In this document: one piece after another, positions 1 to 64,000 of the stretch
How the letters are laid out: the number at the start of each line of letters is the position of its first letter
How positions within the stretch are numbered: the first letter of the stretch is position 1
Source: Zestosphaera tikiterensis
GTDB taxonomy: Archaea; Thermoproteota; Thermoprotei_A; Sulfolobales; NBVN01
NCBI GenBank assembly: GCA_003056265.1
Contig: NBVN01000004.1
Coordinates: 261,587-325,586, forward strand
DNA: 64,000 bases
Direction: 5' to 3'
Made by a program: the position numbers and the translations under genes
The notes under the pieces: generated by a model
What the model saw: the letters and a program-made list of their open reading frames with translations, nothing else
Told to the model about the DNA's origin: nothing
The model's database searches: none

Positions 1-2
1 TA

Positions 3-170
3 CCGACGTATTTATCGGTGGCTTTAGTGAACGTTCAACTACTGGATTTAATCTACGTAATACCTTTAGGTCTTTTAACGGCTATGTTCTTAGCTTTAAT
101 GTATTACGTCTACACATTCATTAAGAGGATGGCTAGAGAAACTCCTTGGTTGGGAGGTGCTGTTGCCTGA
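3..170 (+). CDS. 3' end of a polytopic membrane protein, possibly the antiporter-like (HycC/EchA/NuoL-family) hydrogenase subunit; partial, runs off the window
   Basis: Frame 3 is open from the window edge to TGA at 168-170. It gives a hydrophobic tail (..LIYVIPLGLLTAMFLALMYYVYTFIKRMARETPWLGGAVA). The family guess rests only on its position upstream of hycD/E/F/G-like genes. Confidence 0.4.
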   Translation, partial: PTYLSVALVNVQLLDLIYVIPLGLLTAMFLALMYYVYTFIKRMARETPWLGGAVA

Positions 171-583
171 GCTCTGAAGCGGCTTCAATAATGACTAGGT
201 TTGAAGACTTAATGCGTAAGTACTTAAGGAAGTTAGCACCTCTAATGAGTAAAGTCGGGCTGTCTTACGACGTCGGTCAAAGCTTTGAAAGAACTGAAAG
301 GGGTTTTGCATCCAGGCTTCTTAACTTCGTGGGCAAGCTCAACGCTAAGTTCTACTTCGGGGAGAGAGATCTTTACAGATATTATTTATATATTTTTCAA
401 GCATTTTACACATTCTTTATGAAGGGGGAGAGGGGTCTTTACAGATGTTATAGGTCCTTAGTTAGGAGTTTATTAAGCCTTCAAGTAGAGCTTGAGGATG
501 CGTTATCGTTCTCATCCCTATATATGAACCTACTGCTGGTTTTCGCATTGGTTTTAATGGTGGTGTGGGCTTGGACTTCATAA
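146..583 (+). CDS. hypothetical small protein with a C-terminal TM helix (an ATG at 191 is a plausible alternative start)
   Basis: ORF track. The C-terminus NLLLVFALVLMVVWAW is hydrophobic. The ORF overlaps the start of the next gene by 19 nt, which suggests operon coupling. I recognised no family. Confidence 0.3.
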   Translation: MVGRCCCLSSEAASIMTRFEDLMRKYLRKLAPLMSKVGLSYDVGQSFERTERGFASRLLNFVGKLNAKFYFGERDLYRYYLYIFQAFYTFFMKGERGLYRCYRSLVRSLLSLQVELEDALSFSSLYMNLLLVFALVLMVVWAWTS

Positions 584-1467
584 CCATATCCTTAATTTCC
601 TTCTTTGCCGTGGTTTCCGCGTTCCTCCCACCTCTGCTTGACGGGGTTGAGAGGAAGGTAAGGGCTAAAATCCAGAGTAGGATCGGACCCCCTACGGTAA
701 TGCAGACTTGGTATGACTTAAGGAAGTTAGCGGTTAAGGAGCTTAAGATGCCTTTAGGTGGTGAGTTAGCCGTCTTAACCGTTTTCTTAAGTTTGATCAC
801 CTCAGTTTCCAGCATCGCATACCTTACGTATGTTTTAATCACCTCAACCCTCAACCCGTTAAGCATCGCTACATTGATAGTTTTAATTACCGCCTCACAT
901 AACCTAACGCTGCTTTCCTCCGTGTCGACTTCAAACCCCTTCTCTATAGTTGGGTCTTACAGGAACGTAACGCTGTTGTTAGTTAATGAGTTCGGCTTTA
1001 TGGCTGGTTTTATAGCGACGCTCTACGCCTTAGTTAGGTTGTCAACGAATCCAACGCCGTTAAGCTTTCTAGCCTACGCGTTAGGCCTCGCAGCTTTAAT
1101 CGTATCTACCTACGTAGGGTGTGGTAGGCTACCTTACGACATACATGAAGCAGAGCCTGAACTAGCTTCAGGAGCTTTAATCGAGTTTAGCGGGGTTGCT
1201 TTAGGGACGTACCTATACACGCATTTAATGATGCGTTACGTGTTTTCGCTGCTGGTTGCTTACGCTATTTCAACGCTTATCATAGGCTTTACAAACGCTT
1301 TAGTCGTTATCGCGGTTTTAGCTTTACTTACTTCAATTATCTACATACTCTACGGGGTTGTGGCTGCGATGTTGGGGAGGACTAGAGTCGATTTAGGTGT
1401 TCGAACGCTTTTTACGTTATACGTTAGCTTAACTCTCTGTTTGGTGGTAGCATGGTTGTTCGCTTAA
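565..1467 (+). CDS. membrane subunit of a group 4 [NiFe]-hydrogenase, NuoH/HycD/EchB-like
   Basis: The N-terminal motif ERKVRAKIQSRIGPP matches the NuoH/HycD signature (ERK..A..Q.R.GP). The protein is about 300 aa and multi-TM, and sits next to the catalytic subunits. Confidence 0.8.
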   Translation: MGLDFITISLISFFAVVSAFLPPLLDGVERKVRAKIQSRIGPPTVMQTWYDLRKLAVKELKMPLGGELAVLTVFLSLITSVSSIAYLTYVLITSTLNPLSIATLIVLITASHNLTLLSSVSTSNPFSIVGSYRNVTLLLVNEFGFMAGFIATLYALVRLSTNPTPLSFLAYALGLAALIVSTYVGCGRLPYDIHEAEPELASGALIEFSGVALGTYLYTHLMMRYVFSLLVAYAISTLIIGFTNALVVIAVLALLTSIIYILYGVVAAMLGRTRVDLGVRTLFTLYVSLTLCLVVAWLFA

Positions 1468-1516
1468 ATAAAACATTTATTAAGGTGTTTGTAGATTATT
1501 TTAACGGTGTTAAAGT

Positions 1517-3220
1517 ATGGTAAGCGACATCATAGAAACCTTAGCGAGTGTAGCTAGAGGTAGCAGAAGTAAGTCCATACTAACTAAAGTGGGTGAGGTA
1601 TGCGGTGATAAGCTACTGAAGGTTGAGCGCGTGAGTCCATCAACGATTAAAGTGTTGATTAAGGCTGACTGCCTTCATGAAGTGGCTGAGGTTCTCTCCG
1701 CAGAACGTGACGTATACTTTAGAACTATGGCCGCTTCCGACGAAAGACCTGCTGAAAACCTCTTTAAGCTATACTACGTGTTCGGAATAGATAGCGAAGG
1801 AACTAACATAGTAGTTGAAGTCCCGACGGACGGCGAGCGGGAAGTCCCCTCCATTTCCGATGTTGTTAAGGCTTGTGATTGGTATGAGCTTGAAGCTCAT
1901 GATTTAATGGGTGTTAAGTTTAGTGGTAGGTTTCTTAAAAGGCTTGTATTACCTGATGATTGGCCTGAAGAAATACACCCACTAAGAAAAGACATAACAA
2001 CAGAAGAAATAAAAAAACTATATCAACCACAAGTAGTTAAGAGAGCTGTGGAGTTAGGCGTTGAGGAGATTGTTAAGATTCCAATAGGTCCTTACCACCC
2101 AGCACTTCACGAACCGGAGTATTTCGAGCTATACGTTCGTGGGGAGAAGGTCGTTGACGCTAGATATGTTGGTTTTATGGTTCATAGAGGTATTGAGAAG
2201 TTAGCTGAATCTATGAAGTACGATCAAGTTCCTTTTCTTGCTGAGAGGATTTGCGGTATTTGTGGTTTTGTTCATTCTGTTTCATATACTCAAGCTGTTG
2301 AAGAAGCTTTAAACATTGAAGTACCTGAAAAAACACAATACATAAGAACAATAATACTAGAGCTGGAAAGAATACATAGCCACCTACTATGGATAGGTGT
2401 GGCTTTACACTTACTGGGTTATGACACGGGTTTCATGCACGCTTGGAGGATTAGGGAGAAGGTTATGGTTTTATCTGAGTTATTAACAGGTAGTAGGAAA
2501 ACATACGGAATAAACTTAGTAGGTGGGGTAAGAAAAGACATAAACAAAGAAAAAATAGAAAAAACAAAACAAACACTAAAGCAGGTGTTAAACGAATATA
2601 AGGAATTCGTAGATGTTGCCACAAGCGTACCTCAAGTTAGGAGGAGGTTATCGGGTACTGGTGTTTTACCTGGTGGTGAGGCTAGAGCTTATTCGTTGGT
2701 AGGGCCTACGGCTAGAGGTTCAGGACTTAGTAGGGATGTTAGGAAGGACTACACCTACGGCGCCTACCACTTCGTAAGTTTTTCAATACCAACGTATAGT
2801 GAAGGCGATAACCTAGCTAGAACGTTAGTAAGAATAGATGAGGTATACGAATCAATAAACATAATAGAACAACTACTCGACACAATACCATCGAGTAGCG
2901 AAATCAAAGTTGATTCATGGGAACCACAACCAATGAAGTTAGGACTAGGAAACGTTGAAGCACCAAGAGGTGAAGTAATACACGTGGTAATCACGGGTAA
3001 ATACGGTCCTTACAGATGGAGGGTTAGAGCACCAACATACCAGAACCTACAGGCAGTACCCACGATGTTAAGAGGTGTTGACTTAGCTGACGCACCAATA
3101 ACAATAGCAAGCATAGACCCATGCTTCTCATGCACAGACAGAGCAATAAAAATAAACATAAAAACAGGCAAGGTTGAATTCATACCTTTAGAGGTTTTGT
3201 CCAGAGGTGGTGTTAGATAG
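1517..3220 (+). CDS. [NiFe]-hydrogenase large subunit fused to an N-terminal NuoC-like domain (HycE/EchD-EchE-like, group 4)
   Basis: Both Ni-Fe ligand motifs are intact: RICGICGFVHS near the N-terminus of the catalytic domain and DPCFSCTDR at the C-terminus. The N-terminal 170 aa or so resembles NuoC/HycE-N. Confidence 0.9.
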   Translation: MVSDIIETLASVARGSRSKSILTKVGEVCGDKLLKVERVSPSTIKVLIKADCLHEVAEVLSAERDVYFRTMAASDERPAENLFKLYYVFGIDSEGTNIVVEVPTDGEREVPSISDVVKACDWYELEAHDLMGVKFSGRFLKRLVLPDDWPEEIHPLRKDITTEEIKKLYQPQVVKRAVELGVEEIVKIPIGPYHPALHEPEYFELYVRGEKVVDARYVGFMVHRGIEKLAESMKYDQVPFLAERICGICGFVHSVSYTQAVEEALNIEVPEKTQYIRTIILELERIHSHLLWIGVALHLLGYDTGFMHAWRIREKVMVLSELLTGSRKTYGINLVGGVRKDINKEKIEKTKQTLKQVLNEYKEFVDVATSVPQVRRRLSGTGVLPGGEARAYSLVGPTARGSGLSRDVRKDYTYGAYHFVSFSIPTYSEGDNLARTLVRIDEVYESINIIEQLLDTIPSSSEIKVDSWEPQPMKLGLGNVEAPRGEVIHVVITGKYGPYRWRVRAPTYQNLQAVPTMLRGVDLADAPITIASIDPCFSCTDRAIKINIKTGKVEFIPLEVLSRGGVR

Positions 3221-3318
3221 TTAAGTTCGTTAAGATTTTAGGTATTGCGTCTAAATCCGGTACTGTTACTAGGAGGTATCCTTTTGAGTCTTCTTTAGTT
3301 ACTTCTGAGTTTAGAGGT

Positions 3319-3729
3319 TTGATTGAGATCGATCCTGTTAAATGTGTTGGTTGTGGTGCGTGCGTTAGGATATGCCCGCCAAAAGCATTAACAATAGAAG
3401 TAAACGAAAAAGAAACAATACTAAAATACTTCATAGGTAGATGTATATTCTGCTGGATGTGCGTACAAACATGCCCACAAAAAGCAATAAAAACAACAAA
3501 CAAATTCGAACTAAGCGCAGTAGACGTTCATGAACTTCAGATGGAGTTAGTTCATAACACTGTTAAATGCCGTGTGTGCGGTAAGCCATTCATAACCAGT
3601 AAGTTTGTTAAGGAGGTTGGGAGGAGGTTAAACGGAGGCTTTAAGGATGACCTACTCTACGTATGCCCTACCTGCAGGAGGAAGTTAACTGCTAAGAAGA
3701 TAGCTACGAAAGTTACGGGTGTTGAGTGA
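3319..3729 (+). CDS. 2x[4Fe-4S] ferredoxin subunit (HycF/NuoI/EchF-like)
   Basis: Two cluster motifs, CVGCGACVRICP and CIFCWMCVQTCP. A C-terminal CxxC...CxxC is also present. The gene overlaps the next gene within the operon. Confidence 0.8.
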   Translation: MIEIDPVKCVGCGACVRICPPKALTIEVNEKETILKYFIGRCIFCWMCVQTCPQKAIKTTNKFELSAVDVHELQMELVHNTVKCRVCGKPFITSKFVKEVGRRLNGGFKDDLLYVCPTCRRKLTAKKIATKVTGVE

Positions 3730-4250
3730 TGGTTGAAGCACTCCCTAGAAACGGTTCTGTAGACTTAGCTAAGGCTTTCGACAAGCTTAAAAGGAGTATT
3801 TGGGTTTTCCACTTAAACACAGGTAGTTGCAACGGATGCGATATTGAAGTGTTGGACGTGCTGACCCCGTACTTCGACGTTGAGAGGTTTGGGATAAAGC
3901 TGGTTGGCTCGCCCAGACACGCTGATTTAATACTTCTTACAGGCCCTATAACCATAAAAACCTTAGATAAAGTCGTTAGAGCTATTGACGCGATGCCTAG
4001 GCCTAGGCTAGTCCTAGCCTTAGGTTCCTGCGGTGTTGGCGGAGGCATATGGTTTAACACGTACTCAACCCTCGGCGGCTACCCGAAGCTTCAGGAGTTG
4101 CTTAAGAGCTTAGGCGTTGAAGTGGATAAGGTTGTTTACGTCCCTGGATGTCCCGTAAGGCCTGAAGCCATAATATACGGCGTTGCTTTACTTTTAGGTC
4201 TTGCAGAACCTAAGGTAAGGTATGAAAGGGTGGAGGCGGTTGAGGGTTAA
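3726..4250 (+). CDS. [NiFe]-hydrogenase small subunit (NuoB/HycG/EchC-like)
   Basis: GSCNGCDIE, GSCGVGGG and PGCP supply the four Cys of the proximal [4Fe-4S] cluster typical of NuoB/HycG. Confidence 0.9.
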   Translation: MMVEALPRNGSVDLAKAFDKLKRSIWVFHLNTGSCNGCDIEVLDVLTPYFDVERFGIKLVGSPRHADLILLTGPITIKTLDKVVRAIDAMPRPRLVLALGSCGVGGGIWFNTYSTLGGYPKLQELLKSLGVEVDKVVYVPGCPVRPEAIIYGVALLLGLAEPKVRYERVEAVEG

Positions 4251-4500
4251 AGCGTATCTCTGCTTAGAACGTGAGGCTGAGTCCATAGTCTCCAGGCATC
4301 ACGTAGCTCCATACGCGATATGTGAGGAGAGGAGTGAGTTAAGCGTTGAGGAGGTTAAAGCTAGGTTAGGTGAGGAAGCCTTCAAAAAGCTAATGAAGTA
4401 CGGTGAGGTTGTGGTTTCAGACTACGAATCTATGAGGAAGTTCTTCGAAGTTAAGGATGAGGTTTCGTACGTTAAACTAATTTTAACGCCGAAAACATAA
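4222..4500 (+). CDS. hypothetical protein in the hydrogenase operon
   Basis: ORF track only. It overlaps the upstream gene, and no motif was recognised. Confidence 0.3.
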   Translation: MKGWRRLRVKAYLCLEREAESIVSRHHVAPYAICEERSELSVEEVKARLGEEAFKKLMKYGEVVVSDYESMRKFFEVKDEVSYVKLILTPKT

Positions 4501-4517
4501 GTTAGGAGGGATGGGAT

Positions 4518-5573
4518 GTGAAGTTCGCGTTTATGTGTAGGGAGAGTAGAGGCGGTGGTCGAGGGAAGGTTGCCGTAGTTGGTGGTGGGCCGGCAGGGCT
4601 TGCCGCCGCAGGATATTTAGTTTGCTACGGCTATGAAGTAGACGTTTACGAGAAACTACCCTACGCAGGGGGCTTAATGACTTTCGCCATACCCCCGTAT
4701 AGAATACCTAGGGAGAACATTATAGAGGGTGTTGAAGACCTGGAGAAGAACTTCAGCGTTAAATTCAACTACAGAACTAAGGTTTTCTGCGGTGATAAGG
4801 TTCGTCACGACGAAGGGGATGAATTCGTTCAGAATGTGTTAGACTTAACGAAGTTGGTTAACGAGTATGACGCGGTCTTAATAACGACTGGTATATGGTC
4901 GTCGAGGAAGTTGGGAGTTCCGGGTGAGGAAGCTCAAGGAGTTCTTACAGCGCTTGAATATACGTACGGTTGGTGGATTTACGACTCGGGGTTAAGCACT
5001 CATAAACCGCCCGTGGGTAAGAGGGTGGTTGTCGTTGGCGGTGGTTTCAGCGCTGTTGACGCAGCTGAAGTTTCCCATATGAAGGGTTCTAAGGAGGTTA
5101 TACTAGCGTATAGGAGGACTATTAAGGAAGCCCCCGCTGGCGAGTATGAAATACGTAGGTTAATAGCTGAGGGGATTAAATGGATGGATTTAGTGCAGCC
5201 TACGAAGATAGTCGTTGAGAACGGTAGGGTTTCAGGCGTTGAGTTCGTTAAGATGAGGTTAGGCGCTCCAGACGAGTCTGGAAGGCCGAGACCCGAACCT
5301 ATACCAGGATCTGAATTCGTGCTTGAAGCAGACTTAGTTTTAGTTGCTGCTGGTGAGATACCCACACCACCCCTTGAAGGTGAGTGCGGAGGCATTAAAG
5401 TAGATAGGGGTAGGAGGGTAGTAGTTAATAGTAGGATGCAGACCAACGTTGAGAAGGTGTTCGCGGCTGGCGACGTAGTTACAGGGCCTTCGATGGTTGG
5501 TAAAGCCATAGGCAGCGGTCTTAAAGCAGCTACGAACATAGACATGTACCTCAGGTCTAAGAAGCTTGTTTAG
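4518..5573 (+). CDS. FAD/NAD(P)H-dependent oxidoreductase, glutamate synthase small-chain (GltD)/SudA-like, without the N-terminal Fe-S domain
   Basis: Two dinucleotide-binding motifs: VAVVGGGPAGLAAAGYL and VVVVGGGFSAVDAA. The C-terminal FAAGDVVTGP is typical of this family. Confidence 0.8.
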   Translation: MKFAFMCRESRGGGRGKVAVVGGGPAGLAAAGYLVCYGYEVDVYEKLPYAGGLMTFAIPPYRIPRENIIEGVEDLEKNFSVKFNYRTKVFCGDKVRHDEGDEFVQNVLDLTKLVNEYDAVLITTGIWSSRKLGVPGEEAQGVLTALEYTYGWWIYDSGLSTHKPPVGKRVVVVGGGFSAVDAAEVSHMKGSKEVILAYRRTIKEAPAGEYEIRRLIAEGIKWMDLVQPTKIVVENGRVSGVEFVKMRLGAPDESGRPRPEPIPGSEFVLEADLVLVAAGEIPTPPLEGECGGIKVDRGRRVVVNSRMQTNVEKVFAAGDVVTGPSMVGKAIGSGLKAATNIDMYLRSKKLV

Positions 5574-5594
5574 TTTTATCCGAGGTGAGTTGAG

Positions 5595-6086
5595 GTGGAG
5601 TCCATAAGTAGGATGTACGGCGGTATGAACCGCGTGATTAACTACGAAGCATGTATAGGGTGCTTCACATGCGAGGAGGTATGTAAGTTCCTACATAACG
5701 GTGAGGCATACATAACGCTCTACGAGGTTGGGGGAGGCCTTAACAAACCTATATCGTGCTTCCACTGCGCTAAAGCACCATGCGTTACCGCATGTCCCAC
5801 AGGAGCGATGCATAGAGGGTCTGACGGGGCGGTAACCGTAGACATATCTAGATGTATAGGTTGTGGCGCATGCGTTGCCGCCTGCCCCTTCGGAATACCT
5901 ACGATCGTACCGCCTGGTTACGCAAGCAAATGCGATTTATGCGAGCCTTTAAGGAAGGAAGGCCTTAACCCAGGTTGCGTGGCTATGTGCCCAACTAAAG
6001 CGATAGTTTGGGGGGACTACACAACCATAGCTAAGGAGTTAAGAGTTAGGGCTTTAAAGAAGTTGATCTACACGTCAGCACCTTAA
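5595..6086 (+). CDS. 4x[4Fe-4S] polyferredoxin, HycB/DmsB/NrfC-like
   Basis: Four Cys clusters: CIGCFTCEEVC, CFHCAKAPCVTACP, CIGCGACVAACP and CDLC..x12..CVAMCP. Confidence 0.8.
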   Translation: MESISRMYGGMNRVINYEACIGCFTCEEVCKFLHNGEAYITLYEVGGGLNKPISCFHCAKAPCVTACPTGAMHRGSDGAVTVDISRCIGCGACVAACPFGIPTIVPPGYASKCDLCEPLRKEGLNPGCVAMCPTKAIVWGDYTTIAKELRVRALKKLIYTSAP

Positions 6087-6123
6087 GCTTACGTTCCCCC
6101 TGAAAATCAATTATTTGAATACC

Positions 6124-6933
6124 TTAACTACGGTATGCTTCAATCAACTTACTGAGTATTGCGTCGTCGTAACCCACTAGAAGGCATTCAACCTTACTTA
6201 TGTTTGTTAACGGTATGTTATTTACGGGCGTTCCATCGCAAAGCGTTGCTTTAGCGTTTAAAGCCTCAGCTATCTTAAGTGCTGCCGCAACGTCAACGTT
6301 CCTTAACTTAGCTCTTATGTCTACGAACGCTTCAGCCCTACCTAAGCCTACGTAGATAATATCTAAAGCCGCACTACCTAGAGAACGTAGCGCCGCCCTA
6401 CCCCCTCTAAACCTCCAGTACTTAGGCACTATGCTGTAAGCCTCGGGAGTTTCGAAATACCCTAAAAGCACGTTCGGAGGTTTAACCCTCCTCTCGGGCT
6501 TAACCCCATCGATTAAAACCCCCTCACCCTTAACGTATTCGTATGTGGTTTTCCTAAACACGTCTACAACTACGGCGTAGGTTACGTCGTTAAGCGTTAC
6601 ACCCTCCTCATACGGTGCTACAGCTATAGACACGGAAACCCAAGGAATTGAAGCTTCATAATTTACCGAACCGTCAACGGGGTCAACAACGAAAACCCAC
6701 CTCCAACCCTCACCACATGTTTTAACAACGCCTGACTCCTCACTAACTATAAGTAAGCACTCCCCCAACCCCCTCAAAACACCGAATATTATGTCCTCAG
6801 CCTCCTTATCGAAAGCCTTAGTGAAATCTCCTGAAGCGTTAGGTTTAAACACAGCTGAAGACCTAACACCACTCGTTAAATAATCTGAAACCTTCAAAGC
6901 AGCCTCCCTAACAACCGACCACACCTTAAACAC
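6124..6933 (-). CDS. inositol monophosphatase / fructose-1,6-bisphosphatase family protein
   Basis: Metal-site motifs EESG and VVDPVDGSVNY, followed by WVSVSIAV, match the IMPase fold signature. Confidence 0.8.
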   Translation of the reverse strand: MFKVWSVVREAALKVSDYLTSGVRSSAVFKPNASGDFTKAFDKEAEDIIFGVLRGLGECLLIVSEESGVVKTCGEGWRWVFVVDPVDGSVNYEASIPWVSVSIAVAPYEEGVTLNDVTYAVVVDVFRKTTYEYVKGEGVLIDGVKPERRVKPPNVLLGYFETPEAYSIVPKYWRFRGGRAALRSLGSAALDIIYVGLGRAEAFVDIRAKLRNVDVAAALKIAEALNAKATLCDGTPVNNIPLTNISKVECLLVGYDDAILSKLIEAYRS

Positions 6934-7138
6934 CGTTTAAAGAACGTATTGAGGCGATATTAACTTAACCACCTCGTCAACCGCTTGAATAGCCTTAGCA
7001 GTAACTCCTAAGCAACTTAAGGTAGACTTAAACCTACCGCTGACTTAAGACTTTAGACTTTAAATAGTTAACGTCTTACGTAAGTGTCTAAACACATACA
7101 TAGTTGTTTATAAGTCTTCTCGACGATGTTAATAGTAG

Positions 7139-8776
7139 GTGCATGTTTTGAGTTTTAAAGTTAGGTTGAAGTCCCTCTTTAGAAGAAGTGAGGATAAGGG
7201 TTTAAAGGGGGGTTTAGAGGGTTCCTCTGAAGTTGCTGTTGTGATGCCTGAGGTTAGACCTGCTCACGAACTCTTAAGTGTTAAGAGAGGTTTTAAAGTT
7301 GTTGAGTCTTACCCGATTCACGAACCCTTCGCATATATAAACATCGTTGAGGAGGAAGCAACCGGCAAGCTGTTTTACGAGGTTTACGAGATTTCATTAA
7401 CTGAGGAGGAGAGGAGGATCTACGAGTCTTTAAAGGAGCACATCATATGGGAGTTGAAGCCCGTAGCTTCTTTAAACGTTGACGCAAGGAATGAAATCTT
7501 AAAAACAGCTAGGAATGTGATGAGGGAGTTTCAACTTCGCTTCACTAGAACTCCATCGCTTTCGTGGAGTAAGCTAGCTTACTACATAGAGAAGGATCTA
7601 CTCGGCTACGGAGTTCTTGAGCCTGTATTTAGGGATAGGCATATAGAAGACATCTCGTGTAATGGGCCTGGAAAGCCTGTCTACGTATGGCATAGGAAGT
7701 ACGAGTCCCTACCCACCAACATAGTGTTTAAAAACGAGTTGGAGCTCGATGAATACGTGCTTAAGTTAGCTCATATGGCAGGTAAACACATATCCGTTGC
7801 CTACCCAGTTCTCGACGCCATACTTCCGGGAGGGCATCGAGTAGCCGCGACATTCACTAAGGAAGTCTCCACCTCAGGCTCTACATTCACCATAAGGAAG
7901 TTCAGCGAGTCCCCAATAACCATAGCCGACATGATAAGCTACGGAACTATATCCTCAGACTTAGCGGCTTACTTCTGGTTGGCTATGGATTATAAGATGA
8001 CGGGCCTCATACTCGGCGTGACGGGCGCTGGTAAGACATCAACGTTAAACGCCTTAGCCACTTTATTAAGGCCCACATATAAAGTCGTAACTATTGAGGA
8101 CACGCCTGAGTTGAGGCTACCCCTCGAGAATTGGGTGCAGTTGGTTTCCAGGCCTTCATACCTAGCCGGAGGTGTTGGTGAGGTCTCCCTATACCACTTA
8201 GTTAGGGTGTCGCTTAGGTATAGACCGGACGTAATCGTAGTCGGTGAGGTTAGGGGTGAGGAGGCTTACGTACTATTTCAAGCTATAGCTACAGGGCATT
8301 CAGGACTCACTACCTTACACGCGGAGAGCATTGACGCAGCTGTGAAGAGGCTTACCTCAAAACCTATGGATATTCCGGAGTCCTACATACCTTTAATTAA
8401 CTTCGCCTTAGTGATTAAGAGAGTATCCCTCGTTGATGAGAGGGGTAGGGTCAGACCCGCTAGAAAAATAACTAACGTTTGGGAGATCAGAGACTTCGGG
8501 GAGTATGAGGAGGTTGCTAGGTGGGACCCCGCTAGGAATAGGTTCGAGCTTAAGTTAGGGAGGAGTTTAGTCCTTCAGAAGATTTCAGACTTGACTGGAA
8601 AGCCTGTCGAGGCTTTAATGGATGAGTTAGCTTTAAGGAAAGCAGTTCTTGAGTGGTTAGTGGCTTCTAAGAAGACTGCCTATAGGGATGTAGCGACTTA
8701 CATTCAGAAGTACTACCTAAACCCGAAGAAGACTTTAGAGGAGTTGGGTGTGGCTCATGCCTTCACTACGGCGTAG
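7139..8776 (+). CDS. type II/IV secretion-family ATPase (archaeal type IV pilus/archaellum assembly ATPase, FlaI/UpsE/AapE-like)
   Basis: Walker A GVTGAGKTSTLNAL, Walker B/Asp box VIVVGEVRGEE and His box TGHSGLTTLHA. Confidence 0.9.
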   Translation: MHVLSFKVRLKSLFRRSEDKGLKGGLEGSSEVAVVMPEVRPAHELLSVKRGFKVVESYPIHEPFAYINIVEEEATGKLFYEVYEISLTEEERRIYESLKEHIIWELKPVASLNVDARNEILKTARNVMREFQLRFTRTPSLSWSKLAYYIEKDLLGYGVLEPVFRDRHIEDISCNGPGKPVYVWHRKYESLPTNIVFKNELELDEYVLKLAHMAGKHISVAYPVLDAILPGGHRVAATFTKEVSTSGSTFTIRKFSESPITIADMISYGTISSDLAAYFWLAMDYKMTGLILGVTGAGKTSTLNALATLLRPTYKVVTIEDTPELRLPLENWVQLVSRPSYLAGGVGEVSLYHLVRVSLRYRPDVIVVGEVRGEEAYVLFQAIATGHSGLTTLHAESIDAAVKRLTSKPMDIPESYIPLINFALVIKRVSLVDERGRVRPARKITNVWEIRDFGEYEEVARWDPARNRFELKLGRSLVLQKISDLTGKPVEALMDELALRKAVLEWLVASKKTAYRDVATYIQKYYLNPKKTLEELGVAHAFTTA

Positions 8777-10589
8777 GAAGAAGGGTAAGGAACCTAAAGC
8801 TGGTGAAGTTAGGGAAGACCTTAAGAAGGTTGCGAAGCCTTGGGTTAAAGGACCTACGTTAGACGAGATCTTCACAGCTTTATCTCTAACGTTGTTTGAA
8901 TCCTTAGGTAGGTCTTTAGCTAAGACTTTCGAGTTGGATAAAGCATTACTTAAAGCTGGTTTAAACGTCCACCCAACTATATACGCGGCTAAGACTTTAA
9001 CGTTTACTGTTTTAGCCGCTATACTGTCGTTACTTCCAACAGCTGCGTTCATAGTTTTGATTCCAGCTAACATCATAGTTAAGGTTGTGTTGGTGGTTTT
9101 CGCGGCTGTAGTTCCTATCATGGTTTTTGCTTTAAGGCTTTCCTACCCGGCTTTAATAGCTTCAGATAGGAAGTCTGGGGTTGAGAACGAGCTCCCGTTC
9201 TTCATGGCTTACGCGTCAACCATGGTTAAAGCCGGTGTTAGCTTAGATAAGATTATTGAGAGGGTTGCCGAGCTTAAGGTGTTTAAAGCTTTAAGGGATG
9301 AGGCTAGGAGGGTAGTCACTAGGGTTAGGATGTTTGGCGACGACCCTGTCTCGGCGTTGGAGTACGTGGCTTCAAACCACCCAAGCACTAAGTTTAGGGA
9401 CGTTATGTTGGGTTACACAACGACTTTAAGGAGTGGTGGTGACGTAGTCCACTATATGGAGGTTAGGACTAGGGAGTTGTTTGAGGCTAGGATGGTTGAG
9501 ACTAGGTTAATTACTGAAAGGCTTGCTTCATTTCTAGAGCTTTACATAGTTTTAGGCGTGATTATGTCCGTAACGGTCTTCGTGTTCTTCGCTGTTTCCG
9601 GAACGCTTTCGGCGGTGTCCGCCGGGAGGACTACGGGTGTTGTTAGGGTTGATATAACTATGCCTTCACTATATAACTTCCTAGTCCTGCCTACCCTAGG
9701 GTTGGCGGTCTTACTAATGATTCACTACTCCCAACCTAAAACCCCCGTTAAGGTTATGGAGCCTTACTACACTTTAATACCTTTAATACCTGTTGCTGTG
9801 TTAGCTTTCTACATAACTTTAGCGATTACCGGAGGGTTAGGTGTGTTCAGAGGTGTTTTAGGTATTTCTGAGGTTAGGTCTTTAATAATAGCTAGTACCG
9901 TAGCTACATTACTTACTTCAGTGCCTCCATGGCTTGTCTATAGGGGAGTTATGAAAGGGCATAAGGGGTTGATTAGCTCTACAGCTGATTTCCTAAGGGA
10001 CTTAAGCGAGGTTAGGAAGACTGGATTAAGCCCTGAGAAATGTTTGATATCCCTATCTACGAGAGACTATAGGAACTTAACGCCTATAGTTAGTAAGGCT
10101 GGAGCTGCTTTATCGATAGGCTTAAGCCTTGAGGAATCCTTAAGGAGGGTTATTAAAGGCGTTAAAGAATGGTTCGTCATAGCTATCTTCAGATTCTTAA
10201 CGGACTCCATAGTGGTTGGCGGCGGATCCCCCGAAATAGTTGATGCTTTAGCTAGATTCACTCAAAGCTTAAGCGAGTTGGAGGAGGAGATGAGGAGGAG
10301 GTTAAAAGCTTACGTATTCCTACCGTACTTCGGCACGGTAATGCTCGCATCAACACCTATAATGATTATAAACTTACTAGCCACGGCAGGCGGCGCAAAC
10401 CCCGAAGCCTTAGCACCGTTAATAGCTGTGTTAGGCGCTGGCAGCATGATAAACGCATACATAATGGGTTTAGTTGCTGGGAAATCCGCCGAGATGAGCA
10501 TAGCTTCAGGTTTTAAACACGCTGTCGTAATGGTAGCTTTAACTACGGCAACCACGTTAATCACTATGTACTTCTATAAGTTAATTTAA
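8748..10589 (+). CDS. polytopic platform membrane protein (FlaJ/TadC/UpsF-like)
   Basis: A 613-aa multi-TM protein that overlaps and follows the ATPase gene. It has the two-repeat cytoplasmic-domain/TM architecture typical of FlaJ/TadC. Confidence 0.75.
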   Translation: MWLMPSLRRRKKGKEPKAGEVREDLKKVAKPWVKGPTLDEIFTALSLTLFESLGRSLAKTFELDKALLKAGLNVHPTIYAAKTLTFTVLAAILSLLPTAAFIVLIPANIIVKVVLVVFAAVVPIMVFALRLSYPALIASDRKSGVENELPFFMAYASTMVKAGVSLDKIIERVAELKVFKALRDEARRVVTRVRMFGDDPVSALEYVASNHPSTKFRDVMLGYTTTLRSGGDVVHYMEVRTRELFEARMVETRLITERLASFLELYIVLGVIMSVTVFVFFAVSGTLSAVSAGRTTGVVRVDITMPSLYNFLVLPTLGLAVLLMIHYSQPKTPVKVMEPYYTLIPLIPVAVLAFYITLAITGGLGVFRGVLGISEVRSLIIASTVATLLTSVPPWLVYRGVMKGHKGLISSTADFLRDLSEVRKTGLSPEKCLISLSTRDYRNLTPIVSKAGAALSIGLSLEESLRRVIKGVKEWFVIAIFRFLTDSIVVGGGSPEIVDALARFTQSLSELEEEMRRRLKAYVFLPYFGTVMLASTPIMIINLLATAGGANPEALAPLIAVLGAGSMINAYIMGLVAGKSAEMSIASGFKHAVVMVALTTATTLITMYFYKLI

Positions 10590-10595
10590 GCGTGT

Positions 10596-10973
10596 TTAAT
10601 AACGAACTCCCAAACCCTCAAGCAATTCTTTAAAATCTTTTGAATTGTTCACAGCTTTCCGAACGGCTTCATCCAGTAAATCCAGCCTATTCAACCTAAT
10701 CAACACAGTCTTAACTAAATACGTTACTACGAAAAGCGCTACATCCTCAATCCCATAATGTTCTTTAACAGTCTTATAGAACTCCACCGAATCATAGAAG
10801 AACATCTGAAGAGCGTTTAAACCATGCCTAGACTTAAACAAGTAGTCGAGGGTCTGTAGGTAGCCGGGGAAAGCCCTCGTAAACCGTTCCTTGACGTAAT
10901 CGATTAAATCGGAAGCTTCTATACTCACCCCCCACGGAAGAACGCATAGCGATAACCGATTAATTATTGTCAT
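10596..10973 (-). CDS. hypothetical protein
   Basis: ORF track only, with host-like composition. Confidence 0.4.
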   Translation of the reverse strand: MTIINRLSLCVLPWGVSIEASDLIDYVKERFTRAFPGYLQTLDYLFKSRHGLNALQMFFYDSVEFYKTVKEHYGIEDVALFVVTYLVKTVLIRLNRLDLLDEAVRKAVNNSKDFKELLEGLGVRY

Positions 10974-11095
10974 GGAGGTTTAAAAGATTAACGCTTTTAA
11001 AACAAACGTAAAGGATAAACAAACGTTGAAGGTTGGGAAGAATATCTTAAAGAAGTCTTCGGTAATAAAGCAAGAGGGCTTCCTCCCCAGCTTCT

Positions 11096-11422
11096 TTAAG
11101 TTTTGAGGTTTTTCAACTCTTCAGAAACTTCCCTAACTTTACTTAAGTCTACAGTAATTACGTACTCATTCTTTAAAGCTCTCTTTAAAGATTCAGCGAA
11201 AGACCTACCTAAACCTTCTAAACACTCTAAAGAATTGAAGCATTCATTCAACGAATTCACGTAAGTTAAAGACTCAACCCAAACTAAAGAACCTAAAACC
11301 TCCTCAGAATCCATAGGTTCATAACAAAGAAGACCTGAATAACGGCAAACCTCCCTCAAAACATCAACCAAACCATTACGCAAGCCAGAATCAACAAACA
11401 CAACATAACCCACACAAAACAC
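11096..11422 (-). CDS. hypothetical protein
   Basis: ORF track only. Confidence 0.4.
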   Translation of the reverse strand: MFCVGYVVFVDSGLRNGLVDVLREVCRYSGLLCYEPMDSEEVLGSLVWVESLTYVNSLNECFNSLECLEGLGRSFAESLKRALKNEYVITVDLSKVREVSEELKNLKT

Positions 11423-11440
11423 CCTTCCACTACTACACTA

Positions 11441-11677
11441 AACACTAACACTAATATATGCAGGTAAAACTTTAAAAACTTTAAACACACTAAATTTGAC
11501 TACGTCAAACTCTAGAGAAATCCCGTCACGAAGCCAATCTTTTACTATAATATCGAATATCGTGAGTAGTTCTACTAAGAGTTCCTTAAAGACGTCTAGA
11601 ACTTTCTTTAAACTAACTCTTAAGTAAGCCTTAGCTTCCCCTCTTTCGCTGGAGTTAATGCCTACTCTTACATGTGA
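11441..11677 (-). pseudogene. open frame of 79 codons with no start codon; possible gene remnant at the left edge of the island
   Basis: My own translation of the minus strand gives SHVRVGINSSERGEAKAYLRVSLKKVLDVFKELLVELLTIFDIIVKDWLRDGISLEFDVVKFSVFKVFKVLPAYISVSV. There is no ATG/GTG/TTG until near the end. An open frame this long is unlikely by chance in AT-rich DNA. Confidence 0.3.
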
Positions 11678-11747
11678 TTAGATTTTCTAGTTTGATAAGC
11701 CTATCTTAGAAAGTCTAGTTGGGTTAGGTTTTCTAATTCCTCTGTGA

Positions 11748-11761
11748 GTGTAAATTTACAC
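11748..11761. repeat. perfect 14-bp palindrome GTGTAAATTTACAC (copy 1)
   Basis: Read directly from the sequence. An identical copy lies at 17957-17970, a 16-bp variant AGAGTAAATTTACTCT at 17818-17833, and a half-site in the left arm at about 13536-13543. Confidence 0.9.
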
Positions 11762-11834
11762 TTAAGTATGGATTAACTACACCACAAGAAAGTAATAACA
11801 TGTTGTTACGGGTAGGAGTGGGAGAAAAAGAACC

Positions 11835-12767
11835 TTATCTACCGAATCTGCCGAGGATGTTGGTGTGTATGTTACTCTCAATGTTGTAGAGCTCGAACCT
11901 GAACTCTGTATTGCTGAACTCTATTACCGAGTATATCTTAACCACCAAGTGAGTGGTCTCATTGTTCTTTATGTGCGATACCCACCAGTCGCTTAGCTTG
12001 GCTATATCTATCTTTGTTGCGAATGGGAGCACGGTGTCGGCTTTAGCCTTCAGTATTACTGGGTTATATGTAGTTCCCTCGCCTATCTTTATGTTGTTGA
12101 CATAGATCTCGTAATCAATCCTAGTCACAGGTATAGGCACCGCCTGGTGGTTGTATATTGTAGCCCTATGGTTAACCTCTATTACGCTAGGGGATACAGA
12201 ACCCCATATAGACTCTAGGCTCTTCAAAGTCAGCTTGACAGGTCCAACGCTCATGTCTCTCGGCTCATTAGTGTTAAGTCCAGCCAACAGGTTCGTCTCA
12301 AGCTTTGACGAGAACTCGAATGGATAGGCGAATTCCACGGCCTTCAGGTCGAATAATATATTACCAGTTATCTTTACAGTGCTTACCTCATGCTGGTTAA
12401 TGTGTGATGCCAGTCCCTCAGGTATCTTCCTGCTATTGATCAGGCTCTTCAGGACTATAGCTGACTCTGTTTTTGCTGGGAGGCTTATATTAGTGCTTGA
12501 CCCAGATACTATTTTTATATCGTTCAAGTACATGTCGAAAGCTACGCTTTTCACCGGGATAGAGAATGGATTTGGATTATACACCACAATACTTGTTACC
12601 ACTTCCGTGGTGTCGCTAGTGACTGTCCCCCATGAACTAGCAATACTTTTAACCTCAGGCTTCATAGCCTCGCTCGGGGGCTTAGCACCATAATAAAAGT
12701 AGTAGCCTACTCCTAGGGCTACAACAATTAACACGAGGATTAAGAGGACTAACACGCCCTTACTCAT
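11835..12767 (-). CDS. membrane-anchored protein with tandem LEA_2/WHy (LEA14-like) domains
   Basis: An N-terminal TM helix is followed by two repeats of the pattern VxVxNPNPFxIPVxxxxYxxYxNxxxIxxG (VVYNPNPFSIPVKSVAFDMYLNDIKIVSG and TIYNHQAVPIPVTRIDYEIYVNNIKIGEG). Confidence 0.7.
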   Translation of the reverse strand: MSKGVLVLLILVLIVVALGVGYYFYYGAKPPSEAMKPEVKSIASSWGTVTSDTTEVVTSIVVYNPNPFSIPVKSVAFDMYLNDIKIVSGSSTNISLPAKTESAIVLKSLINSRKIPEGLASHINQHEVSTVKITGNILFDLKAVEFAYPFEFSSKLETNLLAGLNTNEPRDMSVGPVKLTLKSLESIWGSVSPSVIEVNHRATIYNHQAVPIPVTRIDYEIYVNNIKIGEGTTYNPVILKAKADTVLPFATKIDIAKLSDWWVSHIKNNETTHLVVKIYSVIEFSNTEFRFELYNIESNIHTNILGRFGR

Positions 12768-12982
12768 GTTTTATCCTCCAATAATCTATAGGAGTTCCCA
12801 TATATTTTGTCAACCAACTGAACAGGATATAAGGGACTCCTGCTGTAAATAGGTTAATAAGATAGGGCAAACCTCCTACTACCCTTAGTAAATTAGCTTT
12901 CCTAAAGGGTTATCGAGTTCTGTGAGCACTTTTAAGCTTTGATACCTGAATGTCGGGTAAAACAGAACTTCAAGTTAGCTTC

Positions 12983-12998
12983 GATAAGCTTATCAAAG
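12983..12998. repeat. 16-bp direct repeat GATAAGCTTATCAAAG (copy 1; copy 2 at 13547-13562)
   Basis: Read directly. The two identical copies lie 564 bp apart and bracket the left arm. Each contains the palindrome GATAAGCTTATC. Confidence 0.9.
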
Positions 12999-13043
12999 AA
13001 GTGAAGGTGTCTCCATTTATAGCATTATCCATTTGAGAGAACT

Positions 13044-13562
13044 ACTCAGAGTAATACTCAGAGTAATGAGATTTCCTACGTAGAGCAATTAAAAAGTATT
13101 CACCTAAGACAATTAGAAAATGAAGAATTTTCAGGCCTCATGGAGATTGGGAATTCGTCAAATAAAAAAATTACGGAATGGGATAATGGGAAATTTAGGT
13201 GGGATAATGGGAAGGTGAATGAAATTCACGCATCGATTATCCCGCTGTTGATTATCCCATTATCCCGGGATATCCCGGGAAGACCACGCGTAGCTTCCCA
13301 TTATCCCATTATCCCACTCTCAAAAACAATATGGGATCCCTAGCGGGATAAACGGGAAAACTGGGAAACCCCGATCAAACAGCATGAGTTTTACATACTA
13401 CTTCATCCTACTAGAAACTAACCCTAGAAACTAGGATCCTCTTCAAACATCCTCCCTAATCCTCCCTAACACACTCTTCAACCAACCCTAACGTAAACCT
13501 AGAACGTTTAATCGGGGCTTGCTCTTTAACTGCGGATTTACACTCTGATAAGCTTATCAAAG
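13044..13562. repeat. left arm of a diverged inverted repeat of about 0.5 kb (non-coding, iteron-rich)
   Basis: By-eye alignment shows it is colinear with the reverse complement of 17945-18431. Shared blocks run from ACTCAGAGTAATACTCAGAGTA at the outer end to ATTTACAC..GAT.AGCT at the inner end. A core of about 100 bp is roughly 85-90% identical. Confidence 0.85.
13179..13370. repeat. iteron array, motif GGGATAA/TTATCCC (at least 8 exact copies on both strands), centred on the palindrome CCCGGGATATCCCGGG (13264-13279)
   Basis: Forward copies start at 13180, 13201 and 13345. Reverse copies start at 13237, 13252, 13260, 13301 and 13309. Degenerate copies also occur. Confidence 0.85.
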
Positions 13563-13579
13563 CTAAGTTTTCTAAGGAC

Positions 13580-13697
13580 TTGAAGATCTTAACAGAGATT
13601 ATCAATCAGAGAAATAGCTAGGAAGGTAGGGCTTAGTAAATCAGCAGTTCATAAAAGACTAGGGAAAATACTTAAAAAGGAAGGGATACACGTTTAA
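13580..13697 (+). pseudogene. frameshifted remnant of an Lrp/AsnC-type HTH
   Basis: Frame 2 gives KDLKILTEIINQRNS*. Frame 3 gives QRLSIREIARKVGLSKSAVHKRLGKILKKEGIHV*. Joined, they match the Lrp/AsnC N-terminal HTH pattern. There is no intact start and a 1-nt frame break near 13590. Confidence 0.35.
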
Positions 13698-13765
13698 GTA
13701 ACGATTAACCACGCTGCTTACAGATTAACTTAAGTAGTTAGTTTTACGGGGATGTTTTAGGTATA

Positions 13766-13793
13766 TCTTTTATATTCTAGGGCAATAACCTAG
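13766..13793 (+). promoter_or_regulatory. candidate TATA box plus small inverted repeat (CTAGG-N7-CCTAG) upstream of the AbrB-like gene
   Basis: TTTTATATT lies about 25 nt upstream of the TTG at 13798, which fits a leaderless transcript. The inverted repeat at 13777-13793 is flanked by TATATT on both sides. Confidence 0.3.
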
Positions 13794-13797
13794 TATA

Positions 13798-13992
13798 TTG
13801 GGGGATGCCTTGGGTTGTGTTGATTTAAGTAGGTGTGTTAAGGTTAAGATATTAAAGTTAAGGAAGAAGCAGAAGGGGGTTGACGTTAGAATACCTAAGG
13901 AAGTCGTGGAGAAGATGAATTTAAAAGGCAAGGAGAAGGTTGAGGTATACGTAGATTATGAAAACGGACTCATAATATATAAACCGTTTTAA
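13798..13992 (+). CDS. AbrB/SpoVT/MazE-type swapped-hairpin DNA-binding protein
   Basis: VRIPKEVVEKMNLKGKEKVEVYVDYENGLIIYKP matches the SpoVT-AbrB domain pattern (v.IPkev.e.lgl..Gd.v.v....g.i.i.p). Confidence 0.7.
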   Translation: MGDALGCVDLSRCVKVKILKLRKKQKGVDVRIPKEVVEKMNLKGKEKVEVYVDYENGLIIYKPF

Positions 13993-13993
13993 G

Positions 13994-14200
13994 GTGGGAA
14001 ACATGGTTAAATGCCCTTACTGTGGCTACGAATCAAACATAAACGACTTTAAACTTCTTAGAAATCCATGGAGATATAGGTTCTACGAGGTTAGGAGGCT
14101 TGAATGCCCTAAATGCCGTAAAGTATTCAACTACTACTACGAAGTAACATCTGAAGGTAAGGAAGTTAAGTTCATGATTAGAGTAAAGCCTAGAGGGTGA
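13994..14200 (+). CDS. small zinc-ribbon protein
   Basis: Two CxxC pairs (CPYC ... CPKC). The start lies 1 nt after the AbrB-like stop, which suggests translational coupling. Confidence 0.6.
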   Translation: MGNMVKCPYCGYESNINDFKLLRNPWRYRFYEVRRLECPKCRKVFNYYYEVTSEGKEVKFMIRVKPRG

Positions 14201-14296
14201 TGAAGCGTCCGAGTTTGTGATTGGGATGAGGTTTGGGGCTGTGAGTATGTTAAAGGTGATGATGAACAGATAAGAAAGGCTTTGAAGGTGTGAAAG

Positions 14297-15841
14297 TTGA
14301 GTAAGGTAGGTCTGGAATTTACTCAAATAAGCTTTGCTTCAGAGGTAAAGGATTGGATAAATGAAATCATTAAAAACGAAAGATTAAGGTTTGAATACGC
14401 TGATATTGAAATAAAGGACCCACGTCGGAAAAGGGCTGATGTAATCCTATGGGAGAAGAGGAGAGAGAAGAAACCAGCACTTTTAATTGAGATATGGGAT
14501 CCAAGCACCCCTCCTTGGGAGGATGCGTTAGATTCCGCCTTAGCTAAAGCATGGAAAAACAATATCCCTTATTTTGTTGTATGGAATTTAACGCACTTCT
14601 ACTGTTGGGATACTTTTAAAGAGGGTGAAGTGATAGATAAGCTTTGGTGGCCTCATGCAGGCGTAAGCGAAGTAGTAACTAAGGCTTTAACGTATGAAGA
14701 CGCTATTTTAAAGTATAGTGAAGGGATTAAAAACTACATTAGAAATTTCCTTAAGGAGTTTGAAGAGGTTTATTACGGTATTAAGGCTAAGCCTTTACTT
14801 GGGATTGATGAAAGATTCATCTATAGGTTAAGAGGCACGATTCACGCACTATCGATACCTGTTTTTGAGGAGTTAAAGAAGAGAACGCAGGAAGACATCC
14901 GGTTTAAGAAGGAGCTTATCAAATACTTTAAGGAACAAGGATGGACGTTTAAAGGAACGGACGAGGATTTCGAAAGAGTAGCAAGGCAATACATCTACTT
15001 ACTTACCAACAAATTACTTTTCTACAACGTTCTCCGTACAATCCCCTCATATAGAGAACTACCTAAGATCGAGATCCCCAAGGATGTCACAACCGGTGAA
15101 AAGCTAAGGGATATACTAAATTCTTACTTTGAACGTGCCTTTAAGACAACCGGAAATTACGAGACAATCCTACTTACAGATTTCTTAGACTCCATAATCC
15201 CGCCGGATGGTGTGGTTGAAGGTCTTAAGGAATTTATCCGTAAGATAAGCGATTACGACTTTTCAAAGATTACATATGAAATCTTAGGAAACATATTTCA
15301 AAGGCTAATACCGGAGGAGGAAAGGCATAAACTCGGTCAGTACTTCACGAGGTCTGATGTAGTTGACCTCATAGTAGGTTTCTGTGTAAGAAATGCCGAC
15401 GATAAAGTGTTGGATGGTAGTTGTGGTGCGGGGACGTTTCTAGTGCGGTCTTACGTGAGGAAAAAGCTACTTAACCCTAGTAAAAAGCATAAGGAGCTTA
15501 TTAAGGAACTATTCGGGATTGACATCGCGAAGTTCCCAGCTCATCTCTCAATCATAAACTTGGCTAGTAGAAACCTATCAGAGGTTGAGAACTACCCTAA
15601 CATCATTCATAAGGATTTCTTCGACGTAAGCCCAAGTGGGAAATATCCCTTAACTGATGTAAAGCATAATGAAGTAAAGCATAAAGTTGAAACTTTAGGT
15701 AAGAAAGAGTTCTTTATTGAAATACCAGAGTCTTTTGATGCTGTAGTGATGAATCCACCATACACTAGGCAGGAGGAATTGGAGGACATACTTGAGGAAG
15801 AAAGAGCAAAGCGTATGATGTATGCATTAAGGATTGGATAG
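14297..15841 (+). pseudogene. type IIG restriction-modification enzyme, fragment 1 of 3 (N-terminal nuclease-like region plus the N6-adenine methyltransferase core)
   Basis: Methyltransferase motifs GQYFTRSDVVDLIV, motif I VLDGSCGAGTFLV and motif IV VVMNPPYTRQEE. The reading frame breaks near 15796-15810, and the protein continues in frame 1. Confidence 0.8.
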
Positions 15842-15954
15842 ACCTTAGAAGCGATAAATACAGGAAAAACAACCCTCCAAAGCTTAGCAAGAGGTCAAGT
15901 ATCTACGTTTACTTCTTCATCCACGGAGCTAGGTTCTTAAAAGAAGGCGGTAGG

Positions 15955-16737
15955 TTGGGGTTGATTACTTCAAACTCTTGGCTGGACGTTGATTATGGCG
16001 GAGACTTGCAAAGATTCTTTCTTGAAAACTTCAAGATAATCGCTGTTATTGAAAGTAAGGTAGAGAGGTGGTTTGAAGACGCCGATATCAACACAGCGAT
16101 AACGATACTTGAGAGATGTAGCAATTCAGAAGAAAGAAATAACAACTTAGTCAAATTCGTCCAGCTTAAGAAACCTCTATCTGAATTCATACCTCCAACA
16201 AACGATGAAAACGAAAGGTGGAGAAACGTTGATAAATTAGTTAACTTCATAGAATCTAAAAACCAATACTTCGAAGATGAAAACATAAGGATATTTGTAA
16301 AGAAGCAGGAGGAGCTATGGGAAGAAGGTTACGATGAAGAGAAAAAAGAATACGTTGGAACAAAGTGGGGCAAATATATTAGGGCTCCAGAAATTTTTTA
16401 CAAGGTCTTGACTACCAAAAAAGATAAATTTGTGCCTCTTAAGAAACTAGCAAGAATCGGTCGAGGTTTAAGGACAGGTTTCAATTCCTTCTTTTACTTA
16501 AGTGCTCAGAAAGCTGAAAAACTCGGAATTATGAACTTTACACGTCCACTAATTAAATCTCCAAAGGATAGTGAGTACACTCTGTTAAGTAAAGCTAAAT
16601 TGCGAAATAGAATTTTTACAGTAAATGAGGAATTAAATTCTCTTATAAGGACAAAAGCTTATGACTATATAAAAATGGGCGAGAGAAAAGGGGTGCCTCA
16701 AAGACGAGGTAAAAAAAGAAAAATGGTGGTCCTTTGA
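15955..16737 (+). pseudogene. type IIG restriction-modification enzyme, fragment 2 of 3
   Basis: Frame 1 is already open from 15796 (..DLRSDKYRKNNPPKLSKRSSIYVYFFIHGARFLKEGGRLGLITSNSWLDVDYG), which is the expected continuation after NPPY. The fragment ends at a frameshift in the A7 run at 16711-16717. Confidence 0.8.
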
Positions 16738-16777
16738 GGAGGAATGTATAAGGGCTGATTTATTTATTCCAATCCAA

Positions 16778-17707
16778 TTGTGGGAAACATATAAAATATT
16801 TCTTAATGATACAAAAGAACACATACTGTTTGATCAGCAATTGAGCGGTCTTAAATTTAAGGATTTTAAGACAGCAAAGCTTGTTTGTGCAGTATTAACC
16901 TCTACCCTAGGCAACTTATTCTTGGAGATTGTAGGAAGAAGTCAGCTTGGTCAGGGGTCATTACAACTAGCGACTATAGATCTCCATAGCCTTCCTTGCT
17001 TGATTATAGCAGAGGAAAAGATAATAGAAAAAATTTTCAAGGTTTTTGAAAAACTATGTGAAAGAAAGATTTTAACTATCTATGAAGAGATCGGTGCAAG
17101 TTCGCCAGAAGGAGTTTCCCTAAATAAAGTAAAGCCTGATAGAAGGGAATTAGATAAAATCATAATGGGTGAAATCTTAGGCTTAACTGAGGAAGAGCAG
17201 TTAGAGGTTTATAGAGCAGTTGTGGATCTTGTTAGGTCGAGGCTTGAAAGAGCTAAAAGCGTTCAAAAGAAGAAGGTTAAGGAGCTGAATGTTGACGATC
17301 TTGTGGATTCTGTTTTAAAAGAATTAGAGGAAGTTCACGGTATAAAGGCTAAAGAATTCCCGGAAGAGTACATAGGGAGGTGTGAGTATAAAGTTGTTGA
17401 AGTTCCAAAGGGGTCTGAAGTTGAGGTTGGTTATGATTTAAGAGGTCCGTACGTTCGAATAGATAATGAAAAGGTTAGATGTTCTTCAATTTACGAAGCA
17501 AGGTTCATAGGATATGCTGTTTTAGCTGGTAAGACCAAGATAATGGTACCTAAAGATGAAAACATATTGAAAAAAGCTGTAGAAGAAAGAAGGAAGTTCC
17601 TAGAGGAAGCAAGGATGAAGATAGAGGAATTTATTAATGAAACGATAACGGATAAAAAGCTAAGAGAGGATGTAAAGTTTAAAGCATTTAAGAAGCTAGG
17701 CATGTAA
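16778..17707 (+). pseudogene. type IIG restriction-modification enzyme, fragment 3 of 3 (C-terminal target-recognition region)
   Basis: Frame 2 is open from 16673 and reads ..KKEKWWSFEEECIRADLFIPIQLWETYKIF.., continuing fragment 2 across the A-run. Confidence 0.75.
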
Positions 17708-17817
17708 CACTATTTATGAGAACCCTAGACGCTATAAAGTTTTCTAATTAAGAGCATATATGTGAATACCTGCAAATCTCATAAAGAGGGAAGACTTTAA
17801 AAACATTATCACTATAG

Positions 17818-17833
17818 AGAGTAAATTTACTCT
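17818..17833. repeat. 16-bp palindrome AGAGTAAATTTACTCT (variant of the GTGTAAATTTACAC family)
   Basis: Read directly from the sequence. Confidence 0.85.
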
Positions 17834-17944
17834 TAAAACACATTCCAACCTACACTAAAACCTCAGAAAAGCTAATTAAAATAAAAAACTAGATTTTCAG
17901 AGTTTATCAAGAACTGAAAATTCACTCAACCAGCTTTCTTAGTT

Positions 17945-18431
17945 AAGCTCATCAAAGTGTAAATTTACACTCAAGAACAAGCCCCGACTAAACACTCCAG
18001 GTCTGCATTAGGGTTAGTTGGGGAGGATGTTAGGGAGGATTAGGGAGGATGTTTGAGGAGGATCTAGTTTTCGAGATTAGCTTTCTAGCAGGATGAAGCA
18101 GTATGTAAAACTCATGCTGTTTGATCGGTTTTGTCCCGGTGTGTCCCACCGTCCACGCGTCTGTCCCAAGCTGTTTTAGAAAGTGGGACAGTGGGACAAT
18201 GGGACACCACGCGTGGTGTCCCGGGACAATGGGACAATCGCCGCGTGAATTTCTTTCGCTGTCCCATTGTCCCAATCAAATGTCTCATTTGTCCCAAACT
18301 AAAAGATTTTCAATTCACGAATTCGCGGTTTCCATGAGGTTCGAACGGCTTTCAGCATTTAATTGCCTTTGCCGAATGCTTTTTAATTGTCCAATGTTCA
18401 TATATATTGTACTCTGAGTATTACTCTGAGT
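17945..18431. repeat. right arm of the diverged inverted repeat (reverse orientation relative to 13044-13562)
   Basis: See the left arm. It contains the palindrome GTGTAAATTTACAC (17957-17970), the shared core (about 18021-18128) and the outer-end sequence GTACTCTGAGTATTACTCTGAGT (18409-18431). Confidence 0.85.
18132..18296. repeat. iteron array, motif GGGACA(A)/(T)TGTCCC (12 copies on both strands), centred on the 22-bp palindrome GGGACACCACGCGTGGTGTCCC (18201-18222)
   Basis: Copies start at 18132, 18142, 18172, 18185, 18193, 18201, 18217, 18223, 18231, 18260, 18268 and 18290. No GGGATAA copy occurs in this array. Confidence 0.85.
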
Positions 18432-18474
18432 GTGCGGTTTAATCATGCTTATTAATTCAGATATGTTAAGGTAG

Positions 18475-18789
18475 TTGGTGTTAAGAGTGAGAGGCGAGGG
18501 AAAGACAACCATCGAGGTATCGCTTGAGACTAGGGAACTGCTTAGGAGGGTCTCCCAGAGGGTTGGGATGACTTACGACGAGGTTCTTAAGATGCTCCTA
18601 GAATCATTCGAAAATCTGCTGAATTGCAGAGTTAGGGTTGATGAGGTCGTAGGCGACGTTATCTTGGTGTGCGACGTCGGTGAGGAGGAGCCTGAGGAGA
18701 TAAGCATAGACAGGAGGGAGTATAGAAGGCTTAGGAAGGTTTTGAAGTTCCTACTGAAGCCTAAGGAATCGCTCCACCCTACCTACTAG
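18475..18789 (+). CDS. putative ribbon-helix-helix (CopG/Arc-like) DNA-binding protein
   Basis: The N-terminus TIEVSLETRELLRRVSQRVGMTYDEVLKMLLE fits a strand-helix-helix pattern. Composition is host-like. Confidence 0.5.
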   Translation: MVLRVRGEGKTTIEVSLETRELLRRVSQRVGMTYDEVLKMLLESFENLLNCRVRVDEVVGDVILVCDVGEEEPEEISIDRREYRRLRKVLKFLLKPKESLHPTY

Positions 18790-19202
18790 AAAACTGGATG
18801 GGTTGAAAGTTTTACTTTCTAAGCAGCAGGTGGGATTCGTGCTGTTTGGTTGTGTCTTTTAAAGTGTTTTTCAATTATCTGTGGGCGGATACGCTAGGGT
18901 TGATCTTGATGATCGGATAATGTTACCAATGAAGATTAAGTTATGCGTGGCTTGTTTTGTTTTCCTATATTGCCTATAGCGGTTTTGTGGGGGTATTTTC
19001 TTAACGATAGATGGTGTTGTCTTACGGATTTATTAACTTTTCCTTACTTTACTTGCCCTAGTTGAAGATGAGGAGGTTTTAGTTTTTCAAACTTGATTTA
19101 TGGTAGGTTTAAGTCTTAAAGGAGGTGATGGGTTACTTACGTTATTACGTTATGGAGTGTTTATTAGCTTTATTTAAAGATAATATTATGGTAGTGGCGT
19201 AA

Positions 19203-19796
19203 GTGATGGTGTTCATGTATAACATACGTGGGGGGCAGGCGAACTTATTTGTGGTAGTTATGTTGGTAGGTCTTGTTTTAGTTCTTGGTGTAAGTCTTGC
19301 GGGTTATTTCTCTACCTACGTAGCTAGCGTTAGTTCTGAAAGCAGTCTTAAAAACGCAATACAGTATGAGATAGCTAATACGGTCGTATATAAGGAGTTC
19401 GATAGCGGTACGGCTGTATGGTTGGGTTTGATAAGGATAGATGGGTCTAGCACTACATACTACATGCTCGTTATAAACACCTCCTCCTGCGTATGGCAGA
19501 GGATCTCCGAAGAGAATATCGTGAGCAACCTACTAAGCAACGGTTTAGAGGGTGTTAGGGCTGGAAGATCCGTAGATTTAAACAGCGTGTATATATTAGA
19601 TCCAGACGGAAACCACATCCCCATAAAGACATACTATAGGGGGTCATCACCTATAACGATATATGAAATCTTCGTTGAAGCGGGCGGTAAGCCTAAACTC
19701 ATAGGACCGATACCGCATGGGGGAGGGTGTGTTGAGGTCGTGTTTTTAACCCTCGCAAACAATAACTATTATGAGGTAGGTAAGGTTTATGTATAG
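19203..19796 (+). CDS. pilin-like protein with a class III (type IV prepilin-like) signal peptide
   Basis: The N-terminus ..NIRGGQANLFVVVMLVGLVLVLGV has a basic residue plus Gly, followed by a hydrophobic helix. An ATG at 19218 is a plausible start. Confidence 0.6.
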   Translation: MMVFMYNIRGGQANLFVVVMLVGLVLVLGVSLAGYFSTYVASVSSESSLKNAIQYEIANTVVYKEFDSGTAVWLGLIRIDGSSTTYYMLVINTSSCVWQRISEENIVSNLLSNGLEGVRAGRSVDLNSVYILDPDGNHIPIKTYYRGSSPITIYEIFVEAGGKPKLIGPIPHGGGCVEVVFLTLANNNYYEVGKVYV

Positions 19797-20970
19797 AGTA
19801 AAACCTTCAAGAGGTCAGGCGGAGATAATAGGTGCTACCATAGCTTTAGGGTTGCTAGTCCTAGCTATAGCGTCTATGTTAGCGATAATGCAGAGAACAT
19901 CAGCAACATCAACAACAAACTTCGCAAAAAGAGTAAACTTCGAGAATGAAAGACTTTCAGAGAAGCTAAGCGTTACATACAACTCAACAAGTGGGGAATG
20001 CATCCTAAGAAACTACGGCTCACTAGACACGGTAATCATAAGAATATGGAACAACAACCAACACTACGACAGTAAATACGGCGATCACAACCTTCCAATA
20101 GTTTTAAAACCTAACGAAGAAGAAAGATTTACCTTCAGCGAAACACCACAATACATAGTTACGTCAAGAGGAAACGTAATACCGTTTAAAAACATGTGTG
20201 AAGAATTAAAACAACGTCTAACAACCCCCCCATCTGTTGGCGAAAGCTTTATAAAGTCTGAGGATGTATTGACGGGAGAAGCGAATTTTAAACCAACAAA
20301 AGATAGAGCCATAGTATGCTCTATTGAGATTGGTAATACAAGACCCACGTGTTATGTAGCATATAACTTCACTAATTACGGTAAAATATGGCGTCGATAC
20401 AATCCTGTTAACGGTTGGGAAAGTAACATTAACGCTAGACTTACTTCCGACACCGACCGTGATGGTGTTAACGAACTAACGCTTGTAGACGATGCTTGGA
20501 ATGAGATCAATTTTACAAGAGGTCAGAGCCCTACTATAAGGGTAACGTTCGTTAATTCTACGATTATAGATGACGATACAGACGTTATCTACGTTACGTA
20601 TAGACTTGCCGTTAATGCTATAGTAAGTAACGCTGCTGCACCGTTCGGGTTTAGTTTAAGTAGTTTTGTAGAATTAACGACAACCAATACTGGTGCGACA
20701 TTCCCAGCTGCGGTTAGCTTTATCTCTATACCTAGGTCTGAAAAAGTAGGGGGTTCTTATAACGTAATTGCTATCCTTGAAGCAAGTGTTGCCATACCGA
20801 GGAAGGCATATTCGTCGTTAAGTGGTTTATTACAGCCCGGGATCTATAATTTAACCATAACAGTTTTGATTAATAATCCACAACAAGGTTCTGCGGATTT
20901 TGCTAAGGCTGTACGTCTTGAGAGTGTAACGATAACGGGTGCTGAAATAAAATGGTATGAAAAGATATAG
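19789..20970 (+). CDS. large pilin-like / pilus-associated protein with a class III signal peptide
   Basis: MYRVKPSRGQAEIIGATIALGLLVLAI is a typical PibD-type processing site (RG|QAE). The gene overlaps the upstream pilin-like gene. Confidence 0.6.
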   Translation: MYRVKPSRGQAEIIGATIALGLLVLAIASMLAIMQRTSATSTTNFAKRVNFENERLSEKLSVTYNSTSGECILRNYGSLDTVIIRIWNNNQHYDSKYGDHNLPIVLKPNEEERFTFSETPQYIVTSRGNVIPFKNMCEELKQRLTTPPSVGESFIKSEDVLTGEANFKPTKDRAIVCSIEIGNTRPTCYVAYNFTNYGKIWRRYNPVNGWESNINARLTSDTDRDGVNELTLVDDAWNEINFTRGQSPTIRVTFVNSTIIDDDTDVIYVTYRLAVNAIVSNAAAPFGFSLSSFVELTTTNTGATFPAAVSFISIPRSEKVGGSYNVIAILEASVAIPRKAYSSLSGLLQPGIYNLTITVLINNPQQGSADFAKAVRLESVTITGAEIKWYEKI

Positions 20971-21437
20971 CTTAGAACTAGTAGTTTTCACATTCATCTT
21001 TAAATTAAATGGCTTAAATGTTGTTAGGTTTTTAGTAGCGTTTGTTTTAACGCCTTCAGCGGTTTAATATCGTATATTTCCTTCAATAATCTTAATATTA
21101 AAGCTTTGTTAAGCACTACCTATATTTAATGACTTGTTAATAATACGTAAATTCTTACTAAAAACATCCTCAGCTAATAATTACTTAATTTTCACGATTT
21201 CCCCTAGGTTTAAACATGCTTTATTTGAAGTTTTACGTAGTGTATGTAGTGAGTTTATGTTATTTGCTGTGAATGCATTAAGTAAGAAAGCAAGGTAGTT
21301 AAGAATATGGGAACACAGTCCTCGTAAGGTGATGTAAGTTCTTAAAGTTAAAGCTATGTGATCATGAAGTTTTAAGTTTATTAACAGTAGTGTTTATAAA
21401 GGAGTGCGATACATTATATTATTGGAGGTAATTAAAT

Positions 21438-21905
21438 ATGGATACACGTAAAGCAATATCACCTATACTTGCTACAGTAATCCTAATAGCTGTAACTCTA
21501 GTAATAGCGATAGGAGTTATAGGCTGGATAATGGGCATATGGGGCTCTCTAGGAGGACCTTCAGAAAGCCTAGTAGTTACAGGCGGAGGAACAGCAACAG
21601 GTACTACTAACAGTCTAACTTTTACTGTGACAATAGTTAATAAAGGTTCAGGTTCAGCAAAGTTATCGAGAATTGAAGTATCTGGTATAGGTTCAGTAGG
21701 TTCAAACGAGAACGTCAAAGATGATGGCACGCAGAAGCAATTGCAACAGGTAGAAATTAAACCAGGCGAATCTCATACTGTGGAAGTAACTCTTGGTAAT
21801 TTAGGAAGTTTTACATGCGTTGTTGGCGCTACTTATAACGTTAACGTATATACTCAGGCAGGTAATGTATATAGTACTGTAATACGTGTTACTAGTTGCT
21901 CGTAA
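21438..21905 (+). CDS. archaeal type IV pilin (DUF1628 / archaeal pilin N-terminal domain)
   Basis: MDTRKAISPILATVILIAVTLVIAIGV is the canonical archaeal pilin/flagellin-like N-terminus. Confidence 0.75.
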   Translation: MDTRKAISPILATVILIAVTLVIAIGVIGWIMGIWGSLGGPSESLVVTGGGTATGTTNSLTFTVTIVNKGSGSAKLSRIEVSGIGSVGSNENVKDDGTQKQLQQVEIKPGESHTVEVTLGNLGSFTCVVGATYNVNVYTQAGNVYSTVIRVTSCS

Positions 21906-21931
21906 TAAAGCTTAATGGTTTTATTTTTTAT

Positions 21932-23233
21932 TTATAGTAGCATTGGTATTTTTATTGGTGTTTTTTCTAGTTCTTCTTTGGGTATGTTGTACCCGTATTT
22001 TACTTCTACGTAGTTTTTCCTTAGTTCTATTACTTTCTTCTTTACTTGTTGTGGGTCTTTCTTATCTATTAGTACTTCACGCATTAGCTTAGCTATTTCT
22101 TTGAATGCGTCTTCCTTCATTCCGTATCTAGTCATTTCTGGTGTTCCTAACCTTATTCCTGAGGGGTCTTTAACTGCTTCCGGTGGATCCCAAGGCAGTA
22201 GGTTTTTATTTACTATTATGTTTGCCTGCTCTAGTAGTGTTGCTGCTTTGGTTCCCCCGCCTAACTCCCTTACGTCTATTACGAACATATGTGATTGCGT
22301 GAATCCTAGGTGTTCTGTAGGTACTTTAAACCCTTCTTCAACGCATGCTTGAGCGAATGCTTTAGCGTTTTTAACTATTTGCTCGGCGTATTCCCTACCG
22401 AACTCAAGCATTTCAATGGCTGTTACCGCCGTCGCAGGTAGTCTATGTAGGTGGTGGTTGCTTATGAACCACGGGAATATATACTTTGATATCTCCTTAT
22501 ATAGCTCCTCATCGTTCGTGAATATAATGCCTCCTTGAGGTCCTGGGAATGTCTTATGGGTTGATGAAGTCGCTACGTCAGCACCTTCATGTATTGGGTT
22601 AGGCCATACCTTACCAGCTATTAAACCAAGCACGTGAGCTACGTCGTGAATTAACTTAGCGCCTACGGAGTGGGCTGCGTTAGCTAACTCTTTAGTTGGG
22701 TGTGGGAACATGTAGACTGAACCGCCTAAAGTAACGAATTTAGGCTTAACCTCCTCAACCATCTTAACTGCTTTATCCACGTCTACGTTCCACCTCTCCC
22801 GATCGAACGGTAGCTCAATATGTTCGATGCCTAAAGCACCTAAAGTACCGAATTTCGTGTGGGATACGTGAGCACCTGCTTGAACGGGAGCTATTAAAGC
22901 TTTATCACCAGGCCTACCTAAAACCCTAAACACGGCTGCGTTAGCTACAGTACCGCTTATAGGCCTGGGCTCAACAAACCTAACCTCAAGAAGTTTAGAC
23001 ATTAAATCCATAACAAGCAACTCAACCTCATCAACGTACGTCAACCCTTGATAATACCTCTTCCTAGGCTTCCCCTCAGCATACCTATGCATCATATCAG
23101 TAAAGTATGCTGCCTCAGCTAAAGGAGACATAACGTTCTCCGAAGGTATTAAGTTAATAGCTTCAAACCTCCTCCACCTATTATGAGCTCTAGTCAACTC
23201 CAAAACCTTAATTAAATCCTCACGTAAACTCAT
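21932..23233 (-). CDS. glyA: serine hydroxymethyltransferase
   Basis: [10 protein letters not shown] and the PLP-lysine region [13 protein letters not shown] are present, and the length is as expected. Confidence 0.95.
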
Positions 23234-23429
23234 ACACCCACCAAAATCTAAACCTTGTTAAAGATTAATAAAAATAAAACATCCTTTAAAACGCCCCCCA
23301 CCTCCACACCTCATATTTTGAATACTGGGGGAACATACGTCTTCATATCAGTTTAAAAGCCTTCTAAACGTTTTAAGGAATGGAAAGGTTTATAGTCTGT
23401 GTAAGCGTTTAGTATGTGAGGTTTGAGGG

Positions 23430-23750
23430 ATGAGGAGGAAGGGTGAGGAGTACTTCGGTGAGGGTCAGGAGGATTTTGAGTTTGACGAATATCTTAAGTA
23501 CACGCTTTACGAGCCTATGGTTGAGGTTAGGGACGCGGGCTCATGCGTTAAGGTTTTGATTGAGGTTTCCGGCTCGTCTCAAGAAAGCGTTGTTGTGGAT
23601 TTCATAACCCCTAAAAGTATTGACGTAAGTGTTAAGTATAGAGGGAGGTTGGTTAAGAAGAGGTTGGATTTACCTCAACCTGTTAAGACTAGCAGGTATG
23701 AAGTTAAGGTTAAGAATGGTGTGGCTCAAATAATATTTCAGAAGATTTGA
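23430..23750 (+). CDS. small Hsp20/alpha-crystallin-like protein (divergent)
   Basis: The pattern EPMVEVRDAGSCVKVLIEVSG..ESVVVDF...RLDLPQPVKTSRYEVKVKNGVAQIIFQK follows the alpha-crystallin-domain layout. Confidence 0.5.
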   Translation: MRRKGEEYFGEGQEDFEFDEYLKYTLYEPMVEVRDAGSCVKVLIEVSGSSQESVVVDFITPKSIDVSVKYRGRLVKKRLDLPQPVKTSRYEVKVKNGVAQIIFQKI

Positions 23751-23759
23751 GTTTAATCT

Positions 23760-24026
23760 TTAGTAAGTTCTCTGTAGAGTTATCTCTATGTAGGATACGG
23801 CCCTACCCCCCACGCGTTCAGTCCCTATAGACACGTTAGTTAATTTTAGGTAGTCTCCAAGCCTTCTATGAAGTATGTTATATAGGTCTACAGCCTTAGA
23901 TATGTTCTCACCTTTCCCACGAATAACTACCTCCTTAACCCCCTGACTTAAGAAAGTGCTAACTAAAGCTATGTAGTTGCTTAAAGGCTTATTACCTACA
24001 GTCACCCTCCTCTGCTCACTCAACAT
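23760..24026 (-). CDS. albA: chromatin protein Alba (DNA/RNA-binding)
   Basis: NKPLSNYIALVSTFLSQGVKEVVIRGKGENISKAVDLYNIL closely parallels Sulfolobus Alba as I recall it. Confidence 0.9.
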   Translation of the reverse strand: MLSEQRRVTVGNKPLSNYIALVSTFLSQGVKEVVIRGKGENISKAVDLYNILHRRLGDYLKLTNVSIGTERVGGRAVSYIEITLQRTY

Positions 24027-24065
24027 ACATGACCTAATAAGTAATTACGGATGAAGACTATAAAC

Positions 24066-24488
24066 TTAACTACCGCGTTTAAGCCTAACCCACACGACAT
24101 TCCCAACCTTCTTAAGCTCTACAACACCCCTACCCTCCAACCTCCTCAACCTTTCAGCTATTACCCTCCTGGAAGCAGTCCCCCTCAACTTCCTCACCCT
24201 CCTTGTAAGCTCTGAAATACTTAACTCAGTGTCTGAAGCGGCTAAAACCTCCACTATAGCTCTGCTTATCGGGTCTTGAGAAGCTAAGTCCTTAAGTAAT
24301 TCAACAACCTCTCTAGCTGTTTTAACGGCTTTATGAACTGGTAGGTAGAAACTTAAAGCTAACTCCAACGCGGTTGCGGTCGTGGGGTCGTTTTGAAGGA
24401 GTAGTAGCTCCTCCAACCTCTCAAGTTTTTTCAATATCTCCTCAAGTAACTTCTCAACCCTCTTTAAACTGTCGCTCGGCATAAACAC
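24066..24488 (-). CDS. putative winged-helix transcriptional regulator
   Basis: The C-terminal SISELTRRVRKLRGTASRRVIAERLRRLEGRGVVELKKVGNVVWVRL looks like a wHTH. Confidence 0.5.
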   Translation of the reverse strand: MFMPSDSLKRVEKLLEEILKKLERLEELLLLQNDPTTATALELALSFYLPVHKAVKTAREVVELLKDLASQDPISRAIVEVLAASDTELSISELTRRVRKLRGTASRRVIAERLRRLEGRGVVELKKVGNVVWVRLKRGS

Positions 24489-24521
24489 TCAGCTTTAACT
24501 TCTTTGAAGGTTTTACGTAGG

Positions 24522-24932
24522 TTACTCCTCTTCCTTCTTTTCCTCTTCCTCCTCACCTACTTTAATCTCCGCCCCTTCCTTCGAAGGCTTTACCTTAACG
24601 GATTTCCTCCTCCACTCACCACTGCTTAGGAAGTCCGTTAAAGTCTTAATGCTTGGTAAGCTCTTCAACCTCTCCTCAAAGAATTTATTAGTCCATTCCT
24701 TAGCTGTTTGAGGGTCTACACCGCTTTCTATTAACGACTTATAGAACGTGCTCACCTCCTTAGCTAGTTTATCCCCGCTAACGCTCTCTACAAACACCTT
24801 AAGCAAGTCCTCTAAAGAAGGTTTAATCTCCTTCAGGAAGTCCGAGACCGCCTTAAGAACTTCACGTAACTCCTCAACGTCTTCCCTCTCCTCCCTCCTC
24901 CTCTCTTCAGACGTGGATATCACCTCCGACAA
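24522..24932 (-). CDS. hypothetical acidic/coiled-coil protein
   Basis: ORF track only. Both termini are Glu-rich. Confidence 0.4.
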   Translation of the reverse strand: MSEVISTSEERRREEREDVEELREVLKAVSDFLKEIKPSLEDLLKVFVESVSGDKLAKEVSTFYKSLIESGVDPQTAKEWTNKFFEERLKSLPSIKTLTDFLSSGEWRRKSVKVKPSKEGAEIKVGEEEEEKKEEE

Positions 24933-25066
24933 ACAATACGTTGACCTCCTTAATATCCTAACATATGCGGGAGTGTTCAGTTAGTGAGCGATTAGCTCAC
25001 CCACTAATTAAAGCTTTCGCTTAATCGCAAAGGTTTATAACGTAACGTTAGAATTTTAAAATGTAG

Positions 25067-25894
25067 TTGGTGATGTGTGTGTTGGTTAAACCTCCCACTC
25101 AAGCTGAGGTAGGGTTGATAGGGGGTAGCGGTCTTTACGATCCGGGAATGTTTGAAGAGGTTAAGGAGTTTAAGATATACACGCCTTACGGCCTCCCATC
25201 AGATAACGTCTTCGTCGGGTTTTATAAGGGGAGGAGGGTTGCGTTCATCCCCAGGCACGGTAGAGGGCATAAAATACCCCCGCACAGGATAAACTTCAGA
25301 GCTAATATATGGGCTTTAAAGTCTTTAGGCGTTAAGTGGGTTGTTGCAGTTTCCGCCGTAGGTTCTTTAAGGGAGGACTACATGCCTGGGGATATAGTTA
25401 TCCCAGATCAATTTATAGACATGACTAAAGGGAGGGTGTATACGTTCTTCGACGGGCCTACGGTGGCTCACGTCAGCATGGCCGACCCGTTCTGCCCTAC
25501 TTTAAGGGCTTTAGTAGCTGACGTAGCTAAGTCTTTAAACATTAAACACCACGTTAGGGGGACTTACGTATGTATTGAAGGCCCTAGATTCTCAACTAGG
25601 GCTGAGTCTAGGGTTTGGAAGGAGGTCTTCAAAGCTGATGTGGTTGGGATGACTTTAGTTCCTGAGGTTAACTTAGCTAGGGAGGCTGAACTACATTACG
25701 CAACGATAGCTTTAGTAACTGACTACGACGTTTGGGCTGAGAAGCCCGTAACGGCTGAGGAAGTATCTAAAGTTATGGCTGAAAACGTTGAGAAAGCTAA
25801 GAGAATACTTGCTGAGTTAATACCGAAGATACCTAAGCCTGAGGATAAGGTGGAATGTGCTTGCGAGAGGAGTTTAAAGGATGCTTTAGTGTAA
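25067..25894 (+). CDS. mtnP: 5'-methylthioadenosine (purine nucleoside) phosphorylase
   Basis: [38 protein letters not shown] and VGMTLVPE are characteristic of MTAP. Confidence 0.9.
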
Positions 25895-26772
25895 AGCTTA
25901 AGAAGCTGTTAAGCGAGGCTCGAAAAGTTTCAAACCTTAAAAACGAGTTAAACCTTTTTAAGGAGTTCATGCTTAACTCACGTAAGTTGATAATGACTTA
26001 CTCAGGCCCTTACTCCTCACCAGCTAGGTACGCTACCTTAACCCTCACATCCTTAACTAGTAAGGAGGTTAGGTTTTTAGAGCCTGAGGAGCTCATGTAT
26101 TACGTAGCTCCATACGATGAGGAGCGGGAGGCTGAAGTCGTCATATTCTCAAGCGTTGACGGCTTAACAACTTTAAACCTGCTTGTTGATCAGCTGCTAT
26201 GGACTAAGCATAACCTCCTCGTAATAACTCAGAAAGACTTAACCGATGAACTTAAGTATAAGTTAAGCGGTAGTTTAGTAGTGAATTTAAACACCGACGC
26301 GTGGGTTTTAACAACCCACTTACTAGTTGGGTTAGCGGTAGCTGAAGTTAGAGCTGAGGGGTTTTTAAGAAGTGATAGGTTACGTAGTGAATTCAGTAAC
26401 TTAAGTGAGGAGTTGATTAAAGACTTGATTACCGTGTATGAACCAACCATTAAGGAGTTAAGGAAGTTCCTCGAGAAGCCGGCGTTAGTTACGGCAACCC
26501 CCTCCATGTGGGGTGTTGCTGAAGAACTTACTTACAACCTACCCAACACATACTTAACGAACGTTGACTCGATATTTAAGATGGTTGATAAGCTGAATAG
26601 AGTGTTTCTAATAACTACTGATGTGGAGGAATTCGCTGTTAAGCCTGTGAAGGCCCTCTCAATAACGCGGAATGCTGAAGTGTTTACTTTAAACATACGT
26701 ACAGACCCGCTTACAGCCCCTATATACGCTTTAATCTTAACTCACTACCTACTAGACCTTATTAACTGTTGA
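25855..26772 (+). CDS. hypothetical protein (possibly SIS-like fold); the start is uncertain (alternative ATG at 25969)
   Basis: ORF track. Resemblance to sugar-isomerase-domain proteins is weak. The gene overlaps the 3' end of MTAP. Confidence 0.4.
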
Positions 26773-26786
26773 TTTAGGTGGTTTAA

Positions 26787-27521
26787 ATGAAACCCGTAAG
26801 TAAGGAAGCGGTTTTCGTTATGGGGGCTTCGGGGAAGTTAGGTAAGCGGGTTTCAGTAGCTTTAGCTAGTGATTACGAGTTAATACTTCAATGTAATAGG
26901 AGATGTGTTGAGTTAAGTAAGTATTTAAGGGAGAACTTAAGTGTTGAGCTACTTAATAATGTGCATATAGTACGGCATGACTTCCTTAAGGAAGGTGTTT
27001 CCTCGCTAACAAGTAAAATCTTTGAAGTCGTTAACGAACTTAAAGCTGCGGTTTTAATACATCCTGTCTTTAATCAAACACCAACGCATGAGTTAAGAGA
27101 TGAGGTTGTTGAGAAGGTGGTTAAGCTTAACTTAATCACACCGCTCCTAATTCTGAAGGAGTTGCTGAAGTTTATGAGGGGAGGGGATTCCATAGTGGTT
27201 TTCCTAACTGATTTAACACCTATTAAAGGTTCTAAAGCTTACTTAGGTTTAAAGCCTTCACTACCTAACATAGCCTCGGTTGCTGGGATACATGCGGTAA
27301 TTAAAAACTCAGTTAACTACGTCCCTGAAAACGTTAGGGTTGTGGGCCTAGCTTTAAATTGGGTGGATACTGAAGCGTTAACTCCAGACCTTAGGAAGGC
27401 GTTAAGTGATGCTGGGGTTAAGCTTATAAACCCCAACGACTTAGCGGGCTTCATCAAGCAGTTGATTAGAAACTCCCCCAGAGAGTTGAGGAGTGTTGTG
27501 ATAGAGTTTGGTTGTGTTTAA
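26787..27521 (+). CDS. short-chain dehydrogenase/reductase family protein
   Basis: The N-terminal VFVMGASGKLGKRV is a Rossmann motif, and an S..YLGLK (YxxxK) catalytic motif is present. Confidence 0.6.
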   Translation: MKPVSKEAVFVMGASGKLGKRVSVALASDYELILQCNRRCVELSKYLRENLSVELLNNVHIVRHDFLKEGVSSLTSKIFEVVNELKAAVLIHPVFNQTPTHELRDEVVEKVVKLNLITPLLILKELLKFMRGGDSIVVFLTDLTPIKGSKAYLGLKPSLPNIASVAGIHAVIKNSVNYVPENVRVVGLALNWVDTEALTPDLRKALSDAGVKLINPNDLAGFIKQLIRNSPRELRSVVIEFGCV

Positions 27522-27527
27522 ATATTT

Positions 27528-28280
27528 TCAACCCACTATGTAGTTGCTTAAGTACTCCAGCTGAGGTAGTTCGAAAACCCCTAAATCCTCGTCTATTATG
27601 TAGGGTTTAATCCTACGTATTAACGCGTGTTTCTTAAGGATGGGGGATATGTAGGTCTCGCTGTTTAACGTTATCCTAGAACCTGTTTGGTAGGCTCCCA
27701 CAGCAGGTAACGTTACGAATTCCCTCCCATCACTTAACTCGCCGACTAGGTAGCATGGGAACTTACCTAACTTACCTAAGCTATCTCTTAAGCTTATGCT
27801 TGGGTGTTCATGACCGAATATTAAATACCTCCACCCACTGAATTCCTCGACCACGTCTTTATGGCCGTGTATTATTAAATACTCGCCTAGGGGTAAAGCC
27901 TCCGTAAACTTAAACATATACCTCCTCTGAAGCGTTGGTAGGTAGTTATCGTGGTTTCCCCTAACCACAACAACCTCATCTACTTTAGGTAGCACGTATG
28001 TGAAGAACTTAATCAACTCAGCTTTCTCAACCTTCCCTAAACCGCTGAAGCTATGTTTTAAATCACCCGCTATAACCAACTTCGAGACATCTACGGCGTT
28101 AAACGCCTCCTCAAGCACTTTCTTAACGTGGTTTAATTGAAACCTAGGTACGTAAACCCCAGCGTTAGCTAACTCCTCCTCATAACCTAAATGCACGTCA
28201 GCTAGGACTAAAGCCTTAAAACTACGTAAGTAAACCACGGGAAGGAAGTCAACGACCTCAACACCCTTCAACAACTCCAT
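27528..28280 (-). CDS. metallophosphoesterase (calcineurin-like)
   Basis: All metal motifs are present: LADVHLG, AGDLKH, RGNHD, IIHGH and GHEHP. Confidence 0.8.
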   Translation of the reverse strand: MELLKGVEVVDFLPVVYLRSFKALVLADVHLGYEEELANAGVYVPRFQLNHVKKVLEEAFNAVDVSKLVIAGDLKHSFSGLGKVEKAELIKFFTYVLPKVDEVVVVRGNHDNYLPTLQRRYMFKFTEALPLGEYLIIHGHKDVVEEFSGWRYLIFGHEHPSISLRDSLGKLGKFPCYLVGELSDGREFVTLPAVGAYQTGSRITLNSETYISPILKKHALIRRIKPYIIDEDLGVFELPQLEYLSNYIVG

Positions 28281-28334
28281 CCAACATCAAAACCTTAAAA
28301 ACTAAGGAGCTAATATCTCTTGCAGAGCTAGTCC

Positions 28335-28383
28335 GTGATGAAACTTACAAGGGTTGATTGATGATATAAGAACCCGCGTCTGA
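28335..28383 (+). ncRNA. candidate C/D-box sRNA
   Basis: C box GTGATGA (28335-28341), a 12-nt spacer, D'-like TTGA (28354-28357), C'-like TTGATGA (28358-28364), a 15-nt spacer and D box CTGA (28380-28383). A TATA-like TTAAAAACT lies about 25 nt upstream. The D'/C' boxes are nearly adjacent and the second guide is longer than the usual 12 nt. Confidence 0.45.
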
Positions 28384-28489
28384 AAACACGTGAAGCTAAA
28401 GCAACATACGTCACCTCACCTCTTGCTTGAGGCTCCGCTTTTTAAGGCGGGTGAATGTTTATAAGTTTTTCTTGTTTAATGTTTTTTGT

Positions 28490-28675
28490 GTTGGGTGTGG
28501 GCAACCGTAGCTTGGGATGAGACCCACACCTTCCCGGAGCTGACGGCGGGAACTGATAGATGATGCACCCTCGGTGAGGGGCTCCAGAAAGGTGATGGAA
28601 GCCCTAGGGGGAGAACCCCTGTTAAAAACAACAGGGGCCGTCAGCTCGAACAACGCTTCCAAACACTACGATTTT
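28490..28675 (+). ncRNA. GC-rich structured RNA of unknown family (contains a K-loop-like CUGA-UAGA-UGAUG motif)
   Basis: A sharp GC-rich island in AT-rich intergenic DNA. TTTATAAG (28458-28465) lies about 25-30 nt upstream and ATTTT downstream. Perfect helices: GAGCUGACGGC (28537-28547) with GCCGUCAGCUC (28637-28647); CCCCUGUU (28616-28623) with AACAGGGG (28629-28636); GGUGUGGG with CCCACACC. Confidence 0.5.
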
Positions 28676-28784
28676 AGCGTCGTTTAAACGTCTCCTAACC
28701 TCCTTAAGTATGAGTTCAGCGTACTTACGCCCTCCGAAACAGTTAAATATTTGGTAGGTAATTATAGTTCTTGGTGGTTAGATC

Positions 28785-29021
28785 TCACCTCGGATGTGGA
28801 GGGGTGGTAAAGCTCCGAAGGAGGTGGGTGTGAAGCCCTAGGCTTAAGATGTGTGGCTTTCCCTAAAGCTCGAGCGTCCCCCACGTGTGGTGATTGAGGT
28901 GATCCCTCGGTGGGGAACGCGGATGAGGGCTTTAGGTGGGGTTGCCACGAATGGGGGTGAGGGCTATGATAAGCCACCGATGAACTCAAGAGGGTGGCCG
29001 AACCTAATGAACCCCAAAGCC
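28785..29021 (+). ncRNA. second GC-rich structured RNA candidate of unknown family
   Basis: A GC-rich island of about 235 nt, preceded by AT-rich TATA-like sequence (TTAAATATTT at 28743-28752). Several complementary blocks are present (CACCUC/GAGGUG, CCCUC/GAGGG, GGUGG/CCACC). Strand and ends are inferred, not proven. Confidence 0.4.
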
Positions 29022-29024
29022 TAC

Positions 29025-29044
29025 ATAGGCATACAAATGCCTAT
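29025..29044. terminator. perfect 8-bp hairpin (ATAGGCAT-ACAA-ATGCCTAT) between the convergent RNA candidate and the HEPN gene
   Basis: Read directly from the sequence. A terminator role is speculative, because archaeal termination usually relies on oligo-T tracts. Confidence 0.25.
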
Positions 29045-29084
29045 ATAGGCTGAACCCCAGTTTAGGAAGTACTCCTCCCTACGC

Positions 29085-29474
29085 TTAACGTATTCCAACC
29101 TCATTAAGGACCACCGTAGCAACTTCATAAAGTCCTTTAACCACGTCTTCACCGTAGGTTCTGGGTAAGTACCTCGCACTTATGTATGCGTCGTTCATAA
29201 CTTCCACAGCATATTTATGTTTTTCATATAGAAGCCATAGGTTAGGTTTAACTTGCTTAACCTCCTCGAATAACTCTCTTAAATTACGTGTGTGTGGGTA
29301 ATGACCTAACTCCACAGCTAGTACGTACTTTAAAGCCAGCTGAACTGCTTGCTCACAATGAAACGCTGCTAACTCATACATACCGGATTTTAAATCGTCT
29401 TCAACAGCATGTAGAAAGTCCAGCGCACGTTGTTTAAGTGCTTCAACGTCCTTTCTAGACATCCTACGCACCAA
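29085..29474 (-). CDS. HEPN domain protein
   Basis: AAFHCEQAVQLALKYVLAVELGHYPHTRNLRELF and the C-terminal AYISARYLP match the HEPN (PF05168-type) pattern. Confidence 0.75.
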   Translation of the reverse strand: MVRRMSRKDVEALKQRALDFLHAVEDDLKSGMYELAAFHCEQAVQLALKYVLAVELGHYPHTRNLRELFEEVKQVKPNLWLLYEKHKYAVEVMNDAYISARYLPRTYGEDVVKGLYEVATVVLNEVGIR

Positions 29475-29574
29475 TAACTAATTCTTTAAAAAGTTAATAA
29501 TGGATAGGATGGTGGAGTACCTGTTTTTAAGTATTTAAATACCCTTACCTATTCTTTTTAAGGGATTCGGTAAG

Positions 29575-30144
29575 TTGGAGGTTAAGCCCGTAATTAAAAT
29601 TGAGAATATAGTGGCTACGGTGACCTTAGATCAGAACTTAGACCTTCACGCCATCGCTAAGTCGGTAGCTAACATTGAATACGATCCTGAAGAGTTTCCA
29701 GGCCTGATTTACAGGCTTAGTAAGCCTAGGTTAACCGCCTTAATATTCAACTCAGGTAAGATGGTGGTTACGGGGGCTAAAAGCACTGCTCAACTTATCG
29801 ACGGTTTTAAAAAGATCATTAGAAGCTTCACTAAACATGGGATAATAATCGTTGGGAAGCCTAAAATCCAGATTCAGAATATAGTTGCTTCAGCTAACTT
29901 AGGTGTTGAAGTAGATTTGGAGAAGGCGGCGTTCCTACTGAAGAACGTTATGTACGAACCCGAGCAGTTCCCCGGCTTAATACATAGGATGGACGAACCT
30001 AAGGTAGTGTTGTTAATATTCAGTAGTGGTAAGATGGTCATTACAGGAGCTAAAAGTGAGGAGGACGTGAATTCAGCCGTATACAACATATTCAACCAAC
30101 TTAAAGAGCTTGAATGCGTTAGGGAAATAACGACAACGTTTTAA
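29575..30144 (+). CDS. tbp: TATA-box binding protein
   Basis: Two direct repeats: [42 protein letters not shown] and [42 protein letters not shown]. Confidence 0.95.
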
Positions 30145-30365
30145 AACCTGAAGTTAAACCTTTTTAAACTTACATAATCGAATCTTCTTAGTTAAGCTTG
30201 CTTATGTTGATGTAGGAGGTGTTTTCAGAGTGAACTGCGGTCTTCATCCCTTTAGAGTCTTAGGCTGCCCACCTCATCATTCAATATGTGTTACTTATCA
30301 AAGCTAAAAAGCTGGTTGGGTTTAAACCTAAAAGAATTTAAAAAGTATTCGATAATATTCTTAGG

Positions 30366-31343
30366 GTGTGTTTAGTGTCTGGGGCTGGTGACGTTCTTGA
30401 AGTTCGTGATTTGAAAGTATATTACTACACGTTAACAGGGGTTGTGAAAGCCGTTGATGAAGTTTCATTAAACGTTAAGGAGGCTGAGGTCTTAGGTATT
30501 GCCGGTGAGTCCGGATGCGGTAAGTCAACCTTAGGCTATGCTTTACTAGGTCTCATACCCCCTCCCGGACGTATTGCTGGAGGTAGTGTGGTTTTAGACG
30601 GTACGGACTTAACTAAGTTAAGTGAGGGTGAGTTAAGGAAGATTAGATGGAGTAAAGTGAGTATGATCTTCCAAGGAGCTATGAACGTTTTAAACCCTGT
30701 TTACACGGTAGGGCATCAGATGAGTGAGCCTTTAATCATTCATAAAGGCTACACACAGAAAGAAGCTCTTAACGTAGTTTCAGAAGCTTTAAAGCAGGTA
30801 GGTTTAAACCCCGAGATCGTTAAGAGATACCCGCATGAGTTAAGCGGTGGTATGAAGCAGAGGGTTGTGATAGCTATGGCTTTACTGCTGAAGCCTAAGC
30901 TAGTTATTGCGGACGAACCAACAACAGCTTTAGACGTCGTCATTCAAGCGCAGATAATAAACCTACTTAAGAAGATAAAGCAGGAGGAGAAAACCTCAAT
31001 GATCTTCATAACCCACGACTTAAGCTTAATATCCGAGATCGCCGATAAAGTAGCTGTAATGTACGCGGGGAAGATAGCTGAGGTAGGGCCTTCGGAAGAG
31101 ATATTCTACAACCCGCAACACCCCTACACTCAAGGACTGCTTAAAAGCATACCTAGATTAAGATCTAAAGAAAAGATAACTTGGATACCTGGAGTACCTC
31201 CAGACTTAAGAAGACCACCACCAGGCTGTAGGTTCTACCCAAGATGCCCATACGCGATGGATATATGCAGGCGTGAAGAACCAAAACCAATTAAAGTTGG
31301 AGACCAACACTACGTAGCTTGCTGGCTACATGCTAAGAGTTAA
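30366..31343 (+). CDS. oligopeptide/dipeptide-type ABC transporter ATP-binding protein (OppD/DppD-like)
   Basis: Walker A GESGCGKST, signature LSGGMKQRV, Walker B LVIADEPTTALD and the C-terminal Opp-type extension. Confidence 0.9.
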   Translation: MCLVSGAGDVLEVRDLKVYYYTLTGVVKAVDEVSLNVKEAEVLGIAGESGCGKSTLGYALLGLIPPPGRIAGGSVVLDGTDLTKLSEGELRKIRWSKVSMIFQGAMNVLNPVYTVGHQMSEPLIIHKGYTQKEALNVVSEALKQVGLNPEIVKRYPHELSGGMKQRVVIAMALLLKPKLVIADEPTTALDVVIQAQIINLLKKIKQEEKTSMIFITHDLSLISEIADKVAVMYAGKIAEVGPSEEIFYNPQHPYTQGLLKSIPRLRSKEKITWIPGVPPDLRRPPPGCRFYPRCPYAMDICRREEPKPIKVGDQHYVACWLHAKS

Positions 31344-31393
31344 GTAAAAATCTTTTACCTAGCACGAATTAAAATAAACCTACTCCCCACTCG

Positions 31394-31891
31394 TTAGCTG
31401 GTGATTCGCTTCCTAACCTTACCGATTACTTGATGTAGAGCCGTGTATATAAGGATGGAAGACCCAGCAATCCAAGACACTATGATGGGTAGGACTAAAT
31501 AGTCTCTATACTTATGTAAAGCAGCTTTCAAACAAACGTTTAAGGAGACGTAATCATCAGCTTTAAACACTATATGGAAAACGCTACTTCCGTTTATCAT
31601 CAACTCATACTCCCTATCTCTAACTACTTCGTAGAAGGTAGTGTTAGGGCTTACGTAAACTAACACTACGTAGGAATTCCCTACCTCCTTAACTACGTCT
31701 ATAGTTAAGCGTTCGTAAGAATATTCAGTAAGTTCCGTATAGTTAAAGGTGGAGATCGTGAACTCCTCACCACCGCTTAAGCGAACTTCAACACAACGCT
31801 TAAAATCAAGTGTTTCAGGCTGGAAAGCTATAACAGTTAAAATAAGCGATAAAACCAACACGAACACACCGACAACAGCGGCAGCCTTCAA
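31394..31891 (-). CDS. hypothetical membrane-anchored protein
   Basis: ORF track, with hydrophobic helices at both the N- and C-termini. Confidence 0.4.
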   Translation of the reverse strand: MKAAAVVGVFVLVLSLILTVIAFQPETLDFKRCVEVRLSGGEEFTISTFNYTELTEYSYERLTIDVVKEVGNSYVVLVYVSPNTTFYEVVRDREYELMINGSSVFHIVFKADDYVSLNVCLKAALHKYRDYLVLPIIVSWIAGSSILIYTALHQVIGKVRKRITS

Positions 31892-31962
31892 ATTCTTTAA
31901 AACCCTAAATAACTGCGATTTAAAACTTTATAAAACCTCAAACAATAATTATTACTTGAGGT

Positions 31963-34857
31963 GTGTATATGAACAGAATGAAAAACCTTGTAACCTTTAT
32001 AGCTCTAGCTTTAATCCTCGCCTCCATAGTAGTGGGTTACGGGAGCATAACGGTTGCGGCGCAACAGAAGAAAGGCGGTGCTTCAGACTCTATAACGTAT
32101 GTAGCGATAGCGTTAGATAAAGTCGTTGAGGAGTTTAAGGCTGGCAGGATAGACGCATACATATACGCCGTTAGACCAACTCAAGTAGATCCACTGAAGG
32201 AATTACCTAACGTTAAATTCGTTACAGCGCCCGCCGGCATGGTTGACATAATATTAAACCCAGTACCCGTTAGGACTATAGAGCTTGACGGAGATCAAAG
32301 AGGCAAGTACCTACCTGCGTTAGTTGGTTATCCGGAAAACGTAATTACTCAAGTATGGTATGACCCTGAGAAGAATAAAACATACGTTGACATCGCCGCA
32401 GACGGTCAGAGAATTAACCCACTCGCTTTAAAGGGTGTTAGGCTAGCGATAAACTACTTAGTCGATAGGGACTTCATAGTTAAAAACATATACAGAGGTT
32501 TCGCAGCACCTATGTATACCTTCCTCTCCTCATACGATCCGGACTACGCCATAGTGGCTGACATCCTAGCTCAATACGGATTTAAATACGACCCAGACTA
32601 TGCTAAGCAAATAATAACTCAGGAGATGACTAAAGCCGGCGCCGTGTTAGTAGGTGGTAAATGGTATTACGGCGGTAAACCCGTGGAGATCACATTCATC
32701 ATTAGGATTGAAGATGAGAGGAAAGACATAGGTGATTTAATAGCTACGGAGCTTGAGAGAGTAGGATTTACAGTAAATAGGATGTACTTACCGTTTGCTG
32801 AAGCTTTAGGGAAGGTTTACGATTCAGACCCGGCAGACCTACTATGGCATATCTACACAGAGGGCTGGGGTAAGAGCGCGCTCGAGAAATACGATTATGG
32901 AGCGATAAACCAGTATTGTGCCCCATGGTTTGGTGACATGCCTGGATGGCAAACTGAGGGATGGTGGTGGTATAGAAATGACGTAATAGATGACGCAGGT
33001 CAGAAGATATACTTCGGTAAGTTCAAGTCTGAAGCTGAGAGAAATGAACTCTACAGAACGGTGACTAAGCTCTGCATCGACGACTCCGTAAGGATTTGGA
33101 TAGCTACTAGAATGGACATATATCCAGTCAGCGCCAGCCTTCAAGGCATAACTCAAGACTTAGGTGCTGGGATGAGATCGCCGTTCAACCTTAAAGGTGT
33201 TTACGTACCTGGGAAACCCGACATAGTCTTCGGTCATGTATGGGTTTACACAGCTAGGACCATATGGAACGTATACGGCGGCTTCTCAGACGTTTACAGC
33301 GTGGATATCGAGAGAGCAACTTACGACCCAATGACGTGGAGGGATCCGTTCAACGGTCTACCTATAGCCGTTAGGACGTCGTACGAAGTAGTTACTGCCG
33401 GGCCAGACGGAACCTTAGACGTTCCTTCAGACGCTATAATATGGGACGCTACTCAAGGTAAGTGGGTGAACGTAGGGCCCGGGACTAAAGCTATATCCGT
33501 AGTTAAATTCGACATGAGTAAATTCGTAGGCACTAAATGGCATCACGGCATAACCATTACTTGGGCTGACATCCTAGCTACGTGGGCTACGTGGTTTGAC
33601 TTAGTGTATAACGGCACTAAAGCCTCATGGGATACGTACGTCTCAACACCGAATAAAGCATTCTTCGACACGATCAAGGGCTTAAGGATAGACACAACTA
33701 AGAACGTGCTTGAAGTTTACGTGGATTACTGGCACTTTAGCGATGCTTATATAGCTGACTACGCAACTTTAACACCCATCAACCCTGCTGAGTTACTACT
33801 GATTGAAAACCACTTAGTCTATGACTTAAACAAATACACGTTCTCACCAACGGCGGCAACAGCTAGGAAAGTACCGGCGCTTAACCCAGTGCCGTTTACA
33901 GACCACGCTAACGATATTAAATCCGTGGCTGACGCGTGGAGAACCGCTGGATACTTACCAAGTAGGTACTTCACGTTACCGGATGGTAGGAACTTAATGC
34001 CTGCGGCTGAATGGACTTCAAGGCTTCAAGCTCTGTCTACGTGGATTAACGATCATAAACACGCGTGGATATCTCAAGGACCTTATTACTTAGACACGTT
34101 CGATAAAGACAACCAGAAGGCTGTGATTAAAGCTTTTAGGGACCCGACCTACCCGTTCACAGCTGATTACTGGGTTAAAGGAGCTGTAGTAGCGCCTAAG
34201 ATGGTTGTTGCTGAAACGCCTAGGTTAATAGTCGGTAACGCTACCTCAATACCTATAACTGTATCGGGTAAAGGGCCCTTCACGGTTTACTTCCTCGTTA
34301 AAGAGATAGCTACCAACACAATAGTGCTTACTGGTAAGGGAACTCAAGTAGCTGAGAATAAATTCGTCGTTGAAATACCTCCTGAGAAGACATCGCTATT
34401 CAAGCCTTACTACGCCTACGAAATACAGATAATAGCGACTAGCGAGAGCGTTGCCGTACCAGACGTCACATCAATAAAGATAGAGGCGTTGCCAGCGTCC
34501 ACAGTTCAATACCAGCAGTACATTGAGAAGCAGTTAGAGGAGCAGAGGGCATACCTTGAGCAGCAGTTAGGCGCTATAGGCCAGACGTTAGGTGCTGCGT
34601 TACAGGAGACCTCATCCAACATAATGAAGTACATAGACTCTAAAGTCGATCCGTTAAGTAAGGCAGTTTCAGACACTAAGAGTAGGGTGGACGCCATATC
34701 AGGTACTTTAAGTGCTTTACAAGCAGACATCAGCGATATGAAGACCAGTACTGAAGGAAGCTTAGGCAACATATCCACATACGTAACTGCTGTGTTAGCG
34801 CTTTCAATAATTAACTTAATAGTAGCTATAGCTCTACCATTCCTAAAGAGGAAATAG
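31963..34857 (+). CDS. ABC transporter substrate-binding protein (family 5, peptide/oligosaccharide type) with a coiled-coil stalk and C-terminal TM anchor
   Basis: Signal/anchor helix at the N-terminus and a large SBP_bac_5-like body. A Q/E/L-rich heptad region and a terminal TM helix follow. The gene is followed by permease genes. Confidence 0.8.
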   Translation: MYMNRMKNLVTFIALALILASIVVGYGSITVAAQQKKGGASDSITYVAIALDKVVEEFKAGRIDAYIYAVRPTQVDPLKELPNVKFVTAPAGMVDIILNPVPVRTIELDGDQRGKYLPALVGYPENVITQVWYDPEKNKTYVDIAADGQRINPLALKGVRLAINYLVDRDFIVKNIYRGFAAPMYTFLSSYDPDYAIVADILAQYGFKYDPDYAKQIITQEMTKAGAVLVGGKWYYGGKPVEITFIIRIEDERKDIGDLIATELERVGFTVNRMYLPFAEALGKVYDSDPADLLWHIYTEGWGKSALEKYDYGAINQYCAPWFGDMPGWQTEGWWWYRNDVIDDAGQKIYFGKFKSEAERNELYRTVTKLCIDDSVRIWIATRMDIYPVSASLQGITQDLGAGMRSPFNLKGVYVPGKPDIVFGHVWVYTARTIWNVYGGFSDVYSVDIERATYDPMTWRDPFNGLPIAVRTSYEVVTAGPDGTLDVPSDAIIWDATQGKWVNVGPGTKAISVVKFDMSKFVGTKWHHGITITWADILATWATWFDLVYNGTKASWDTYVSTPNKAFFDTIKGLRIDTTKNVLEVYVDYWHFSDAYIADYATLTPINPAELLLIENHLVYDLNKYTFSPTAATARKVPALNPVPFTDHANDIKSVADAWRTAGYLPSRYFTLPDGRNLMPAAEWTSRLQALSTWINDHKHAWISQGPYYLDTFDKDNQKAVIKAFRDPTYPFTADYWVKGAVVAPKMVVAETPRLIVGNATSIPITVSGKGPFTVYFLVKEIATNTIVLTGKGTQVAENKFVVEIPPEKTSLFKPYYAYEIQIIATSESVAVPDVTSIKIEALPASTVQYQQYIEKQLEEQRAYLEQQLGAIGQTLGAALQETSSNIMKYIDSKVDPLSKAVSDTKSRVDAISGTLSALQADISDMKTSTEGSLGNISTYVTAVLALSIINLIVAIALPFLKRK

Positions 34858-34930
34858 CCGGAAATTCCACCTCTTTTTAATAACAAATAAATTTTTTAAC
34901 TTGAACTAAACTAATTTTAGGGTACGTTTA

Positions 34931-36007
34931 ATGGGTGTAGGCACGACTCTAGCTAGAAGGGCTGTATTCCTAGCTGCGGCATTGGTTATAGCGGTGTTTT
35001 TAACTGGGGTGATATTAGGTGCTTCCGGATATATAGATAAGGTTTTAAACGCGATAGTTTTGGAGGAGGTTAGAGCTTACAGGCAAGGCCTTTCAAAACT
35101 TTATAACTTAACTGCGGCTGAGAGGGATAGGTTGGTTGCTGAGTATGAGAAGACTTTAAGGGATTACTACCAACTCGATAAGCCGTGGATTTACAGGTTA
35201 GTGCCTACGGTTCTTTCAACTTTAACTCTAGACTTGGGTTACGTGCAGAGCGGTGGCGTTGCTGAAGTTGCTGGTTATCAACTACCGGTGAGGGTTAGTA
35301 CGGTAGTGCTTACTTGCTTGCCTAGGACTATATTCATGATTACGGTGGCTGAGGCTATAACTATCGTTATAGCGTTGTTGGTGGCTCCCTTCATAGTGTA
35401 TAGGATAGGCTCCTTAATAGATAGGGTTGTAGTTGCTTACGCAGCCGTAATGAACGCATTTCCGCTTTGGTGGATTGCTTTAGTTATGTTGTTTACTTTA
35501 GGGTATAGGTGGGGTATAGCACCCACTAGGTTGAGAGCCGTTACAGCATCTATAAACGCGTTGTTCTCAGGCAACTTACTTGCTTTAGGTGAGGTCTTCT
35601 ACTATGCTTGGCTGCCGATACTAACTATAGTTGTAGTGTCGTTGGGTCCGTGGATCTACAGCGTTAGAGCTATGTTAATACGTGTCGTTAAGGAAGACTA
35701 CGTTACCGCCGCGGTGGCTAGGGGTTTACCTGAGAAATACGTTTTAAGGAGGTATATAATGCGTCCGGCCGCTTCCCCCATCGTCACTAACGTGATTTTA
35801 GGTCTTGCCGGGACTATAGGCGGTTATATAATCACGGAGTCCGTGTTTGATTGGCCCGGTATGGGAACGCTCTACTACTCAGCGATAGTTAATGCTGACG
35901 CACCAACGATACTTGCCCTCACCTACATATTCACGTTGGTTTACGTGGTGGCGAGGTTTATTTTAGAGGTGCTTTACATAGTTTTAGATCCGAGGGTGAG
36001 ATTATGA
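34931..36007 (+). CDS. ABC transporter permease (OppB/DppB-like)
   Basis: A multi-TM protein. The EAA-like loop region VKEDYVTAAVARGLPE is typical of BPD_transp_1. Confidence 0.85.
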   Translation: MGVGTTLARRAVFLAAALVIAVFLTGVILGASGYIDKVLNAIVLEEVRAYRQGLSKLYNLTAAERDRLVAEYEKTLRDYYQLDKPWIYRLVPTVLSTLTLDLGYVQSGGVAEVAGYQLPVRVSTVVLTCLPRTIFMITVAEAITIVIALLVAPFIVYRIGSLIDRVVVAYAAVMNAFPLWWIALVMLFTLGYRWGIAPTRLRAVTASINALFSGNLLALGEVFYYAWLPILTIVVVSLGPWIYSVRAMLIRVVKEDYVTAAVARGLPEKYVLRRYIMRPAASPIVTNVILGLAGTIGGYIITESVFDWPGMGTLYYSAIVNADAPTILALTYIFTLVYVVARFILEVLYIVLDPRVRL

Positions 36008-37500
36008 GCTTCATCGCTAGGGTGTACGCAGGCTTAAGCTGGTTAAGGAGGGAGGTTTTAAGTCAATTCAGCGGTAAGGTAGCTATAGCTTTGCTAGTCG
36101 CTATAGTTGCTGTATCCATATACGCAGCCGCTACGATGCCCTCCAACTACAACGTCATATGGAATTACCCGCTTTACTGGGAAGCAAACCCTAAGAACTC
36201 CCCGCCGGAGTGGTCTACATACTTCGGAACTACATGCTTAACCAATCAAGTATATGACTTAAGGACTGCGACACCTAGAATCTCCGTAGATGAGGAGGGT
36301 AGGGTTAGGTTAACTTACAACATGACTTACACGCTCGACGTTAAATCTTACCCAAGGGCTTTAATACTGATCGTGGACTCTATGACTATACCGGCTAACG
36401 TAAGGAACGTTAGGGTATTAAACACTATAGTTAAGCCTGATGGGAAGCAAATTCAAGTATTCGATGACCTAGTGGACTTCACTAAAAACGTCACCGCAGG
36501 AAGCTTTAAATTCACTCAAACGTTCAGGCCTGAGTTGGATAAGATATACAACTCATTACTGCTGAATTACATCAACTACAACATAGATCCAAACGACGTA
36601 GGCGTTAACTACTTAAGCTATATATTCGGTGAGATAACTCAACCAGACCCTAAGTCAACGGCTAGAACTACATACCTTACGGGCAGGTACGTAATAAGTT
36701 TAACGCTGGACTTCAGGGTTGAGGGGGTTGCGCAGGAACTACTTCTTAGAAGCATTAAAAACGCCGCTAGATTTGAATATGTTGTTGTAGGTACGTGCTA
36801 CGGCCTTATGGGTACGGACTATCAAGGCAGGGACTTAGCTATGGGTCTCCTCTACGGATTCCCGATAGCTTTACTTATAGGTTTAGGTACGGCTTTGATG
36901 TCGACGGGTTTAGGGCTTTTAGCCGGTATGGTTAGCGGTTACTACGGAGGTTTTATAGATGAGTTCATTCAGAGGTTTATAGACGTTTTAGGTTCTATAC
37001 CTCTGCTTCCTATACTTATTTTAGTTGCGGCAGCAGCTCAAACAGCTTTCGGTGCTGACCCCAACAAGCCAGTTCTTATGTTGTTAACGATCTTAGGCGT
37101 TTTAGTTTTGTTTGGTTGGGGTGGTTTAGCTATAGTTGTTAGGTCCATGACTTTAAGTATTAAGAGCGAGCTATATGTAGAGGCCGCTAAATCCATAGGT
37201 GCGAGCAACTTCAGAATATTGATTAAGCATATACTACCTCAGTTAGTTCCGTACATAGCTGCTTCACTAGTTTACTCAACTCCTAACGCTATATTAACGG
37301 AAGCGGGCTTGTCGGTGTTGGGGATATACCACGGACTCCCTACGTGGGGAGGTATACTTGCTGAAGCTAGGACTCAAGGAAGGGTTGAGTACTGGTGGTG
37401 GATCTTCCCGCCAGGCCTCTTAATAGCTATAACCTCATTAACGTTTGTTTTATTAGGGTTGGCGTTAGAAAAAGTTGTGGAGCCTAGGTTGAGGAGGTGA
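36004..37500 (+). CDS. ABC transporter permease (OppC/DppC-like) with a long extracytoplasmic insert
   Basis: The C-terminal half has the OppC-type TM core (SELYVEAAKSIGASNFRILIKHILP). The start overlaps the previous gene. Confidence 0.85.
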   Translation: MSFIARVYAGLSWLRREVLSQFSGKVAIALLVAIVAVSIYAAATMPSNYNVIWNYPLYWEANPKNSPPEWSTYFGTTCLTNQVYDLRTATPRISVDEEGRVRLTYNMTYTLDVKSYPRALILIVDSMTIPANVRNVRVLNTIVKPDGKQIQVFDDLVDFTKNVTAGSFKFTQTFRPELDKIYNSLLLNYINYNIDPNDVGVNYLSYIFGEITQPDPKSTARTTYLTGRYVISLTLDFRVEGVAQELLLRSIKNAARFEYVVVGTCYGLMGTDYQGRDLAMGLLYGFPIALLIGLGTALMSTGLGLLAGMVSGYYGGFIDEFIQRFIDVLGSIPLLPILILVAAAAQTAFGADPNKPVLMLLTILGVLVLFGWGGLAIVVRSMTLSIKSELYVEAAKSIGASNFRILIKHILPQLVPYIAASLVYSTPNAILTEAGLSVLGIYHGLPTWGGILAEARTQGRVEYWWWIFPPGLLIAITSLTFVLLGLALEKVVEPRLRR

Positions 37501-38564
37501 TTTTAATGAGTGAACCTAAGTTAGTGGTTGAAGGTTTAAAGAAGTACTTCCCCATAAGAAGGGGTATCACTGAAGCATTAACTTTCAAACCTCCTAGATA
37601 CGTTAAAGCTGTTGACGGCATTAGCTTTGAGGTATTTGAGGGTGATGTTTTCTGCTTAGTTGGCGAGTCCGGATGCGGTAAAACAACTACTGGAAGACTT
37701 ATAGTTAGGCTTATTGAAGCTACTGATGGTAGGATGAGATATAAAGTTTCTGAAGAGCTTAAGAATCAAATACCTGAGGACCTCCTTCAAGACGGGAAAT
37801 ACGTTGACTTACTAGGTAAGCTACCTAAGAACGTTGATAAAGCTTTAAGGAAGGATACGCAGATAATATTTCAAGACCCCTACGGCTCTTTAAACCCGCG
37901 TATGACTTTAAAAGACATACTTAACGAGCCGCTGCAAGTGCATAACATAGGAGCTTCAGAAAGTGAGAGGTTGGAGATAATACATAGAGCGTTAAGTGAG
38001 GTTAAGCTAACACCACCTGAGGAGTTCGTGGATAGATATCCACACATGCTGTCGGGAGGTCAGAGGCAGAGGGTAGCTATAGCTAGGGCAATCATTTTAA
38101 ACCCGTCCTTAGTAGTTGCTGACGAACCTGTAAGCATGCTTGACGTCTCAATAAGAGCTGAGATACTTCAGTTAATGCTAGATTTGAAAGCTGCTAGGAA
38201 CCTCTCATACGTGTTCATAACCCACGACCTAGCGGTAGCGAACTACATATGCAATAGGATAGCGGTTATGTACTTAGGGAAGATAGTTGAGATGGGGATC
38301 ACGGATAAGGTAATAGGCAATCCTCAACACCCATACACGCAAGCGTTAGTAGCTGCGGTGCCGGAGCCAGACCCTAAAAACAGGCTTAGGATTAAGGAAG
38401 TACCTATAAAAGGCGAGATCCCAAGCGCTGCTAACATACCAAGCGGTTGTAGACTCCACCCAAGATGTCCATACGCGATGGATATATGCAGTAAGGAAGA
38501 ACCGCCTATGGTGGAAGTTGAGAAAGACCACTACGTAAGTTGTTGGTTGCATACGAAGAAGTAA
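37497..38564 (+). CDS. oligopeptide/dipeptide-type ABC transporter ATP-binding protein (OppF/DppF-like)
   Basis: Walker A GESGCGKTT, signature LSGGQRQRV and Walker B LVVADEPVSMLD. Confidence 0.9.
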   Translation: MILMSEPKLVVEGLKKYFPIRRGITEALTFKPPRYVKAVDGISFEVFEGDVFCLVGESGCGKTTTGRLIVRLIEATDGRMRYKVSEELKNQIPEDLLQDGKYVDLLGKLPKNVDKALRKDTQIIFQDPYGSLNPRMTLKDILNEPLQVHNIGASESERLEIIHRALSEVKLTPPEEFVDRYPHMLSGGQRQRVAIARAIILNPSLVVADEPVSMLDVSIRAEILQLMLDLKAARNLSYVFITHDLAVANYICNRIAVMYLGKIVEMGITDKVIGNPQHPYTQALVAAVPEPDPKNRLRIKEVPIKGEIPSAANIPSGCRLHPRCPYAMDICSKEEPPMVEVEKDHYVSCWLHTKK

Positions 38565-38704
38565 CTCTAAATCATATAGGAAGTTTTCTTCAGTAAGGTA
38601 TGGAAAGCTCTTAACCCTGAATCCCTAAATCCTCACATTATTCACGGATATAATCTTAACATCCTTAACTTAATCAACAATAAAAGCTTAACCTACTTTA
38701 ATTT

Positions 38705-39781
38705 TTGGGTTTAAAAATGAGTCGATGTTGCGTTAAGACGGGTGTCGTTGGTTGGGGTGCGTACATCCCCCTCTACCGGTTGAGGTCTAAGGAGATAGCT
38801 AGCTTGTGGGGTTTCGACCCAAACGTGGCTGACTCTATATGGATTGAGGAGAAGTCTGTAGCTTCAGTAGATGAAGACGCGATAACTATGGGGTGGTACG
38901 CAGCTAAATACGCTTTAGTTAGGGGTGGGGTTAACCCTGAAGACGTAGGTGCTGTTTTCGTAGGTACTGAATCCAAGCCGTATGCGGTTAAACCATCCTC
39001 AACAGTTATAGCGGATGCTTTAGGGATTTCCAGGAAGAAATTAGCTACGGATTTAGAGTTTGCGTGTAGAGCTGCTGCTGAGGGGATTAGGTTAGCAGTA
39101 GCTTTAGTTTCAAGCGGTAGTATCAAATACGGTTTATCTATAGGTTCCGATACAGCTCAAGCAAGCCCTGGAGACGTGCTTGAGTTAACGGCTTCTTCAG
39201 GTGCTGTTGCGTTTTTAATAGGTCCTGCCGAGGAATCGGTTGCGGTGTTTGAGGGGTTAACGACGTACGTTACTGACACACCGGATTTCTGGAGGAGGGA
39301 GGGTTCTAAATACCCATCTCATGGCGAAGGATTTACAGGTGAGCCCGCGTACTTCCATCATATAATCTCTTCAGTGACTATGTTGCTGGAGGAGTTAGGT
39401 CTGAAGCCCTCGGATTTCGACTACGCAATCTTTCACCAACCCAACGGTAAGTTCCCTCTTCAAGTGGGGAGGGCTTTAGGATTTCCTAAGGAGAAGATCA
39501 CCCCAGGTTTAGTAACGCCGTGGATTGGGAACACCTACAACGCTTCAGCTCTGTTAGGCTTAGCTAAAGTTTTAGAAATCGCTAAGCCGGGTCAGAGGAT
39601 TTTAGTCGCTCCATTCGGGTCTGGAGCCGGTAGCGATGCTATGAGCTTAGTAGTCACCGATAAAGTTTTAGATAGGGTTCATAAAGCACCTACTGTGGAG
39701 GAGTTAATTAATAGGAAGAAATACGTAAGTTATGCTGAATACGCTAAATCAAGAAACTTAATCTTACGGAATGTGGGGTGA
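38705..39781 (+). CDS. hydroxymethylglutaryl-CoA synthase (archaeal type)
   Basis: GVVGWGAYIPLYRL at the N-terminus, the catalytic Cys context LEFACRAAAEG and the His motif IFHQPNGKFP. An ATG at 38717 is the likely start. Confidence 0.85.
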   Translation: MGLKMSRCCVKTGVVGWGAYIPLYRLRSKEIASLWGFDPNVADSIWIEEKSVASVDEDAITMGWYAAKYALVRGGVNPEDVGAVFVGTESKPYAVKPSSTVIADALGISRKKLATDLEFACRAAAEGIRLAVALVSSGSIKYGLSIGSDTAQASPGDVLELTASSGAVAFLIGPAEESVAVFEGLTTYVTDTPDFWRREGSKYPSHGEGFTGEPAYFHHIISSVTMLLEELGLKPSDFDYAIFHQPNGKFPLQVGRALGFPKEKITPGLVTPWIGNTYNASALLGLAKVLEIAKPGQRILVAPFGSGAGSDAMSLVVTDKVLDRVHKAPTVEELINRKKYVSYAEYAKSRNLILRNVG

Positions 39782-40925
39782 TGGAATGTTGAAGGCTTAC
39801 ATAGCATCTGTTGAGATGCTTAAAATAGATAGACACTACGATAAAAGCTATGTAGACATGGCTTTAGAAGTTATTGACGCTGTGTTAAACGGTGTTGGCT
39901 TAACCCCCTCCGAACTGGATTACATTATAGTATCTACAGCTTTCAACAGCTTATTAACACATCAGGTAGGGTCTTCCTACATCTTAGCTCAGTACTTAGG
40001 CGTTAAAAACGTTAACGTAGCGTCTGTAGAGGCTGGTGAGGCTTCAGGCGCTGCCGCGTTAGATTACGCGGCAAGCCTGGTTAAGTCAGGCAAAGCAAGC
40101 AAAGTTTTAGTTGTTGGTTTTGAGAAGATGAGTGAATATCCCTCATGGATTGTAAATAGGGAATATTCGAAAATACTTAACTACATGGTTGAAGGTATTA
40201 AAGGTGTTACGCCACCCGACTACGCCGCCATAATTATGAAGGAATATATGAGTAAATACAACGTTACGAGGGAAGACGTGTTTAAATGGAGTGTTAAAAT
40301 GCATGAAAACGCTTCTAAAAACCCATACGCTCAACTGCCTTTCAAAATATCTAAAGACTCCTACGTAAAATCTTTAGTTATGTCAGACCCTATAACAATG
40401 CATGATTCGTTCCCCGTAGGTGATGGGGCGGCGGCAGCGTTAATTGTAGGGGATGGCTTCACAAACAACGCACCTAAAGAACTTGTTGAGTTAGTTGACG
40501 TTGAGTCAAGCGTGAATCTACCGCTGTATTTAAGGGAGGATCTTACAGTGTTTGAAGCTACGGCTAAATCCTTAAGCAAGTTAACAAGTAAGCATAGGGT
40601 AAGCGTAACTAAAGACATGGCTTTAAACGTATATGACACGTATAACATCTACGGACTTATAACGTTAGAGTCTTTAGGTGTTGCCGAAAGAGGGAAAGCA
40701 CATGAAGTCATAGATGAGATGCCGTATTTAAACGTAGGTGGTGGTTTAAAAGCTAGAGGCCATCCCGTAGGCGCTACACCCTTATATCAATTAGGTGAGC
40801 TCTATAAGTTGATGACCGAAGGTTTCGCCGGTATGAAATACGATGGGGAGTACGGCATAATTCATTCCATGTCCGGCCCCGATAATACTTCCTGGCTTGT
40901 TTTGCTTAGGAGGTGTGTGAGATGA
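39771..40925 (+). CDS. thiolase-family protein (acetyl-CoA acetyltransferase-like) lacking the canonical catalytic cysteines
   Basis: Thiolase-fold landmarks are present (VLVVGFEKMSE, VGDGAAAALIV, NVGGGLKARGHPVGATP). The nucleophile position reads VEAGEASG (Glu) and the acid-base position reads MHDSFP (Ser). Confidence 0.75.
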   Translation: MWGDGMLKAYIASVEMLKIDRHYDKSYVDMALEVIDAVLNGVGLTPSELDYIIVSTAFNSLLTHQVGSSYILAQYLGVKNVNVASVEAGEASGAAALDYAASLVKSGKASKVLVVGFEKMSEYPSWIVNREYSKILNYMVEGIKGVTPPDYAAIIMKEYMSKYNVTREDVFKWSVKMHENASKNPYAQLPFKISKDSYVKSLVMSDPITMHDSFPVGDGAAAALIVGDGFTNNAPKELVELVDVESSVNLPLYLREDLTVFEATAKSLSKLTSKHRVSVTKDMALNVYDTYNIYGLITLESLGVAERGKAHEVIDEMPYLNVGGGLKARGHPVGATPLYQLGELYKLMTEGFAGMKYDGEYGIIHSMSGPDNTSWLVLLRRCVR

Positions 40926-41335
40926 AGCACTCAATCTCTATATTCTGGAGAGATAGGGAAAACCATTACAAGCTGTTAATAACTAAATGCCGGAACTGCG
41001 GTAAGTCGTCGTATCCGAAACTGAAGAGATGCCCATACTGCGGTTCAACCAATGTCGAGGTGGTTGAGTCTAAAGGGCGTGGTACTTTAGTGAATTACAC
41101 TATAACGTACTTTAGAGTGGATGGTAGTGAAGCAATGCTTCCTAAAGTTATTGGCCTTGTAAAGTTAGATGAAGGGGTTAAAGTTCCGGCAGAGATAGTT
41201 GATGTACCAGATTTAAGTAGTTTAAAACCTGGTCTCGAGGTTGAGGCGGTTTTAAGGAAGTATTCAAGTGATGACCCGCATGGTTTAATATATTACGGGC
41301 TTAAGTTTATACCGAGTATAATTAAGAAGCAGTGA
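40913..41335 (+). CDS. DUF35 OB-fold/zinc-ribbon protein (thiolase/HMGCS complex scaffold type)
   Basis: The zinc ribbon CRNCGKSSYPKLKRCPYCGS is followed by an OB-fold-like region. The gene sits in the conserved position after the thiolase gene. Confidence 0.8.
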   Translation: MCEMKHSISIFWRDRENHYKLLITKCRNCGKSSYPKLKRCPYCGSTNVEVVESKGRGTLVNYTITYFRVDGSEAMLPKVIGLVKLDEGVKVPAEIVDVPDLSSLKPGLEVEAVLRKYSSDDPHGLIYYGLKFIPSIIKKQ

Positions 41336-41393
41336 TTTTTATACTTGAAAGCAAAAGTTTAAATAGGTTTAAGCCTTTATTATTAGGGATAAA

Positions 41394-42650
41394 ATGGTAG
41401 ATTTCGTGTCCTTACTCTCCAGCAAGTTGGAAGTTTTCAAAGCCTCCGAGATTAGAGAGTTACTTAAGTTAACTGAGGGGAAGAACGTAATAAGCTTGGC
41501 TGGAGGCATGCCCGACCCGCAGACATTTCCTAAGAAGGAATTAGCTGAGATAGCTAAGGAGGTAATCCTCGAAAGAGGTGAGAACGCTCTTCAATACGCC
41601 CCAACAGCTGGCGTAACTGAGTTTAGGAAGGAGTTAACCAGGTATTTAGAGCGTAAAGGAGTTAAAGTAAATCGTGAGGATAGCATTATAGTAACTACAG
41701 GATCGCAGCAAGCGCTTGACTTAATAAGTAGGGTTTTCATAGATCATAACGACGTGATAATAGTTGAATTACCTACTTATCTAGCGGCTTTAAACGCTTT
41801 CAACATCTCAAAACCTGAGGTTGTGGGTATACCTATAGATGAGGACGGCATGAAGACAGACCTCCTAGCTAAAGAGCTTAAGAGGATCTACAGCGAAGGT
41901 AGGAAGGTTAAGTTTATATATACGATACCAGTAGCGCATAACCCAGCTGGAGTTACGATGAGTTTAGAAAGGAAGAAGGAACTTCTGGAGCTTGCTTCAA
42001 AATACGACATACCGATAATTGAGGACGACCCCTACTCGTACTTCGTTTATGAAGATGGTGTCGACACAACACCTCTTAAAACACTGGATAGAGAGGGTAG
42101 GGTAGTATACTTAGGTACCTTTAGTAAGATATTATCGCCTGGTCTTAGGTTGGGTTGGGTTTTAGGCAATAGCTACGTTATTGACTTACTTGAAAGAGCT
42201 AAGCAGTCGGCAGACCTCCACACGGCCACGTTATCGCAGTATATAGCTATGGAAGCGATACGGAGGGGCGTTGTTGACGCTACAATTGAGAAAGCTAAAC
42301 AGATATACAGAGTTAAGAGAGACGTTATAATCGACGCATTAACGGATAACATGCCTGAAAACACTTGGTGGCCTAAGCCTGTGGGAGGGCTCTTCCTGAT
42401 GGTGTTCTTACCCTCTCTAGAGATAGACACCAAGAAGATGTTGCCTGAAGCTATAGAGAGAGGCGTGGCTTACGTTCCCGGAGCCTCATTCTTTGCTAAC
42501 GGAGGCGGTTGGAACAGCATGAGGTTAAACTTCAGCTTCCCACCGCCGGAGAAACTCAATGAAGCCATCAAGATATTAGCGGATTTAGTTAAAGAGAAGA
42601 TTAAAGGACCTACGGTTAAGATCACTCCGGAAACTTTCTATAGGGTTTAG
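41394..42650 (+). CDS. PLP-dependent aminotransferase, class I/II
   Basis: NPAGVTM, the PLP-lysine motif TFSKILSPGLRLGW, and MRLNFS near the C-terminus. Confidence 0.85.
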   Translation: MVDFVSLLSSKLEVFKASEIRELLKLTEGKNVISLAGGMPDPQTFPKKELAEIAKEVILERGENALQYAPTAGVTEFRKELTRYLERKGVKVNREDSIIVTTGSQQALDLISRVFIDHNDVIIVELPTYLAALNAFNISKPEVVGIPIDEDGMKTDLLAKELKRIYSEGRKVKFIYTIPVAHNPAGVTMSLERKKELLELASKYDIPIIEDDPYSYFVYEDGVDTTPLKTLDREGRVVYLGTFSKILSPGLRLGWVLGNSYVIDLLERAKQSADLHTATLSQYIAMEAIRRGVVDATIEKAKQIYRVKRDVIIDALTDNMPENTWWPKPVGGLFLMVFLPSLEIDTKKMLPEAIERGVAYVPGASFFANGGGWNSMRLNFSFPPPEKLNEAIKILADLVKEKIKGPTVKITPETFYRV

Positions 42651-42670
42651 CTTTAACGGTTTAACTTCAA

Positions 42671-43543
42671 CTACTGTTTAACGTTTGAAGCTACGTAAGA
42701 TACGCGTGGGAAAACCTCAACTAAGTTTTTAACTTCGTTGAAATCGTTGGTAAACGCTACGTTGGAGTCGAGTACATATTTAACTATACCGCTTAACGCC
42801 TTCCTACCTGAGCCGTAGTTAAACCTTGAAGGCCTCACTAAAGACACTTTCTTAGGTTGCCCGAAATATCTTAAAGTAATGTGAGGCTGTTTAGGCGTTA
42901 AGTAAATAATACCTGCGTTGGTTAAGTACTTAGTTATTTCGAAACGAGGGTTTTCCGTAACTATTGCTAAGTCGTAACTTCTTAACTCACTTAAGTCTTT
43001 CCTTACAGATATCCCGACCTCATGTAAAGGCTTGAAAACTTCATCGTTACAGAATGCCGTAACGTCTACTAAGGATTTGAGGGAGAGGCTTAACACATAT
43101 GACGTGAAGTCACATCCAACAATAATCGCTGAGTTTAACCTCCGAGCTATCTTAAGCAACTCTTCTACGTAGCTAAACTCTATGTATAGACTAGAGTACT
43201 TATCTATCGGCTCCCCTTTAAGCTCTATTAAACACGTTGATGGAATAACCGAATACTCACTTAATAAACCATCAACGTCTAAACCTAGGAAACCAACTCC
43301 ACAGAATGGAACTACGCCGTAGATCTTACCTACGACAACGTTGGACTCAACACCCGCTTCAACCACCCTAACTACTCCAAAACTTCCTAAAGTTACGTTA
43401 CGTATCATCACCTCAGAAAAACCCGTCAACTTGGGTGAGTACGTCATAGCAGTTAAAACCTTACCTAAAACCCACCCCTGAGGTATCGGTGGTATAGGTA
43501 CCTCCCTAACCTCAACCCCTTCATACCACTTAACGCTTTTCAA
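42671..43543 (-). CDS. degenerate medium-chain dehydrogenase/reductase-like protein
   Basis: A GroES-like N-terminal pattern is present. I could not find the Zn ligands or a GxGxxG motif. Confidence 0.3.
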   Translation of the reverse strand: MKSVKWYEGVEVREVPIPPIPQGWVLGKVLTAMTYSPKLTGFSEVMIRNVTLGSFGVVRVVEAGVESNVVVGKIYGVVPFCGVGFLGLDVDGLLSEYSVIPSTCLIELKGEPIDKYSSLYIEFSYVEELLKIARRLNSAIIVGCDFTSYVLSLSLKSLVDVTAFCNDEVFKPLHEVGISVRKDLSELRSYDLAIVTENPRFEITKYLTNAGIIYLTPKQPHITLRYFGQPKKVSLVRPSRFNYGSGRKALSGIVKYVLDSNVAFTNDFNEVKNLVEVFPRVSYVASNVKQ

Positions 43544-43676
43544 AATCCCCTCGACTATAACTTATCCTAAACTTAAAAACATCAATACATTAAGTCTAGA
43601 AGTTTTCATCGATACTCAAGAGTTAGCGAAACCCTCAGAGTTTATAAAAATTCCTGACGTTAGATAGGTTTAGGGA

Positions 43677-44093
43677 GTGATGGTGGAGGATCCTGTAATC
43701 GTTATCACAAGGTATTTAGTACTTAAAAAGTTGGTTAACGACACTACGACCTTACTCGCTATTAAAGACTACTACGTCGATGGATTATCTCCAAGCACTA
43801 TAGGATATAAATACAAAATCTCTAAGTTTAGGGTTAGAGGCTATATTCAACGAATAACGGATAAGACCAGAAATCACTTAATAGCTACTAACATTATCAG
43901 GAGGGTCTTTCCATCGATAATGAATATAGAGCCTGTCGTAATTAAAGTAAGTAATAAGTACTTATGTCTGTTATGCGATCAAACCTTCAGCACCGAGTTA
44001 ATGGCTGAAAACCACCTTAAGAAGAAACATAAAGACCTCCTTAATAACGTAGTTAATCAAATAGTTCAGTCCATTAGGAAGCAAGTGAGTTAA
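43677..44093 (+). CDS. putative DNA-binding protein with a C-terminal C2H2 zinc finger
   Basis: YLCLLCDQTFSTELMAENHLKKKH fits CX2C-X12-HX4H. The N-terminal part is HTH-like. Confidence 0.5.
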   Translation: MMVEDPVIVITRYLVLKKLVNDTTTLLAIKDYYVDGLSPSTIGYKYKISKFRVRGYIQRITDKTRNHLIATNIIRRVFPSIMNIEPVVIKVSNKYLCLLCDQTFSTELMAENHLKKKHKDLLNNVVNQIVQSIRKQVS

Positions 44094-44790
44094 CGCTTGA
44101 GTTGATTTCCTGCAACATATACGCTTTAAGCATCCCTATAACGTTTACATCCTCGGTTACGTTTATCTTCTCATTGTTTATGTAGATATCAACACCGCTT
44201 ACCTCTCCGAACCTCCGCTTTAAAACTATCTTAATATTCACGTTTCGTAAAGCCTCCCTTAAATCTGAAGCCTTTAAAACATCGTTTAGTAACGCATCAC
44301 TTAACAACCCTAGAGCTTTAGTCTTAACTATGTCACTACAGCTAGCTACGGTCAAACCTACCTTAACGTAAGCTTTAATGAATTCCCTCCCCTTATCTAA
44401 AGGTGTGTTGGCCAGCGTTACCAGATCCTCGCAACTTAAAGTTTTAAGTAGCTCTTCATAGACTTGAGAACTTAAAACCCCACGATCTTGCTTTAGTAGA
44501 TACTCTGTAAGCTTAACGATGTCCACGTAACCCTTTAAAAGCGTTAAAACCTCAATCCACTCCTTAAAACATTCAACCTCGCAAGACCTAATCACGGCGT
44601 TTGCCAGAACCTCATAACCTAAATCGCCGTTATCCAACAACGAACCTATTAAAACCAACAGCTTAAAAGGCTTTCTAAACCTTCTGAAATCCTCCAACGC
44701 CTTATAAAACACATCAAAAACATTGCCACTATCAATTAGAGTTCGAACCTCACTACCACGCTTAAGCAACTTACCATCGCTAAATATCAC
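44074..44790 (-). CDS. hypothetical protein
   Basis: ORF track only. Confidence 0.4.
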   Translation of the reverse strand: MIFSDGKLLKRGSEVRTLIDSGNVFDVFYKALEDFRRFRKPFKLLVLIGSLLDNGDLGYEVLANAVIRSCEVECFKEWIEVLTLLKGYVDIVKLTEYLLKQDRGVLSSQVYEELLKTLSCEDLVTLANTPLDKGREFIKAYVKVGLTVASCSDIVKTKALGLLSDALLNDVLKASDLREALRNVNIKIVLKRRFGEVSGVDIYINNEKINVTEDVNVIGMLKAYMLQEINSSVNSLAS

Positions 44791-44951
44791 TAACCCCTAA
44801 TTAAGTCTTGACTCAAGGAAGCTTTAAAAGCGATTGCCCAAAGTTGAGGATGCTCCGCTAATCACTACATTCATCAGCTTAAATTTTACATAACCAGTAG
44901 CTTTAGCTTAAATTATTTAGGGGTTAATGCCAGTATATAACCTATTCACTC

Positions 44952-45116
44952 TTAGATTTTATATCCTAACTTCCTTAGCTTATACATAATCGCTTCTCGA
45001 ACAAATTCACTTCTATTCCTGGAATACCCCTCCTCCACGAAGAAGTCTATTTGATCGAGCACATCCTCAGAAAGTTTAAAAGAGATAACTTTATCTGAAG
45101 CCACCCGATTCCCCAT
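44952..45116 (-). CDS. ribbon-helix-helix (CopG/NikR-N-like) protein, 54 aa; not in the supplied ORF track
   Basis: My own translation gives MGNRVASDKVISFKLSEDVLDQIDFFVEEGYSRNRSEFVREAIMYKLRKLGYKI. The ISFKL strand plus the NRSEFVREAI helix is the classic RHH pattern. Confidence 0.6.
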   Translation of the reverse strand: MGNRVASDKVISFKLSEDVLDQIDFFVEEGYSRNRSEFVREAIMYKLRKLGYKI

Positions 45117-45278
45117 GTGTTCTAGGTAATACTTATATTTAAGCTTTAGTAGTTAATATGCCTTATGTAATATTAATCAGTTATTTTTATAAGCTTTTTT
45201 AATCTCTCCATTCCCTAAATAGGAATTTTTAAACATAAATTTATTTGACACGTATAAGATAATGGCAGGCGTTGCTCG

Positions 45279-45584
45279 ATGAGTCTGTTTTGGGAGCCTA
45301 AGTGGGTTAGGATGAAGTTAACGGTGGATGACTTTATCATAGAGACGTGCGTGGATAAAACCACAAATTTAATAGCGTGTCCGTTATGTGTTGATATAGA
45401 CCTCTTATGTCCTGAAGAGGGGGCCTCAACCACTACTGAAGTAAAGGGTTCGCTTTTCTTTACAGCTGTAGACCTAGTAAACCATATGAGGACGCATGCC
45501 TCCAAGATTTCCGATAAGAAGATAAAAGTTTCTGAAGAGGAAGAAGAGGAGGAAGGTGAGGTACCTGAGGCTGAGGAAGGTTAA
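45279..45584 (+). CDS. hypothetical protein with a CxxC...HxxxH metal-binding pattern and a poly-Glu tail
   Basis: CPLC ... NHMRTH with a spacer of about 30 residues. The C-terminus is [16 protein letters not shown]. Confidence 0.4.
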   Translation: MSLFWEPKWVRMKLTVDDFIIETCVDKTTNLIACPLCVDIDLLCPEEGASTTTEVKGSLFFTAVDLVNHMRTHASKISDKKIKVSEEEEEEEGEVPEAEEG

Positions 45585-46539
45585 AACCGTCTACTTAGGT
45601 GAGTCTTTAACAACGGTTCTCTCAAAGCCTAAAGATGAAGACCTGATAATGTCGTACACAGGAAGTGAAAGTACCCTCTCTGGATGGGTTTTAAGAGATT
45701 TAACAATAGATAAAGCACCGATTTTCGTTGAGAATCCGAAGTGTGTTGAATCGCTAGGGGGACATCCTGTAGAGTTAGACTATCACGTTGAAGTTCTAGG
45801 CACTGAAGAAGACTTAAGCAGGAAGTTTAATGGTGTGGAAAACCTTCGAATGTTTTGGCTACATAGATTCAAATCTAAAGCTTATATACCGCATGAGGGT
45901 TGGTCAACAGTATTTAAAGTTATGAAGTCTAAAATCAAGACTAGTAGGCTTTATACAAGCTTAAGTGAGGTTTCAGTAAGTGATAAAACCGTTAAGTTGG
46001 AAGGAGGTGTCTTCATAAGCTACGAGAAACTCATTAATACAATACCGCAGAAACTGTTCTTAAGTATAGTTAAAAGTGATGACTTACCTAAAACCCCCTT
46101 AAACGATTACGTCCACATACCGCTCCACATAACTGCAGTCGTAACTAAAAACACTTCATCTGTTAGGGAGGGTCTTGTTAAAGTATATTCGCTAGGTAAG
46201 AAGAGATATATACCCTCACATGTAGTCCTCTATAAAACATTCGATGTTGAATATACGTTAAATTACGTGATAACTCCATTAACGAGTGAAAGCATTAAAA
46301 GCGAGCTTTTATCTCAAGCGATTTCAACGCTTAAGAAGCTAGGCGTAGAAGTTAAACCTATATACGCTATACGTACTTACTTCGAACCTTATGGGGTTTT
46401 AGCGGGTAAACCTGAAAACGTTGTAAAATCGTTGGAGAAATACGATATAGAGTTCCGCGGCCGTTACGGTATGTGGTCTGAGTTGAGTATATGTGATATC
46501 TTAAGAGGTTTTGGACTCACCACTACCGAGCTTACGTGA
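45556..46539 (+). CDS. hypothetical protein (the C-terminus resembles FAD-dependent mutase/oxidase folds); an alternative start lies at 45649
   Basis: The C-terminal [15 protein letters not shown] resembles the GR.g.Y.Y.nmd motif of UDP-galactopyranose mutase-like proteins. The N-terminal dinucleotide motif is degenerate. Confidence 0.35.
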
Positions 46540-47379
46540 AATCACTTCCTTAAACTTCTTGAGTTCGTTTTCATCCATTAACCAAAACTCGCCTTCAGAC
46601 GGGAAAGAACCTTTTTTAACGTCATCTAAGTACTTCTTTAAAGCGTTAACTACAACTTCACTTAAGTTACTATATCTCCTAGCGAAAGGAGGTGGTTCGG
46701 GGTTTACACCCAGTAAATCGTAAATCACAAGTATTTGACCATCGCACCAAGGACCGGCGCCTATACATATAGTAGGTATTTTAAGCAGTTTAGTTATTTC
46801 CTCAGCGACTTGTGCTGTAGTGTATTCAATGACTATAGAGAAAGCGCCCGCCTCCTCTAATGCTTTAGCTGATTCAACAATCTCTAAAGCGTCATCAACT
46901 TTCTTACCCCTAAGTTTATAACCGCCCAGCTCTAAATACCTCTGCGGGTTTAAACCTACGTGACCCATCACTGGAATTCCAGCTTTAATTAAAGCCTCTA
47001 CTTTATCAACAACTTCTAAACCTCCTTCAAGTTTAACCGCGTCAGCACCTAGTTTCAACATCTTACCTGCGTTTCTTACGGCTTCAGACTTACTGACTTC
47101 ATAACTTAGAAAAGGCATATCAGCAACGACTAAGGATTTAGGTTTAGCGTTAAGAACGGCTTTTAAGTGGTGAGCGATTTCATTTAAAGTGACGGGTAAC
47201 GTTGATTTATAACCCATAACCACCATACCTAAAGAATCCCCAACGAGTATACCGTCAATGCCAGCTAAGTCAGCGAAAAGAGCTTCATAGTATGAATAAG
47301 CAGTAACCATAGCTATTTTTTCACCAGCTTTCTTCTTCTTAATGAAATCGTAAGGCATTAACTTACCTACCAAGCTCAC
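46501..47379 (-). CDS. panB: 3-methyl-2-oxobutanoate hydroxymethyltransferase (ketopantoate hydroxymethyltransferase)
   Basis: [34 protein letters not shown] and KLEGG are typical of PanB. Confidence 0.9.
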
Positions 47380-47517
47380 ACCACATATAATAGGTGTGTT
47401 TAAACTATTTAACTTACTAGGTTGCTTATGAAGGTTTGTTCAGCAGGATAGGAAACTCATACTGTTGACTGCCTGTTATTGTTCTGCGGTTATTGTTTGA
47501 TATTTTGATATCTAGCT

Positions 47518-48468
47518 TTAGAGTCTATAGTGCTGTCTTTCCTTAGCCTTAACTAACATTAAGAGAGTTTCATTCACGGGCGTTTTAACATTTACCAGCC
47601 TGCCCTTCCTCACAACCTCACCATTTATGAAGTCCACCTCAGTTTTACGTTTGTTGATGATGTCTTGAAGCATTGAGGAATAGTTATCGCCTGTGGACAT
47701 GGCTATCTTAACGTATTCTTCGTAGGGGTTTGACGGAAGCTTCACACCTAATGCGTTAGCTACCTCAACAACCTCATCCACTATTTTATCTGCTAAGTTG
47801 CGGAGGACTTCATCCTCAACTAAAGCTCTATTCTTAACACCTAAAACAGCTGTTAAAGGGTTTATAGCCGCATTAACAGCTAGCTTTAACCACATATAAG
47901 ATTTAATGTCGTCAACCACCTTAACGTTTAACAAGCTTAACTTGCCGGCTAGGTTACTAAGCACCTTCTTAGGGAGTCCTTCAGATCCAACGTAGCTTTC
48001 GGAACCCCCAACCCATACGTAGTGGGTTGGTTTCTCTCTATACACGCCGTGAGAAAGCACTAAAGCCGCTACTCTCTCCTTACCTACTTCTTTAACGGCT
48101 TGCTCGTAAGCAAATAAGCCGTTCTGACACGTAACTATAAAGCCTTTAGAACTTAAACTAGTTCTAACTCTAGAGAGCGCTTCAGGGAAGTCGTAATTCT
48201 TAGTCGTTATGAAGATTAAATCAAAGACCACTCCCTTAGTAGATATTTCCTCATAACTTGTGTATGAAGCCGCTAAAGTGACTACGTCGCCTACAGGCGT
48301 TTGAAGTTTAATACCTCCCTCCCTCAAAACGGCTTCCGCCCTCCTAGAGTCTTTAAAGATTAGATATGGTTTCATACCGGCTTTGTTTAACGCGTGCGAT
48401 AACAACGCACCTATAGCTCCCGGACCCACTACAGCTACATTATCTGTCATGATAAACCCTTCCCACAA
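47518..48468 (-). CDS. panE: 2-dehydropantoate 2-reductase (ketopantoate reductase)
   Basis: The N-terminal VAVVGPGAIGALLSHAL is followed by the ApbA/PanE C-terminal region (NPLTAVLG, SSMLQDI..RKTEVD.ING). Confidence 0.8.
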   Translation of the reverse strand: MWEGFIMTDNVAVVGPGAIGALLSHALNKAGMKPYLIFKDSRRAEAVLREGGIKLQTPVGDVVTLAASYTSYEEISTKGVVFDLIFITTKNYDFPEALSRVRTSLSSKGFIVTCQNGLFAYEQAVKEVGKERVAALVLSHGVYREKPTHYVWVGGSESYVGSEGLPKKVLSNLAGKLSLLNVKVVDDIKSYMWLKLAVNAAINPLTAVLGVKNRALVEDEVLRNLADKIVDEVVEVANALGVKLPSNPYEEYVKIAMSTGDNYSSMLQDIINKRKTEVDFINGEVVRKGRLVNVKTPVNETLLMLVKAKERQHYRL

Positions 48469-48523
48469 TCATTACTTAATTAAGCTTTTATTAATCCTGC
48501 GTAGATCTTCTTAGGTGTAGATA

Positions 48524-50701
48524 ATGGGTTTAAGAGTTAAGGTAGGGGCATTTGACAAAACTAAGGTGCTTACGGTAATTTCTGTAGTTGCTTTCCTTAT
48601 AAGTGCTTTTGTAGGGAGTTACCTAAGGCTTTACCCAGTGATCAATTCGGAGTCGTTGGGTTACGAACCACTACTTAACGAGTTAGATCCCTACTCTGAG
48701 TATTGGGTTGCTGAGAAAATGCTTGAGAAAGGTTTAACATACTATTTTAGCTTAACTAGGGATAACAACGAAACACATATCTTCTGGTATCCGTGGGGTC
48801 GTGACTTCGTTAAGTCCTCCTTACCTATGCTACCCTTCTTTTCTGTACTCACGTACCAGATAGCTAAGCTCTTCAATCAAGGACTAACGCTTTTTGAATG
48901 GATGGTTTACCTACCCATACTTTTTTACTTAATGTCCTTAACGGGTATCTACTTAAGCGCTAGAGAGTTATGGGGTGATATCCCAGCAGCAACATCAGCC
49001 GTTATAACAGCTTTAATCTTTAACAGTAGGCAAATCGCGGGATTTACGGTTAAGTATTCAGTAGGCCTCGCGTTCTTCTTCATAGCTATTTACTTCTACG
49101 TTAGAACTTTAAAACATGGTAGGTATTTAGATGCCTTACTTACAGGCGTGTTCCTCGCCGCTACCGCTGCTGGTTGGGCAGGGTTTAACCTACTGCTTGC
49201 CGCTATGTTCCTACACACAGTTCTCCTTCCATTAATTAAAGAGAAAATAACGTATAAGGATGTGATCCTGTGGGCTTTAGAAACTCTACCTCTAGCTTTA
49301 ACCATATCTGTAACTCCGTTTTACGGGGTCTTATACTTAATTAAAAGTGTAGGTGTAATTATACCGTTGGGTTTCGCGACTTTAGCTATTGCTTTAGGGG
49401 TATTAAAGTTAGCTTCATCGAGGACTGTCCGCCTTAAATACCCGTTACTCACTAAGTACAAGGTAATTTACCTCCTGCTTATAGCGTTGATCGGCGTCGG
49501 AGGCCTTTTAGGCTTAGTAAGCGGTGCAATAAGCGTTAAGGGTAAGGGCTTAGCGGCTATGGGTTTAAAGGAATTAACGCATGTATTGGTTGGGACTGTT
49601 CAGGAATACGCCCCAGGGGATGCGCAAACATTCATCACAAGTGCTGGGGCGCCGTTAATCGTGTCATTACTTATGCTGATATACTTCGCTTATAGAGCTT
49701 TACTTAAGAAAGACCAACTTAATCTATTCGTGGGTATTCTACTGCTGGTTATATTCTACGCAACAGTAAATCTCTCCTACTTCTACCCATTGCTTAATTA
49801 CACAGTGGCTTTAACTCAAGCTGGGTTCGTTGCTTTACTGCTTAATCCGTTGATTAAACGCGGTGTTAGGAGGGATTGGTTCACTACGTTGTTAGCGTTG
49901 GTACTGCTTATATCGTATGTTGGAGTTACGTTAGCTCAAGGCGCCTTACTTTGGGTTAATGCTTACAGATCGCAAACACCGTTAATACTTGATTCAGGAC
50001 TTGGTGTTGGAGTTGAAGCCCCTGCGTGGTTAGACACCCTCAACTGGTTAAGGACTAACACACCTAAGGATAGTGTGGTCGTGTCTTGGTGGGACTACGG
50101 TTATTGGATATCGGTTGTTGGTGAGAGGGCCTCCGTTGCGGATGGTGCTACTTTAAACACCACGCAGATTGAGCTTCTAGCTAAAGCTTTAACTAGTGAT
50201 GAGCGTGAAGCTTATAAGATATTCACGCAGGACTTCAGGATACCTCCGGAGAAGCTTTACGTAGTCGTATATGATGTAGTCTTAGTGAGTGATTACTACT
50301 TAGCTGTCTTCCCAGGGCCTTTAGCGTTTCAAAACGCTTACTTGGGAGCCGACGCTGCTAAAGGTATTTCAGCTATTTACAGGATAGCTAATAAAACACC
50401 ACCAACGGCTGTGGCGCAAGTAAGTCAATACGTGGCTTACAGCGTTCCTGACTGGACAAGCAACGAGTTGAGGAACGCTACGCTTTACAAGATTTTACTA
50501 GACTCGATATATGAAGTCTTCGGTAGGGAAGGCTATACTGTAAGATTCCTCTACACCTCAGGTGGTTACTGGCCTGAAATACCTAGACCTAAAATGGAGG
50601 TGTTTAAACCGGCTTACATAGCCGTTAGTAAGATGTTTCAAAACCCACCGGTATATGTCATTGTTGCCGTTTATAAGGTAGGGGACTTAAGTAATGCCTG
50701 A
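48524..50701 (+). CDS. aglB: oligosaccharyltransferase AglB (STT3 family)
   Basis: A large multi-TM N-terminal domain plus the catalytic WWDYGYWI motif. Confidence 0.9.
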   Translation: MGLRVKVGAFDKTKVLTVISVVAFLISAFVGSYLRLYPVINSESLGYEPLLNELDPYSEYWVAEKMLEKGLTYYFSLTRDNNETHIFWYPWGRDFVKSSLPMLPFFSVLTYQIAKLFNQGLTLFEWMVYLPILFYLMSLTGIYLSARELWGDIPAATSAVITALIFNSRQIAGFTVKYSVGLAFFFIAIYFYVRTLKHGRYLDALLTGVFLAATAAGWAGFNLLLAAMFLHTVLLPLIKEKITYKDVILWALETLPLALTISVTPFYGVLYLIKSVGVIIPLGFATLAIALGVLKLASSRTVRLKYPLLTKYKVIYLLLIALIGVGGLLGLVSGAISVKGKGLAAMGLKELTHVLVGTVQEYAPGDAQTFITSAGAPLIVSLLMLIYFAYRALLKKDQLNLFVGILLLVIFYATVNLSYFYPLLNYTVALTQAGFVALLLNPLIKRGVRRDWFTTLLALVLLISYVGVTLAQGALLWVNAYRSQTPLILDSGLGVGVEAPAWLDTLNWLRTNTPKDSVVVSWWDYGYWISVVGERASVADGATLNTTQIELLAKALTSDEREAYKIFTQDFRIPPEKLYVVVYDVVLVSDYYLAVFPGPLAFQNAYLGADAAKGISAIYRIANKTPPTAVAQVSQYVAYSVPDWTSNELRNATLYKILLDSIYEVFGREGYTVRFLYTSGGYWPEIPRPKMEVFKPAYIAVSKMFQNPPVYVIVAVYKVGDLSNA

Positions 50702-51941
50702 GGTGTGCGGTAATTACGTGGTTTTAAACCCTTACGTATGGCTTAAGAACGCCTGCGTGGTTTTTAAGGAGAGGATAGAGGATATTTACCCGTTAGGTTC
50801 TGAGGTGGGGGAAGGCCTTAAAAACACTGTAGTTACGCATGGCTTAGCTTCAACACATACGCATTTAGGGCTGTATCAAATACGTTTAAGTGTTTCCGAA
50901 GGCTTACCGCTTGATGAGTGGGTTAAGCTTAGGGCGTGGCCCTGGGAAAAGTTTTTAAGGAGTAACCCGCAACTTACGTATTATGTTGCTTTAAACGCTT
51001 TGAAAGAGCTTCTTAAATCCGGTGTTACGTTAGTTGCTGACATGCACTTTAACGAGTTTTGGGTTTATAAGGCGTTAATTGACGTTGGAGTTAAAGGGGA
51101 TTTAAGCGTAGCTATAATGGACGGCGGCGTTTTCGAGAATTTCGAAGAGGGGCTTGAGGAGAACTTAGATCTTTCTAGGAGGGCTTCCGATCCTAAGGTA
51201 AGGGTTAGGTTAGGCCCGTGCACACCTAGGCTTCTAACTCCACTACAGTATAAGGAAGTTGTAGAGACAGCTGAAGAGTTAGGTTTAGGGATACACACCC
51301 ACATAGCTGAAGTTCTAGATGATGAGTTATGGTTAAAAAGCAGGTATGGAATGAGCCTTAGAGATTTCGCGCATTACGTAGGTTTAGGTAATGTAGATAC
51401 CTTAGCTGCTCACGTTGTTTGGGGTGAAAGCCTTATAGAATTCCTTTCTTCGAAAGGGGTTAAAGTTTCCCACCCACCTAGGTCAAACACCTTATTAGGT
51501 GATGGTAGAGCACCGATTAAAAGCTATTTAAAGAATGGCGTAAGAGTAAGCTTAGGTGTGGACGTAGCTCCAACATATAGCTTAGTTGACGACATGAAAT
51601 CCTACCTAGTTCTTCATTACGAAGGGGAAGGCATACCTCAAACACATGAAGCTTTCAAGATCGCGACGGTTAACGGCTATCAAGACCTAGGCTTCGGTTC
51701 CGGTGAGTTAACACTTAAAGAACCTGCTGATGTAGTTGTGTGGGAATTACCTAAGGACGTTAGTAAGGTTGGGTTAAACCCCATATCCAGCATTGTTTGG
51801 GGCGGTGCTAAAGTTAAGGAGGTTTATGTTAATGGTGTTAAAGTGTTTGAAGAAGGTAATTTAATTAATGTTCATGTGTCGGCAGACTCCATCAACGCTA
51901 AAATCGAGGAATATCTAAAGGACTTTAAGCGTGAGGATTAA
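50694..51941 (+). CDS. amidohydrolase-superfamily deaminase (MTA/SAH deaminase / guanine-deaminase-like)
   Basis: ASTHTHLG (the HxH metal site), GIHTHIAE and the later AHVVW..HPPRSN pattern. Confidence 0.7.
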   Translation: MPEVCGNYVVLNPYVWLKNACVVFKERIEDIYPLGSEVGEGLKNTVVTHGLASTHTHLGLYQIRLSVSEGLPLDEWVKLRAWPWEKFLRSNPQLTYYVALNALKELLKSGVTLVADMHFNEFWVYKALIDVGVKGDLSVAIMDGGVFENFEEGLEENLDLSRRASDPKVRVRLGPCTPRLLTPLQYKEVVETAEELGLGIHTHIAEVLDDELWLKSRYGMSLRDFAHYVGLGNVDTLAAHVVWGESLIEFLSSKGVKVSHPPRSNTLLGDGRAPIKSYLKNGVRVSLGVDVAPTYSLVDDMKSYLVLHYEGEGIPQTHEAFKIATVNGYQDLGFGSGELTLKEPADVVVWELPKDVSKVGLNPISSIVWGGAKVKEVYVNGVKVFEEGNLINVHVSADSINAKIEEYLKDFKRED

Positions 51942-52648
51942 TACTTAGTGGATTCGAGTTTGCTACGTTGTTTTAAGATAAGTGTTTTTATGCGGGAGCT
52001 TATATAGACAGTTACGTTACGTATCTCAGACAATAGAGCTTTTACAGAACCTTTTAATCCATGTGTTATATGTTCGTCAACAACTTTAGCCCAATTGATG
52101 TTTAATATATAGTACGCTATTACTAAAGTCACTAATACCATGGCTGGTATCACATAACTGTTCACACCCTCCAGTTCCTGAGCGAATAAACTACCGTAGA
52201 AAACAGTAATAGACGTTAGCACTAACTTACCCATTAAAACAGCTATGAAATACGCTGGAAGCGAGTATTTAACCATCCCAGTAGGTAAGTATAGCACATC
52301 ATCTGGGAGGGGAAGTGCCGCAAACACGAAAATCGCTATAAACAGAGATTTACTAGCCAACTTCCTAAACAACTCTATGTTTTCCTTTGTATGCTCGCTT
52401 ACTTTTAAGGTTAAAGCCCTGCCAACGGAGTAGATTATCAACTTACCTAAAGTAGCCCCTAAAGCAGACGAAGCAATTATAGCTACTTTAGCGAGCGGGT
52501 CTTTATAATACGTAGCGTAGCCTATTATAGCCAGCAAATACGGAAGTGAGACGAAAGGTATTGAGTTACTTATTAAACTAATGATGAAAGGCCCTAACGG
52601 AGGCGCTATCAACACATGCAGTAGCCTAGCCCAAATCATGAACGTCAT
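51938..52648 (-). CDS. DedA/VTT-domain-like membrane protein
   Basis: A multi-TM protein of about 236 aa. Resemblance to DedA family topology is weak. Confidence 0.4.
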   Translation of the reverse strand: MTFMIWARLLHVLIAPPLGPFIISLISNSIPFVSLPYLLAIIGYATYYKDPLAKVAIIASSALGATLGKLIIYSVGRALTLKVSEHTKENIELFRKLASKSLFIAIFVFAALPLPDDVLYLPTGMVKYSLPAYFIAVLMGKLVLTSITVFYGSLFAQELEGVNSYVIPAMVLVTLVIAYYILNINWAKVVDEHITHGLKGSVKALLSEIRNVTVYISSRIKTLILKQRSKLESTKY

Positions 52649-52773
52649 CCACGCTTAACAGACTTTTAACCCCGCTATTTCTTTTAATTGTTACTTAATT
52701 AAACGCATTTAAGCTTTATTAAACGGGGCTTAATCCACCTAGATTGCTTAAGGTCTTCAAACCAATCGATGAC

Positions 52774-53328
52774 TTAAGTAAGAGGTTCCTCAACTATAGG
52801 TACGTTCTCCCCTACTAAAGCACTTCTACCTAACGGGTCTTCTAATATTAGAGTAAACTTCAGTTTAGCGTTCATAGCATCAACGATCTTAACCACTACG
52901 TTATGACATTCATGGCTTTCGTTAAAGCATTCTGACGGCATATTATCTAAGATCTTTTCTAAAACACCCTCAACAGTTGTTATATATCCTTCAGCTGCAG
53001 GCCCAGGAACTACCTCAATACCTAACTCCGGTATTTCAATTCTAGCTGTTGAGGACTTAATAACTAAAGCCCTTAACTCCCTATCCGTGTTTACACTTAT
53101 CTTCAACCTCTTAGCTTTCCCAACCCCCGCTAAACCCACGTTAGACTTTCTATAACCGCAAACACCGCATTTCCATACCTCCATAACTACCTCACCCGCT
53201 AAAGGAACTACGTACGTGTAGACACTATATTTAAGAGTCTTACCACCACATACAGGACATTCAACTTCGTCTTCGTAGATGGGCTTTAACTCCTCCACAG
53301 CTTCCCACCGCCATATAATATTTACCAT
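52774..53328 (-). CDS. ZPR1-type zinc-finger protein
   Basis: CPVCGGK...CGVCGYR is followed by a beta-rich domain, as in archaeal ZPR1-like proteins. Confidence 0.65.
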   Translation of the reverse strand: MVNIIWRWEAVEELKPIYEDEVECPVCGGKTLKYSVYTYVVPLAGEVVMEVWKCGVCGYRKSNVGLAGVGKAKRLKISVNTDRELRALVIKSSTARIEIPELGIEVVPGPAAEGYITTVEGVLEKILDNMPSECFNESHECHNVVVKIVDAMNAKLKFTLILEDPLGRSALVGENVPIVEEPLT

Positions 53329-53606
53329 AGCAGGTTATTCTATTTAGCGATTTCTACAATACATTATATACTATTCCCTTCCACCTCTGAGTTATTTGAC
53401 TTTGTATCGGGTTTAAAGCCTTCAAGACCTCTTAAGACTGAGATCAGTTAGTGATGTCTAAGGGTAGGGGGCTTAGAACCGACGGAAACATAGGTGACTC
53501 GTACTTAATTATTACTACTTATTTTTAAATATTCCTACGTCAAATAATAACTTGAAAAAACAATAGAAAAGAAAAAGACTGAAAGTAAGGTTTTGGGTGA
53601 GTTAGG

Positions 53607-53852
53607 TTGTGGTTTGCTTTTTTGACTTCGCCGTTGGGTCCTAACTTACGAATTCTTAAGAAGCTCGTCTTAGCTAATGTTCACGAACGAAGCGAGTTTG
53701 AAGCCTTGAAGAGTAGGGTATCTGGGGTTTTAGATCTTACGGAGGTCTCAGTAGAGGATGTTGATATGCTTTACTTAGTTAGTTCTGTAGATCCGGATAC
53801 GGCTGATTTGATAAAGTTAGGTTTTAAAGGGTTTATAATAGCTGAGCTATAG
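53607..53852 (+). CDS. hypothetical protein
   Basis: ORF track only (TTG start). Confidence 0.3.
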   Translation: MWFAFLTSPLGPNLRILKKLVLANVHERSEFEALKSRVSGVLDLTEVSVEDVDMLYLVSSVDPDTADLIKLGFKGFIIAEL

Positions 53853-53906
53853 CTGAGCTTAAGTGAATTTTAAAGCTCTGAAAAAATCTTTAAATGGGGA
53901 TTAAGG

Positions 53907-54443
53907 ATGTCCGACAGAAGAAGGAGGAAGTCGATATTCGATATCTTCGATGAACTCTTTAGAGAGTTGGATGAGGAGATGCGTGAATTCCTAGAGGAGA
54001 GCGAGAGATTTTGGCGTATGAGACCTGAAGACTTTGAAGAACTACAACGTAAGGGTTTAGGACCCTATGTTTACGGCTTTAGAATACATATAGGGCCAGA
54101 CGGTAAAATCAAAGTAGACGAGTTTGGCAACGTTAGGAGGGAGGGACCTAAGCCTAAGATAGCTGAGGAGATAGAACCTTTAGTTGATGTTATAGATGAG
54201 GGAGATAAGGTTAGGATCATAGCTGAAGTTCCAGGTGTTGAAAAGGATAAGATAAAGCTTAAAGCCGTTGGTAAAGAACTCATTATCCAAGCAAGCAACG
54301 GTAAGAAATACTATAAGAAAGTTCAACTACCTGATGAGGTAGATGTTAAAACAGCTAAGGCGCAGTATAGAAACGGCGTCTTAGAAGTAGAGTTAAAGAA
54401 GTCAAAGAAGGAATCTGGAGAGTATGAAATAAAAATTGAATAA
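53907..54443 (+). CDS. small heat shock protein Hsp20
   Basis: The alpha-crystallin domain reads EPLVDVIDEGDKVRIIAEVPGVEKDKIKL ... VQLPDEVDVKTAKAQYRNGVLEVELKK. Confidence 0.9.
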   Translation: MSDRRRRKSIFDIFDELFRELDEEMREFLEESERFWRMRPEDFEELQRKGLGPYVYGFRIHIGPDGKIKVDEFGNVRREGPKPKIAEEIEPLVDVIDEGDKVRIIAEVPGVEKDKIKLKAVGKELIIQASNGKKYYKKVQLPDEVDVKTAKAQYRNGVLEVELKKSKKESGEYEIKIE

Positions 54444-54464
54444 ATAAATACGTGGAGATAGGAA

Positions 54465-55277
54465 TTGAGTGCCTGCGAGGATAGGGAAGAAAAAGATAAA
54501 AACGTTTTTAAAGCTTTAATACCTAAGAACCACCCACGTTATGAATCCCTACTTTTAAGGGAGAAGATAATCGAAGGTCTTAATGAAGGCTATGTTGCTC
54601 AAGCTGGGTTAATAGCTCATGGGAGGGGGGAATGCTTTGATTACTTAATAGGTGAGAAGACCATAGACCCAGCTTTAAAGGCTATAGACGCTGCTGCCGC
54701 TGCTTTAATCTTAGCTAAGCATCCAGTGATTTCAGTAAACGGTAACGTAGCTGCTTTAGTCCCTAAGGAAATAGTTGAATTAGCTAAGAAAGTCAACGCT
54801 AAGTTAGAAGTTAATTTATTCTATAGAACCGAAGAAAGAGTTAGAAAAATAGCTGATATACTTAGAAGATGCGGTGCTGACGAAGTTTTAGGGGTTGATG
54901 ACGCTACGGCTTCTATCCCAGAGTTATTTAGTGAGAGGAGGAAAGTCAGCCCTAAAGGAATATATATAGCAGATGTTGTTTTAGTTCCTTTAGAGGATGG
55001 GGATAGGACGGAAGCTTTAAGGAAGATGGGGAAAACCGTAATAGCTATAGACCTTAATCCGTTATCAAGAACCTCTAGATCAGCAAACATAACTATAGTG
55101 GATAACGTGGTTAGAGCCATACCTAAACTTACTGAACGCGTCGAAGAACTTAAAAAACTTGATAGGGAGGTGTTGCGGGACATATTAAGGAACTACGACA
55201 ACGATAGGGTTTTAGCTGAAGTCATAACATACATAATGAATAGATTGAAAGACCTAAGTAAGGAGTTAACTAAGTAA
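54465..55277 (+). CDS. phosphopantothenate synthetase (4-phosphopantoate--beta-alanine ligase, archaeal CoA pathway)
   Basis: [77 protein letters not shown] closely parallels the Thermococcus kodakarensis enzyme as I recall it. Confidence 0.85.
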
Positions 55278-55309
55278 AGCCATGCTTAAATTAACGTAAT
55301 CCCCATCCC

Positions 55310-55633
55310 TTAATATATTAAAACTCCTTCGCAGAAGTCGTTATCGTCATGTAGAGTTAAACCTAAACTACTTACCTCCTGAGTTTTAGGGCTTTCATTA
55401 CCTAAAGCTGAAAGTATTAAGTCCGTTAACTCTTCAGGCGTTAACTTCTTATTTACTGTAAACTCTATGTCGTTAATAATCAACGAAACCCTAGAGTCTT
55501 TCGAATAGTATGGTATTACGTAAACCTCAACCCCATATTCATGAAATAGCTTCTGAGCCGTATACCACGTTAACTTAAGGAGTTCCTCACCCAACAAGCT
55601 TCCATTAGTAACTACTATCACGTCAACAGGCAC
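55310..55633 (-). CDS. hypothetical small protein (paralogous to 61057-61341)
   Basis: ORF track. By-eye similarity to the 94-aa ORF at 61057-61341. Confidence 0.4.
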   Translation of the reverse strand: MPVDVIVVTNGSLLGEELLKLTWYTAQKLFHEYGVEVYVIPYYSKDSRVSLIINDIEFTVNKKLTPEELTDLILSALGNESPKTQEVSSLGLTLHDDNDFCEGVLIY

Positions 55634-56010
55634 TTTCTAACCCATGTAAAACCTGGTCTCAATATTGTTTTTAAGAACTCACTCTTAATTAAGATTGGAT
55701 CTTAACGCTATCGTAAACATGTAGGATTTTTAATGTTTGCGCAGGATTAAGTAAAGACCTTAGCTCTTAGTAATGAGTGAAACTTTAGATAGTAGCTTTA
55801 TATAGCAAGCCATCCTTTCTATACCAGAAAGTAGGGTTTGCTCTGTTGTTTAAACTTAGTGAGTAAGCAGGTATGGTAAACCCTTAAATGTTCTCGATTA
55901 ATTGAGGAGAGTTAGCTCCCGTAGAGTAATTAAGAGGTAAATAACCGTTATGAGCCTAGTTATGACAGACACGAAATGAAGACATAGCTAAGACAAACGA
56001 GATTTTTACT

Positions 56011-56904
56011 TCATGAACTAAATAGAGTTCCATGTCGGCATATTTTAAACACGCCTAGAGGTTCACTAATCTTCTTTAAAACTTCGTAGGTTTCGTTGAT
56101 GTAGTTCGCCTGAGTTAATACTGCGATAGTGCCTTTCTTTACGAAATACCCTAAGACCGCACCTTTGCTTAGGAGAGTTCGTAGGGAATCATCCACTTTA
56201 TCTTTTAATGTATTTTCCAGCATCCCCGTCTTAACGCTAAACTCATGCGCTTGCTCTATGAACGTATCCAACGAAGGATTTCTTAAAAACTTTAAATAAG
56301 ACTCTAGCCCATACTTCCGTATTTTACCGGCATAGAGCTTAAGCATTTCAGGCGTTGTTAAGCCTTTCCTAACCAATCCAACACATACAGCCACATTTTC
56401 CTTTACAGGTACGACGTCAACCTCACCTACCCCAGGAGGGCCCGGTTTTAAACGTATGACTAAACCCCCGCCAATTAATTCAGCTATAACGTCGCCAAGG
56501 CCTGTTCTTAAAGTTACCTCCGCCATGTGAGCCAATACCCCAACTTTTTTCAACGTTATAGGTATGGCTCTTTTAATTAGAGCTGATGTGGCTAACGTAA
56601 TAGATAGAGCAGCGCTTAAACCAAGTCCCTGACCTAAACCTACGGGACTCGCTACAAAAGCTCCTAAATCCTTAACTCCTGCTAAGCTCTCCATAACTTG
56701 CTTTAAATCCTGACCTACCTCAACCAAGTTTAACTTAAGAGTTTTTTCGCTGAAGTTTTTAGAAGTCACCACAGGTTCGAGGGTTAACCCAACGCCTAGG
56801 GAACCTGTGGTTATGGGGTCTGAAGTATAGTGTGGTATCCAAAACCCCGTTATGTGGAGAGGTATTTTAAGCTCTCTTACCATATGCGAGTTCATCTCTA
56901 ACAA
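56011..56904 (-). CDS. GHMP-family kinase, probably pantoate kinase (archaeal CoA pathway)
   Basis: A GHMP phosphate-binding motif, PVGLGQGLGLSAALS. The gene overlaps coaBC and lies near the phosphopantothenate synthetase gene. Confidence 0.65.
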   Translation of the reverse strand: MLEMNSHMVRELKIPLHITGFWIPHYTSDPITTGSLGVGLTLEPVVTSKNFSEKTLKLNLVEVGQDLKQVMESLAGVKDLGAFVASPVGLGQGLGLSAALSITLATSALIKRAIPITLKKVGVLAHMAEVTLRTGLGDVIAELIGGGLVIRLKPGPPGVGEVDVVPVKENVAVCVGLVRKGLTTPEMLKLYAGKIRKYGLESYLKFLRNPSLDTFIEQAHEFSVKTGMLENTLKDKVDDSLRTLLSKGAVLGYFVKKGTIAVLTQANYINETYEVLKKISEPLGVFKICRHGTLFSS

Positions 56905-58126
56905 TGTCTAATATCCTCCGTGCTACAACCTCCTTCAAAGACTTAGGTATGTGTTCTTTAAAGCCGTTCTTACCGACCACCACTACCTCATTATAATCTG
57001 AGGCGAAGCCTATCTCAGGGTTGCTAACATCGTTAGCTACTATGTAATCAAACCCTCTGCTAATTAACTTATGTTGTGCTAACTCTATGAGCTTATTTAA
57101 ATCGTTAAACACGGTTTCGGCAGCAAAACCTATAAGCAGGCCTTTGTAAACTTCCCTAACCTTAGCGGAGATCTTAGGGGTGGTTTCAAGAACTATTTGA
57201 AGTTCGTTTATGTCTGACTTTATCTTCTCCTTATAAACAGTCCTAAACCTAAAGTCTGAAGGCGCTGCCGCCATTATCACAGCGTCATATTTACGACTTC
57301 TAACCTCATTTAAAACAGCTTCCAACATCTCTTCAGTTGATTCAACAGCTATGTTCCTAGTGTAATACGGTTTAGACACAGATAAAGGTCCGTGAATTAA
57401 AGTCACGTTAGCCCCTCTGAAGTAAGCTTCTCTAGCTATAGCAACACCCATCTTACCAGAGCTTGAATTCGTTATATATCTAACGCTATCTAACCTTTCA
57501 CGCGTAGGTCCTGAAGTCACTAAGATGTTTAACCCACGTAGATCCTTACCCCTTAAAGTGACCGCTTCAACCGCTGCTATGACGTCCTCCGCATCTGGGA
57601 ATTTCGCACGGCCCTCAACTAAGTTAGGCCATAAAACCGTAACGCCTAAGCTCGTTAGAAACTCAAGTGCTTTAACTATTGGTGGGGACTTCCATAGGCC
57701 TTCATGCATAGTAGGAACTAATATTAACGGCTTTCCTAAACCAAGCATGTTAACCGCTGTTAACGTTACTGGATTATCGCCGATGCCTGCCGCTATCTTA
57801 GCTATGGCGTCAGCACTAGCTGGAGCAACTGTAAACGAACTGCCTTCAAAACTTAACGCAACATGTCCTGTCTCACCTTTAAACTCCGTGAAAACCTTAG
57901 TTCCAGTAGCCCACTCAATAAGCGTTGGGTTTATAAGTTCTGTTGCTGCTTTACTCATCACAACGTATACGTCGGCACCTCTCCTAATAAGCTCTCTCAT
58001 GATGTCGATTACTCTATATATAGAGACGGAACCCGTCAAACCAAAAACTAGCTTAACCCCTTCAAGATGCTTAGATTTAGTGCTTTTAATCTCGTCGGCA
58101 GGATGTCGTAAAGGTTCCTTCAGCAT
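56867..58126 (-). CDS. coaBC: bifunctional phosphopantothenoylcysteine decarboxylase / phosphopantothenate-cysteine ligase
   Basis: An N-terminal flavoprotein domain (LVFGLTGSVSIYR, PASADAIAK) and a C-terminal DFP domain (ILVTSGPTRE.LD.VRYITNSSSGKMG). Confidence 0.9.
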   Translation of the reverse strand: MLKEPLRHPADEIKSTKSKHLEGVKLVFGLTGSVSIYRVIDIMRELIRRGADVYVVMSKAATELINPTLIEWATGTKVFTEFKGETGHVALSFEGSSFTVAPASADAIAKIAAGIGDNPVTLTAVNMLGLGKPLILVPTMHEGLWKSPPIVKALEFLTSLGVTVLWPNLVEGRAKFPDAEDVIAAVEAVTLRGKDLRGLNILVTSGPTRERLDSVRYITNSSSGKMGVAIAREAYFRGANVTLIHGPLSVSKPYYTRNIAVESTEEMLEAVLNEVRSRKYDAVIMAAAPSDFRFRTVYKEKIKSDINELQIVLETTPKISAKVREVYKGLLIGFAAETVFNDLNKLIELAQHKLISRGFDYIVANDVSNPEIGFASDYNEVVVVGKNGFKEHIPKSLKEVVARRILDIVRDELAYGKRA

Positions 58127-58267
58127 TTTATCACCGTCTTACTTATCTTCTTTTTACTATAAAAACTAACCATCACTTTCCACTCAAGTTTAAAGAGTTA
58201 ATTATTTAAGCATAGGCGGTTTAATTCAAATTGGCCCTAATGTAGAAGGGGATGTGAGGTAAGCTCT

Positions 58268-58747
58268 ATGGCGGGATTTACGATAAGGAAAGCCAGGCTT
58301 GAAGACCTCCCTCAAGTCATCAACATTAATTTGATTTCTTTAAGGGAACACTACCCTGAAGATTTTTGGAGGCAACACCTTGAGATGTGGGGGGAGGCGT
58401 TCTTAGTTGCTGAAGCAGACTCTAAAATTGTTGGTTACGTCATGAGTAGAGTGGAGAGGGGTTTTGGCTACTTGCGTAAATCGCTATATAAGAAGCTAGG
58501 TCACATAGTAAGCATAGCGGTGATGCCTGAATATAGAGGACGTGGGATAGGCTACGCTTTAATGACGGAAGCTTTAAAAAAGCTTAAGGAGGTTTACGAT
58601 GTTAAGGAAGTTTACTTAGAAGTTAGAGTAAGTAACGAGCCAGCCATAAGACTTTATGAAAAATTAGGTTTTAAGAAAGTACAGAGGATTAAATACTACT
58701 ATCTCGACGGTGAAGACGCGTGGTTAATGTCTATAGAGTTAAGTTAA
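58268..58747 (+). CDS. GNAT N-acetyltransferase (RimI/Ard1-like)
   Basis: The acetyl-CoA motif VMPEYRGRGIGYALM, with the surrounding GNAT pattern. Confidence 0.85.
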   Translation: MAGFTIRKARLEDLPQVININLISLREHYPEDFWRQHLEMWGEAFLVAEADSKIVGYVMSRVERGFGYLRKSLYKKLGHIVSIAVMPEYRGRGIGYALMTEALKKLKEVYDVKEVYLEVRVSNEPAIRLYEKLGFKKVQRIKYYYLDGEDAWLMSIELS

Positions 58748-59297
58748 GCGATGTGGTAAAGACCTTCCTCTCGTTTAAGATTATTGCTGTAGACGTGTTT
58801 ATCATGCCTACGTAGTCTTCAAGACCTAAAGATATGAAGTAAGAGGGCTTCACCTCATATATTACTTGAGTGATTTCCGGTAATCCAACCCTTACATTAA
58901 GACTTCTTAAGCGATCTCCAAACCCTTTAGGTGGGAAGTAAGACGTTATTATAGCCTTAGATTTCCCTAAGGTAGTGTGGAGTTGGATTAAACGGGCTAT
59001 GTTTTGATACGTTTCAATACCGCCAATGCCTCCTAAGCTTACATTACCTAAATCTACGAACGTACCATCAAGTAAGATACCTAATGAACGACTTAACTTA
59101 GATATGTATATATCGTCGAACTTACTCGTAACTAAGTATACAGGTTCTTTAAATGCTTTAATTAATTCAGGCAGGGGTATTTTCGGCCCACTTAAAAGCA
59201 ACGTTAAATCGTAGTTCGTGTCATCTTCAGTAAGTTTCATTAAGTCTTTCCTAGACTTAACACGTCTACCTAAAACAACCCTTACCAACATATTCAA
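58731..59297 (-). CDS. hypothetical protein (last gene of the PRT/CitG-like operon)
   Basis: ORF track. It overlaps the upstream gene, and no motif was recognised. Confidence 0.4.
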   Translation of the reverse strand: MNMLVRVVLGRRVKSRKDLMKLTEDDTNYDLTLLLSGPKIPLPELIKAFKEPVYLVTSKFDDIYISKLSRSLGILLDGTFVDLGNVSLGGIGGIETYQNIARLIQLHTTLGKSKAIITSYFPPKGFGDRLRSLNVRVGLPEITQVIYEVKPSYFISLGLEDYVGMINTSTAIILNERKVFTTSLNLTL

Positions 59298-60189
59298 ACA
59301 CCTTATACATGGCTACAGCAGTAGCTACGATATCTGAGGTGCTTCCTGGGTTTACGCCTTGACGTCTAACCCACAGATCTAACTCTTCTTTTTCAGAGGC
59401 GTTGAAAAAACTCCATTTAGAAGCTATACTCTTAAAGAATACGGCGGTACTTAAATTCCTAGCTTTAACGATTAACGTATCTAAATACTTCGAGAGCATG
59501 TAGGTATGTACGTCTCTCAAAACTTCATAGAAATCCTCTACGGGACTTAACTCAGCGATTCTTTCGTATGCTTCAAGGGTTTTCCTATATCCGTTGATGA
59601 GTTCATACGTAACCATGTCCGTATAGCTTGAGTTTAAGAAAACGTCCCACAACGTTAACTTACTTAAATTGCTGTAGTCATTAATTGTTACTGAAGGTAT
59701 CCTACCTACATACTTACCTAGGTGTTTGATAGAGGCTTTCTTTAACGCTTCATAAAAATCTACTGGATCCTCATCCTTCAGCTCCTTAATTAAATAGGGC
59801 GAGTATGTCTTAACTAAATCAACGGGTGATTGAATTGGCTTACCATCTCTTAACATGAGGGCGGTCATGAAAGTTAATGGTATAGTAAGTATTAAAAAAC
59901 CTAATGAAGTGTTTGTCTTTATGTATGGGTGAGCCATTAAATCTGAGATAATATTTCTTAAGTTACGACCTAATTCTAACTTACTGCTTTTTAAGAACTT
60001 AATGAGCATCTCAACGTAATGTTTCTTAAGCGTTAACGAGGTGTATATAAACTGGTTTATGTTTAAGTCTTTAACGCCTTTAAGGTTGCTTACGGTACTT
60101 ATTTTGTTCGGTGCTAAAGCTTCAATAAGTATAGATGCCGATATTAAATCAGCTATTACATATATTGATTTAGTGTTAACATTAATCAC
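59266..60189 (-). CDS. CitG/MdcB-like protein (triphosphoribosyl-dephospho-CoA synthase family)
   Basis: KTNTSLGFLILTIPL resembles the CitG motif GVNTHKGSIFSLGLL. GVNPGSTSDIVATAV resembles NLSPGGSADLL. The comparison relies on my memory of E. coli CitG. Confidence 0.5.
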   Translation of the reverse strand: MINVNTKSIYVIADLISASILIEALAPNKISTVSNLKGVKDLNINQFIYTSLTLKKHYVEMLIKFLKSSKLELGRNLRNIISDLMAHPYIKTNTSLGFLILTIPLTFMTALMLRDGKPIQSPVDLVKTYSPYLIKELKDEDPVDFYEALKKASIKHLGKYVGRIPSVTINDYSNLSKLTLWDVFLNSSYTDMVTYELINGYRKTLEAYERIAELSPVEDFYEVLRDVHTYMLSKYLDTLIVKARNLSTAVFFKSIASKWSFFNASEKEELDLWVRRQGVNPGSTSDIVATAVAMYKVFEYVGKGCFR

Positions 60190-60904
60190 CTTTTAAGTTC
60201 ATAACGACGTAGATCTTCTCTACGCTATCACCTATTAACTCACGCCAAGCATTACCTAAAGCTATTATAGAGAAGAGACCCACCGTTAAAGCACCGCTCA
60301 TTCTAACGAGCTTTATTAAAGCCAGCGATGTCCTCCCAGTACTTAATAAATCATCAACTATAAGTACGCGATCATTAACTCCTAAGGCCGTTGTTGGCAG
60401 GAATAGATGCATAATGGCTGGAGGGTCTCTAGCTAGGTAGCTTGTTTGATAGTAGTCTTTAACCCCTACTTCAGGTCTTCTTCTCGCCACAACTAACTTA
60501 GCGTTTAAGACTTCCGCCACCGCCACTCCTAAAGGTATGCCATCAACTTCAACTGTAGCTACGGCTGTTATGTTGTACTTCTGAAACTCCCTAAGAGCTA
60601 TGAAGGACAATATCTTAAGCATTGGTATGTCGTAGATAATCCTCGACAAGTTATATATGTTTTTACCCGCTTCAACTATCCTCTCAGAAAGCAGCTTCTC
60701 AACTACGGTTGGGTTAAGTAGTTTCTCAACAAGCTCAGCTGCCCTCTCATGACTAGGCCTTATCCTCTTATTTATATATCTCCAAAGACCCGGAGCTGGA
60801 AGGCCTGTAAGCTTCTCAAGATCTCTATACTTCATTACTTTCTTGTAAGCTTTAAGTAACTCTACAGCTATAGTCCTTACATCTACGTCCATATTGACTA
60901 CCAT
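60182..60904 (-). CDS. phosphoribosyltransferase with an N-terminal HTH domain (PyrE-like / COG0856-type)
   Basis: PRPP-binding motif VLIVDDLLSTGRTS. The N-terminal YRDLEKLTGLPAPGLWRYINKRIRP is HTH-like. Confidence 0.75.
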   Translation of the reverse strand: MVVNMDVDVRTIAVELLKAYKKVMKYRDLEKLTGLPAPGLWRYINKRIRPSHERAAELVEKLLNPTVVEKLLSERIVEAGKNIYNLSRIIYDIPMLKILSFIALREFQKYNITAVATVEVDGIPLGVAVAEVLNAKLVVARRRPEVGVKDYYQTSYLARDPPAIMHLFLPTTALGVNDRVLIVDDLLSTGRTSLALIKLVRMSGALTVGLFSIIALGNAWRELIGDSVEKIYVVMNLKGD

Positions 60905-61056
60905 TACTAACTACCTTTTCAAGTTTATGTTAATTTAGAGTTAATAAATTTACATTAAGCTATGTAAAAAGTAGTTCACACATATATAACGTTTTTCTGA
61001 TAACAGCATCTTAAAGGAAAAACCGTTATTCGTTTTAAAGTTAGTTTGAGAGTGCG

Positions 61057-61341
61057 CTATACCTCCTCTATACCTCCAACTACTTTCTCTATGAAGTCAG
61101 GGTCTGAAACCTCATCCACAAGTACCGAGGCTATCTTCCTAACTATGTTTTGAATGCTGTCCCTTAAGTCGATTATCTCGTCTAAAGCTATGAGTCGAGG
61201 CTCTCCATTATCTGAAATAACTATCACAGATATCTCTATACCTACTTCCTCCATTAAGTAGTTTTTTAAACGCCATATCTTCCTTAGATACTCATGGTTT
61301 GAGGTCGGAGGTATTGCCGCCACTATAGTTAGGTGTTTCAA
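61057..61341 (-). CDS. hypothetical small protein (paralogous to 55310-55633)
   Basis: ORF track. Confidence 0.4.
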   Translation of the reverse strand: MKHLTIVAAIPPTSNHEYLRKIWRLKNYLMEEVGIEISVIVISDNGEPRLIALDEIIDLRDSIQNIVRKIASVLVDEVSDPDFIEKVVGGIEEV

Positions 61342-61453
61342 CGAGTACCACTTGCGAATCTTAGAATGGGAAAGTTTTTAAGACTTAATCTATATTAACG
61401 CCGTTTAAACATGTTTCACATAAAGATTTATATGCAACAAAACATATTAATAA

Positions 61454-61915
61454 ATGGGGGTGAGGATTGAGTTGAGACTCAATTCAGTTAGCGGTAAAAG
61501 TAAGAAGGTTAAAGTGATTTACGAAGACGAGGATATAGTAGTCGTTAGAGCTCCTGACGACGAGGAACTTAGCGAGTTAGTTATAAACACCATTAAGAAC
61601 GCTGGAAGACCTCTAACTTGGAAGGAACTAAGGAAAGAGTTAAGCGGCTTAGTAGGTGAGGATAGACTTAGGAAGGCCGTAATTAAGCTTATAGAGCAAG
61701 ACGTCGTTGTTGAGATGATTGACGGCACCTTCGGACTCAAAGGTATGGAGTTGACTTACGTCCCTAGGAAGTTGAAGAAGAGGGTTAGGCCTTTAGTTCC
61801 TAGGAAATTTAGAGTTAGGTGGGGTCCGTTAATAGAGGCTAGAGGCTCTATATCCGCTGCGATACAGTATTTAAGGGAAACCAGAGCTAAAGAAAAACCT
61901 AGAGCAGTTAATTAA
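61454..61915 (+). CDS. hypothetical protein with a wHTH-like middle region and a basic C-terminus
   Basis: RPLTWKELRKELSGLVGEDRLRKAVIKLIEQDVVV resembles a winged helix. The tail is Arg/Lys-rich. Confidence 0.4.
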   Translation: MGVRIELRLNSVSGKSKKVKVIYEDEDIVVVRAPDDEELSELVINTIKNAGRPLTWKELRKELSGLVGEDRLRKAVIKLIEQDVVVEMIDGTFGLKGMELTYVPRKLKKRVRPLVPRKFRVRWGPLIEARGSISAAIQYLRETRAKEKPRAVN

Positions 61916-61950
61916 ATAAATGTTTTCCGAACATACTTAAGGAGTAAGTG

Positions 61951-62103
61951 ATGTGTGAGGAAGCAGAGTTTAAGATCGTTGGGAAGTCAGTCTTCGTTAA
62001 GTTAAGGTCTGGAGCAACTGCTTTCATCCCTTTAGAGCAGATATGCAACGCCATAGTAGCTTACAACATATGCCCTCCAAAATCTGAAAGAATTAAATGT
62101 TAA
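61951..62103 (+). CDS. hypothetical 50-aa protein (not in the ORF track)
   Basis: My own translation gives MCEEAEFKIVGKSVFVKLRSGATAFIPLEQICNAIVAYNICPPKSERIKC. GGAG lies 7-10 nt upstream of the ATG. Confidence 0.3.
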   Translation: MCEEAEFKIVGKSVFVKLRSGATAFIPLEQICNAIVAYNICPPKSERIKC

Positions 62104-62153
62104 GATTAAGTTGAGATACTCCTTAATTGACGTCCTTACGTTAAGCTTAACAA

Positions 62154-63002
62154 CTAAGTTGAGAGAGCATTTATTTTTTCTTTAATTATTAAAGCATCGT
62201 ATTCCAAACTTGGGGACTCACATATAATCACTCCAGCTATTTTAAAGTCTTTAAGGGCTTTAAGCACTTCAACCCAGTTGAATCTAGACTCCTTTAAATT
62301 CAGATGTTTTTTCTCACCTCTAACCCCGTATTCAATGCCTGACATATGTATGTGCATGTTATTAAGGGCTTCCCTACCCAGCCTTTCCTCAATGAGGCTT
62401 AAAATCCTAACGTACTCTTCGTAACTATTAACTTTTCCTAAGCTCCTAGCATATATATGCGCGAAATCCACTACAGGAAGGCTTAACTCAACACCCTCCA
62501 CTATAGAGATTACCTCTTCTAACGAACCCACCTCAGCTAAGCCGCCCATAGTCTCAGGCCTGACCCAAATCTTAATCCCTTCGTTGATTAGCTCTTTAAC
62601 GATGTTTATTAAGTGTTTTCTAACGACCTCTACAGCTTTTTCTGAGTTAAGCTTACCGTAGTAACCGGGGTGGAAAGCCACAGACCAAGCACCGGCTAAA
62701 TATCCCACCCTAGCAGAATCGAGGACTCTTTTTATTGACGCTTCAACTTTGGCGGGATCTTCCGAAAGTAGGTTTACGTAATATGGTGCGTGAACCGTTA
62801 GAACAACACCTAACTCTCGAGATACGTATCTAGTCTCACTAGCTACCTCGGCACTCATCCTAACACCCCTTACGAACTCTATCTCCATAGCGTCTAGGCC
62901 TAACTCAGCAACTCTTTTAACTCCCTCAGGGGTTGATTGCTTCTTAGAAGTTAACGGTATTCCAGCAGGGCCTACGTAAATTTTATTGAGAACTTCAAGC
63001 AC
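62154..63002 (-). CDS. nfo: endonuclease IV family AP endonuclease (TIM-barrel, Nfo-like)
   Basis: Metal-ligand landmarks: VHAPYYVNL, AFHPGYY, PETMGG, DFAHIYA and HMSGIEYG..GEKKHL. Confidence 0.85.
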   Translation of the reverse strand: MLEVLNKIYVGPAGIPLTSKKQSTPEGVKRVAELGLDAMEIEFVRGVRMSAEVASETRYVSRELGVVLTVHAPYYVNLLSEDPAKVEASIKRVLDSARVGYLAGAWSVAFHPGYYGKLNSEKAVEVVRKHLINIVKELINEGIKIWVRPETMGGLAEVGSLEEVISIVEGVELSLPVVDFAHIYARSLGKVNSYEEYVRILSLIEERLGREALNNMHIHMSGIEYGVRGEKKHLNLKESRFNWVEVLKALKDFKIAGVIICESPSLEYDALIIKEKINALST

Positions 63003-63085
63003 GTTATATACCCTATTAATATACGTTACTTAAAATAAATTAACTTCTTTAAAGTTCTTCAATAAAGTTTATAGGGCTGAATCAT

Positions 63086-64000
63086 TTGAATGAATACGTG
63101 AATCCTAACGAAGGCTTAAAAGAAGTCAATCATTGGGTAGTTAAACTCAGGAATTCTAAACCTATAGTTTTAGGTGCTGGTGGTGCTGGAGACGTAATAT
63201 CTGCTTATATATTCTGTGAAGTTCTTAAAGACTTCTTCAACGTGTTGGAGTGCTTACCCGTAGGTGTTTTATGGGAGAGATGGGTTTTAGACCCTTACCC
63301 GGGACCTATACCTAAGTCCCTAGTTAGAAACGCTAGAGTAGGTAATTGCGTGTGGGTAAATCGGGACAGCTATGTAGAGAGGCCTAACTACGTCTTCAAG
63401 CCTCAAGCATCGTCTATATCAGAAGTTTTAAGTAGGGAAATCCCTACGTTAACCCTCGAATATGGTGTTGAGGGGTGTGTAAAATGTTTAGACGAGTTGA
63501 CAGGATTGGGTTACGGACCTGTAGTAGTTTTAGACGTTGGTGGAGACATACTTGCTGAAGGGCATGAAGAAAATCTCTGGTCTCCGTTAGCTGACGCAAT
63601 AAGTTTGGCGGCGGCAAGCCATTATGACTCCATAACAGCTGTCTTAGCTCCTGGCGCCGACGGAGAATTAACGCAGGACGAAGTCCTTAAGAAAGTTGAG
63701 AAGCTTTTAAAGTTGGGAGGATACGTTGGAATTCTCGGCTTATGGAATCACCATGTCAAGGCATATGAGGAGATATTAGATAAGACAGTTACTGAAGCTA
63801 GTAAAGCCCCGTACAAAGTCCTTAAGGGTGTTTTAGGCGTTGAGAGAATAAGAGGAGGTAGTAGGGAGGTAACCCTCAACCCAATAACTTTAGTAGCTTT
63901 TATATTCAAGACGCATGAAGTCCTTAAGTTAAATAAGCTAGCGGCAAGCATAACAACAACAAAAAGCTTAGCTGAAGTCGTTAAAATAGCTAAACAGCTT
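63086..64000 (+). CDS. DUF1152-like protein (partial, runs off the window)
   Basis: The frame is open from TTG 63086 / GTG 63098 to the window end. GAGGAGDVISA and LDVGGDILAEG..ENLWSPLADA resemble the DUF1152 pattern. The ORF is absent from the track because it has no stop. Confidence 0.5.
   Translation, partial: MNEYVNPNEGLKEVNHWVVKLRNSKPIVLGAGGAGDVISAYIFCEVLKDFFNVLECLPVGVLWERWVLDPYPGPIPKSLVRNARVGNCVWVNRDSYVERPNYVFKPQASSISEVLSREIPTLTLEYGVEGCVKCLDELTGLGYGPVVVLDVGGDILAEGHEENLWSPLADAISLAAASHYDSITAVLAPGADGELTQDEVLKKVEKLLKLGGYVGILGLWNHHVKAYEEILDKTVTEASKAPYKVLKGVLGVERIRGGSREVTLNPITLVAFIFKTHEVLKLNKLAASITTTKSLAEVVKIAKQL

Follow-up and report, generated by a model that had tools for sequence, protein, structure and literature searches.

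Paired non-coding arms flanking restriction-modification genes in Zestosphaera tikiterensis: possible control regions of two small modules

We analysed a 64,000-nucleotide stretch of a Zestosphaera tikiterensis contig (NBVN01000004.1; the window) and found that it holds two diverged, inverted copies of a homologous non-coding element of ~0.5 kb, here called arms. The element is so far undescribed; searches of Rfam and of plasmid, phage and viral-contig collections with the arm returned nothing similar. In related archaea the arm always lies just upstream of a small gene, o104. This suggests that the arms in the window are the control regions of two modules. Our preferred reading, to which we give about an even chance, is that they are DNA-level landing arrays for proteins and not the ends of one cassette.

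The arms are inverted copies of one non-coding element

The earlier note on this DNA had proposed inverted arms of ~0.5 kb, estimated their identity by eye at 70–75% and suggested a pairwise alignment. Local alignment of 13044–13562 (+) with 18431–17938 (−) gave a score of 325, compared with 21.2 ± 2.2 (maximum 30) for 200 shuffles. There were 387 matches, 95 mismatches and 49 gap columns (identity 72.9% gapped, 80.3% ungapped), so that the pairing, the significance and the estimate all held. The right-arm start was moved from 17945 to 17938. In blastn, the sole match of each arm in the whole window was the other arm (E = 9e-72). The arms are non-coding, as had been claimed: each of six full-length arms has at least four stops in each of six frames, and the longest ORF of the L017 arm has 48 codons.

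From the outer end, an arm consists of dyads, an AT-rich block, 10–20 short units and a 125-bp core. The outermost 22 nt, ACTCAGAGTAATACTCAGAGTA, are 100% identical between the two arms. The left arm (+) begins at 13044–13065 with two 9-bp dyads (ACTCAGAGT) at 12 bp spacing, a putative operator, followed by the AT-rich outer domain (13066–13158) with conserved blocks CAATTAAAAAG, CCTCATGGA and GAATTCGT. Its iteron domain (13159–13370) has 19 units at 8-bp spacing in both orientations. The C-rich core (13371–13495) is 81–90% identical across all arms, and the inner end (13496–13585) comprises a T-rich tract, a 35-bp terminal repeat and ~22 bp common to L022, to which homology continues until about 13585. 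The right arm (−) has the same order: AT-rich outer domain with the dyad operator at 18410–18431 (18317–18431), iteron domain with a perfect 22-nt palindrome GGGACACCACGCGTGGTGTCCC (18129–18316), core (18004–18128), and inner end with palindromes A and B, the 35-bp terminal repeat and the T-rich tract (17938–18003). Conserved blocks also include TCGGGGCTTG, and ATTTACAC plus GAT.AGCT.

Every shared block that the earlier note listed was found in both arms, and its internal short repeats are the iteron array. The core, put there at ~100 bp and 85–90%, proved longer, at 156 nt and 83%; the identity range stood for the 125-nt core proper (88%). This core is non-repetitive, strongly strand-asymmetric, C-rich and G-poor. 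It is conserved to the same degree as the o104 gene, even where gene identity falls to 61%.

Arms are linked to a small regulator-like gene

The comparison set comprised six arm-bearing contigs from Zestosphaera-like archaea, two of them identical, representing five distinct metagenomic loci (L015, L016, L017, L019 = L020, L021, L022). At each locus we observed one full or contig-truncated arm, its outer end abutting an o104 homologue (100–105 aa) and lying ~45–55 bp upstream of it. o104 is the sole gene invariably linked to an arm. L015 has a second, degenerate arm in opposite orientation, and this pair encloses o104 instead of a cargo cassette. No replication, partition or transposition gene was linked to any arm.

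In the window, the conserved promoter region and o104 span 18432–18789 (+), with a predicted product of 100–104 aa depending on the start (18475 or 18487). A beta-alpha-alpha prediction suggests a ribbon-helix-helix-like N-terminus; Pfam, PDB and Foldseek gave no support for this fold, and the structural model had low confidence (pLDDT 52). The L022 locus differs both in its dyad sequence and in the beta-strand predicted for the protein, yet dyad symmetry is retained. Conserved non-coding DNA follows o104 (18790–19041, +; 91–94% identity to L016, L019 and L021), and a 28-nt element within it (18821–18848) resembles the beginning of the core.

Two modules on either side of restriction-modification genes

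L022 shows the layout of a module: a 35-nt terminal inverted repeat (86%) encloses the arm, o104 and a 233-aa cargo gene. The same 35-bp sequence is present in the window at 13526–13560 (−), as a degenerate palindrome B plus palindrome A (13543–13562), and at 17940–17974 (+), as palindromes A (17938–17957) and B (17956–17971). Palindrome A occurred solely around these modules and was absent from the other DNA examined (~160 kb). Neither palindrome is present at the inner ends of the L015 and L017 arms.

The right module, which starts at 17938 and reaches at least 19041, is intact, with arm and o104; no outer terminal repeat for it was found in the window. The left module (~11690–13585) is decayed, with o104 deleted. 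Directly outside its arm is a probable remnant of the o104 promoter region (12999–13043, −; TATA-like CTATAAAT), while the ~330-bp gene itself is gone. Beyond lies a remnant of the DNA following o104 (12890–12998, −) with an additional copy of palindrome A on the outer side of the arm (12979–12998), ~54 bp, and a 34-nt block (12892–12925) sharing 91% identity with the sequence that follows o104 in L015 and L017. A LEA_2-domain gene (11835–12767, −; 310 aa, PF03168) matches the L022 cargo gene in position and is the putative cargo of the left module. A degenerate third copy of the terminal palindromes (11690–11765; A-like GTTTGATAAGCCTATCTTAG at 11690–11709, perfect B AGTGTAAATTTACACT at 11747–11762) is a possible outer end.

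Three genes (+) lie between the arms: an AbrB/MazE-type small gene (13798–13992; PF04014, 1e-8; homologue in L016), a zinc-ribbon small gene (13994–14200; two homologues adjoin restriction genes in L015) and a type IIG (Eco57I-like) restriction-modification gene (14297–17707). The last is split into three ORFs (frames 2, 1, 2) and is probably a pseudogene. Because the 35-bp terminal repeat is at the inner end of both arms, these genes fall outside both modules. A degenerate extra palindrome B lies at 17802–17836 (AGAGTAAATTTACTCT at 17818–17833).

Iteron units change in concert between arms

The most unusual feature of the arms is a unit that differs in every copy at once from one arm to another, while the adjacent protein does not co-vary. 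Each arm carries one unit type (GGGAC, GGAAC, GAAAC or GGGAT/GGGAA), uniform within the arm and different between arms. The left arm has 12 GGGAT, 7 GGGAA and no GGGAC units; the right arm has 12 GGGAC and no GGGAT. Two types thus coexist in one genome. Unit positions are conserved across arms despite the change in sequence, all type differences are transitions, and units that have nothing to pair with changed along with the others. The L022 array contains an internal inversion. The o104 beta-strand hardly varies among the four unit types, and no protein was found whose sequence tracks unit type. Homogenisation of the repeats, instead of selection, could account for the concerted change.

An alternative that we consider unlikely, although the best of those weighed, is that the arm encodes a structured non-coding RNA of ~400 nt, with transcription running from the outer to the inner end, away from o104. 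Two small hairpins at the 5' end and a long hairpin of inverted units would be followed by a single-stranded C-rich tail with several CCUCC anti-Shine-Dalgarno-like motifs and a T-rich terminator. The predicted folding of the iteron domain is strong (z = −6.7 and −3.9), and its minimum free energy is slightly lower on the strand divergent from o104, the proposed RNA strand, in 7/7 arms, which counts against a DNA array. A hairpin at alignment columns 85–97 is closed by C-G, U-G and U-A, and pairing between UCAUGGA and UUCGUGA, the two outer blocks of highest conservation, needs two G-U pairs and so is possible on that strand alone. The asymmetric C-rich core is more what one would expect of an RNA than of a protein-binding array; its o104-like conservation, the T-rich tract after it in all arms and the restriction of unit differences to transitions also fit. 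However, Rfam gave no match even at a permissive threshold, and covariation is essentially confined to helices between units, of which it is an automatic outcome, and to palindromes, for which DNA sites are an equally good explanation. Mismatches break the predicted core hairpins, and unpaired units changed together with paired ones. We found no convincing archaeal TATA box at a conserved position. At 80–90 °C the GAAAC and GGAAC arms would be barely folded, which one would not expect of a hyperthermophile's structural RNA. Hairpins predicted at 80 °C had stabilities from −5.9 to −28 kcal/mol, a 4–5-fold spread between arms, and the GC content of the domain lay between 0.32 and 0.51; such variation argues against selection for a fold.

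Chromosomal context of the modules

In L016, L019 and L021 the module sits at the same chromosomal place as the right module of the window, between pilus-assembly and pilin genes, with flanks 88–95% identical; a serine hydroxymethyltransferase fragment in L019 reached about 99%. These four modules, together with the o104 promoter and dyad operator at the outer end of the arm, would fit an immobile module in which the arm is a long upstream region of a resident o104 that controls type IV pilus genes, the units are host regulator sites and the left copy arose by segmental duplication. We regard this as improbable. Modules were found in at least three different chromosomal neighbourhoods: those of L015 and L017 adjoin a 359-aa gene and succinate dehydrogenase, and that of L022 adjoins DUF3100, with a tRNA-Thr gene and an SSV-type integrase fragment 4.5 kb away. 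In L008 and L009, which are close relatives, the pilus genes are present without an arm. The terminal inverted repeats of L022 and the two unit types in one genome also speak against it, and the left iteron domain is nearer to the L019 type (91%) than to the right arm (74%), which argues against local duplication.

The inner side of the arm elsewhere adjoins variable genes (in L015, restriction or BREX-type genes further along). The earlier note saw the arms as two ends of a single 5.4-kb cassette, and inverted arms that bracket it exactly, a restriction-modification and toxin-antitoxin-like cargo typical of mobile islands, assembly contigs of the sequencing run that break within the arms, and the L022 inversion, by which short inverted units can invert inside arms, could suggest working terminal repeats served by an enzyme encoded elsewhere. 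This is very improbable: a common recombinase or homologous inversion would be poorly served by arms of 73% identity with differing units, neither 13044 nor 18431 shows a target-site duplication, arms at other loci are single and tied to o104 (the second L015 arm having the opposite geometry), and the module's terminal repeat is on the cassette side of each arm, the left one belonging to a decayed module. The contig breaks coincide with 28–29-nt exact repeats common to the arms and are thus an assembler effect. As the earlier note stated, no transposase, integrase, invertase or polymerase was found between or beside the arms. Its idea of a composite element is fair as to layout, two modules flanking cargo; movement or inversion as a unit is without evidence.

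Comparison with known systems

The note likened the arms to the terminal repeats of linear viruses, a parallel that fails on identity, gene content and database searches. In linear viruses and plasmids of archaea (Rudiviridae, Ampullaviridae) these repeats are likewise ~0.5 kb, inverted and internally repetitive, but near-100% identical; the arms are 73% identical, with chromosomal DNA beyond both and no virus genes, are single elsewhere, and matched nothing in IMG/VR or phage records. Archaeal chromosomal origins contain ORB or mini-ORB boxes plus the ucm motif ATTATACAAAC (PMC12141716). They resemble the arms as ~0.5-kb intergenic regions with inverted repeats and an AT-rich stretch; searches of the arms for ORB and ucm motifs found no match, orc1/cdc6 and whiP were absent nearby, there was no GC-skew turn, and the arm's unit types, two in one genome, set it apart.

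Archaea such as Sulfolobus carry non-autonomous elements with terminal inverted repeats, both MITEs and gene-carrying elements. The module is like these in its 35-bp L022 terminal repeats, lack of an internal transposase, several contexts and a deletion derivative (the left module). It differs in its terminal repeat of two palindromes, its very large internal non-coding region and the absence of a target-site duplication, none being seen at the L022 module. We know of no transposase with ends that match.

Ribbon-helix-helix proteins bind arrays in plasmids, including ParG at parH/OF of TP228, omega at the heptad arrays of pSM19035 and ParR at parC of R1. Such centromere arrays have 4–11 bp cores at 7–11 bp spacing, direct and inverted, with plasmid-specific repeat sequences. 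Here too, a small gene of ribbon-helix-helix type would lie beside a non-coding short-repeat region upstream of its own promoter. Unlike them, the arm is on an archaeal chromosome, has an extra 125-bp non-repetitive core and no ParA or ParM partner, and o104, its fold a prediction, does not co-vary. Iteron plasmid origins, with incompatibility by titration or handcuffing, also have identical short units that define a type, an adjacent AT-rich block and concerted differences between related elements. Their units are 17–22 bp at ~22 bp spacing, whereas those of the arm are 5 bp at 8-bp spacing, in mixed orientations with dyad symmetry and without a linked initiator gene or evidence of replication.

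In the landing-array reading that we prefer, a module would consist of an arm and o104, sometimes with one cargo gene, the best-preserved being bounded by the 35-bp terminal inverted repeat of palindromes A and B. The window would hold two such modules, inner ends face to face with the restriction-modification genes between, and the inverted pair would be a by-product of their adjacency, not working transposon or virus ends. The arm would function as double-stranded DNA. The o104 protein would bind both outer-end dyads, beside its own promoter, and the 10–20 units would together provide many landing sites for another DNA-binding factor, which would be allele-specific and act in trans. The arm may thus be a specificity-determining site, as in the iteron, centromere or incompatibility regions of plasmids.

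The arms are inverted copies of one non-coding element

The earlier note described two inverted, diverged, non-coding repeats of about 0.5 kb on either side of a cassette of AbrB, zinc-ribbon and type IIG restriction-modification (R-M) genes, and proposed aligning them pairwise. Local alignment of the left arm (window 13044-13562, forward strand) with the right arm (18431-17938, reverse strand) gave a score of 325, compared to 21.2 ± 2.2 for 200 shuffles. There were 387 matches, 95 mismatches and 49 gap columns (73% identity with gaps, 80% without). A repeat finder, run independently of this alignment, recovered a 156-nt core at 83% identity and a 22-nt outer end that was perfectly conserved (outer and inner mean away from and towards the cassette). 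By sensitive blastn, the sole match of each arm in all 64 kb was the other arm. We observed that stops crowd all six reading frames in every full-length arm, which, together with changes in the repeated units of the arm that create stop codons, rules out a hidden conserved ORF. Neither a tRNA nor an Rfam family was found within the 64-kb window, and covariance-model matches were only chance, miRNA-like ones (E >= 0.8). The inverted repeat is thus borne out, with small changes to its boundaries: the right arm begins at 17938, and left-arm homology to relatives extends to ~13585.

Further copies accompany a small gene, o104

A database search for other copies of the arm had also been proposed. 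Exact 20-22-mers of the core and degenerate block patterns gave no true match in GTDB genomes (four chance matches, in Acidoferrales), JGI metagenome contigs (one chance match) or IMG/VR (none), and blastn of the arm against plasmids and phages found nothing true. The same was the case for a protein-pattern scan of IMG/VR with the family of the adjacent gene, o104 (window 18475-18789, 104 aa), and for o104 tblastn against plasmids and phages. The window o104 is 99% identical to a Zestosphaera tikiterensis protein, and the window serine hydroxymethyltransferase matches Zestosphaera proteins at 83-94% identity. Further copies came only by walking from o104 homologues. Arms were recovered from the metagenomic contigs L015, L016, L017, L019 (identical to L020), L021 and the more distant L022, and in every arm-bearing contig the outer end of the arm lay ~45-55 bp upstream of the o104 start. 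No arm was present on the contigs without o104 from Zestosphaera sp. relatives, and syntenic conservation of the arms in these relatives was rejected on that ground. The arms occupied three genomic contexts: a pilus locus (window, L016, L019, L021), a 359-aa gene/succinate dehydrogenase locus (L015, L017) and a DUF3100 locus (L022). These data indicate that the arm is a real and undescribed element, and that the DNA element and its linked o104 protein family are both orphans.

Arms share an ordered set of domains

The outermost part of the arm is a pair of 9-bp dyads (ACTCAGAGT) at 12-bp spacing, directly upstream of the conserved o104 promoter region. An AT-rich domain of ~95 bp with the invariant blocks CAATTAAAAAG, CCTCATGGA and GAATTCGT follows, and then an iteron domain of 160-235 bp with 10-20 short units at 8-bp spacing. 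The iteron domain keeps a conserved order: two pairs of forward units come first, then the invariant GAAATTCACG and reverse units, in the centre a variable palindrome around ACGCGT, and after it further reverse units, the spacer CTTTCTAAAACAGCTT and three forward units. The 125-bp core is C-rich, G-poor and 81-90% identical among all arms, a conservation equal to that of the o104 coding sequence (83-89%). The inner end consists of a T-rich tract, followed in the window arms and L022 by palindrome B (AGTGTAAATTTACACT) and palindrome A (CTTTGATAAGCTTATCAAAG).

Array copy number and the orientation of internal segments differed among arms: L017 shows an expansion, the central palindrome is missing from L015, and one segment is inverted in L022. 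In the L022 iteron domain (6340-6400), GTTCCAAGCTGTTTTAGAAAGTGGAAC reads as the reverse complement of the matching segment in all other arms; because a 15-nt perfect inverted repeat flanks it, we read this as a small inversion inside the array.

Directly downstream of o104 we observed an element of 28-43 nt that resembles the core start (window 18821-18848 compared to 18096-18123, 75%; L022 7054-7096 compared to 6291-6333, 81%). The two copies, ~725-765 bp apart, form a direct repeat with the iteron domain, the outer domain and the gene between them. On its G-rich strand (window 18004-18060, forward; 13440-13495, reverse), the core has several TTAGGG and several GGGAGG motifs and matches the canonical pattern of a G-quadruplex. 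Its C-rich strand carries repeated CCTCC motifs, similar to the 3' end of 16S rRNA.

All units of an arm switch together

Within one arm the units were uniform, whereas between arms the unit sequence differed. The unit was GGGAC in the right arm and L015, GGAAC in L016 and L022, GAAAC in L017, and GGGAT or GGGAA in the left arm, L019 and L021. The right arm contained 12 GGGAC and no GGGAT; the left arm contained 12 GGGAT, 7 GGGAA and no GGGAC. GGGAC and GGGAT frequencies elsewhere in the window were not unusual. Because unit positions are conserved across arms, the same 10-20 sites must have changed together. Repeat homogenization by template switching could contribute to such concerted change, whether the arm acts as DNA or as RNA.

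Switching was seen between alleles of one chromosomal site. The L019 serine hydroxymethyltransferase fragment is ~99% identical to that of the window, yet its units are of another type than those of the right arm at this site. Flanks of L016, L019 and L021 are 88-95% identical to those of the window, and here too the unit types differ. L015 and L017 share the 359-aa neighbour gene at 93% amino-acid identity, but have GGGAC and GAAAC units, respectively. The units were rejected as clustered restriction sites or genome-wide avoided words, as the 5-mers occurred at the expected frequency outside the arms. AbrB was rejected as their reader: it has few homologues, and the homologous segment in L016 sits within a 109-aa ORF, 2.2 kb from the arm.

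o104 is unlikely to read the units

The strand of o104 predicted to read DNA (TTIEVSLE) hardly varies among the four unit types, which makes o104 an unlikely reader of the units. The o104 of L022 has diverged to 61% identity, and its strand is TTVGIRKE; the outer dyads of this contig are replaced by a different sequence with dyad symmetry kept. This co-change, a single case, counts as one point in favour of outer-dyad binding by o104. The predicted structure of o104 is a β-strand (residues 10-15) and two α-helices (17-30 and 34-49), with a mean pLDDT of 52. This low-confidence β-α-α prediction hints at a ribbon-helix-helix fold. Pfam, PDB and Foldseek gave no support for that fold, and a fold search with the low-confidence model returned no significant match.

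The arm as a DNA array or as an RNA gene

On balance, we favour the arm as a double-stranded DNA array that would be read by a sequence-specific factor supplied in trans. A serious rival is that the arm is an RNA gene. Hairpin potential in the iteron domain is strong (z = -6.7 and -3.9), and in all seven arms compared the strand divergent from o104 gives the slightly better fold. Two small outer hairpins are compatible with an RNA, one with the closing pairs C-G, U-G and U-A and the other needing two G-U pairs, and a core that is C-rich and non-repetitive, with a T-rich tract after it, would fit a transcript. Among only eight related sequences, double changes outside the unit helices were found in five pairs, mostly in the putative dyad operator plus one closing pair. 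Several points speak against a fold as the selected property. Covariation was otherwise confined to helices that pair unit against unit, where it is automatic. Units without a pairing partner switched as well, and mismatches break the predicted core hairpins. Predicted stability at 80 °C ranged from -5.9 kcal/mol (L016) and -8.8 kcal/mol (L017) to -28 kcal/mol (L022), and the GC content of the domain ranged from 0.32 to 0.51. Such a spread is unexpected for a structural RNA, given growth of the organism near 80 °C. The variation in array copy number and internal-segment orientation also argues against a selected fold. The structural and evolutionary statements on arms and modules are well supported; the mechanism we infer.

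A terminal inverted repeat defines a module

L022 carries a 35-nt inverted repeat (86%) at 6134-6168 and 7982-8016, made up of palindrome A, the linker AACAGAG and palindrome B. It encloses the arm, o104 and a 233-aa gene, and thus defines a module. In the window, the 35-nt sequence lies at the inner ends of both arms (13526-13560, reverse; 17940-17974, forward), with degenerate copies at 11690-11765 and 17802-17836. The terminal repeat of the left module is partial (13526-13560 paired with the degenerate 11690-11765), no outer terminal repeat of the right module was found within the window, and the repeat is absent from the inner ends of the L015 and L017 arms. Palindrome A occurs at window positions 12979, 13543, 17938 and, weakly, 11690. 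Among the other contigs, L015 and L017 have it immediately downstream of o104, L019 and L021 have it ~0.8 kb downstream of that gene, and L015 has one more at the end of its second, degenerate arm. It was found only around modules and was absent from ~160 kb of other DNA examined. Likeness to a Xer/dif site is superficial: palindrome A has ATAA/TTAT arms as dif does but, so aligned, only a 2-bp centre. An integron-like array was rejected, as no palindrome A lies between the L015 defence genes.

The outer flank of the left arm (12998 back to 12890) has its counterpart, by homology, in the DNA downstream of o104 in L015 and L017. A promoter remnant of only ~45 bp separates the arm from this flank, so o104 has been deleted from the left module, and a LEA_2 gene occupies its cargo position. 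We read the left arm as a decayed module, and the window, on sequence comparison, as two modules with their inner ends facing, the right one intact and the left one decayed.

The second, degenerate arm of L015 (11618-11823) retains only the core and palindrome A, without units; it is inverted, lies 1.3 kb downstream of o104, and encloses o104 and two orphan genes of 124 and 79 aa. In L022 (654-1655), 65 nt separate a tRNA-Thr gene from a downstream 287-aa fragment of an SSV-type integrase (PF16795), with a pyruvate kinase gene adjoining. The tRNA gene and integrase fragment are the signature of an integrated element. The L022 arm module sits 4.5 kb deeper, a hint of mobile origin, and may belong to that element.

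The defence genes lie between modules in a pilus-locus island

Because the modules' own terminal repeat is at the inner arm ends, the AbrB, zinc-ribbon and split type IIG R-M genes lie between the modules and outside both. The reading of the arms as brackets of one cassette, put forward in the earlier note, gives way to two modules, one of them dead, that flank a cargo spot. Variable genes adjoin the inner side of other arms as well: the 359-aa gene in L015 and L017, followed in L015, at a greater distance, by Eco57I-like, HSDR_N and BrxL genes, and in L016 a segment with homology to the window AbrB gene. The inner side of the arms thus looks like a place where cargo accumulates.

The Eco57I-like type IIG R-M gene of the window (14297-17707) is split into three ORFs (514, 260 and 309 aa; frames 2, 1 and 2). 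An independent short-read contig, L007, has the same three pieces, so the break is not an assembly error and the gene is probably a pseudogene. L015 encodes two homologues of the window zinc-ribbon gene (within 176-594 and 1030-2088), one after another zinc-ribbon gene and one after an HSDR_N nuclease gene; this type of protein seems to travel with restriction genes. Two ends of the short-read contigs L005, L006 and L007 (run SRR17771679) lie inside the arms (~13399 and ~18007), where they coincide with or adjoin 28-29-nt exact stretches common to both arms, and a third is ~290 bp beyond the right arm (~18717). These breaks look like an assembler effect, uninformative on rearrangement.

Relative to L008 and L009, close relatives without the arm in which the T2SSF pilus platform gene is directly followed by two small pilin genes, the window contains ~10.8 kb extra (10590-21437), between the platform gene (end 10589) and a pilin gene at 21438. 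This region is a hypervariable island in a type IV pilus locus. Pilin-like genes at 19203-19796 and 19789-20970 (within 19041-21357) are allelic to a membrane-protein gene of 91-94 aa in L016 and L021. DNA homologous to 19041-21357, with an A-like palindrome, also occurs in L019, and the flanks on both sides are ~88-95% identical.

Comparison with known systems

The closest functional analogues are the partition and control regions of ribbon-helix-helix plasmid systems, with their very short direct and inverted repeat arrays, beside iteron origins with specificity types. Membership in a partition system fails: no locus carries ParA or ParM, and the o104 strand does not co-vary with the units. 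The array of 10-20 identical short repeats per arm likewise resembles an iteron-type origin, but no Rep-like initiator gene was found in any locus examined, and the adjacent o104 lacks co-variation with the units. The L022 terminal repeats and the several genomic contexts fit a MITE-like non-autonomous element; however, no target duplication, partner transposase or second terminal repeat for the right module was found. A composite element, which the earlier note had considered, would match the inner terminal repeats, but neither copy has a transposase (there was none in any fetched locus), the right copy lacks an outer repeat in the window, and no direct repeat flanks 13044/18431 or the L022 module as a target-site duplication. 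For an invertible DNA switch no site-specific invertase gene was found; the short-read contigs that bear on the orientation of the cassette segment break inside the arms. A chromosomal oriC was rejected, as the arms have no ORB, mini-ORB or ucm matches (ucm motif from PMC12141716) and no orc1/cdc6 or whiP gene is nearby. The suggested likeness to terminal repeats of linear archaeal viruses or plasmids is excluded by the 73% identity, the ordinary chromosomal genes beyond both arms, the gene content between them (only AbrB, zinc-ribbon and split R-M genes) and the lack of IMG/VR, phage or plasmid matches.

Discussion

If a trans factor reads the units, the four unit types are ready-made specificity variants for finding it. 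A bolder and quite improbable reading has the arm as a DNA array whose specificity switches and whose reader belongs to another mobile element, for instance the initiator or partition protein of a plasmid or virus. The module would then be either a satellite hitch-hiking on that helper or a chromosomal decoy that titrates an invader's protein. Under either version, an arms race would make the units of an arm change type all at once (GGGAC, GGAAC, GAAAC, GGGAT), with no change in the linked regulator. A decoy would amount to immunity by iteron titration, and the arm adjoins variable genes that include R-M genes in the window and L015. If the arm were instead an RNA gene, it would represent a new large archaeal RNA family.

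In practical terms, finding defence genes inside a long inverted repeat does not by itself make the whole a mobile unit. Unit switching is a clean natural case of concerted specificity switching, with fixed positions and a different 5-mer per allele, also among alleles that share a chromosomal site within a single species. To our knowledge, few plasmids, viruses or regulatory DNA elements are known from hyperthermophilic Desulfurococcales. A 0.5-kb element with defined sub-domains, conserved like a protein gene and tied to an orphan regulator family, is new in this poorly studied group.

Follow-up and report, generated by a model that had tools for sequence, protein, structure and literature searches.

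Inverted arrays of GGGA boxes flank a restriction-modification cassette in a hot-spring archaeon

The ribbon-helix-helix (RHH) protein ParG coats arrays of ACTC boxes, which have 4-bp AT spacers and mixed orientation and act as both operator and centromere (PMC3130281). Omega occupies 7-bp heptads that follow one another without gaps and in mixed orientation (PMC9499535). The sites of AbrB and Abh are TGGNA pairs, direct or inverted, with A/T-rich spacers; multi-tetramer footprints of more than 40 bp are known (PMC3025583). Here we describe an array of GGGA boxes in the genome of an uncultured hot-spring archaeon of the Desulfurococcaceae. The window, by which we mean the whole stretch of DNA analysed, is 64 kb long. 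To our knowledge, cis-acting arrays of such complexity are almost undescribed in Crenarchaeota, and we know of none from uncultured Zestosphaera-like Desulfurococcaceae.

A centromere-like or operator-like reading suits the anatomy best: boxes are short, spacers are A/T-rich, the period is 8 bp and orientation is mixed. Like the ParG sites parH/OF of TP228 and the omega sites of pSM19035, the locus has many contiguous boxes of 4–7 bp with A/T spacers, a 7–8-bp period and mixed orientation. Here too, arrays span 100–200 bp and adjoin a small RHH-type gene, in this case putative. Conversely, the box is GGGA, not ACTC or WATCACW, and the neighbourhood lacks a ParA/ParF/delta ATPase gene. The host is archaeal, the setting is chromosomal, and two inverted arrays with different box variants lie 5 kb apart. 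Furthermore, the RHH fold of the neighbouring gene product is predicted at low confidence, and binding at this locus is something that we infer.

The AbrB/Abh sites, with which MraZ repeats are grouped for comparison, provide a second likeness. Many boxes read TGGGA and are paired, in tandem or inverted, via A/T-rich spacers. The sequence TGGGATAATGGGA, present in direct and inverted form, constitutes TGGNA pairs with A/T-rich spacers. The cassette has a gene for an AbrB/MazE-fold protein. However, spacers are 3 bp here and 4–5 bp in Bacillus. Unlike AbrB operators, the boxes are about 400 bp from the AbrB promoter, and a related AbrB module elsewhere has no such array.

The GGGA-box arrays and their arms

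Two inverted arms, which have diverged from each other, surround a restriction-modification (RM) cassette encoding AbrB-like, Zn-ribbon and frameshifted type IIG RM proteins, and the array is located in one of these arms. Together, arms and cassette make up an 8.6-kb island within an Ups-like pilus locus. The cargo has a GC content of 0.35–0.39, compared with 0.42–0.47 in the flanks, and the syntenic locus of a relative (L006) lacks the entire island. Absence from relatives' syntenic locus and deviant GC together indicate that the island was acquired horizontally. The left arm contains the following features, with strand given where one applies.

12979–12998: outer palindromic box P1a, CTTCGATAAGCTTATCAAAG
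13043–13066: two tandem 11-bp palindromes, TACTCAGAGTA, 23/23 identical in both arms
13067–13176: A/T-rich spacer, GC 0.33, with 64% identity between arms and some small conserved blocks
13086–13096, minus strand: outward TATA-like element CTTTTTAATTG, with the tandem palindromes 21 nt downstream
13177–13370: left-arm array of 18 GGGA boxes, in the order FFFF-RRR-(palindrome)-RRR-FFFF
13264–13279: perfect 16-bp palindrome CCCGGGATATCCCGGG, left arm alone, opposite a gap of 11 nt in the right arm
13277–13299: imperfect dyad GGGAAG..ACGCGT..CTTCCC, equivalent to a perfect 22-bp palindrome in the right arm (18201–18222)
13371–13526: conserved core, 130/156 (83%) identical between arms ungapped and 133/154 (86%) gapped
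13543–13562: inner palindromic box P1b, CTCTGATAAGCTTATCAAAG

The module that holds the array is about 590 bp long (12979–13562). It has 20-bp palindromic boxes at its bounds and the array in the middle.

The initial annotation described at least eight exact copies of GGGATAA around a palindrome. Reading the sequence and searching for the motif located exactly these eight; forward copies start at 13180, 13201 and 13345, and reverse copies at 13237, 13252, 13260, 13301 and 13309. The 16-bp palindrome is perfect, as claimed, and GGGAAGACCACGCGTAGCTTCCC forms the imperfect dyad centred on ACGCGT. At 13252/13260 and 13301/13309 there are tandems of TTATCCCATTATCCC spaced 8 nt apart, and the degenerate copies GGGATCC, GGGAAAA and GGGAAAC are at 13333, 13354 and 13363, respectively. 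The background rate predicts 0.018 copies of GGGATAA per 192 bp, and the remaining 63.8 kb of the window has just six more.

The array exceeds that description: it has 18 boxes, which share GGGA rather than GGGATAA. Between 13177 and 13370 there are 12 copies of GGGAT, six of GGGAA and none of GGGAC. The enrichment over background, for which a check had been proposed, is clear: 18 boxes compared with 1.2 expected (Poisson P about 1e-15). In about 1.3 Mb of fetched loci, no other 200-bp stretch has more than nine. The left box is best written as YGGGA followed by T or A, and spacers are A/T-rich (e.g. TAA or ATT). Spacings are mostly 8 nt, others being 9–15 nt. Boxes of both orientations fall into runs of two to four with 8–9-bp spacing.

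The array is real, non-coding and under selection. The initial annotation dismissed the open reading frame at 13140–13343 (67 aa) as repeats read in the form WDNG and IIPL, and our reading agrees. It is scarcely credible that the boxes are a chance cluster or that this frame is a real small protein-coding gene, even though it stays open through the repeats. The Poisson probability of a chance cluster is below 1e-15. With respect to coding, the right-arm copy differs from the left by frame-breaking indels of 1, 11 and 15 nt. Among 5.8 billion proteins, none matched six arm ORFs, joined as one query, at E <= 10. Mismatches in the core are spread over codon positions as 7/10/9, without 3-base periodicity. 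The coding reading was rejected on these grounds. The core is C-rich with CCTCCCTAA repeats and includes two 29-mers that are perfectly conserved. Public assemblies end within it (13371–13526).

A right arm, implied by the initial annotation, does exist across the cassette. It is an inverted copy, 72% identical to the left arm, with 18431–17938 collinear with 13044–13562. Its features are listed below.

17938–17971: inner end, consisting of box P1c (17938–17957) and, with a 2-nt overlap, the 16-bp palindrome P2 AGTGTAAATTTACACT (17956–17971)
17973–18128, minus strand: conserved core, inverted
18128–18300: right-arm array, collinear with that of the left arm; its 12 GGGA boxes are all GGGACA
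18201–18222: perfect 22-bp palindrome GGGACACCACGCGTGGTGTCCC, inside the right array
18379–18431, plus strand: outward TATA-like element CTTTTTAATTG (18379–18389) then tandem palindromes (18410–18431), upstream of the putative RHH gene

The A/T-rich stretch of this arm (18301–18409) has a GC content of 0.36. Similarity between the arms decays over about 35 nt past the operator-like palindromes, without a defined terminus. A further degenerate arm copy was considered at 18821–19113. However, because the matches are not collinear, they were taken as chance.

Alignment of the arms separates the box from what follows it. Columns in GGGA/TCCC boxes are identical at 45/46 positions (98%), compared with 78/114 (68%) for other columns (Fisher P=1.7e-5). 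Conversely, the base after the box is shared in none of seven aligned boxes; this is T or A on the left but C in all 12 right-arm boxes. Hence, the box is conserved and the next base is arm-specific, which points to two binding specificities or two lineages of one element. The locus is thus a natural specificity experiment, with collinear arrays that keep GGGA and differ in the next base at every aligned copy. Since this base is arm-specific, binding assays with swapped oligonucleotides could map the recognition code of a small archaeal DNA-binding protein. The arm-specific variants, the palindromic bounding boxes and the rearrangement of the locus between strains were all missed by the initial annotation.

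Could the boxes act through structure instead? Such a reading invokes a hairpin or cruciform, a structured non-coding RNA, or G-quadruplexes from G3N5 tracts, with the T-to-C change being compensatory. Predicted single-strand folds are indeed far more stable than those of shuffled controls (z=-4.0 left, -6.9 right). A consensus stem that joins the second forward and second reverse blocks stays paired through four to five double changes. In addition, the conserved non-box blocks GAAATTCACGC, CCACGCGT and CTYTCWAAAACA are located in loops. However, inverted identical boxes give such statistics anyway. They are automatically self-complementary, so a hairpin, cruciform or RNA role fits the same covariation, which is confounded with the swap of box variants. 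Moreover, predicted pairing partners are not the same in both arms, and GGGA is 98% conserved, though a stem would tolerate compensated change anywhere. All 30 GGG tracts in the two arrays are followed by A, which a G-quadruplex does not need. This indicates base-specific readout rather than G-tract structure alone. The array is not bracketed by a conserved promoter and terminator, and RNAalifold gave weak, unconvincing structures for the core. A known RNA family was rejected, since Rfam 15 gave no match at gathering scores across the whole window. Permissive searches of each arm returned only chance miRNA-like hairpins (E>0.7). We consider a structural role quite improbable.

Candidate binding proteins and the proposed complex

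The array most likely binds a small DNA-binding protein, and candidates adjoin it: an AbrB/MazE fold, an RHH-like prediction and an HTH_24 remnant. The relevant features are as follows.

13563–13830, plus strand: leader, 92% conserved with strain L116; homology to L116 stops at 13830
13593–13697: frameshifted mini-HTH remnant within the leader, matching Pfam HTH_24 and HTH_AsnC-type
About 13767: AbrB promoter TCTTTTATA, within the leader
13798–17707, plus strand: cargo A, comprising the next three entries
13798–13992, plus strand: AbrB/MazE-like gene (AbrB/MazE fold, Pfam E=1e-8)
13994–14200, plus strand: Zn-ribbon gene
14297–15841, 15955–16737 and 16778–17707, plus strand: Eco57I-like type IIG RM gene, as three split ORFs
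18475–18789, plus strand: putative RHH protein gene, from a low-confidence beta-alpha-alpha prediction and a weak match to the BfmA/BtgA N-terminal family

The product of the ORF at 18475–18789 is a putative binder. Briefly, its single-sequence model has a beta-alpha-alpha arrangement at pLDDT 55, too poor for a fold search, and its NCBIfam match (E=1.4e-3) is below cutoff. There was no match to Pfam or to solved structures. Lookups with three alternative start codons found no protein on record, and a combined search with AbrB, Zn-ribbon and RHH yielded a Zn-ribbon relative alone. Upstream of this gene, the perfectly conserved tandem palindromes lie downstream of the conserved TATA-like element. 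These palindromes look like an operator.

The AbrB-like protein can be considered in a second context. In L114, the AbrB/Zn-ribbon/RM module is found elsewhere; it adjoins a split integrase gene of SSV type and has retained a conserved promoter of its own. No array is present in the 230 bp between the integrase and AbrB genes. Hence, AbrB autoregulation does not need the array. Upstream of AbrB, a 16-nt match, TAACTCTTAAGTAAGC, might have linked L114 to the island, but was rejected as not significant (E=0.75).

We also looked for related arrays. BLAST against phage and plasmid collections returned nothing. Across 80 syntenic loci, BLAST and k-mer cluster scans found no homologous arms, and the few k-mer clusters inspected were coding repeats. 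The core 21-mer had no match in viral or genome contigs, and all 28 matches to an 18-mer in metagenome contigs were chance. The degenerate box pattern matched viral contigs four times, with no arm similarity outside the pattern. Since no homologous arrays were found, the binder cannot be deduced from co-occurrence.

The interpretation that we favour, which is about evenly poised between right and wrong, is that the array is a platform coated cooperatively by a small RHH or AbrB-type protein. The GGGATAA cluster would be at the heart of a non-coding control module, some 590 bp long, and a small sequence-specific protein would coat the 18 YGGGA(T/A)A boxes cooperatively as dimers. Each dimer would read 4–5 bp, like RHH or AbrB-type beta-sheet readers. 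Candidates are the putative RHH protein, whose gene closely adjoins the right arm on its outer side, and the AbrB-like, Zn-ribbon and decayed mini-HTH products from the inner side. The nucleoprotein complex would sit between an outward promoter and operator, serving the RHH gene at the right arm, and an inward leader and cargo promoter. We infer that it might regulate or maintain the horizontally acquired defence island, like the operator/centromere arrays of ParG or omega. With respect to partition, no ParA/CbiA family member is encoded in the window, and one near a LEA2 homologue (L119) is in an unrelated context. The lack of a ParA-type ATPase near the arms argues against a working partition site. 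If the array is only an operator for a local repressor, it amounts to an ordinary, though well-documented, element of regulation in an orphan mobile island.

The initial annotation had proposed a cooperative protein-binding array of replication-origin, centromere-like or transposon-end type. A selected, non-coding array of binding type is supported by the sequence, and the centromere-like class fits the anatomy best. The other two classes fail on those of their features that we could assess, as described below.

Strain differences and readings as a mobile element

A co-occurring strain, represented by JGI contig L116, has other cargo at the locus, not an empty site. This is a DUF4352 membrane protein gene in place of RM. 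Arm core and leader are retained, AbrB is absent from the locus, and the core-P1b-leader unit is inverted relative to LEA2. P1a is kept (L116 1913–1932), with a different module beyond. In both strains a P1 box is about 80 nt from the LEA2-side junction, and sequence past P1 differs. L116 also has about 170 nt, between two P2 palindromes, that are absent from the window. One metagenome sample holds both cargo types, in L116 and in a contig with 99.9% identity to the window (L121). At the level of strains, the locus shows inversion and cargo replacement, near short palindromic boxes, for a defence cassette.

These differences raise the idea that P1 boxes are crossover sites for a recombinase encoded elsewhere. 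The box arrays would play an accessory or synapsis part, like that of sequences at cer/psi or res, and cargo would be inverted and exchanged. Modules of pdif type, and Xer systems with accessory sites (cer/psi), have short inverted-repeat sites, each with a 6-bp centre, at their bounds; their order and orientation vary between strains, and accessory protein-binding DNA lies beside the core site. By analogy, the island has discrete modules with short inverted-repeat bounds and accessory DNA beside a core site. P1 is 20 bp long, with 7-bp arms around AAGCTT. There are four P1 boxes in the island, positioned at module boundaries, compared with 0.54 matches expected across the whole window. Unlike dif, which has 11-bp arms (PMC2958812), P1 is fully palindromic. 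No recombinase is linked to P1 and none is encoded by ORFs of at least 110 aa in the 64-kb window. Nor are all breakpoints at P1. Homology passes uninterrupted through P1b, and the breakpoint between leader and cargo, at 13830, has no P1 box. Between P1a and the flank of 97% identity, 76 nt have diverged but are not unrelated. In L114, a P1-like sequence, TAAGCTTAT, lies between the split integrase gene and the AbrB module, but the match is not statistically significant. Each of the two orientations belongs to a different strain, as opposed to one population seen switching. Together, these observations make the recombination reading rather unlikely.

The frame of the decayed HTH gene also runs into P1b (DKLIKA), whose conservation could hence be, in part, a relic of coding. 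This counts against P1b as a crossover site.

A broader version proposes archaeal module-shuffling. P1 and P2 would be crossover points, GGGA arrays of two specificities would be synapsis platforms, and defence cargos would be inverted or exchanged between co-occurring strains. We regard this as unlikely. If true, the system would correspond to pdif modules or shufflons, but in archaea and with accessory arrays of a new kind. Should a dedicated recombinase drive the rearrangement, the locus would show how archaeal defence islands get shuffled.

In another reading, a non-autonomous element that carries RM would have the arms as its long terminal inverted repeats, and the boxes would be subterminal transposase sites like those of Tn7, Mu or plant hAT/CACTA elements. 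This was the transposon-end class of the initial annotation. Inverted arms of about 520 bp do surround low-GC cargo that is missing, with the island, from relatives' syntenic locus. A third, partial arm copy suggests a repeat family.

11648–11762, plus strand: third, partial arm copy, with core end, degenerate P1 (11690–11709), sequence past the box and P2 palindrome (11747–11762)

The RM complexes of Furuta, Abe and Kobayashi 2010 (PMC2853133), described as transposon-like, are similar; these are RM units of deviant GC, with imperfect inverted repeats, no transposase and a strain-variable locus. However, the published repeats are tens of bp (e.g. 60/65, 26/26), with no box arrays inside them. 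The present arms are about 520–590 bp, internally modular and just 72% identical. The window encodes no transposase or integrase, and no target-site duplication was seen by eye at any candidate boundary. As noted, similarity fades without a defined terminus, and the outer end of the right arm contains the promoter of a resident gene. In addition, the switch between T/A and C at every aligned box is unexpected if one transposase acts at both ends. We conclude that a transposon is quite unlikely.

The replication-origin reading and minor observations

According to the remaining class, the array is a replication origin, relic or active, of an integrated plasmid-like element, and the boxes are Rep iterons beside an A/T-rich unwinding region. 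Like plasmid iterons and oriC, the repeats directly adjoin an A/T-rich stretch and have diverged by lineage; the arm-specific variants resemble incompatibility-type iteron divergence. The apparent horizontal acquisition of the island, and the adjoining candidate gene for a small RHH (CopG-like) protein with its own operator, would also fit. However, repeat length and phasing are wrong, the boxes being 7–8 bp at an 8-bp period and not helically phased repeats of 17–22 bp. The ORB/mini-ORB consensus is a TCCA..GGAAAC dyad, which had no match in the arms at <=2 mismatches. At the same tolerance, the arms had no match to the ucm motif ATTATACAAAC, known in Sulfolobales and Desulfurococcales (PMC12141716). 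Pfam and NCBIfam scans of window ORFs found no initiator gene (rep, orc1/cdc6 or whiP). Rep, primase and helicase families were absent from all island ORFs and from window ORFs of at least 110 aa. No plasmid or phage record matches the locus. An origin is hence highly improbable.

GGGAC, the right-arm box, is the BsmFI/BpuSI site. We considered whether the boxes are recognition sites of the resident type IIG enzyme, and rejected this because sites are not depleted outside the arms. GGGAC occurs there 47 times, compared with 45.4 expected, and GGGAT and the corresponding 6- and 7-mers are likewise not depleted. Finally, the GC-skew profile of the window is dominated by gene orientation.

GGGA boxes in the left arm

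The initial annotation described exact GGGATAA repeats, in both orientations, in a left arm. This arm is one of two diverged inverted non-coding modules flanking an AbrB-like/Zn-ribbon/type IIG restriction-modification (RM) cassette. Sequence reading of positions 12700–14000 and motif searching recovered each copy: forward at 13180, 13201 and 13345; reverse at 13237, 13252, 13260, 13301 and 13309. Sequence reading also located the palindrome CCCGGGATATCCCGGG (13264–13279), the ACGCGT-centred dyad (13277–13299), the tandems with 8-nt spacing and all of the degenerate trailing copies. As described, the 67-amino acid ORF at 13140–13343 is these repeats translated as WDNG and IIPL. The motif is enriched, with 8 copies seen and 0.018 expected per 192 bp from the background rate. 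Only six copies were found elsewhere in the 64-kb window.

The shorter unit, GGGA in either orientation (hereafter box), occurs 18 times in 13177–13370, compared with 1.2 expected (P about 1e-15). In approximately 1.3 Mb of other loci, no 200-bp window has more than 9 boxes. Left-arm variants are GGGAT (12) and GGGAA (6); there are no GGGAC boxes. The features of the arm, from outside to inside, and the P2 palindrome are as follows.

12979–12998: P1a, 20-bp palindromic box; outermost part of the left arm
13043–13066: two tandem 11-bp palindromes TACTCAGAGTA; inward of P1a
13086–13096, outward strand: conserved TATA-like CTTTTTAATTG; 21 nt upstream of the tandem palindromes
Between tandem palindromes and box array: A/T-rich stretch; GC 0.33
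13177–13370: box array
13371–13526: C-rich core
13543–13562: P1b, second palindromic box; innermost part of the left arm
11747–11762 and 17956–17971: P2, 16-bp palindrome AGTGTAAATTTACACT; after a partial third arm copy and at the right-arm inner end, respectively

Conservation and divergence between the arms

Repeat searching, MAFFT and blastn showed that 13044–13562 is collinear with the reverse complement of 17938–18431 (72% identity overall). No further full copy was found in the window by these methods. Without gaps, the core is 83% identical to 17973–18128. In a gapped global alignment, identities were 23/23 for the outer palindrome pair, 64% for the A/T-rich spacer, 74% for the box zone, 86% for the core and 78% for the inner end. 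In the partial third copy (11648–11740), the core end, a degenerate P1 and the sequence past the box are represented. It aligned with a score of 56; a shuffle control using the right arm's other strand gave 27.6±4.5. The outward TATA-like element and the palindromes recur in the right arm (18379–18431), upstream of ORF 18475–18789, and these elements are putative promoters in both arms. An exact single copy of the operator palindrome TACTCAGAGTA lies inside an AglB-like oligosaccharyltransferase gene (48691–48703), probably by chance (about 0.03–0.06 expected).

All 12 boxes of the right-arm array (18128–18300) read GGGACA. Box-zone columns that are GGGA or TCCC in both arms are identical at 45 of 46 positions, compared with 78 of 114 for the remaining columns (Fisher P=1.7e-5). 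Conversely, the base after the box is C throughout the right arm and is shared in 0 of 7 aligned boxes. This pattern indicates purifying selection on the GGGA tetranucleotide and a consistent change at the next base. Neutral divergence does not give this combination. An arm-specific next base requires either selection for another recognition specificity or two lineages of one element. There was no sign of a link to RM-site avoidance: the rest of the window shows no depletion of GGGAC.

A coding function for the array is excluded by indels of 1, 11 and 15 nt between the arms, by core mismatches without codon periodicity and by the absence of homologues; six joined arm ORFs matched nothing among 5.8 billion proteins. 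The arms themselves had no sequence homologues in the viral, genome and metagenome contigs, or the phage and plasmid collections, searched. No Rfam family was matched. Fold z-scores (−4.0 and −6.9) and compensatory pairs are real, as a structured nucleic acid would predict. However, inverted identical boxes in any array yield the same values and pairs, and GGGA conservation is far stricter than a stem needs. Hence, we consider such a structure improbable. We conclude that the array is real, far from random, non-coding and under selection.

Within the core (13440–13500 and 18005–18065), CCTCCCTAA occurs twice, together with another CCCTAA. These C-rich repeats are all on one strand, so the opposite strand reads TTAGGGAGGA, a telomere-like and Shine-Dalgarno-like sequence with four G-tracts. 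Conceivably, the core could give rise to a C-rich, anti-SD-like small RNA or form a G-quadruplex.

A strain-variable island and its relatives

The window belongs to the chromosome of an uncultured archaeon of the Desulfurococcaceae, and the best matches to its UpsE-like ATPase are in Zestosphaera-like MAGs (76–80% identity). Housekeeping genes and an Ups-like type IV pilus locus form the flanks. In L006, the nearest relative with sufficient flanking sequence, the gene order is upsE-upsF-pilin-o197-o393-SHMT. Compared with L006, the window has 8.6 kb extra (the island) between upsF and o197, at 10590–19200. The island interrupts the pilus locus (T2SSE ATPase, T2SSF membrane protein and UpsA-like pilin; 7139–10589 and 19203–21905), in which pilin gene order differs from L006. 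It contains four P1-type boxes, compared with 0.54 matches expected across the whole window.

Between the arms are AbrB/MazE-like, Zn-ribbon and Eco57I-like type IIG RM genes (GC 0.35–0.39, compared with 0.42–0.47 outside). The RM gene (14297–17707) is broken into three ORFs; the first two match consecutive parts of a single PADLOC REase_MTase_IIG model. The identical split on an independent Logan contig (L115) suggests that this is probably true inactivation, not sequencing error. Elsewhere, a HEPN-domain protein (29085–29474; Pfam E=3e-26), encoded directly upstream of the TBP gene, may be half of a HEPN/MNT toxin-antitoxin pair.

No integrase, transposase, Rep, Orc1/Cdc6, WhiP or ParA was found among window ORFs of at least 110 amino acids and scanned island ORFs. 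Two variants of the initial annotation, origin and transposon, fail on their testable features. Arms acting as transposon ends are improbable: motifs differ between the two ends, a transposase is missing and no target duplication was observed. A plasmid-type replication origin is slightly less probable still, with no rep gene and the wrong repeat geometry. An Orc1-type origin was rejected, since ORB-like and ucm motifs (the latter as published; PMC12141716) are both absent from the arms.

On a JGI contig (L114, 477–1099), a homologous AbrB/Zn-ribbon/RM module immediately follows an SSV-type (Phage_integr_3) integrase gene, itself split into two ORFs. Here, the Zn-ribbon ORF extends into the RM protein's nuclease-like N-terminal part. 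The AbrB promoter is kept (TCTTTTATA..CTAG..CCTAGTAT) but there is no box array within the 230 bp separating the integrase and AbrB genes. Hence, the arms are not intrinsic to the RM module.

Two further JGI contigs, L116 and L117, found like L114 through protein similarity, carry a 97% homologue of the neighbouring LEA_2 gene (LEA2). L116 matches window 10500–12902 in reverse orientation (90–97% identity) and 13398–13831, comprising the core, P1b and leader, in the same orientation (87%). Hence, the core-P1b-leader unit is inverted relative to LEA2. Homology ends at 13830. Beyond, the L116 cargo (961–1695) is a 63-amino acid ORF and a membrane-anchored DUF4352/DUF5067 protein, not AbrB/Zn-ribbon/RM; thus, one leader drives two unrelated cargos. 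Both strains have a P1 box on the LEA2 side (L116 1913–1932, with perfect TTGATAAGCTTATCAA), past which the sequences differ. Approximately 170 nt between two P2 palindromes in L116 are absent from the window. A contig from the same sample (L121) is 99.9% identical to the window cargo, so both alleles co-occur in one community.

The L116 rearrangement supports the main rival explanation, that P1 and P2 palindromes are crossover sites and the arrays accessory DNA for synapsis. However, a recombinase gene is missing and some breakpoints do not fall at P1, making this unlikely. The array would gain in importance if this explanation, or a switch of specificity from one binding protein to another, were demonstrated.

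Contig L001 ends at window 13399, the 3' end of the core's perfectly repeated 29-mer; L116 starts one base later and L115 ends within the right-arm core, at about 18007. Assembly breaks there are as expected for a repeat. An 80% LEA_2 homologue occurs in another context on L119/L120 (4111–5713). Approximately 4.5 kb away is a ParA/CbiA-like ATPase, accompanied by small ORFs on its flanks and a MoxR-like AAA protein. This context suggests that the LEA_2 gene itself may be carried on mobile or plasmid-like DNA.

Candidate binding proteins and possible role

Each array has 12–18 short boxes with A/T spacers, a mostly 8-bp period and freely mixed orientations. This anatomy matches arrays that are coated cooperatively by small dimers reading DNA with a beta-sheet. 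The ParG target comprises 20 degenerate ACTC boxes with 4-bp AT spacers, combining operator and centromere (PMC3130281). For Omega, the sites are contiguous 7-bp heptads of mixed orientation (PMC9499535), and for AbrB and Abh they are TGGNA pairs linked through A/T-rich spacers (PMC3025583); many boxes of the present array read TGGGA. The broad proposal of the initial annotation, an array to which protein binds cooperatively, is upheld. Binding itself is an inference, as are the choice of protein and the effect of the resulting complex. The array is best classed with the short-box operator or centromere type, as a variant form. It lies in an orphan, strain-variable archaeal defence island, and its pair of arms with differing box variants is unusual.

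We favour a nucleoprotein platform, reading boxes 4–5 bp at a time, that would control or maintain the island from between the outward ribbon-helix-helix (RHH) promoter and the inward cargo leader. We give this an even chance of being correct. Candidate binders are encoded on either side of the array: RHH-like, AbrB-like and Zn-ribbon proteins and, in the leader, a mini-HTH remnant with a frameshift. ORF 18475–18789 has a low-confidence beta-alpha-alpha, RHH-like prediction (pLDDT 55) and a sub-threshold BfmA/BtgA N-terminal match.

The decayed mini-HTH gene (13581–13697) lies between P1b and the AbrB promoter. Its remnant at 13593–13697 scores 31 bits against HTH_24, exceeding the family cutoff, and the peptide QRLSIREIARKVGLSKSAVHKRLGKILKKEGIHV* passes the Pfam thresholds of both HTH_24 and HTH_AsnC-type. 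KDLKILTEI, the first helix, is in a different frame. The L116 equivalent (about 190–330) is split likewise; it has a 10-nt indel, starts with TTG and, by hand count, shows 5 synonymous and 4 non-synonymous codon changes. These observations suggest that the C-terminal part may still be expressed.

Follow-up and report, generated by a model that had tools for sequence, protein, structure and literature searches.

The 64,000-nucleotide stretch of Zestosphaera tikiterensis DNA analysed here (the window) harbours two inverted non-coding arms of about 500 bp that flank a defence-gene island; each of them is a copy of a mosaic module usually located between a variable island and a small gene for a ribbon-helix-helix-like (RHH-like) protein. 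Part of the module is an array of short repeats, in which nearly all units bear the same motif, and this motif differs from one arm to the other. Tentatively, and with somewhat less than even confidence, the arrays are read as clustered sites of a class-specific DNA-binding protein encoded elsewhere, set within a mosaic regulatory module at the borders of variable, often defence-gene, islands. The four motif classes seen in related metagenomic modules suggest a DNA-recognition system that is retunable as a whole.

An exact search located 19 GGGACA/TGTCCC sites in the 64-kb window, 12 of which fall inside 18132-18295 (starts at 18132, 18142, 18162, 18185, 18193, 18201, 18217, 18223, 18231, 18260, 18268 and 18290). 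Eleven of the twelve starts listed in a preliminary description of this DNA were exact, while the one placed at 18172 actually lies at 18162. With a degenerate TGTCTC included (in brackets), the unit orientations run - - - + + + - + + - - (-) -, and both the TGGGACAATGGGACA tandems, with an 8-bp period, and the perfect 22-bp palindrome described earlier were found. In general, the units measure 6-8 bp (14-16 bp as pairs) and are repeated with an 8-10-bp period in mixed orientation. Since minus-strand units outnumber plus-strand units in the array, some of them (e.g. the last, at 18290) have no possible inverted partner in their own array; such units still bear the class motif.

The left arm contains the homologous array in inverted orientation, enlarged by an insertion of 26 nt that the right arm lacks. 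At 12 homologous positions, base 5 of the motif is C in 12/12 right-arm units and T (6) or A (4) in 10/12 left-arm units. There is no GGGATAA in the right arm and no GGGACA in the left arm, just as had been stated. The homology of the arrays also withstood a formal alignment, in which the arms (about 13044-13562 on the left and 17942-18431 on the right) still align in inverted orientation with 82% mean column identity. Identity between the left and right arms is highest in the 5' part (84-85%) and lower in both the array (67-68%) and the 3' part (68-69%). The arms are richer in GC than their surroundings.

Table 1. Features of the two arms and of the region between and beside them (positions in the window).
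Feature	Position	Strand	Remarks
Left arm, inverted copy of module	12972..13569	-	GATAAGCTTATC palindrome at both sides
Left-arm counterpart of operator	13043-13067		12-bp tandem
Left-arm array, inverted copy	13179..13368		10 GGGATA and several GGGAA(A/G), homologous positions
Imperfect palindrome GGAAGACCACGCGTAGCTTCCC	13278-13299		in left array
Left copy of AAGCAGTATGTAAAACTCATGCTGTTTGATC box	13373-13399
Island between arms	13798..17707	+	AbrB/MazE-like, Zn-ribbon and type IIG genes
AbrB/MazE-like gene	13798-13992	+
Zn-ribbon gene	13994-14200	+
Type IIG restriction-methyltransferase	14297-15841, 15955-16737, 16778-17707	+	in three ORFs
Right arm, complete non-coding module	17936..18431	+	array is one of its parts
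Border element	17936..17971	+	degenerate P1 palindrome TTAAGCTCATCAAAG, then perfect P2 palindrome AGTGTAAATTTACACT
G-rich TTAGGGAGGA-type repeats	18008..18063	+	left-arm counterpart 13444-13480, opposite strand
Conserved box AAGCAGTATGTAAAACTCATGCTGTTTGATC	18096..18126	+	imperfect hairpin, 10 bp
Right-arm array	18132..18295		12 GGGACA/TGTCCC units and degenerate TGTCTC at ~18280
Perfect 22-bp palindrome GGGACACCACGCGTGGTGTCCC	18201..18222		centre ACGCGT
Putative operator	18410..18431	+	two tandem 12-bp units, TACTCTGAGTAT and TACTCTGAGT
TATA-like TTATTAAT	~18449-18456		upstream of RHH-like gene
RHH-like protein gene	18475..18789	+	104 aa; predicted beta-alpha-alpha, then beta3-alpha C-terminal domain
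Diverged second copy of AAGCAGTATGTAAAACTCATGCTGTTTGATC box	18821-18848		3' of RHH-like gene

The right arm is built of border palindromes, G-rich repeats, a hairpin box, the array, a conserved 3' region and an operator. A 27-29-nt core of the hairpin box is identical between the arms, and the G-rich repeats are kept across all motif classes in the arms extending that far. Relatives of the border element occur at 11693-11762, 12977-13005, 13536-13569 and 17818-17833. The operator and a TATA-like box are kept in the left module copy, which has lost its RHH-like gene. The arms are copies of a mosaic module, and their description as a plain chromosomal inverted repeat was not borne out.

Exact-protein look-ups, made with homologues of the RHH-like protein, and a search with a spurious ORF called across the array, which yielded L051, brought seven independent homologous arms from hot-spring metagenome contigs in addition to the two window arms. 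These nine arms, a small sample from one lineage and three metagenomes, represent four motif classes: GGGACA (12 units in the right arm, 9 in L028), GGGATA/GGGAA (10 GGGATA plus GGGAA in the left arm; 12 GGGATA in L052, 6 in L031 and 3 in the partial array of L033), GGAACA (6 plus 2 GAAACA in L029, 11 in L051) and GAAACA (13 in L030). The motif is nearly uniform within every array, and random mixtures of variants, designated beforehand as evidence against an arm-wide change, were seen in 0/9. The class found at one and the same chromosomal locus varies from contig to contig. Positions 2, 3 and 5 of the motif vary among the classes, while positions 1, 4 and 6 are constant, as are spacing and orientation. 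Three classes differ solely by transitions and form the stepwise series GGGACA, GGAACA, GAAACA; in the GGGATA class, about half of the units homologous to those with C5 in the GGGACA class have A, i.e. a transversion. In the four arms of the GGGATA class, GGGATA and GGGAA(R) alternate at homologous positions. Minor variants matching another class occur as one GGAACA in L028 and two GAAACA in L029, at the gene-proximal end. The motif bases are under constraint, being 100% identical within class as compared to 81% for the rest of the arm (p=7e-5), and 96% as compared to 78% in a second within-class comparison (p=2e-5). This holds also in arms whose neighbouring gene is lost or truncated.

The array spacers of L028 (GGGACA) and L029 (GGAACA) are 90% identical, yet seven copies show the same G-to-A change, which indicates that the change was truly concerted. 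This pair, together with the nine arms, bears out the initial proposal that the motif difference is array-wide and not a product of drift. Meanwhile L029 and L051 have the GGAACA motif in common on spacers that are merely 75% identical. Since the left array is closer to the same-class arrays of L052 and L033 (90% identity) than to the right array (67%), the window arms are two modules of pre-existing classes brought together, and not a diverged duplicate. The same values speak against a single duplication followed by an arm-wide change. The alternative suggestion, of two elements that are related and yet distinct, is supported. Recombination has shuffled the arrays relative to the adjacent gene.

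According to the preferred explanation, the module would be a mosaic, non-coding, regulatory or architectural element of Zestosphaera-like Desulfurococcales, usually placed with a variable island, which often carries defence genes, at one end and a small autoregulated RHH-like gene at the other. Its 6-8-bp units (consensus T-G-R-R-A-Y/W-A-A-T), often arranged as 14-16-bp tandem pairs and in both orientations around palindromes, would be coated cooperatively by a small sequence-specific DNA-binding protein from elsewhere in the genome. On this view, the four classes would differ in specificity much as the incompatibility groups of plasmids or the immunity groups of phages do. The window contains two modules of unlike class placed head to head around one island. 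The resulting complex might conceivably control the adjacent promoter or insulate the island border. The preliminary description had suggested a search for nearby-encoded DNA-binding proteins that co-vary with the repeats; none of the neighbouring genes comparable across arms follows the motif class. The AbrB-like gene of the window, for example, is 69% identical to that of L029 and has no BLASTP match to that of L052, although L052 has the same motif class as the left arm, which lies next to this gene; the AbrB-like genes thus ignore class. The fixed alternation of GGGATA and GGGAA favours a composite recognition site over blind homogenisation or deamination. On the other hand, a two-class genome would need either two binders or one tolerant binder, and the latter would leave the uniformity of the arrays unexplained. 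In addition, the stepwise transition series among three classes could also result from a mutational process.

A homogenisation of the arrays by molecular drive, in which direct and inverted 14-16-bp units would serve as partners in short-patch gene conversion or template switching, is unlikely. In such a case, the variant of one unit would spread, the binder would tolerate G-R-R-A-Y-A, and the classes would carry no specificity meaning. The minor variants in L028 and L029 do look like seeds or intermediates of this process, the motif has no co-varying adjacent protein, and perfect 14-15-bp inverted repeats, which are possible switching templates, are abundant in the arrays. Very short conversion tracts have reportedly been documented in Sulfolobus by the Grogan laboratory. 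However, the units at 18132, 18162 and 18290, which have unique flanks and no equal-length partner, bear the class motif too, the spacers a few bases away from the units are not homogenised, and GGAACA occurs on two unlike spacer backgrounds. Moreover, the two sub-motifs of the GGGATA class, which should be erased by homogenisation, stay at fixed positions in arms whose array spacers are 76-92% identical.

It is distinctly unlikely that the arrays have been rewritten in concert by an active process such as site-targeted deamination (the converted C in the series TGTCCC, TGTTCC, TGTTTC is always preceded by T) or templated short-patch conversion. If this were the case, a mobile module at the borders of archaeal defence islands could switch its recognition class in a few steps, providing a natural way of retuning many binding sites together.

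The protein coating the array could also be the adjacent RHH-like one, acting as omega, ParG or MetJ do and reading the invariant TG..A.AAT alone, with the array as its extended operator or centromere-like site. Contiguous 8-bp units in mixed orientation are typical for arrays bound by the ribbon-helix-helix proteins MetJ, omega and ParG, and the spacing found here is of this kind: TGGGACAA units recur every 8 bp, and the array packs 12 units into 165 bp, on both strands, which fits RHH-type contiguous subsites. This resemblance also speaks for the preferred explanation. The omega heptads of inc18, the ParG boxes of TP228 and the met-boxes of MetJ likewise consist of contiguous 7-8-bp units, direct and inverted, upstream of a promoter; as in these systems, a small RHH-like gene adjoins the array and cooperative coating would be expected. 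The gene adjoins 7/9 arms and is intact in 6, and the distant homologue L053 also has upstream repeats, which are ATTCAATTTGA-like. The 104-aa product, which matches a Zestosphaera tikiterensis hypothetical protein at 99% identity, is predicted to have beta-alpha-alpha topology (AlphaFold model beta(10-12)-alpha(17-30)-alpha(34-49), pLDDT 81); it gave no Pfam and no PDB sequence matches, and no significant match in Foldseek. With 14 cluster representatives in a set of 1.84 billion proteins, the family is tiny, and module and protein therefore lie outside existing annotation.

This explanation is nevertheless quite improbable. Unlike in the omega, ParG and MetJ systems, the DNA-reading strand is constant across unit sequences, RGRGRTTVEVSLE being identical beside GGGACA, GGGATA and GGAACA arrays. 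In L051 the strand is very different (TTVGIRKE), yet the motif is the same as in L029, and it is the proximal 12-bp operator that changes instead, whereas L054 retains both the strand and the operator but lacks the array. Hence the 12-bp tandem is a putative operator of the RHH-like protein, which tracks the operator and not the array. The arrays remain intact where the gene is deleted (left arm of the window) or truncated (L052), and have been shuffled relative to it. Further differences from the three known systems are the archaeal chromosomal location, several motif classes per locus and the lack of a ParA-type partner, no such ATPase being found among the ORFs scanned near the arms or in the JGI precomputed Pfam annotation of related contigs.

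If the arm were transcribed, the array could be a structured RNA; it could also form a single-stranded DNA hairpin or a cruciform (e.g. as an origin or a site of transfer). In either case, the motifs would have changed in a compensatory way that preserves stems. The two arrays fold much more stably than shuffled controls do, at -94.8 kcal/mol (z = -7.7) and -93.6 kcal/mol (z = -6.0), and plus- and minus-strand units change together in every class, so that every stem is preserved. Stems, however, need matching partners and not one shared motif, and unpaired units follow the class as well. In the hairpin box, which is not part of the motifs, L028 and L030 have changes that, judging from the alignment, are not compensated. 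Rfam yielded 0 matches in the whole window at gathering thresholds and none in the arrays even at E<=1. The ORFs scanned beside the arms included no replication or relaxase gene and those scanned near the window arms no initiator/rep gene; Orc1/Cdc6 and WhiP were likewise not found in the scanned ORFs. A structural role of this kind is very improbable. An archaeal chromosomal origin would be expected to have an initiator gene next to it, ORB dyads on either side of an AT-rich unwinding element, and the ucm motif. The array units do not resemble the ucm oligonucleotide ATTATACAAAC (PMC12141716).

It is hardly probable at all that the motif is a methyltransferase or restriction site of the neighbouring island and the array a methylation-sensing or decoy cluster, changed in concert by enzyme-targeted or methylation-linked deamination (C-to-T and G-to-A) of the same base at every site. 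All three of the large islands that were sampled do encode an adenine methyltransferase, which is HmaB-like in L052 and of type IIG in the other two (window and L028), and GGGACA, GGAACA and GAAACA are linked by transitions alone, each beside the previously changed base. Asymmetric 6-bp sites, like the present motif, are typical for type IIG and BREX enzymes. Nonetheless, the methylases present are of the N6-adenine and not of the cytosine type, and the C versus A difference at position 5 is a transversion beyond the reach of deamination. The type IIG enzymes of the window and L028, both next to GGGACA arrays, are 28% identical in the methylase core and match nowhere else, while the 359-aa upstream ORFs, taken at full length, are near-identical in L028 and L030 despite different motifs. 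Finally, the four motifs are not depleted elsewhere in the window (7 GGGACA against 7.2 expected, 31 GGGATA against 29.7), and restriction avoidance was rejected on the same ground.

Two further readings were discarded. TGGGAYAATGGG reads W-D-N-G in one frame, in which the T/C difference is synonymous, but a coding array was dropped because stop codons interrupt this frame in the other classes and because repeats are present on each strand. A G-quadruplex role of the (GGGACAAT)n units was rejected since the G-runs are reduced to GG, then G, in other classes. Exact-pattern scans with the conserved arm sequence gave 26 chance matches in genome contigs and 0 matches in metagenome contigs; those of viral contigs gave 0, then 17 chance matches, none homologous to the arms, and zero relatives were found when viral contigs were searched with the RHH-like protein.

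The class-specific site clusters envisaged by the preferred explanation have partial counterparts in other systems. In plasmid iterons with their incompatibility groups and in the discriminator hexamers of P1/P7 parS, the same few bases differ in every repeat and define specificity groups, and different incompatibility groups are able to share one cell. Replication iterons, however, are direct 17-22-bp repeats phased at about two helical turns, unlike the 6-8-bp units in mixed orientation seen here, and neither a Rep or ParB gene beside the arms nor origin features were found. Lambdoid phage immunity regions are likewise mosaic, with sets of operators at homologous positions that vary among otherwise similar, recombining genomes and with two operator clusters inverted around a gene block. 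In contrast to these regions, there are ~12 units per cluster instead of 3, there is no co-varying repressor gene between or beside the clusters, and a single repressor could not bridge both window clusters, since they differ in class. The ends of Tn7, Mu and hAT/CACTA transposons resemble the arms in that several-hundred-bp inverted arms with multiple short repeats surround a cargo. Here, however, no transposase was found between the arms, the motifs differ at the two ends, no target-site duplication is visible at the arm borders, and homology to other arms continues beyond the supposed ends. A MITE with clean terminal inverted repeats was also rejected: the GATAAGCTTATC palindrome brackets the left module and the L051 module, but arm homology extends ~25 nt past it and no target duplication is visible.

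If the arrays are class-specific binding platforms, nature would have provided, in a hyperthermophilic archaeon, an allelic series in protein-DNA specificity, with four classes separated by single transitions or transversions and one of them caught soon after a switch. How many sites and their binder change jointly without loss of function could readily be studied with such a series. As a border marker of variable islands with restriction-modification, BREX-like and Hma-like genes, the module may also give a handle on the organisation, regulation or exchange of archaeal defence islands.

In the vicinity of the window arms, Pfam and PADLOC detected just AbrB/MazE, Zn-ribbon and type IIG restriction-modification genes and a LEA_2 gene at 11835-12767, and the window contains zero tRNA, integrase and transposase genes. 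An integrative element of the SSV type, seated at a tRNA gene, would have an integrase at one end and att direct repeats derived from the tRNA. In the case of L051, a Phage_integr_3 integrase is located beside tRNA-Thr, 4.5 kb from the arm; a tRNA-derived att repeat was looked for in this contig and not found. The island of L052 begins with the C-terminus of an integrase homologous to that of L051 (88% identity).

Homologues of the right arm were collected from related metagenome contigs: L028-L033 through exact-protein look-ups of homologues of the RHH-like gene adjoining this arm, L051 with a spurious ORF on the minus strand, called across the array by gene prediction (a search handle only), and L052-L054 by profile search. 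L032 has the same sequence as L031, and the two were counted once. A homologous arm lies directly upstream of the homologous gene in seven independent contigs (L028, L029, L030, L031, L033, L051 and L052); in addition, a Logan contig is identical to window 11548-13399. The arrays of short units in these arms and in the two window arms fall into four motif classes, each array being nearly uniform: GGGACA (12 units in the right window array; nine in L028, with one GGAACA), GGGATA (10 plus GGGAA in the left window array; 12 in L052; six plus GGGAA in L031; three in the partial array of L033), GGAACA (six in L029, with two GAAACA; 11 in L051) and GAAACA (13 in L030). Random mixtures of variants in single arrays, named in the preliminary description as evidence against an arm-wide change, are absent from all nine arms.

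In the 64-kb window, an exact search returned 19 GGGACA/TGTCCC sites, of which 12 lie in the right array; 11 of the 12 copy starts listed previously were recovered, and the one given as 18172 is in fact at 18162. As had been described, the 22-bp palindrome is perfect, GGGATAA is absent from the right array and GGGACA from the left one. The tandem units of the right array have a period of 8 bp. The homology of the two arms survives formal alignment (12980-13560 with the reverse-complemented 17920-18480), with a mean column identity of 82%, as given by the alignment tool, and a 26-nt insertion in the left array relative to the right. At the 12 homologous unit positions, motif base 5 is C in 12/12 cases on the right and T or A in 10/12 on the left. 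Between classes only motif positions 2, 3 and 5 vary, with positions 1, 4 and 6, spacing and orientation kept, and in the nine-arm alignment the substitutions occupy homologous positions while the intervening spacers are conserved.

The spacers of L028 (GGGACA) and L029 (GGAACA) are 90% identical, and seven units show one common G-to-A change between them; hence the class can switch within one spacer lineage. Spacer identity amounts to 85% between L028 and the right window array and 75% between L029 and L051, so that one motif (GGAACA) is found on two spacer backgrounds. The motif change is truly concerted, as proposed earlier, the L028/L029 pair being the most telling case. Between arms of one class, identical bases are more frequent in the motifs than in the rest of the arm (54/54 against 268/330, p=7e-5; in a further comparison, 89/93 against 276/355, p=2e-5), also for the left arm and L052, both without an intact neighbouring gene. 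The array units are evidently under constraint.

The left array is 90% identical to those of L052 and L033 and 84% to that of L031, but only 67% to the right array, which shares 86% identity with L028; the 26-nt insertion is also present in L052. In the left module, the putative operator (the two tandem 12-bp units) and a TATA-like box are present and the gene is missing; a border palindrome comes directly after them, and then a short segment that L028, L030 and L052 have 3' of the gene. The array identities, the shared insertion and this layout indicate that two modules whose classes already existed face each other head to head in the window, and not a diverged duplicate, the history implied by the preliminary description. 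Its observation was thus confirmed and extended, and its interpretation supported in part. Array identity sorts the arms by class, a grouping that neither the 3' region nor the gene follows (for L029 and L051, identity is 76-82% in the array and 64-65% in the 3' part). One chromosomal context holds different classes depending on the contig: that of pilin and serine hydroxymethyltransferase genes carries GGGACA in the right window arm, GGGATA in L031 and L033 and GGAACA in L029, and a second one, with a common downstream flank, GGGACA in L028, GGGATA in L052 and GAAACA in L030.

Features of the arms and their surroundings (window coordinates unless a contig is named; parts of an arm in order from the island side)
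Feature	Position	Sequence or remark
Border palindromes, a pair of which opens each arm	11693-11762, 12977-13005, 13536-13569, 17818-17833, 17936-17971	TTTGATAAGCTTATCAAA and AGTGTAAATTTACACT, in this order in an arm
Border palindromes bracketing L051 module	L051 908-936, 2770-2798	
G-rich repeats	18008-18063, 13444-13480	TTAGGGAGGA; contain GGAGG
Hairpin-forming box		27-29-nt core identical in both window arms
Unit array, right	18132-18295	in each arm, two ACGCGT-centred palindromes and conserved GTGAAT..ATTCAC centre
Perfect palindrome	18201-18222	GGGACACCACGCGTGGTGTCCC
Unit array, left	13179-13368	GGGATA(A) and GGGAA(R)
Conserved AT-richer stretch		ACGAATTC....TTTCCATGAGG
Two tandem 12-bp units	18410-18431	TACTCTGAGTAT
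TATA-like box		last part of arm
RHH-like gene	18475-18789	104 aa
Diverged second hairpin box	18821-18848	just 3' of RHH-like gene
Conserved non-coding stretch	18966-19041	92% identical to L029 and L033
Split type IIG gene	14297-17707	three consecutive ORFs, 514, 260 and 309 aa
Pilus ATPase/platform genes	7139-10589	
Pilin-like genes	19203-21905	class III signal peptides
243-aa protein gene	L051 959-1690, minus strand	
TTCATAA repeat run	L051 720-790	beyond its module
Array upstream of P0014	L053 600-830	ATTCAATTTGA-like repeats

The border palindromes separate the LEA_2 gene, left module, island and right module; they resemble punctuation marks and could be recombination sites or binding sites. 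Owing to the second box, box copies flank the array-plus-gene unit. Identity of the non-coding stretch beyond it exceeds that of the RHH-like gene itself. The G-rich repeats are telomere-repeat-like, G4-capable and kept in every motif class among arms reaching that far, and are probably a second, class-independent putative binding element.

The array units would belong to a putative factor acting in trans, a function that we infer tentatively, though it seems quite possible. Co-variation of nearby DNA-binding proteins with the motif, suggested as a check, was not seen in the neighbouring genes compared: the 359-aa ORFs upstream, read over their full length, are nearly the same in L028 and L030, whose motifs differ, AbrB-like genes do not agree with motif class, and two type IIG enzymes that adjoin GGGACA arrays share just 28% identity across the methylase core. 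A candidate for the trans-acting factor is the 243-aa protein of L051, whose gene comes directly after the RHH-like one within the module that the palindromes bracket. Its N-terminus is itself RHH-like and its C-terminus rich in Cys and His; Pfam gave no match for it, and the window encodes no homologue. Homogenisation might instead keep the units of an array alike, and minor variants do match the motifs of other classes, perfect inverted repeats being numerous in the arrays; however, the GGGATA/GGGAA alternation is stable at fixed positions and unpartnered units still carry the class motif, making this explanation unlikely. Structured RNA or hairpin DNA is very improbable: compared with shuffled controls, both arrays have much more stable folds (z = -7.7 and -6.0), but stems could be preserved without one motif throughout an array, and no Rfam family matched. 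Likewise very improbable is a methyltransferase site or deamination behind the changes: it is suggested by the stepwise series GGGACA, GGAACA, GAAACA (transitions throughout) and the methylases in islands, and opposed by C-to-A in half of the GGGATA-class units, motifs not depleted elsewhere in the window and unrelated enzymes adjoining one motif. A coding array was rejected (the T/C difference is synonymous in one frame, W-D-N-G, where other classes have stop codons). As to a replication origin, no initiator gene was found among the nearby ORFs scanned, and the units are unlike the ucm oligonucleotide sequence given in PMC12141716.

The RHH-like product is predicted to consist of a beta-alpha-alpha part (ribbon-helix-helix topology) and, C-terminal to it, a small beta3-alpha domain (pLDDT 81). 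It shares 99% identity with a Zestosphaera tikiterensis hypothetical protein and has no match in Pfam, PDB sequences or Foldseek; the family is very small (14 cluster representatives at E<=1e-3 among 1.84 billion proteins). As reader of the array units this protein seems unlikely, since its beta-strand RGRGRTTVEVSLE is identical beside GGGACA, GGGATA and GGAACA arrays; L051 has the strand TTVGIRKE, and ATACAGCATACTATTCTGTAT in place of the proximal operator, yet GGAACA units as in L029; L054 keeps the beta-strand and the ACTCAGAGTA x2 operator with the array absent; and arrays remain where the gene is deleted or truncated. The 12-bp tandem is accordingly assigned, from co-variation, to the RHH-like protein as its putative operator. 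In general, repeat arrays seem to accompany this gene family: the array upstream of the distant homologue P0014 is an unrelated one, and L051 has its separate repeat run.

In layout the arrays are closest to those bound by ribbon-helix-helix proteins (omega heptads, ParG boxes, MetJ met-boxes), and in evolutionary behaviour to plasmid iterons with incompatibility groups, and also to the P1/P7 parS discriminator and lambdoid immunity regions. None of the named systems is matched in all the defining features tested (form of the units, a cognate gene next to them, co-variation), and the arrays are therefore filed under clustered class-specific binding repeats in general rather than in a named family. 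Their interest rests on demonstrable concerted switching and a link to variable defence islands.

The island between the window arms encodes an AbrB/MazE-like gene, a Zn-ribbon gene and a type IIG restriction-methyltransferase in three ORFs, the first two matching successive parts of one 935-aa PADLOC profile; the split gene is probably a pseudogene or frameshift-controlled. Upstream islands differ: the window has type IIG restriction-modification, L028 has type IIG together with a fragment of BrxL, L052 has an HmaB-like methylase and an AAA protein, and L029 and L051 have non-defence genes. AbrB-like and/or Zn-ribbon genes open several of them (window, L052, L028, L029). The L052 island opens with an SSV-type integrase C-terminus, 88% identical to the L051 integrase, which adjoins tRNA-Thr; an att repeat looked for there was not found. 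The wider window is ordinary archaeal chromosome (membrane-bound hydrogenase, serine hydroxymethyltransferase, Alba, TBP, ABC transporters, type IV pilus ATPase and platform protein), with no tRNA gene or Rfam match in its 64 kb. The 7-kb variable region with both arms separates the pilus ATPase/platform genes from the pilin-like genes, of which the 197-aa and 393-aa ones are missing from L031 and L033. No hexamer is more strongly avoided in the window minus arms than the palindrome TGTACA (0 observed against ~17 expected, second-order model), a hint of a restriction system with a TGTACA site, active now or until recently.
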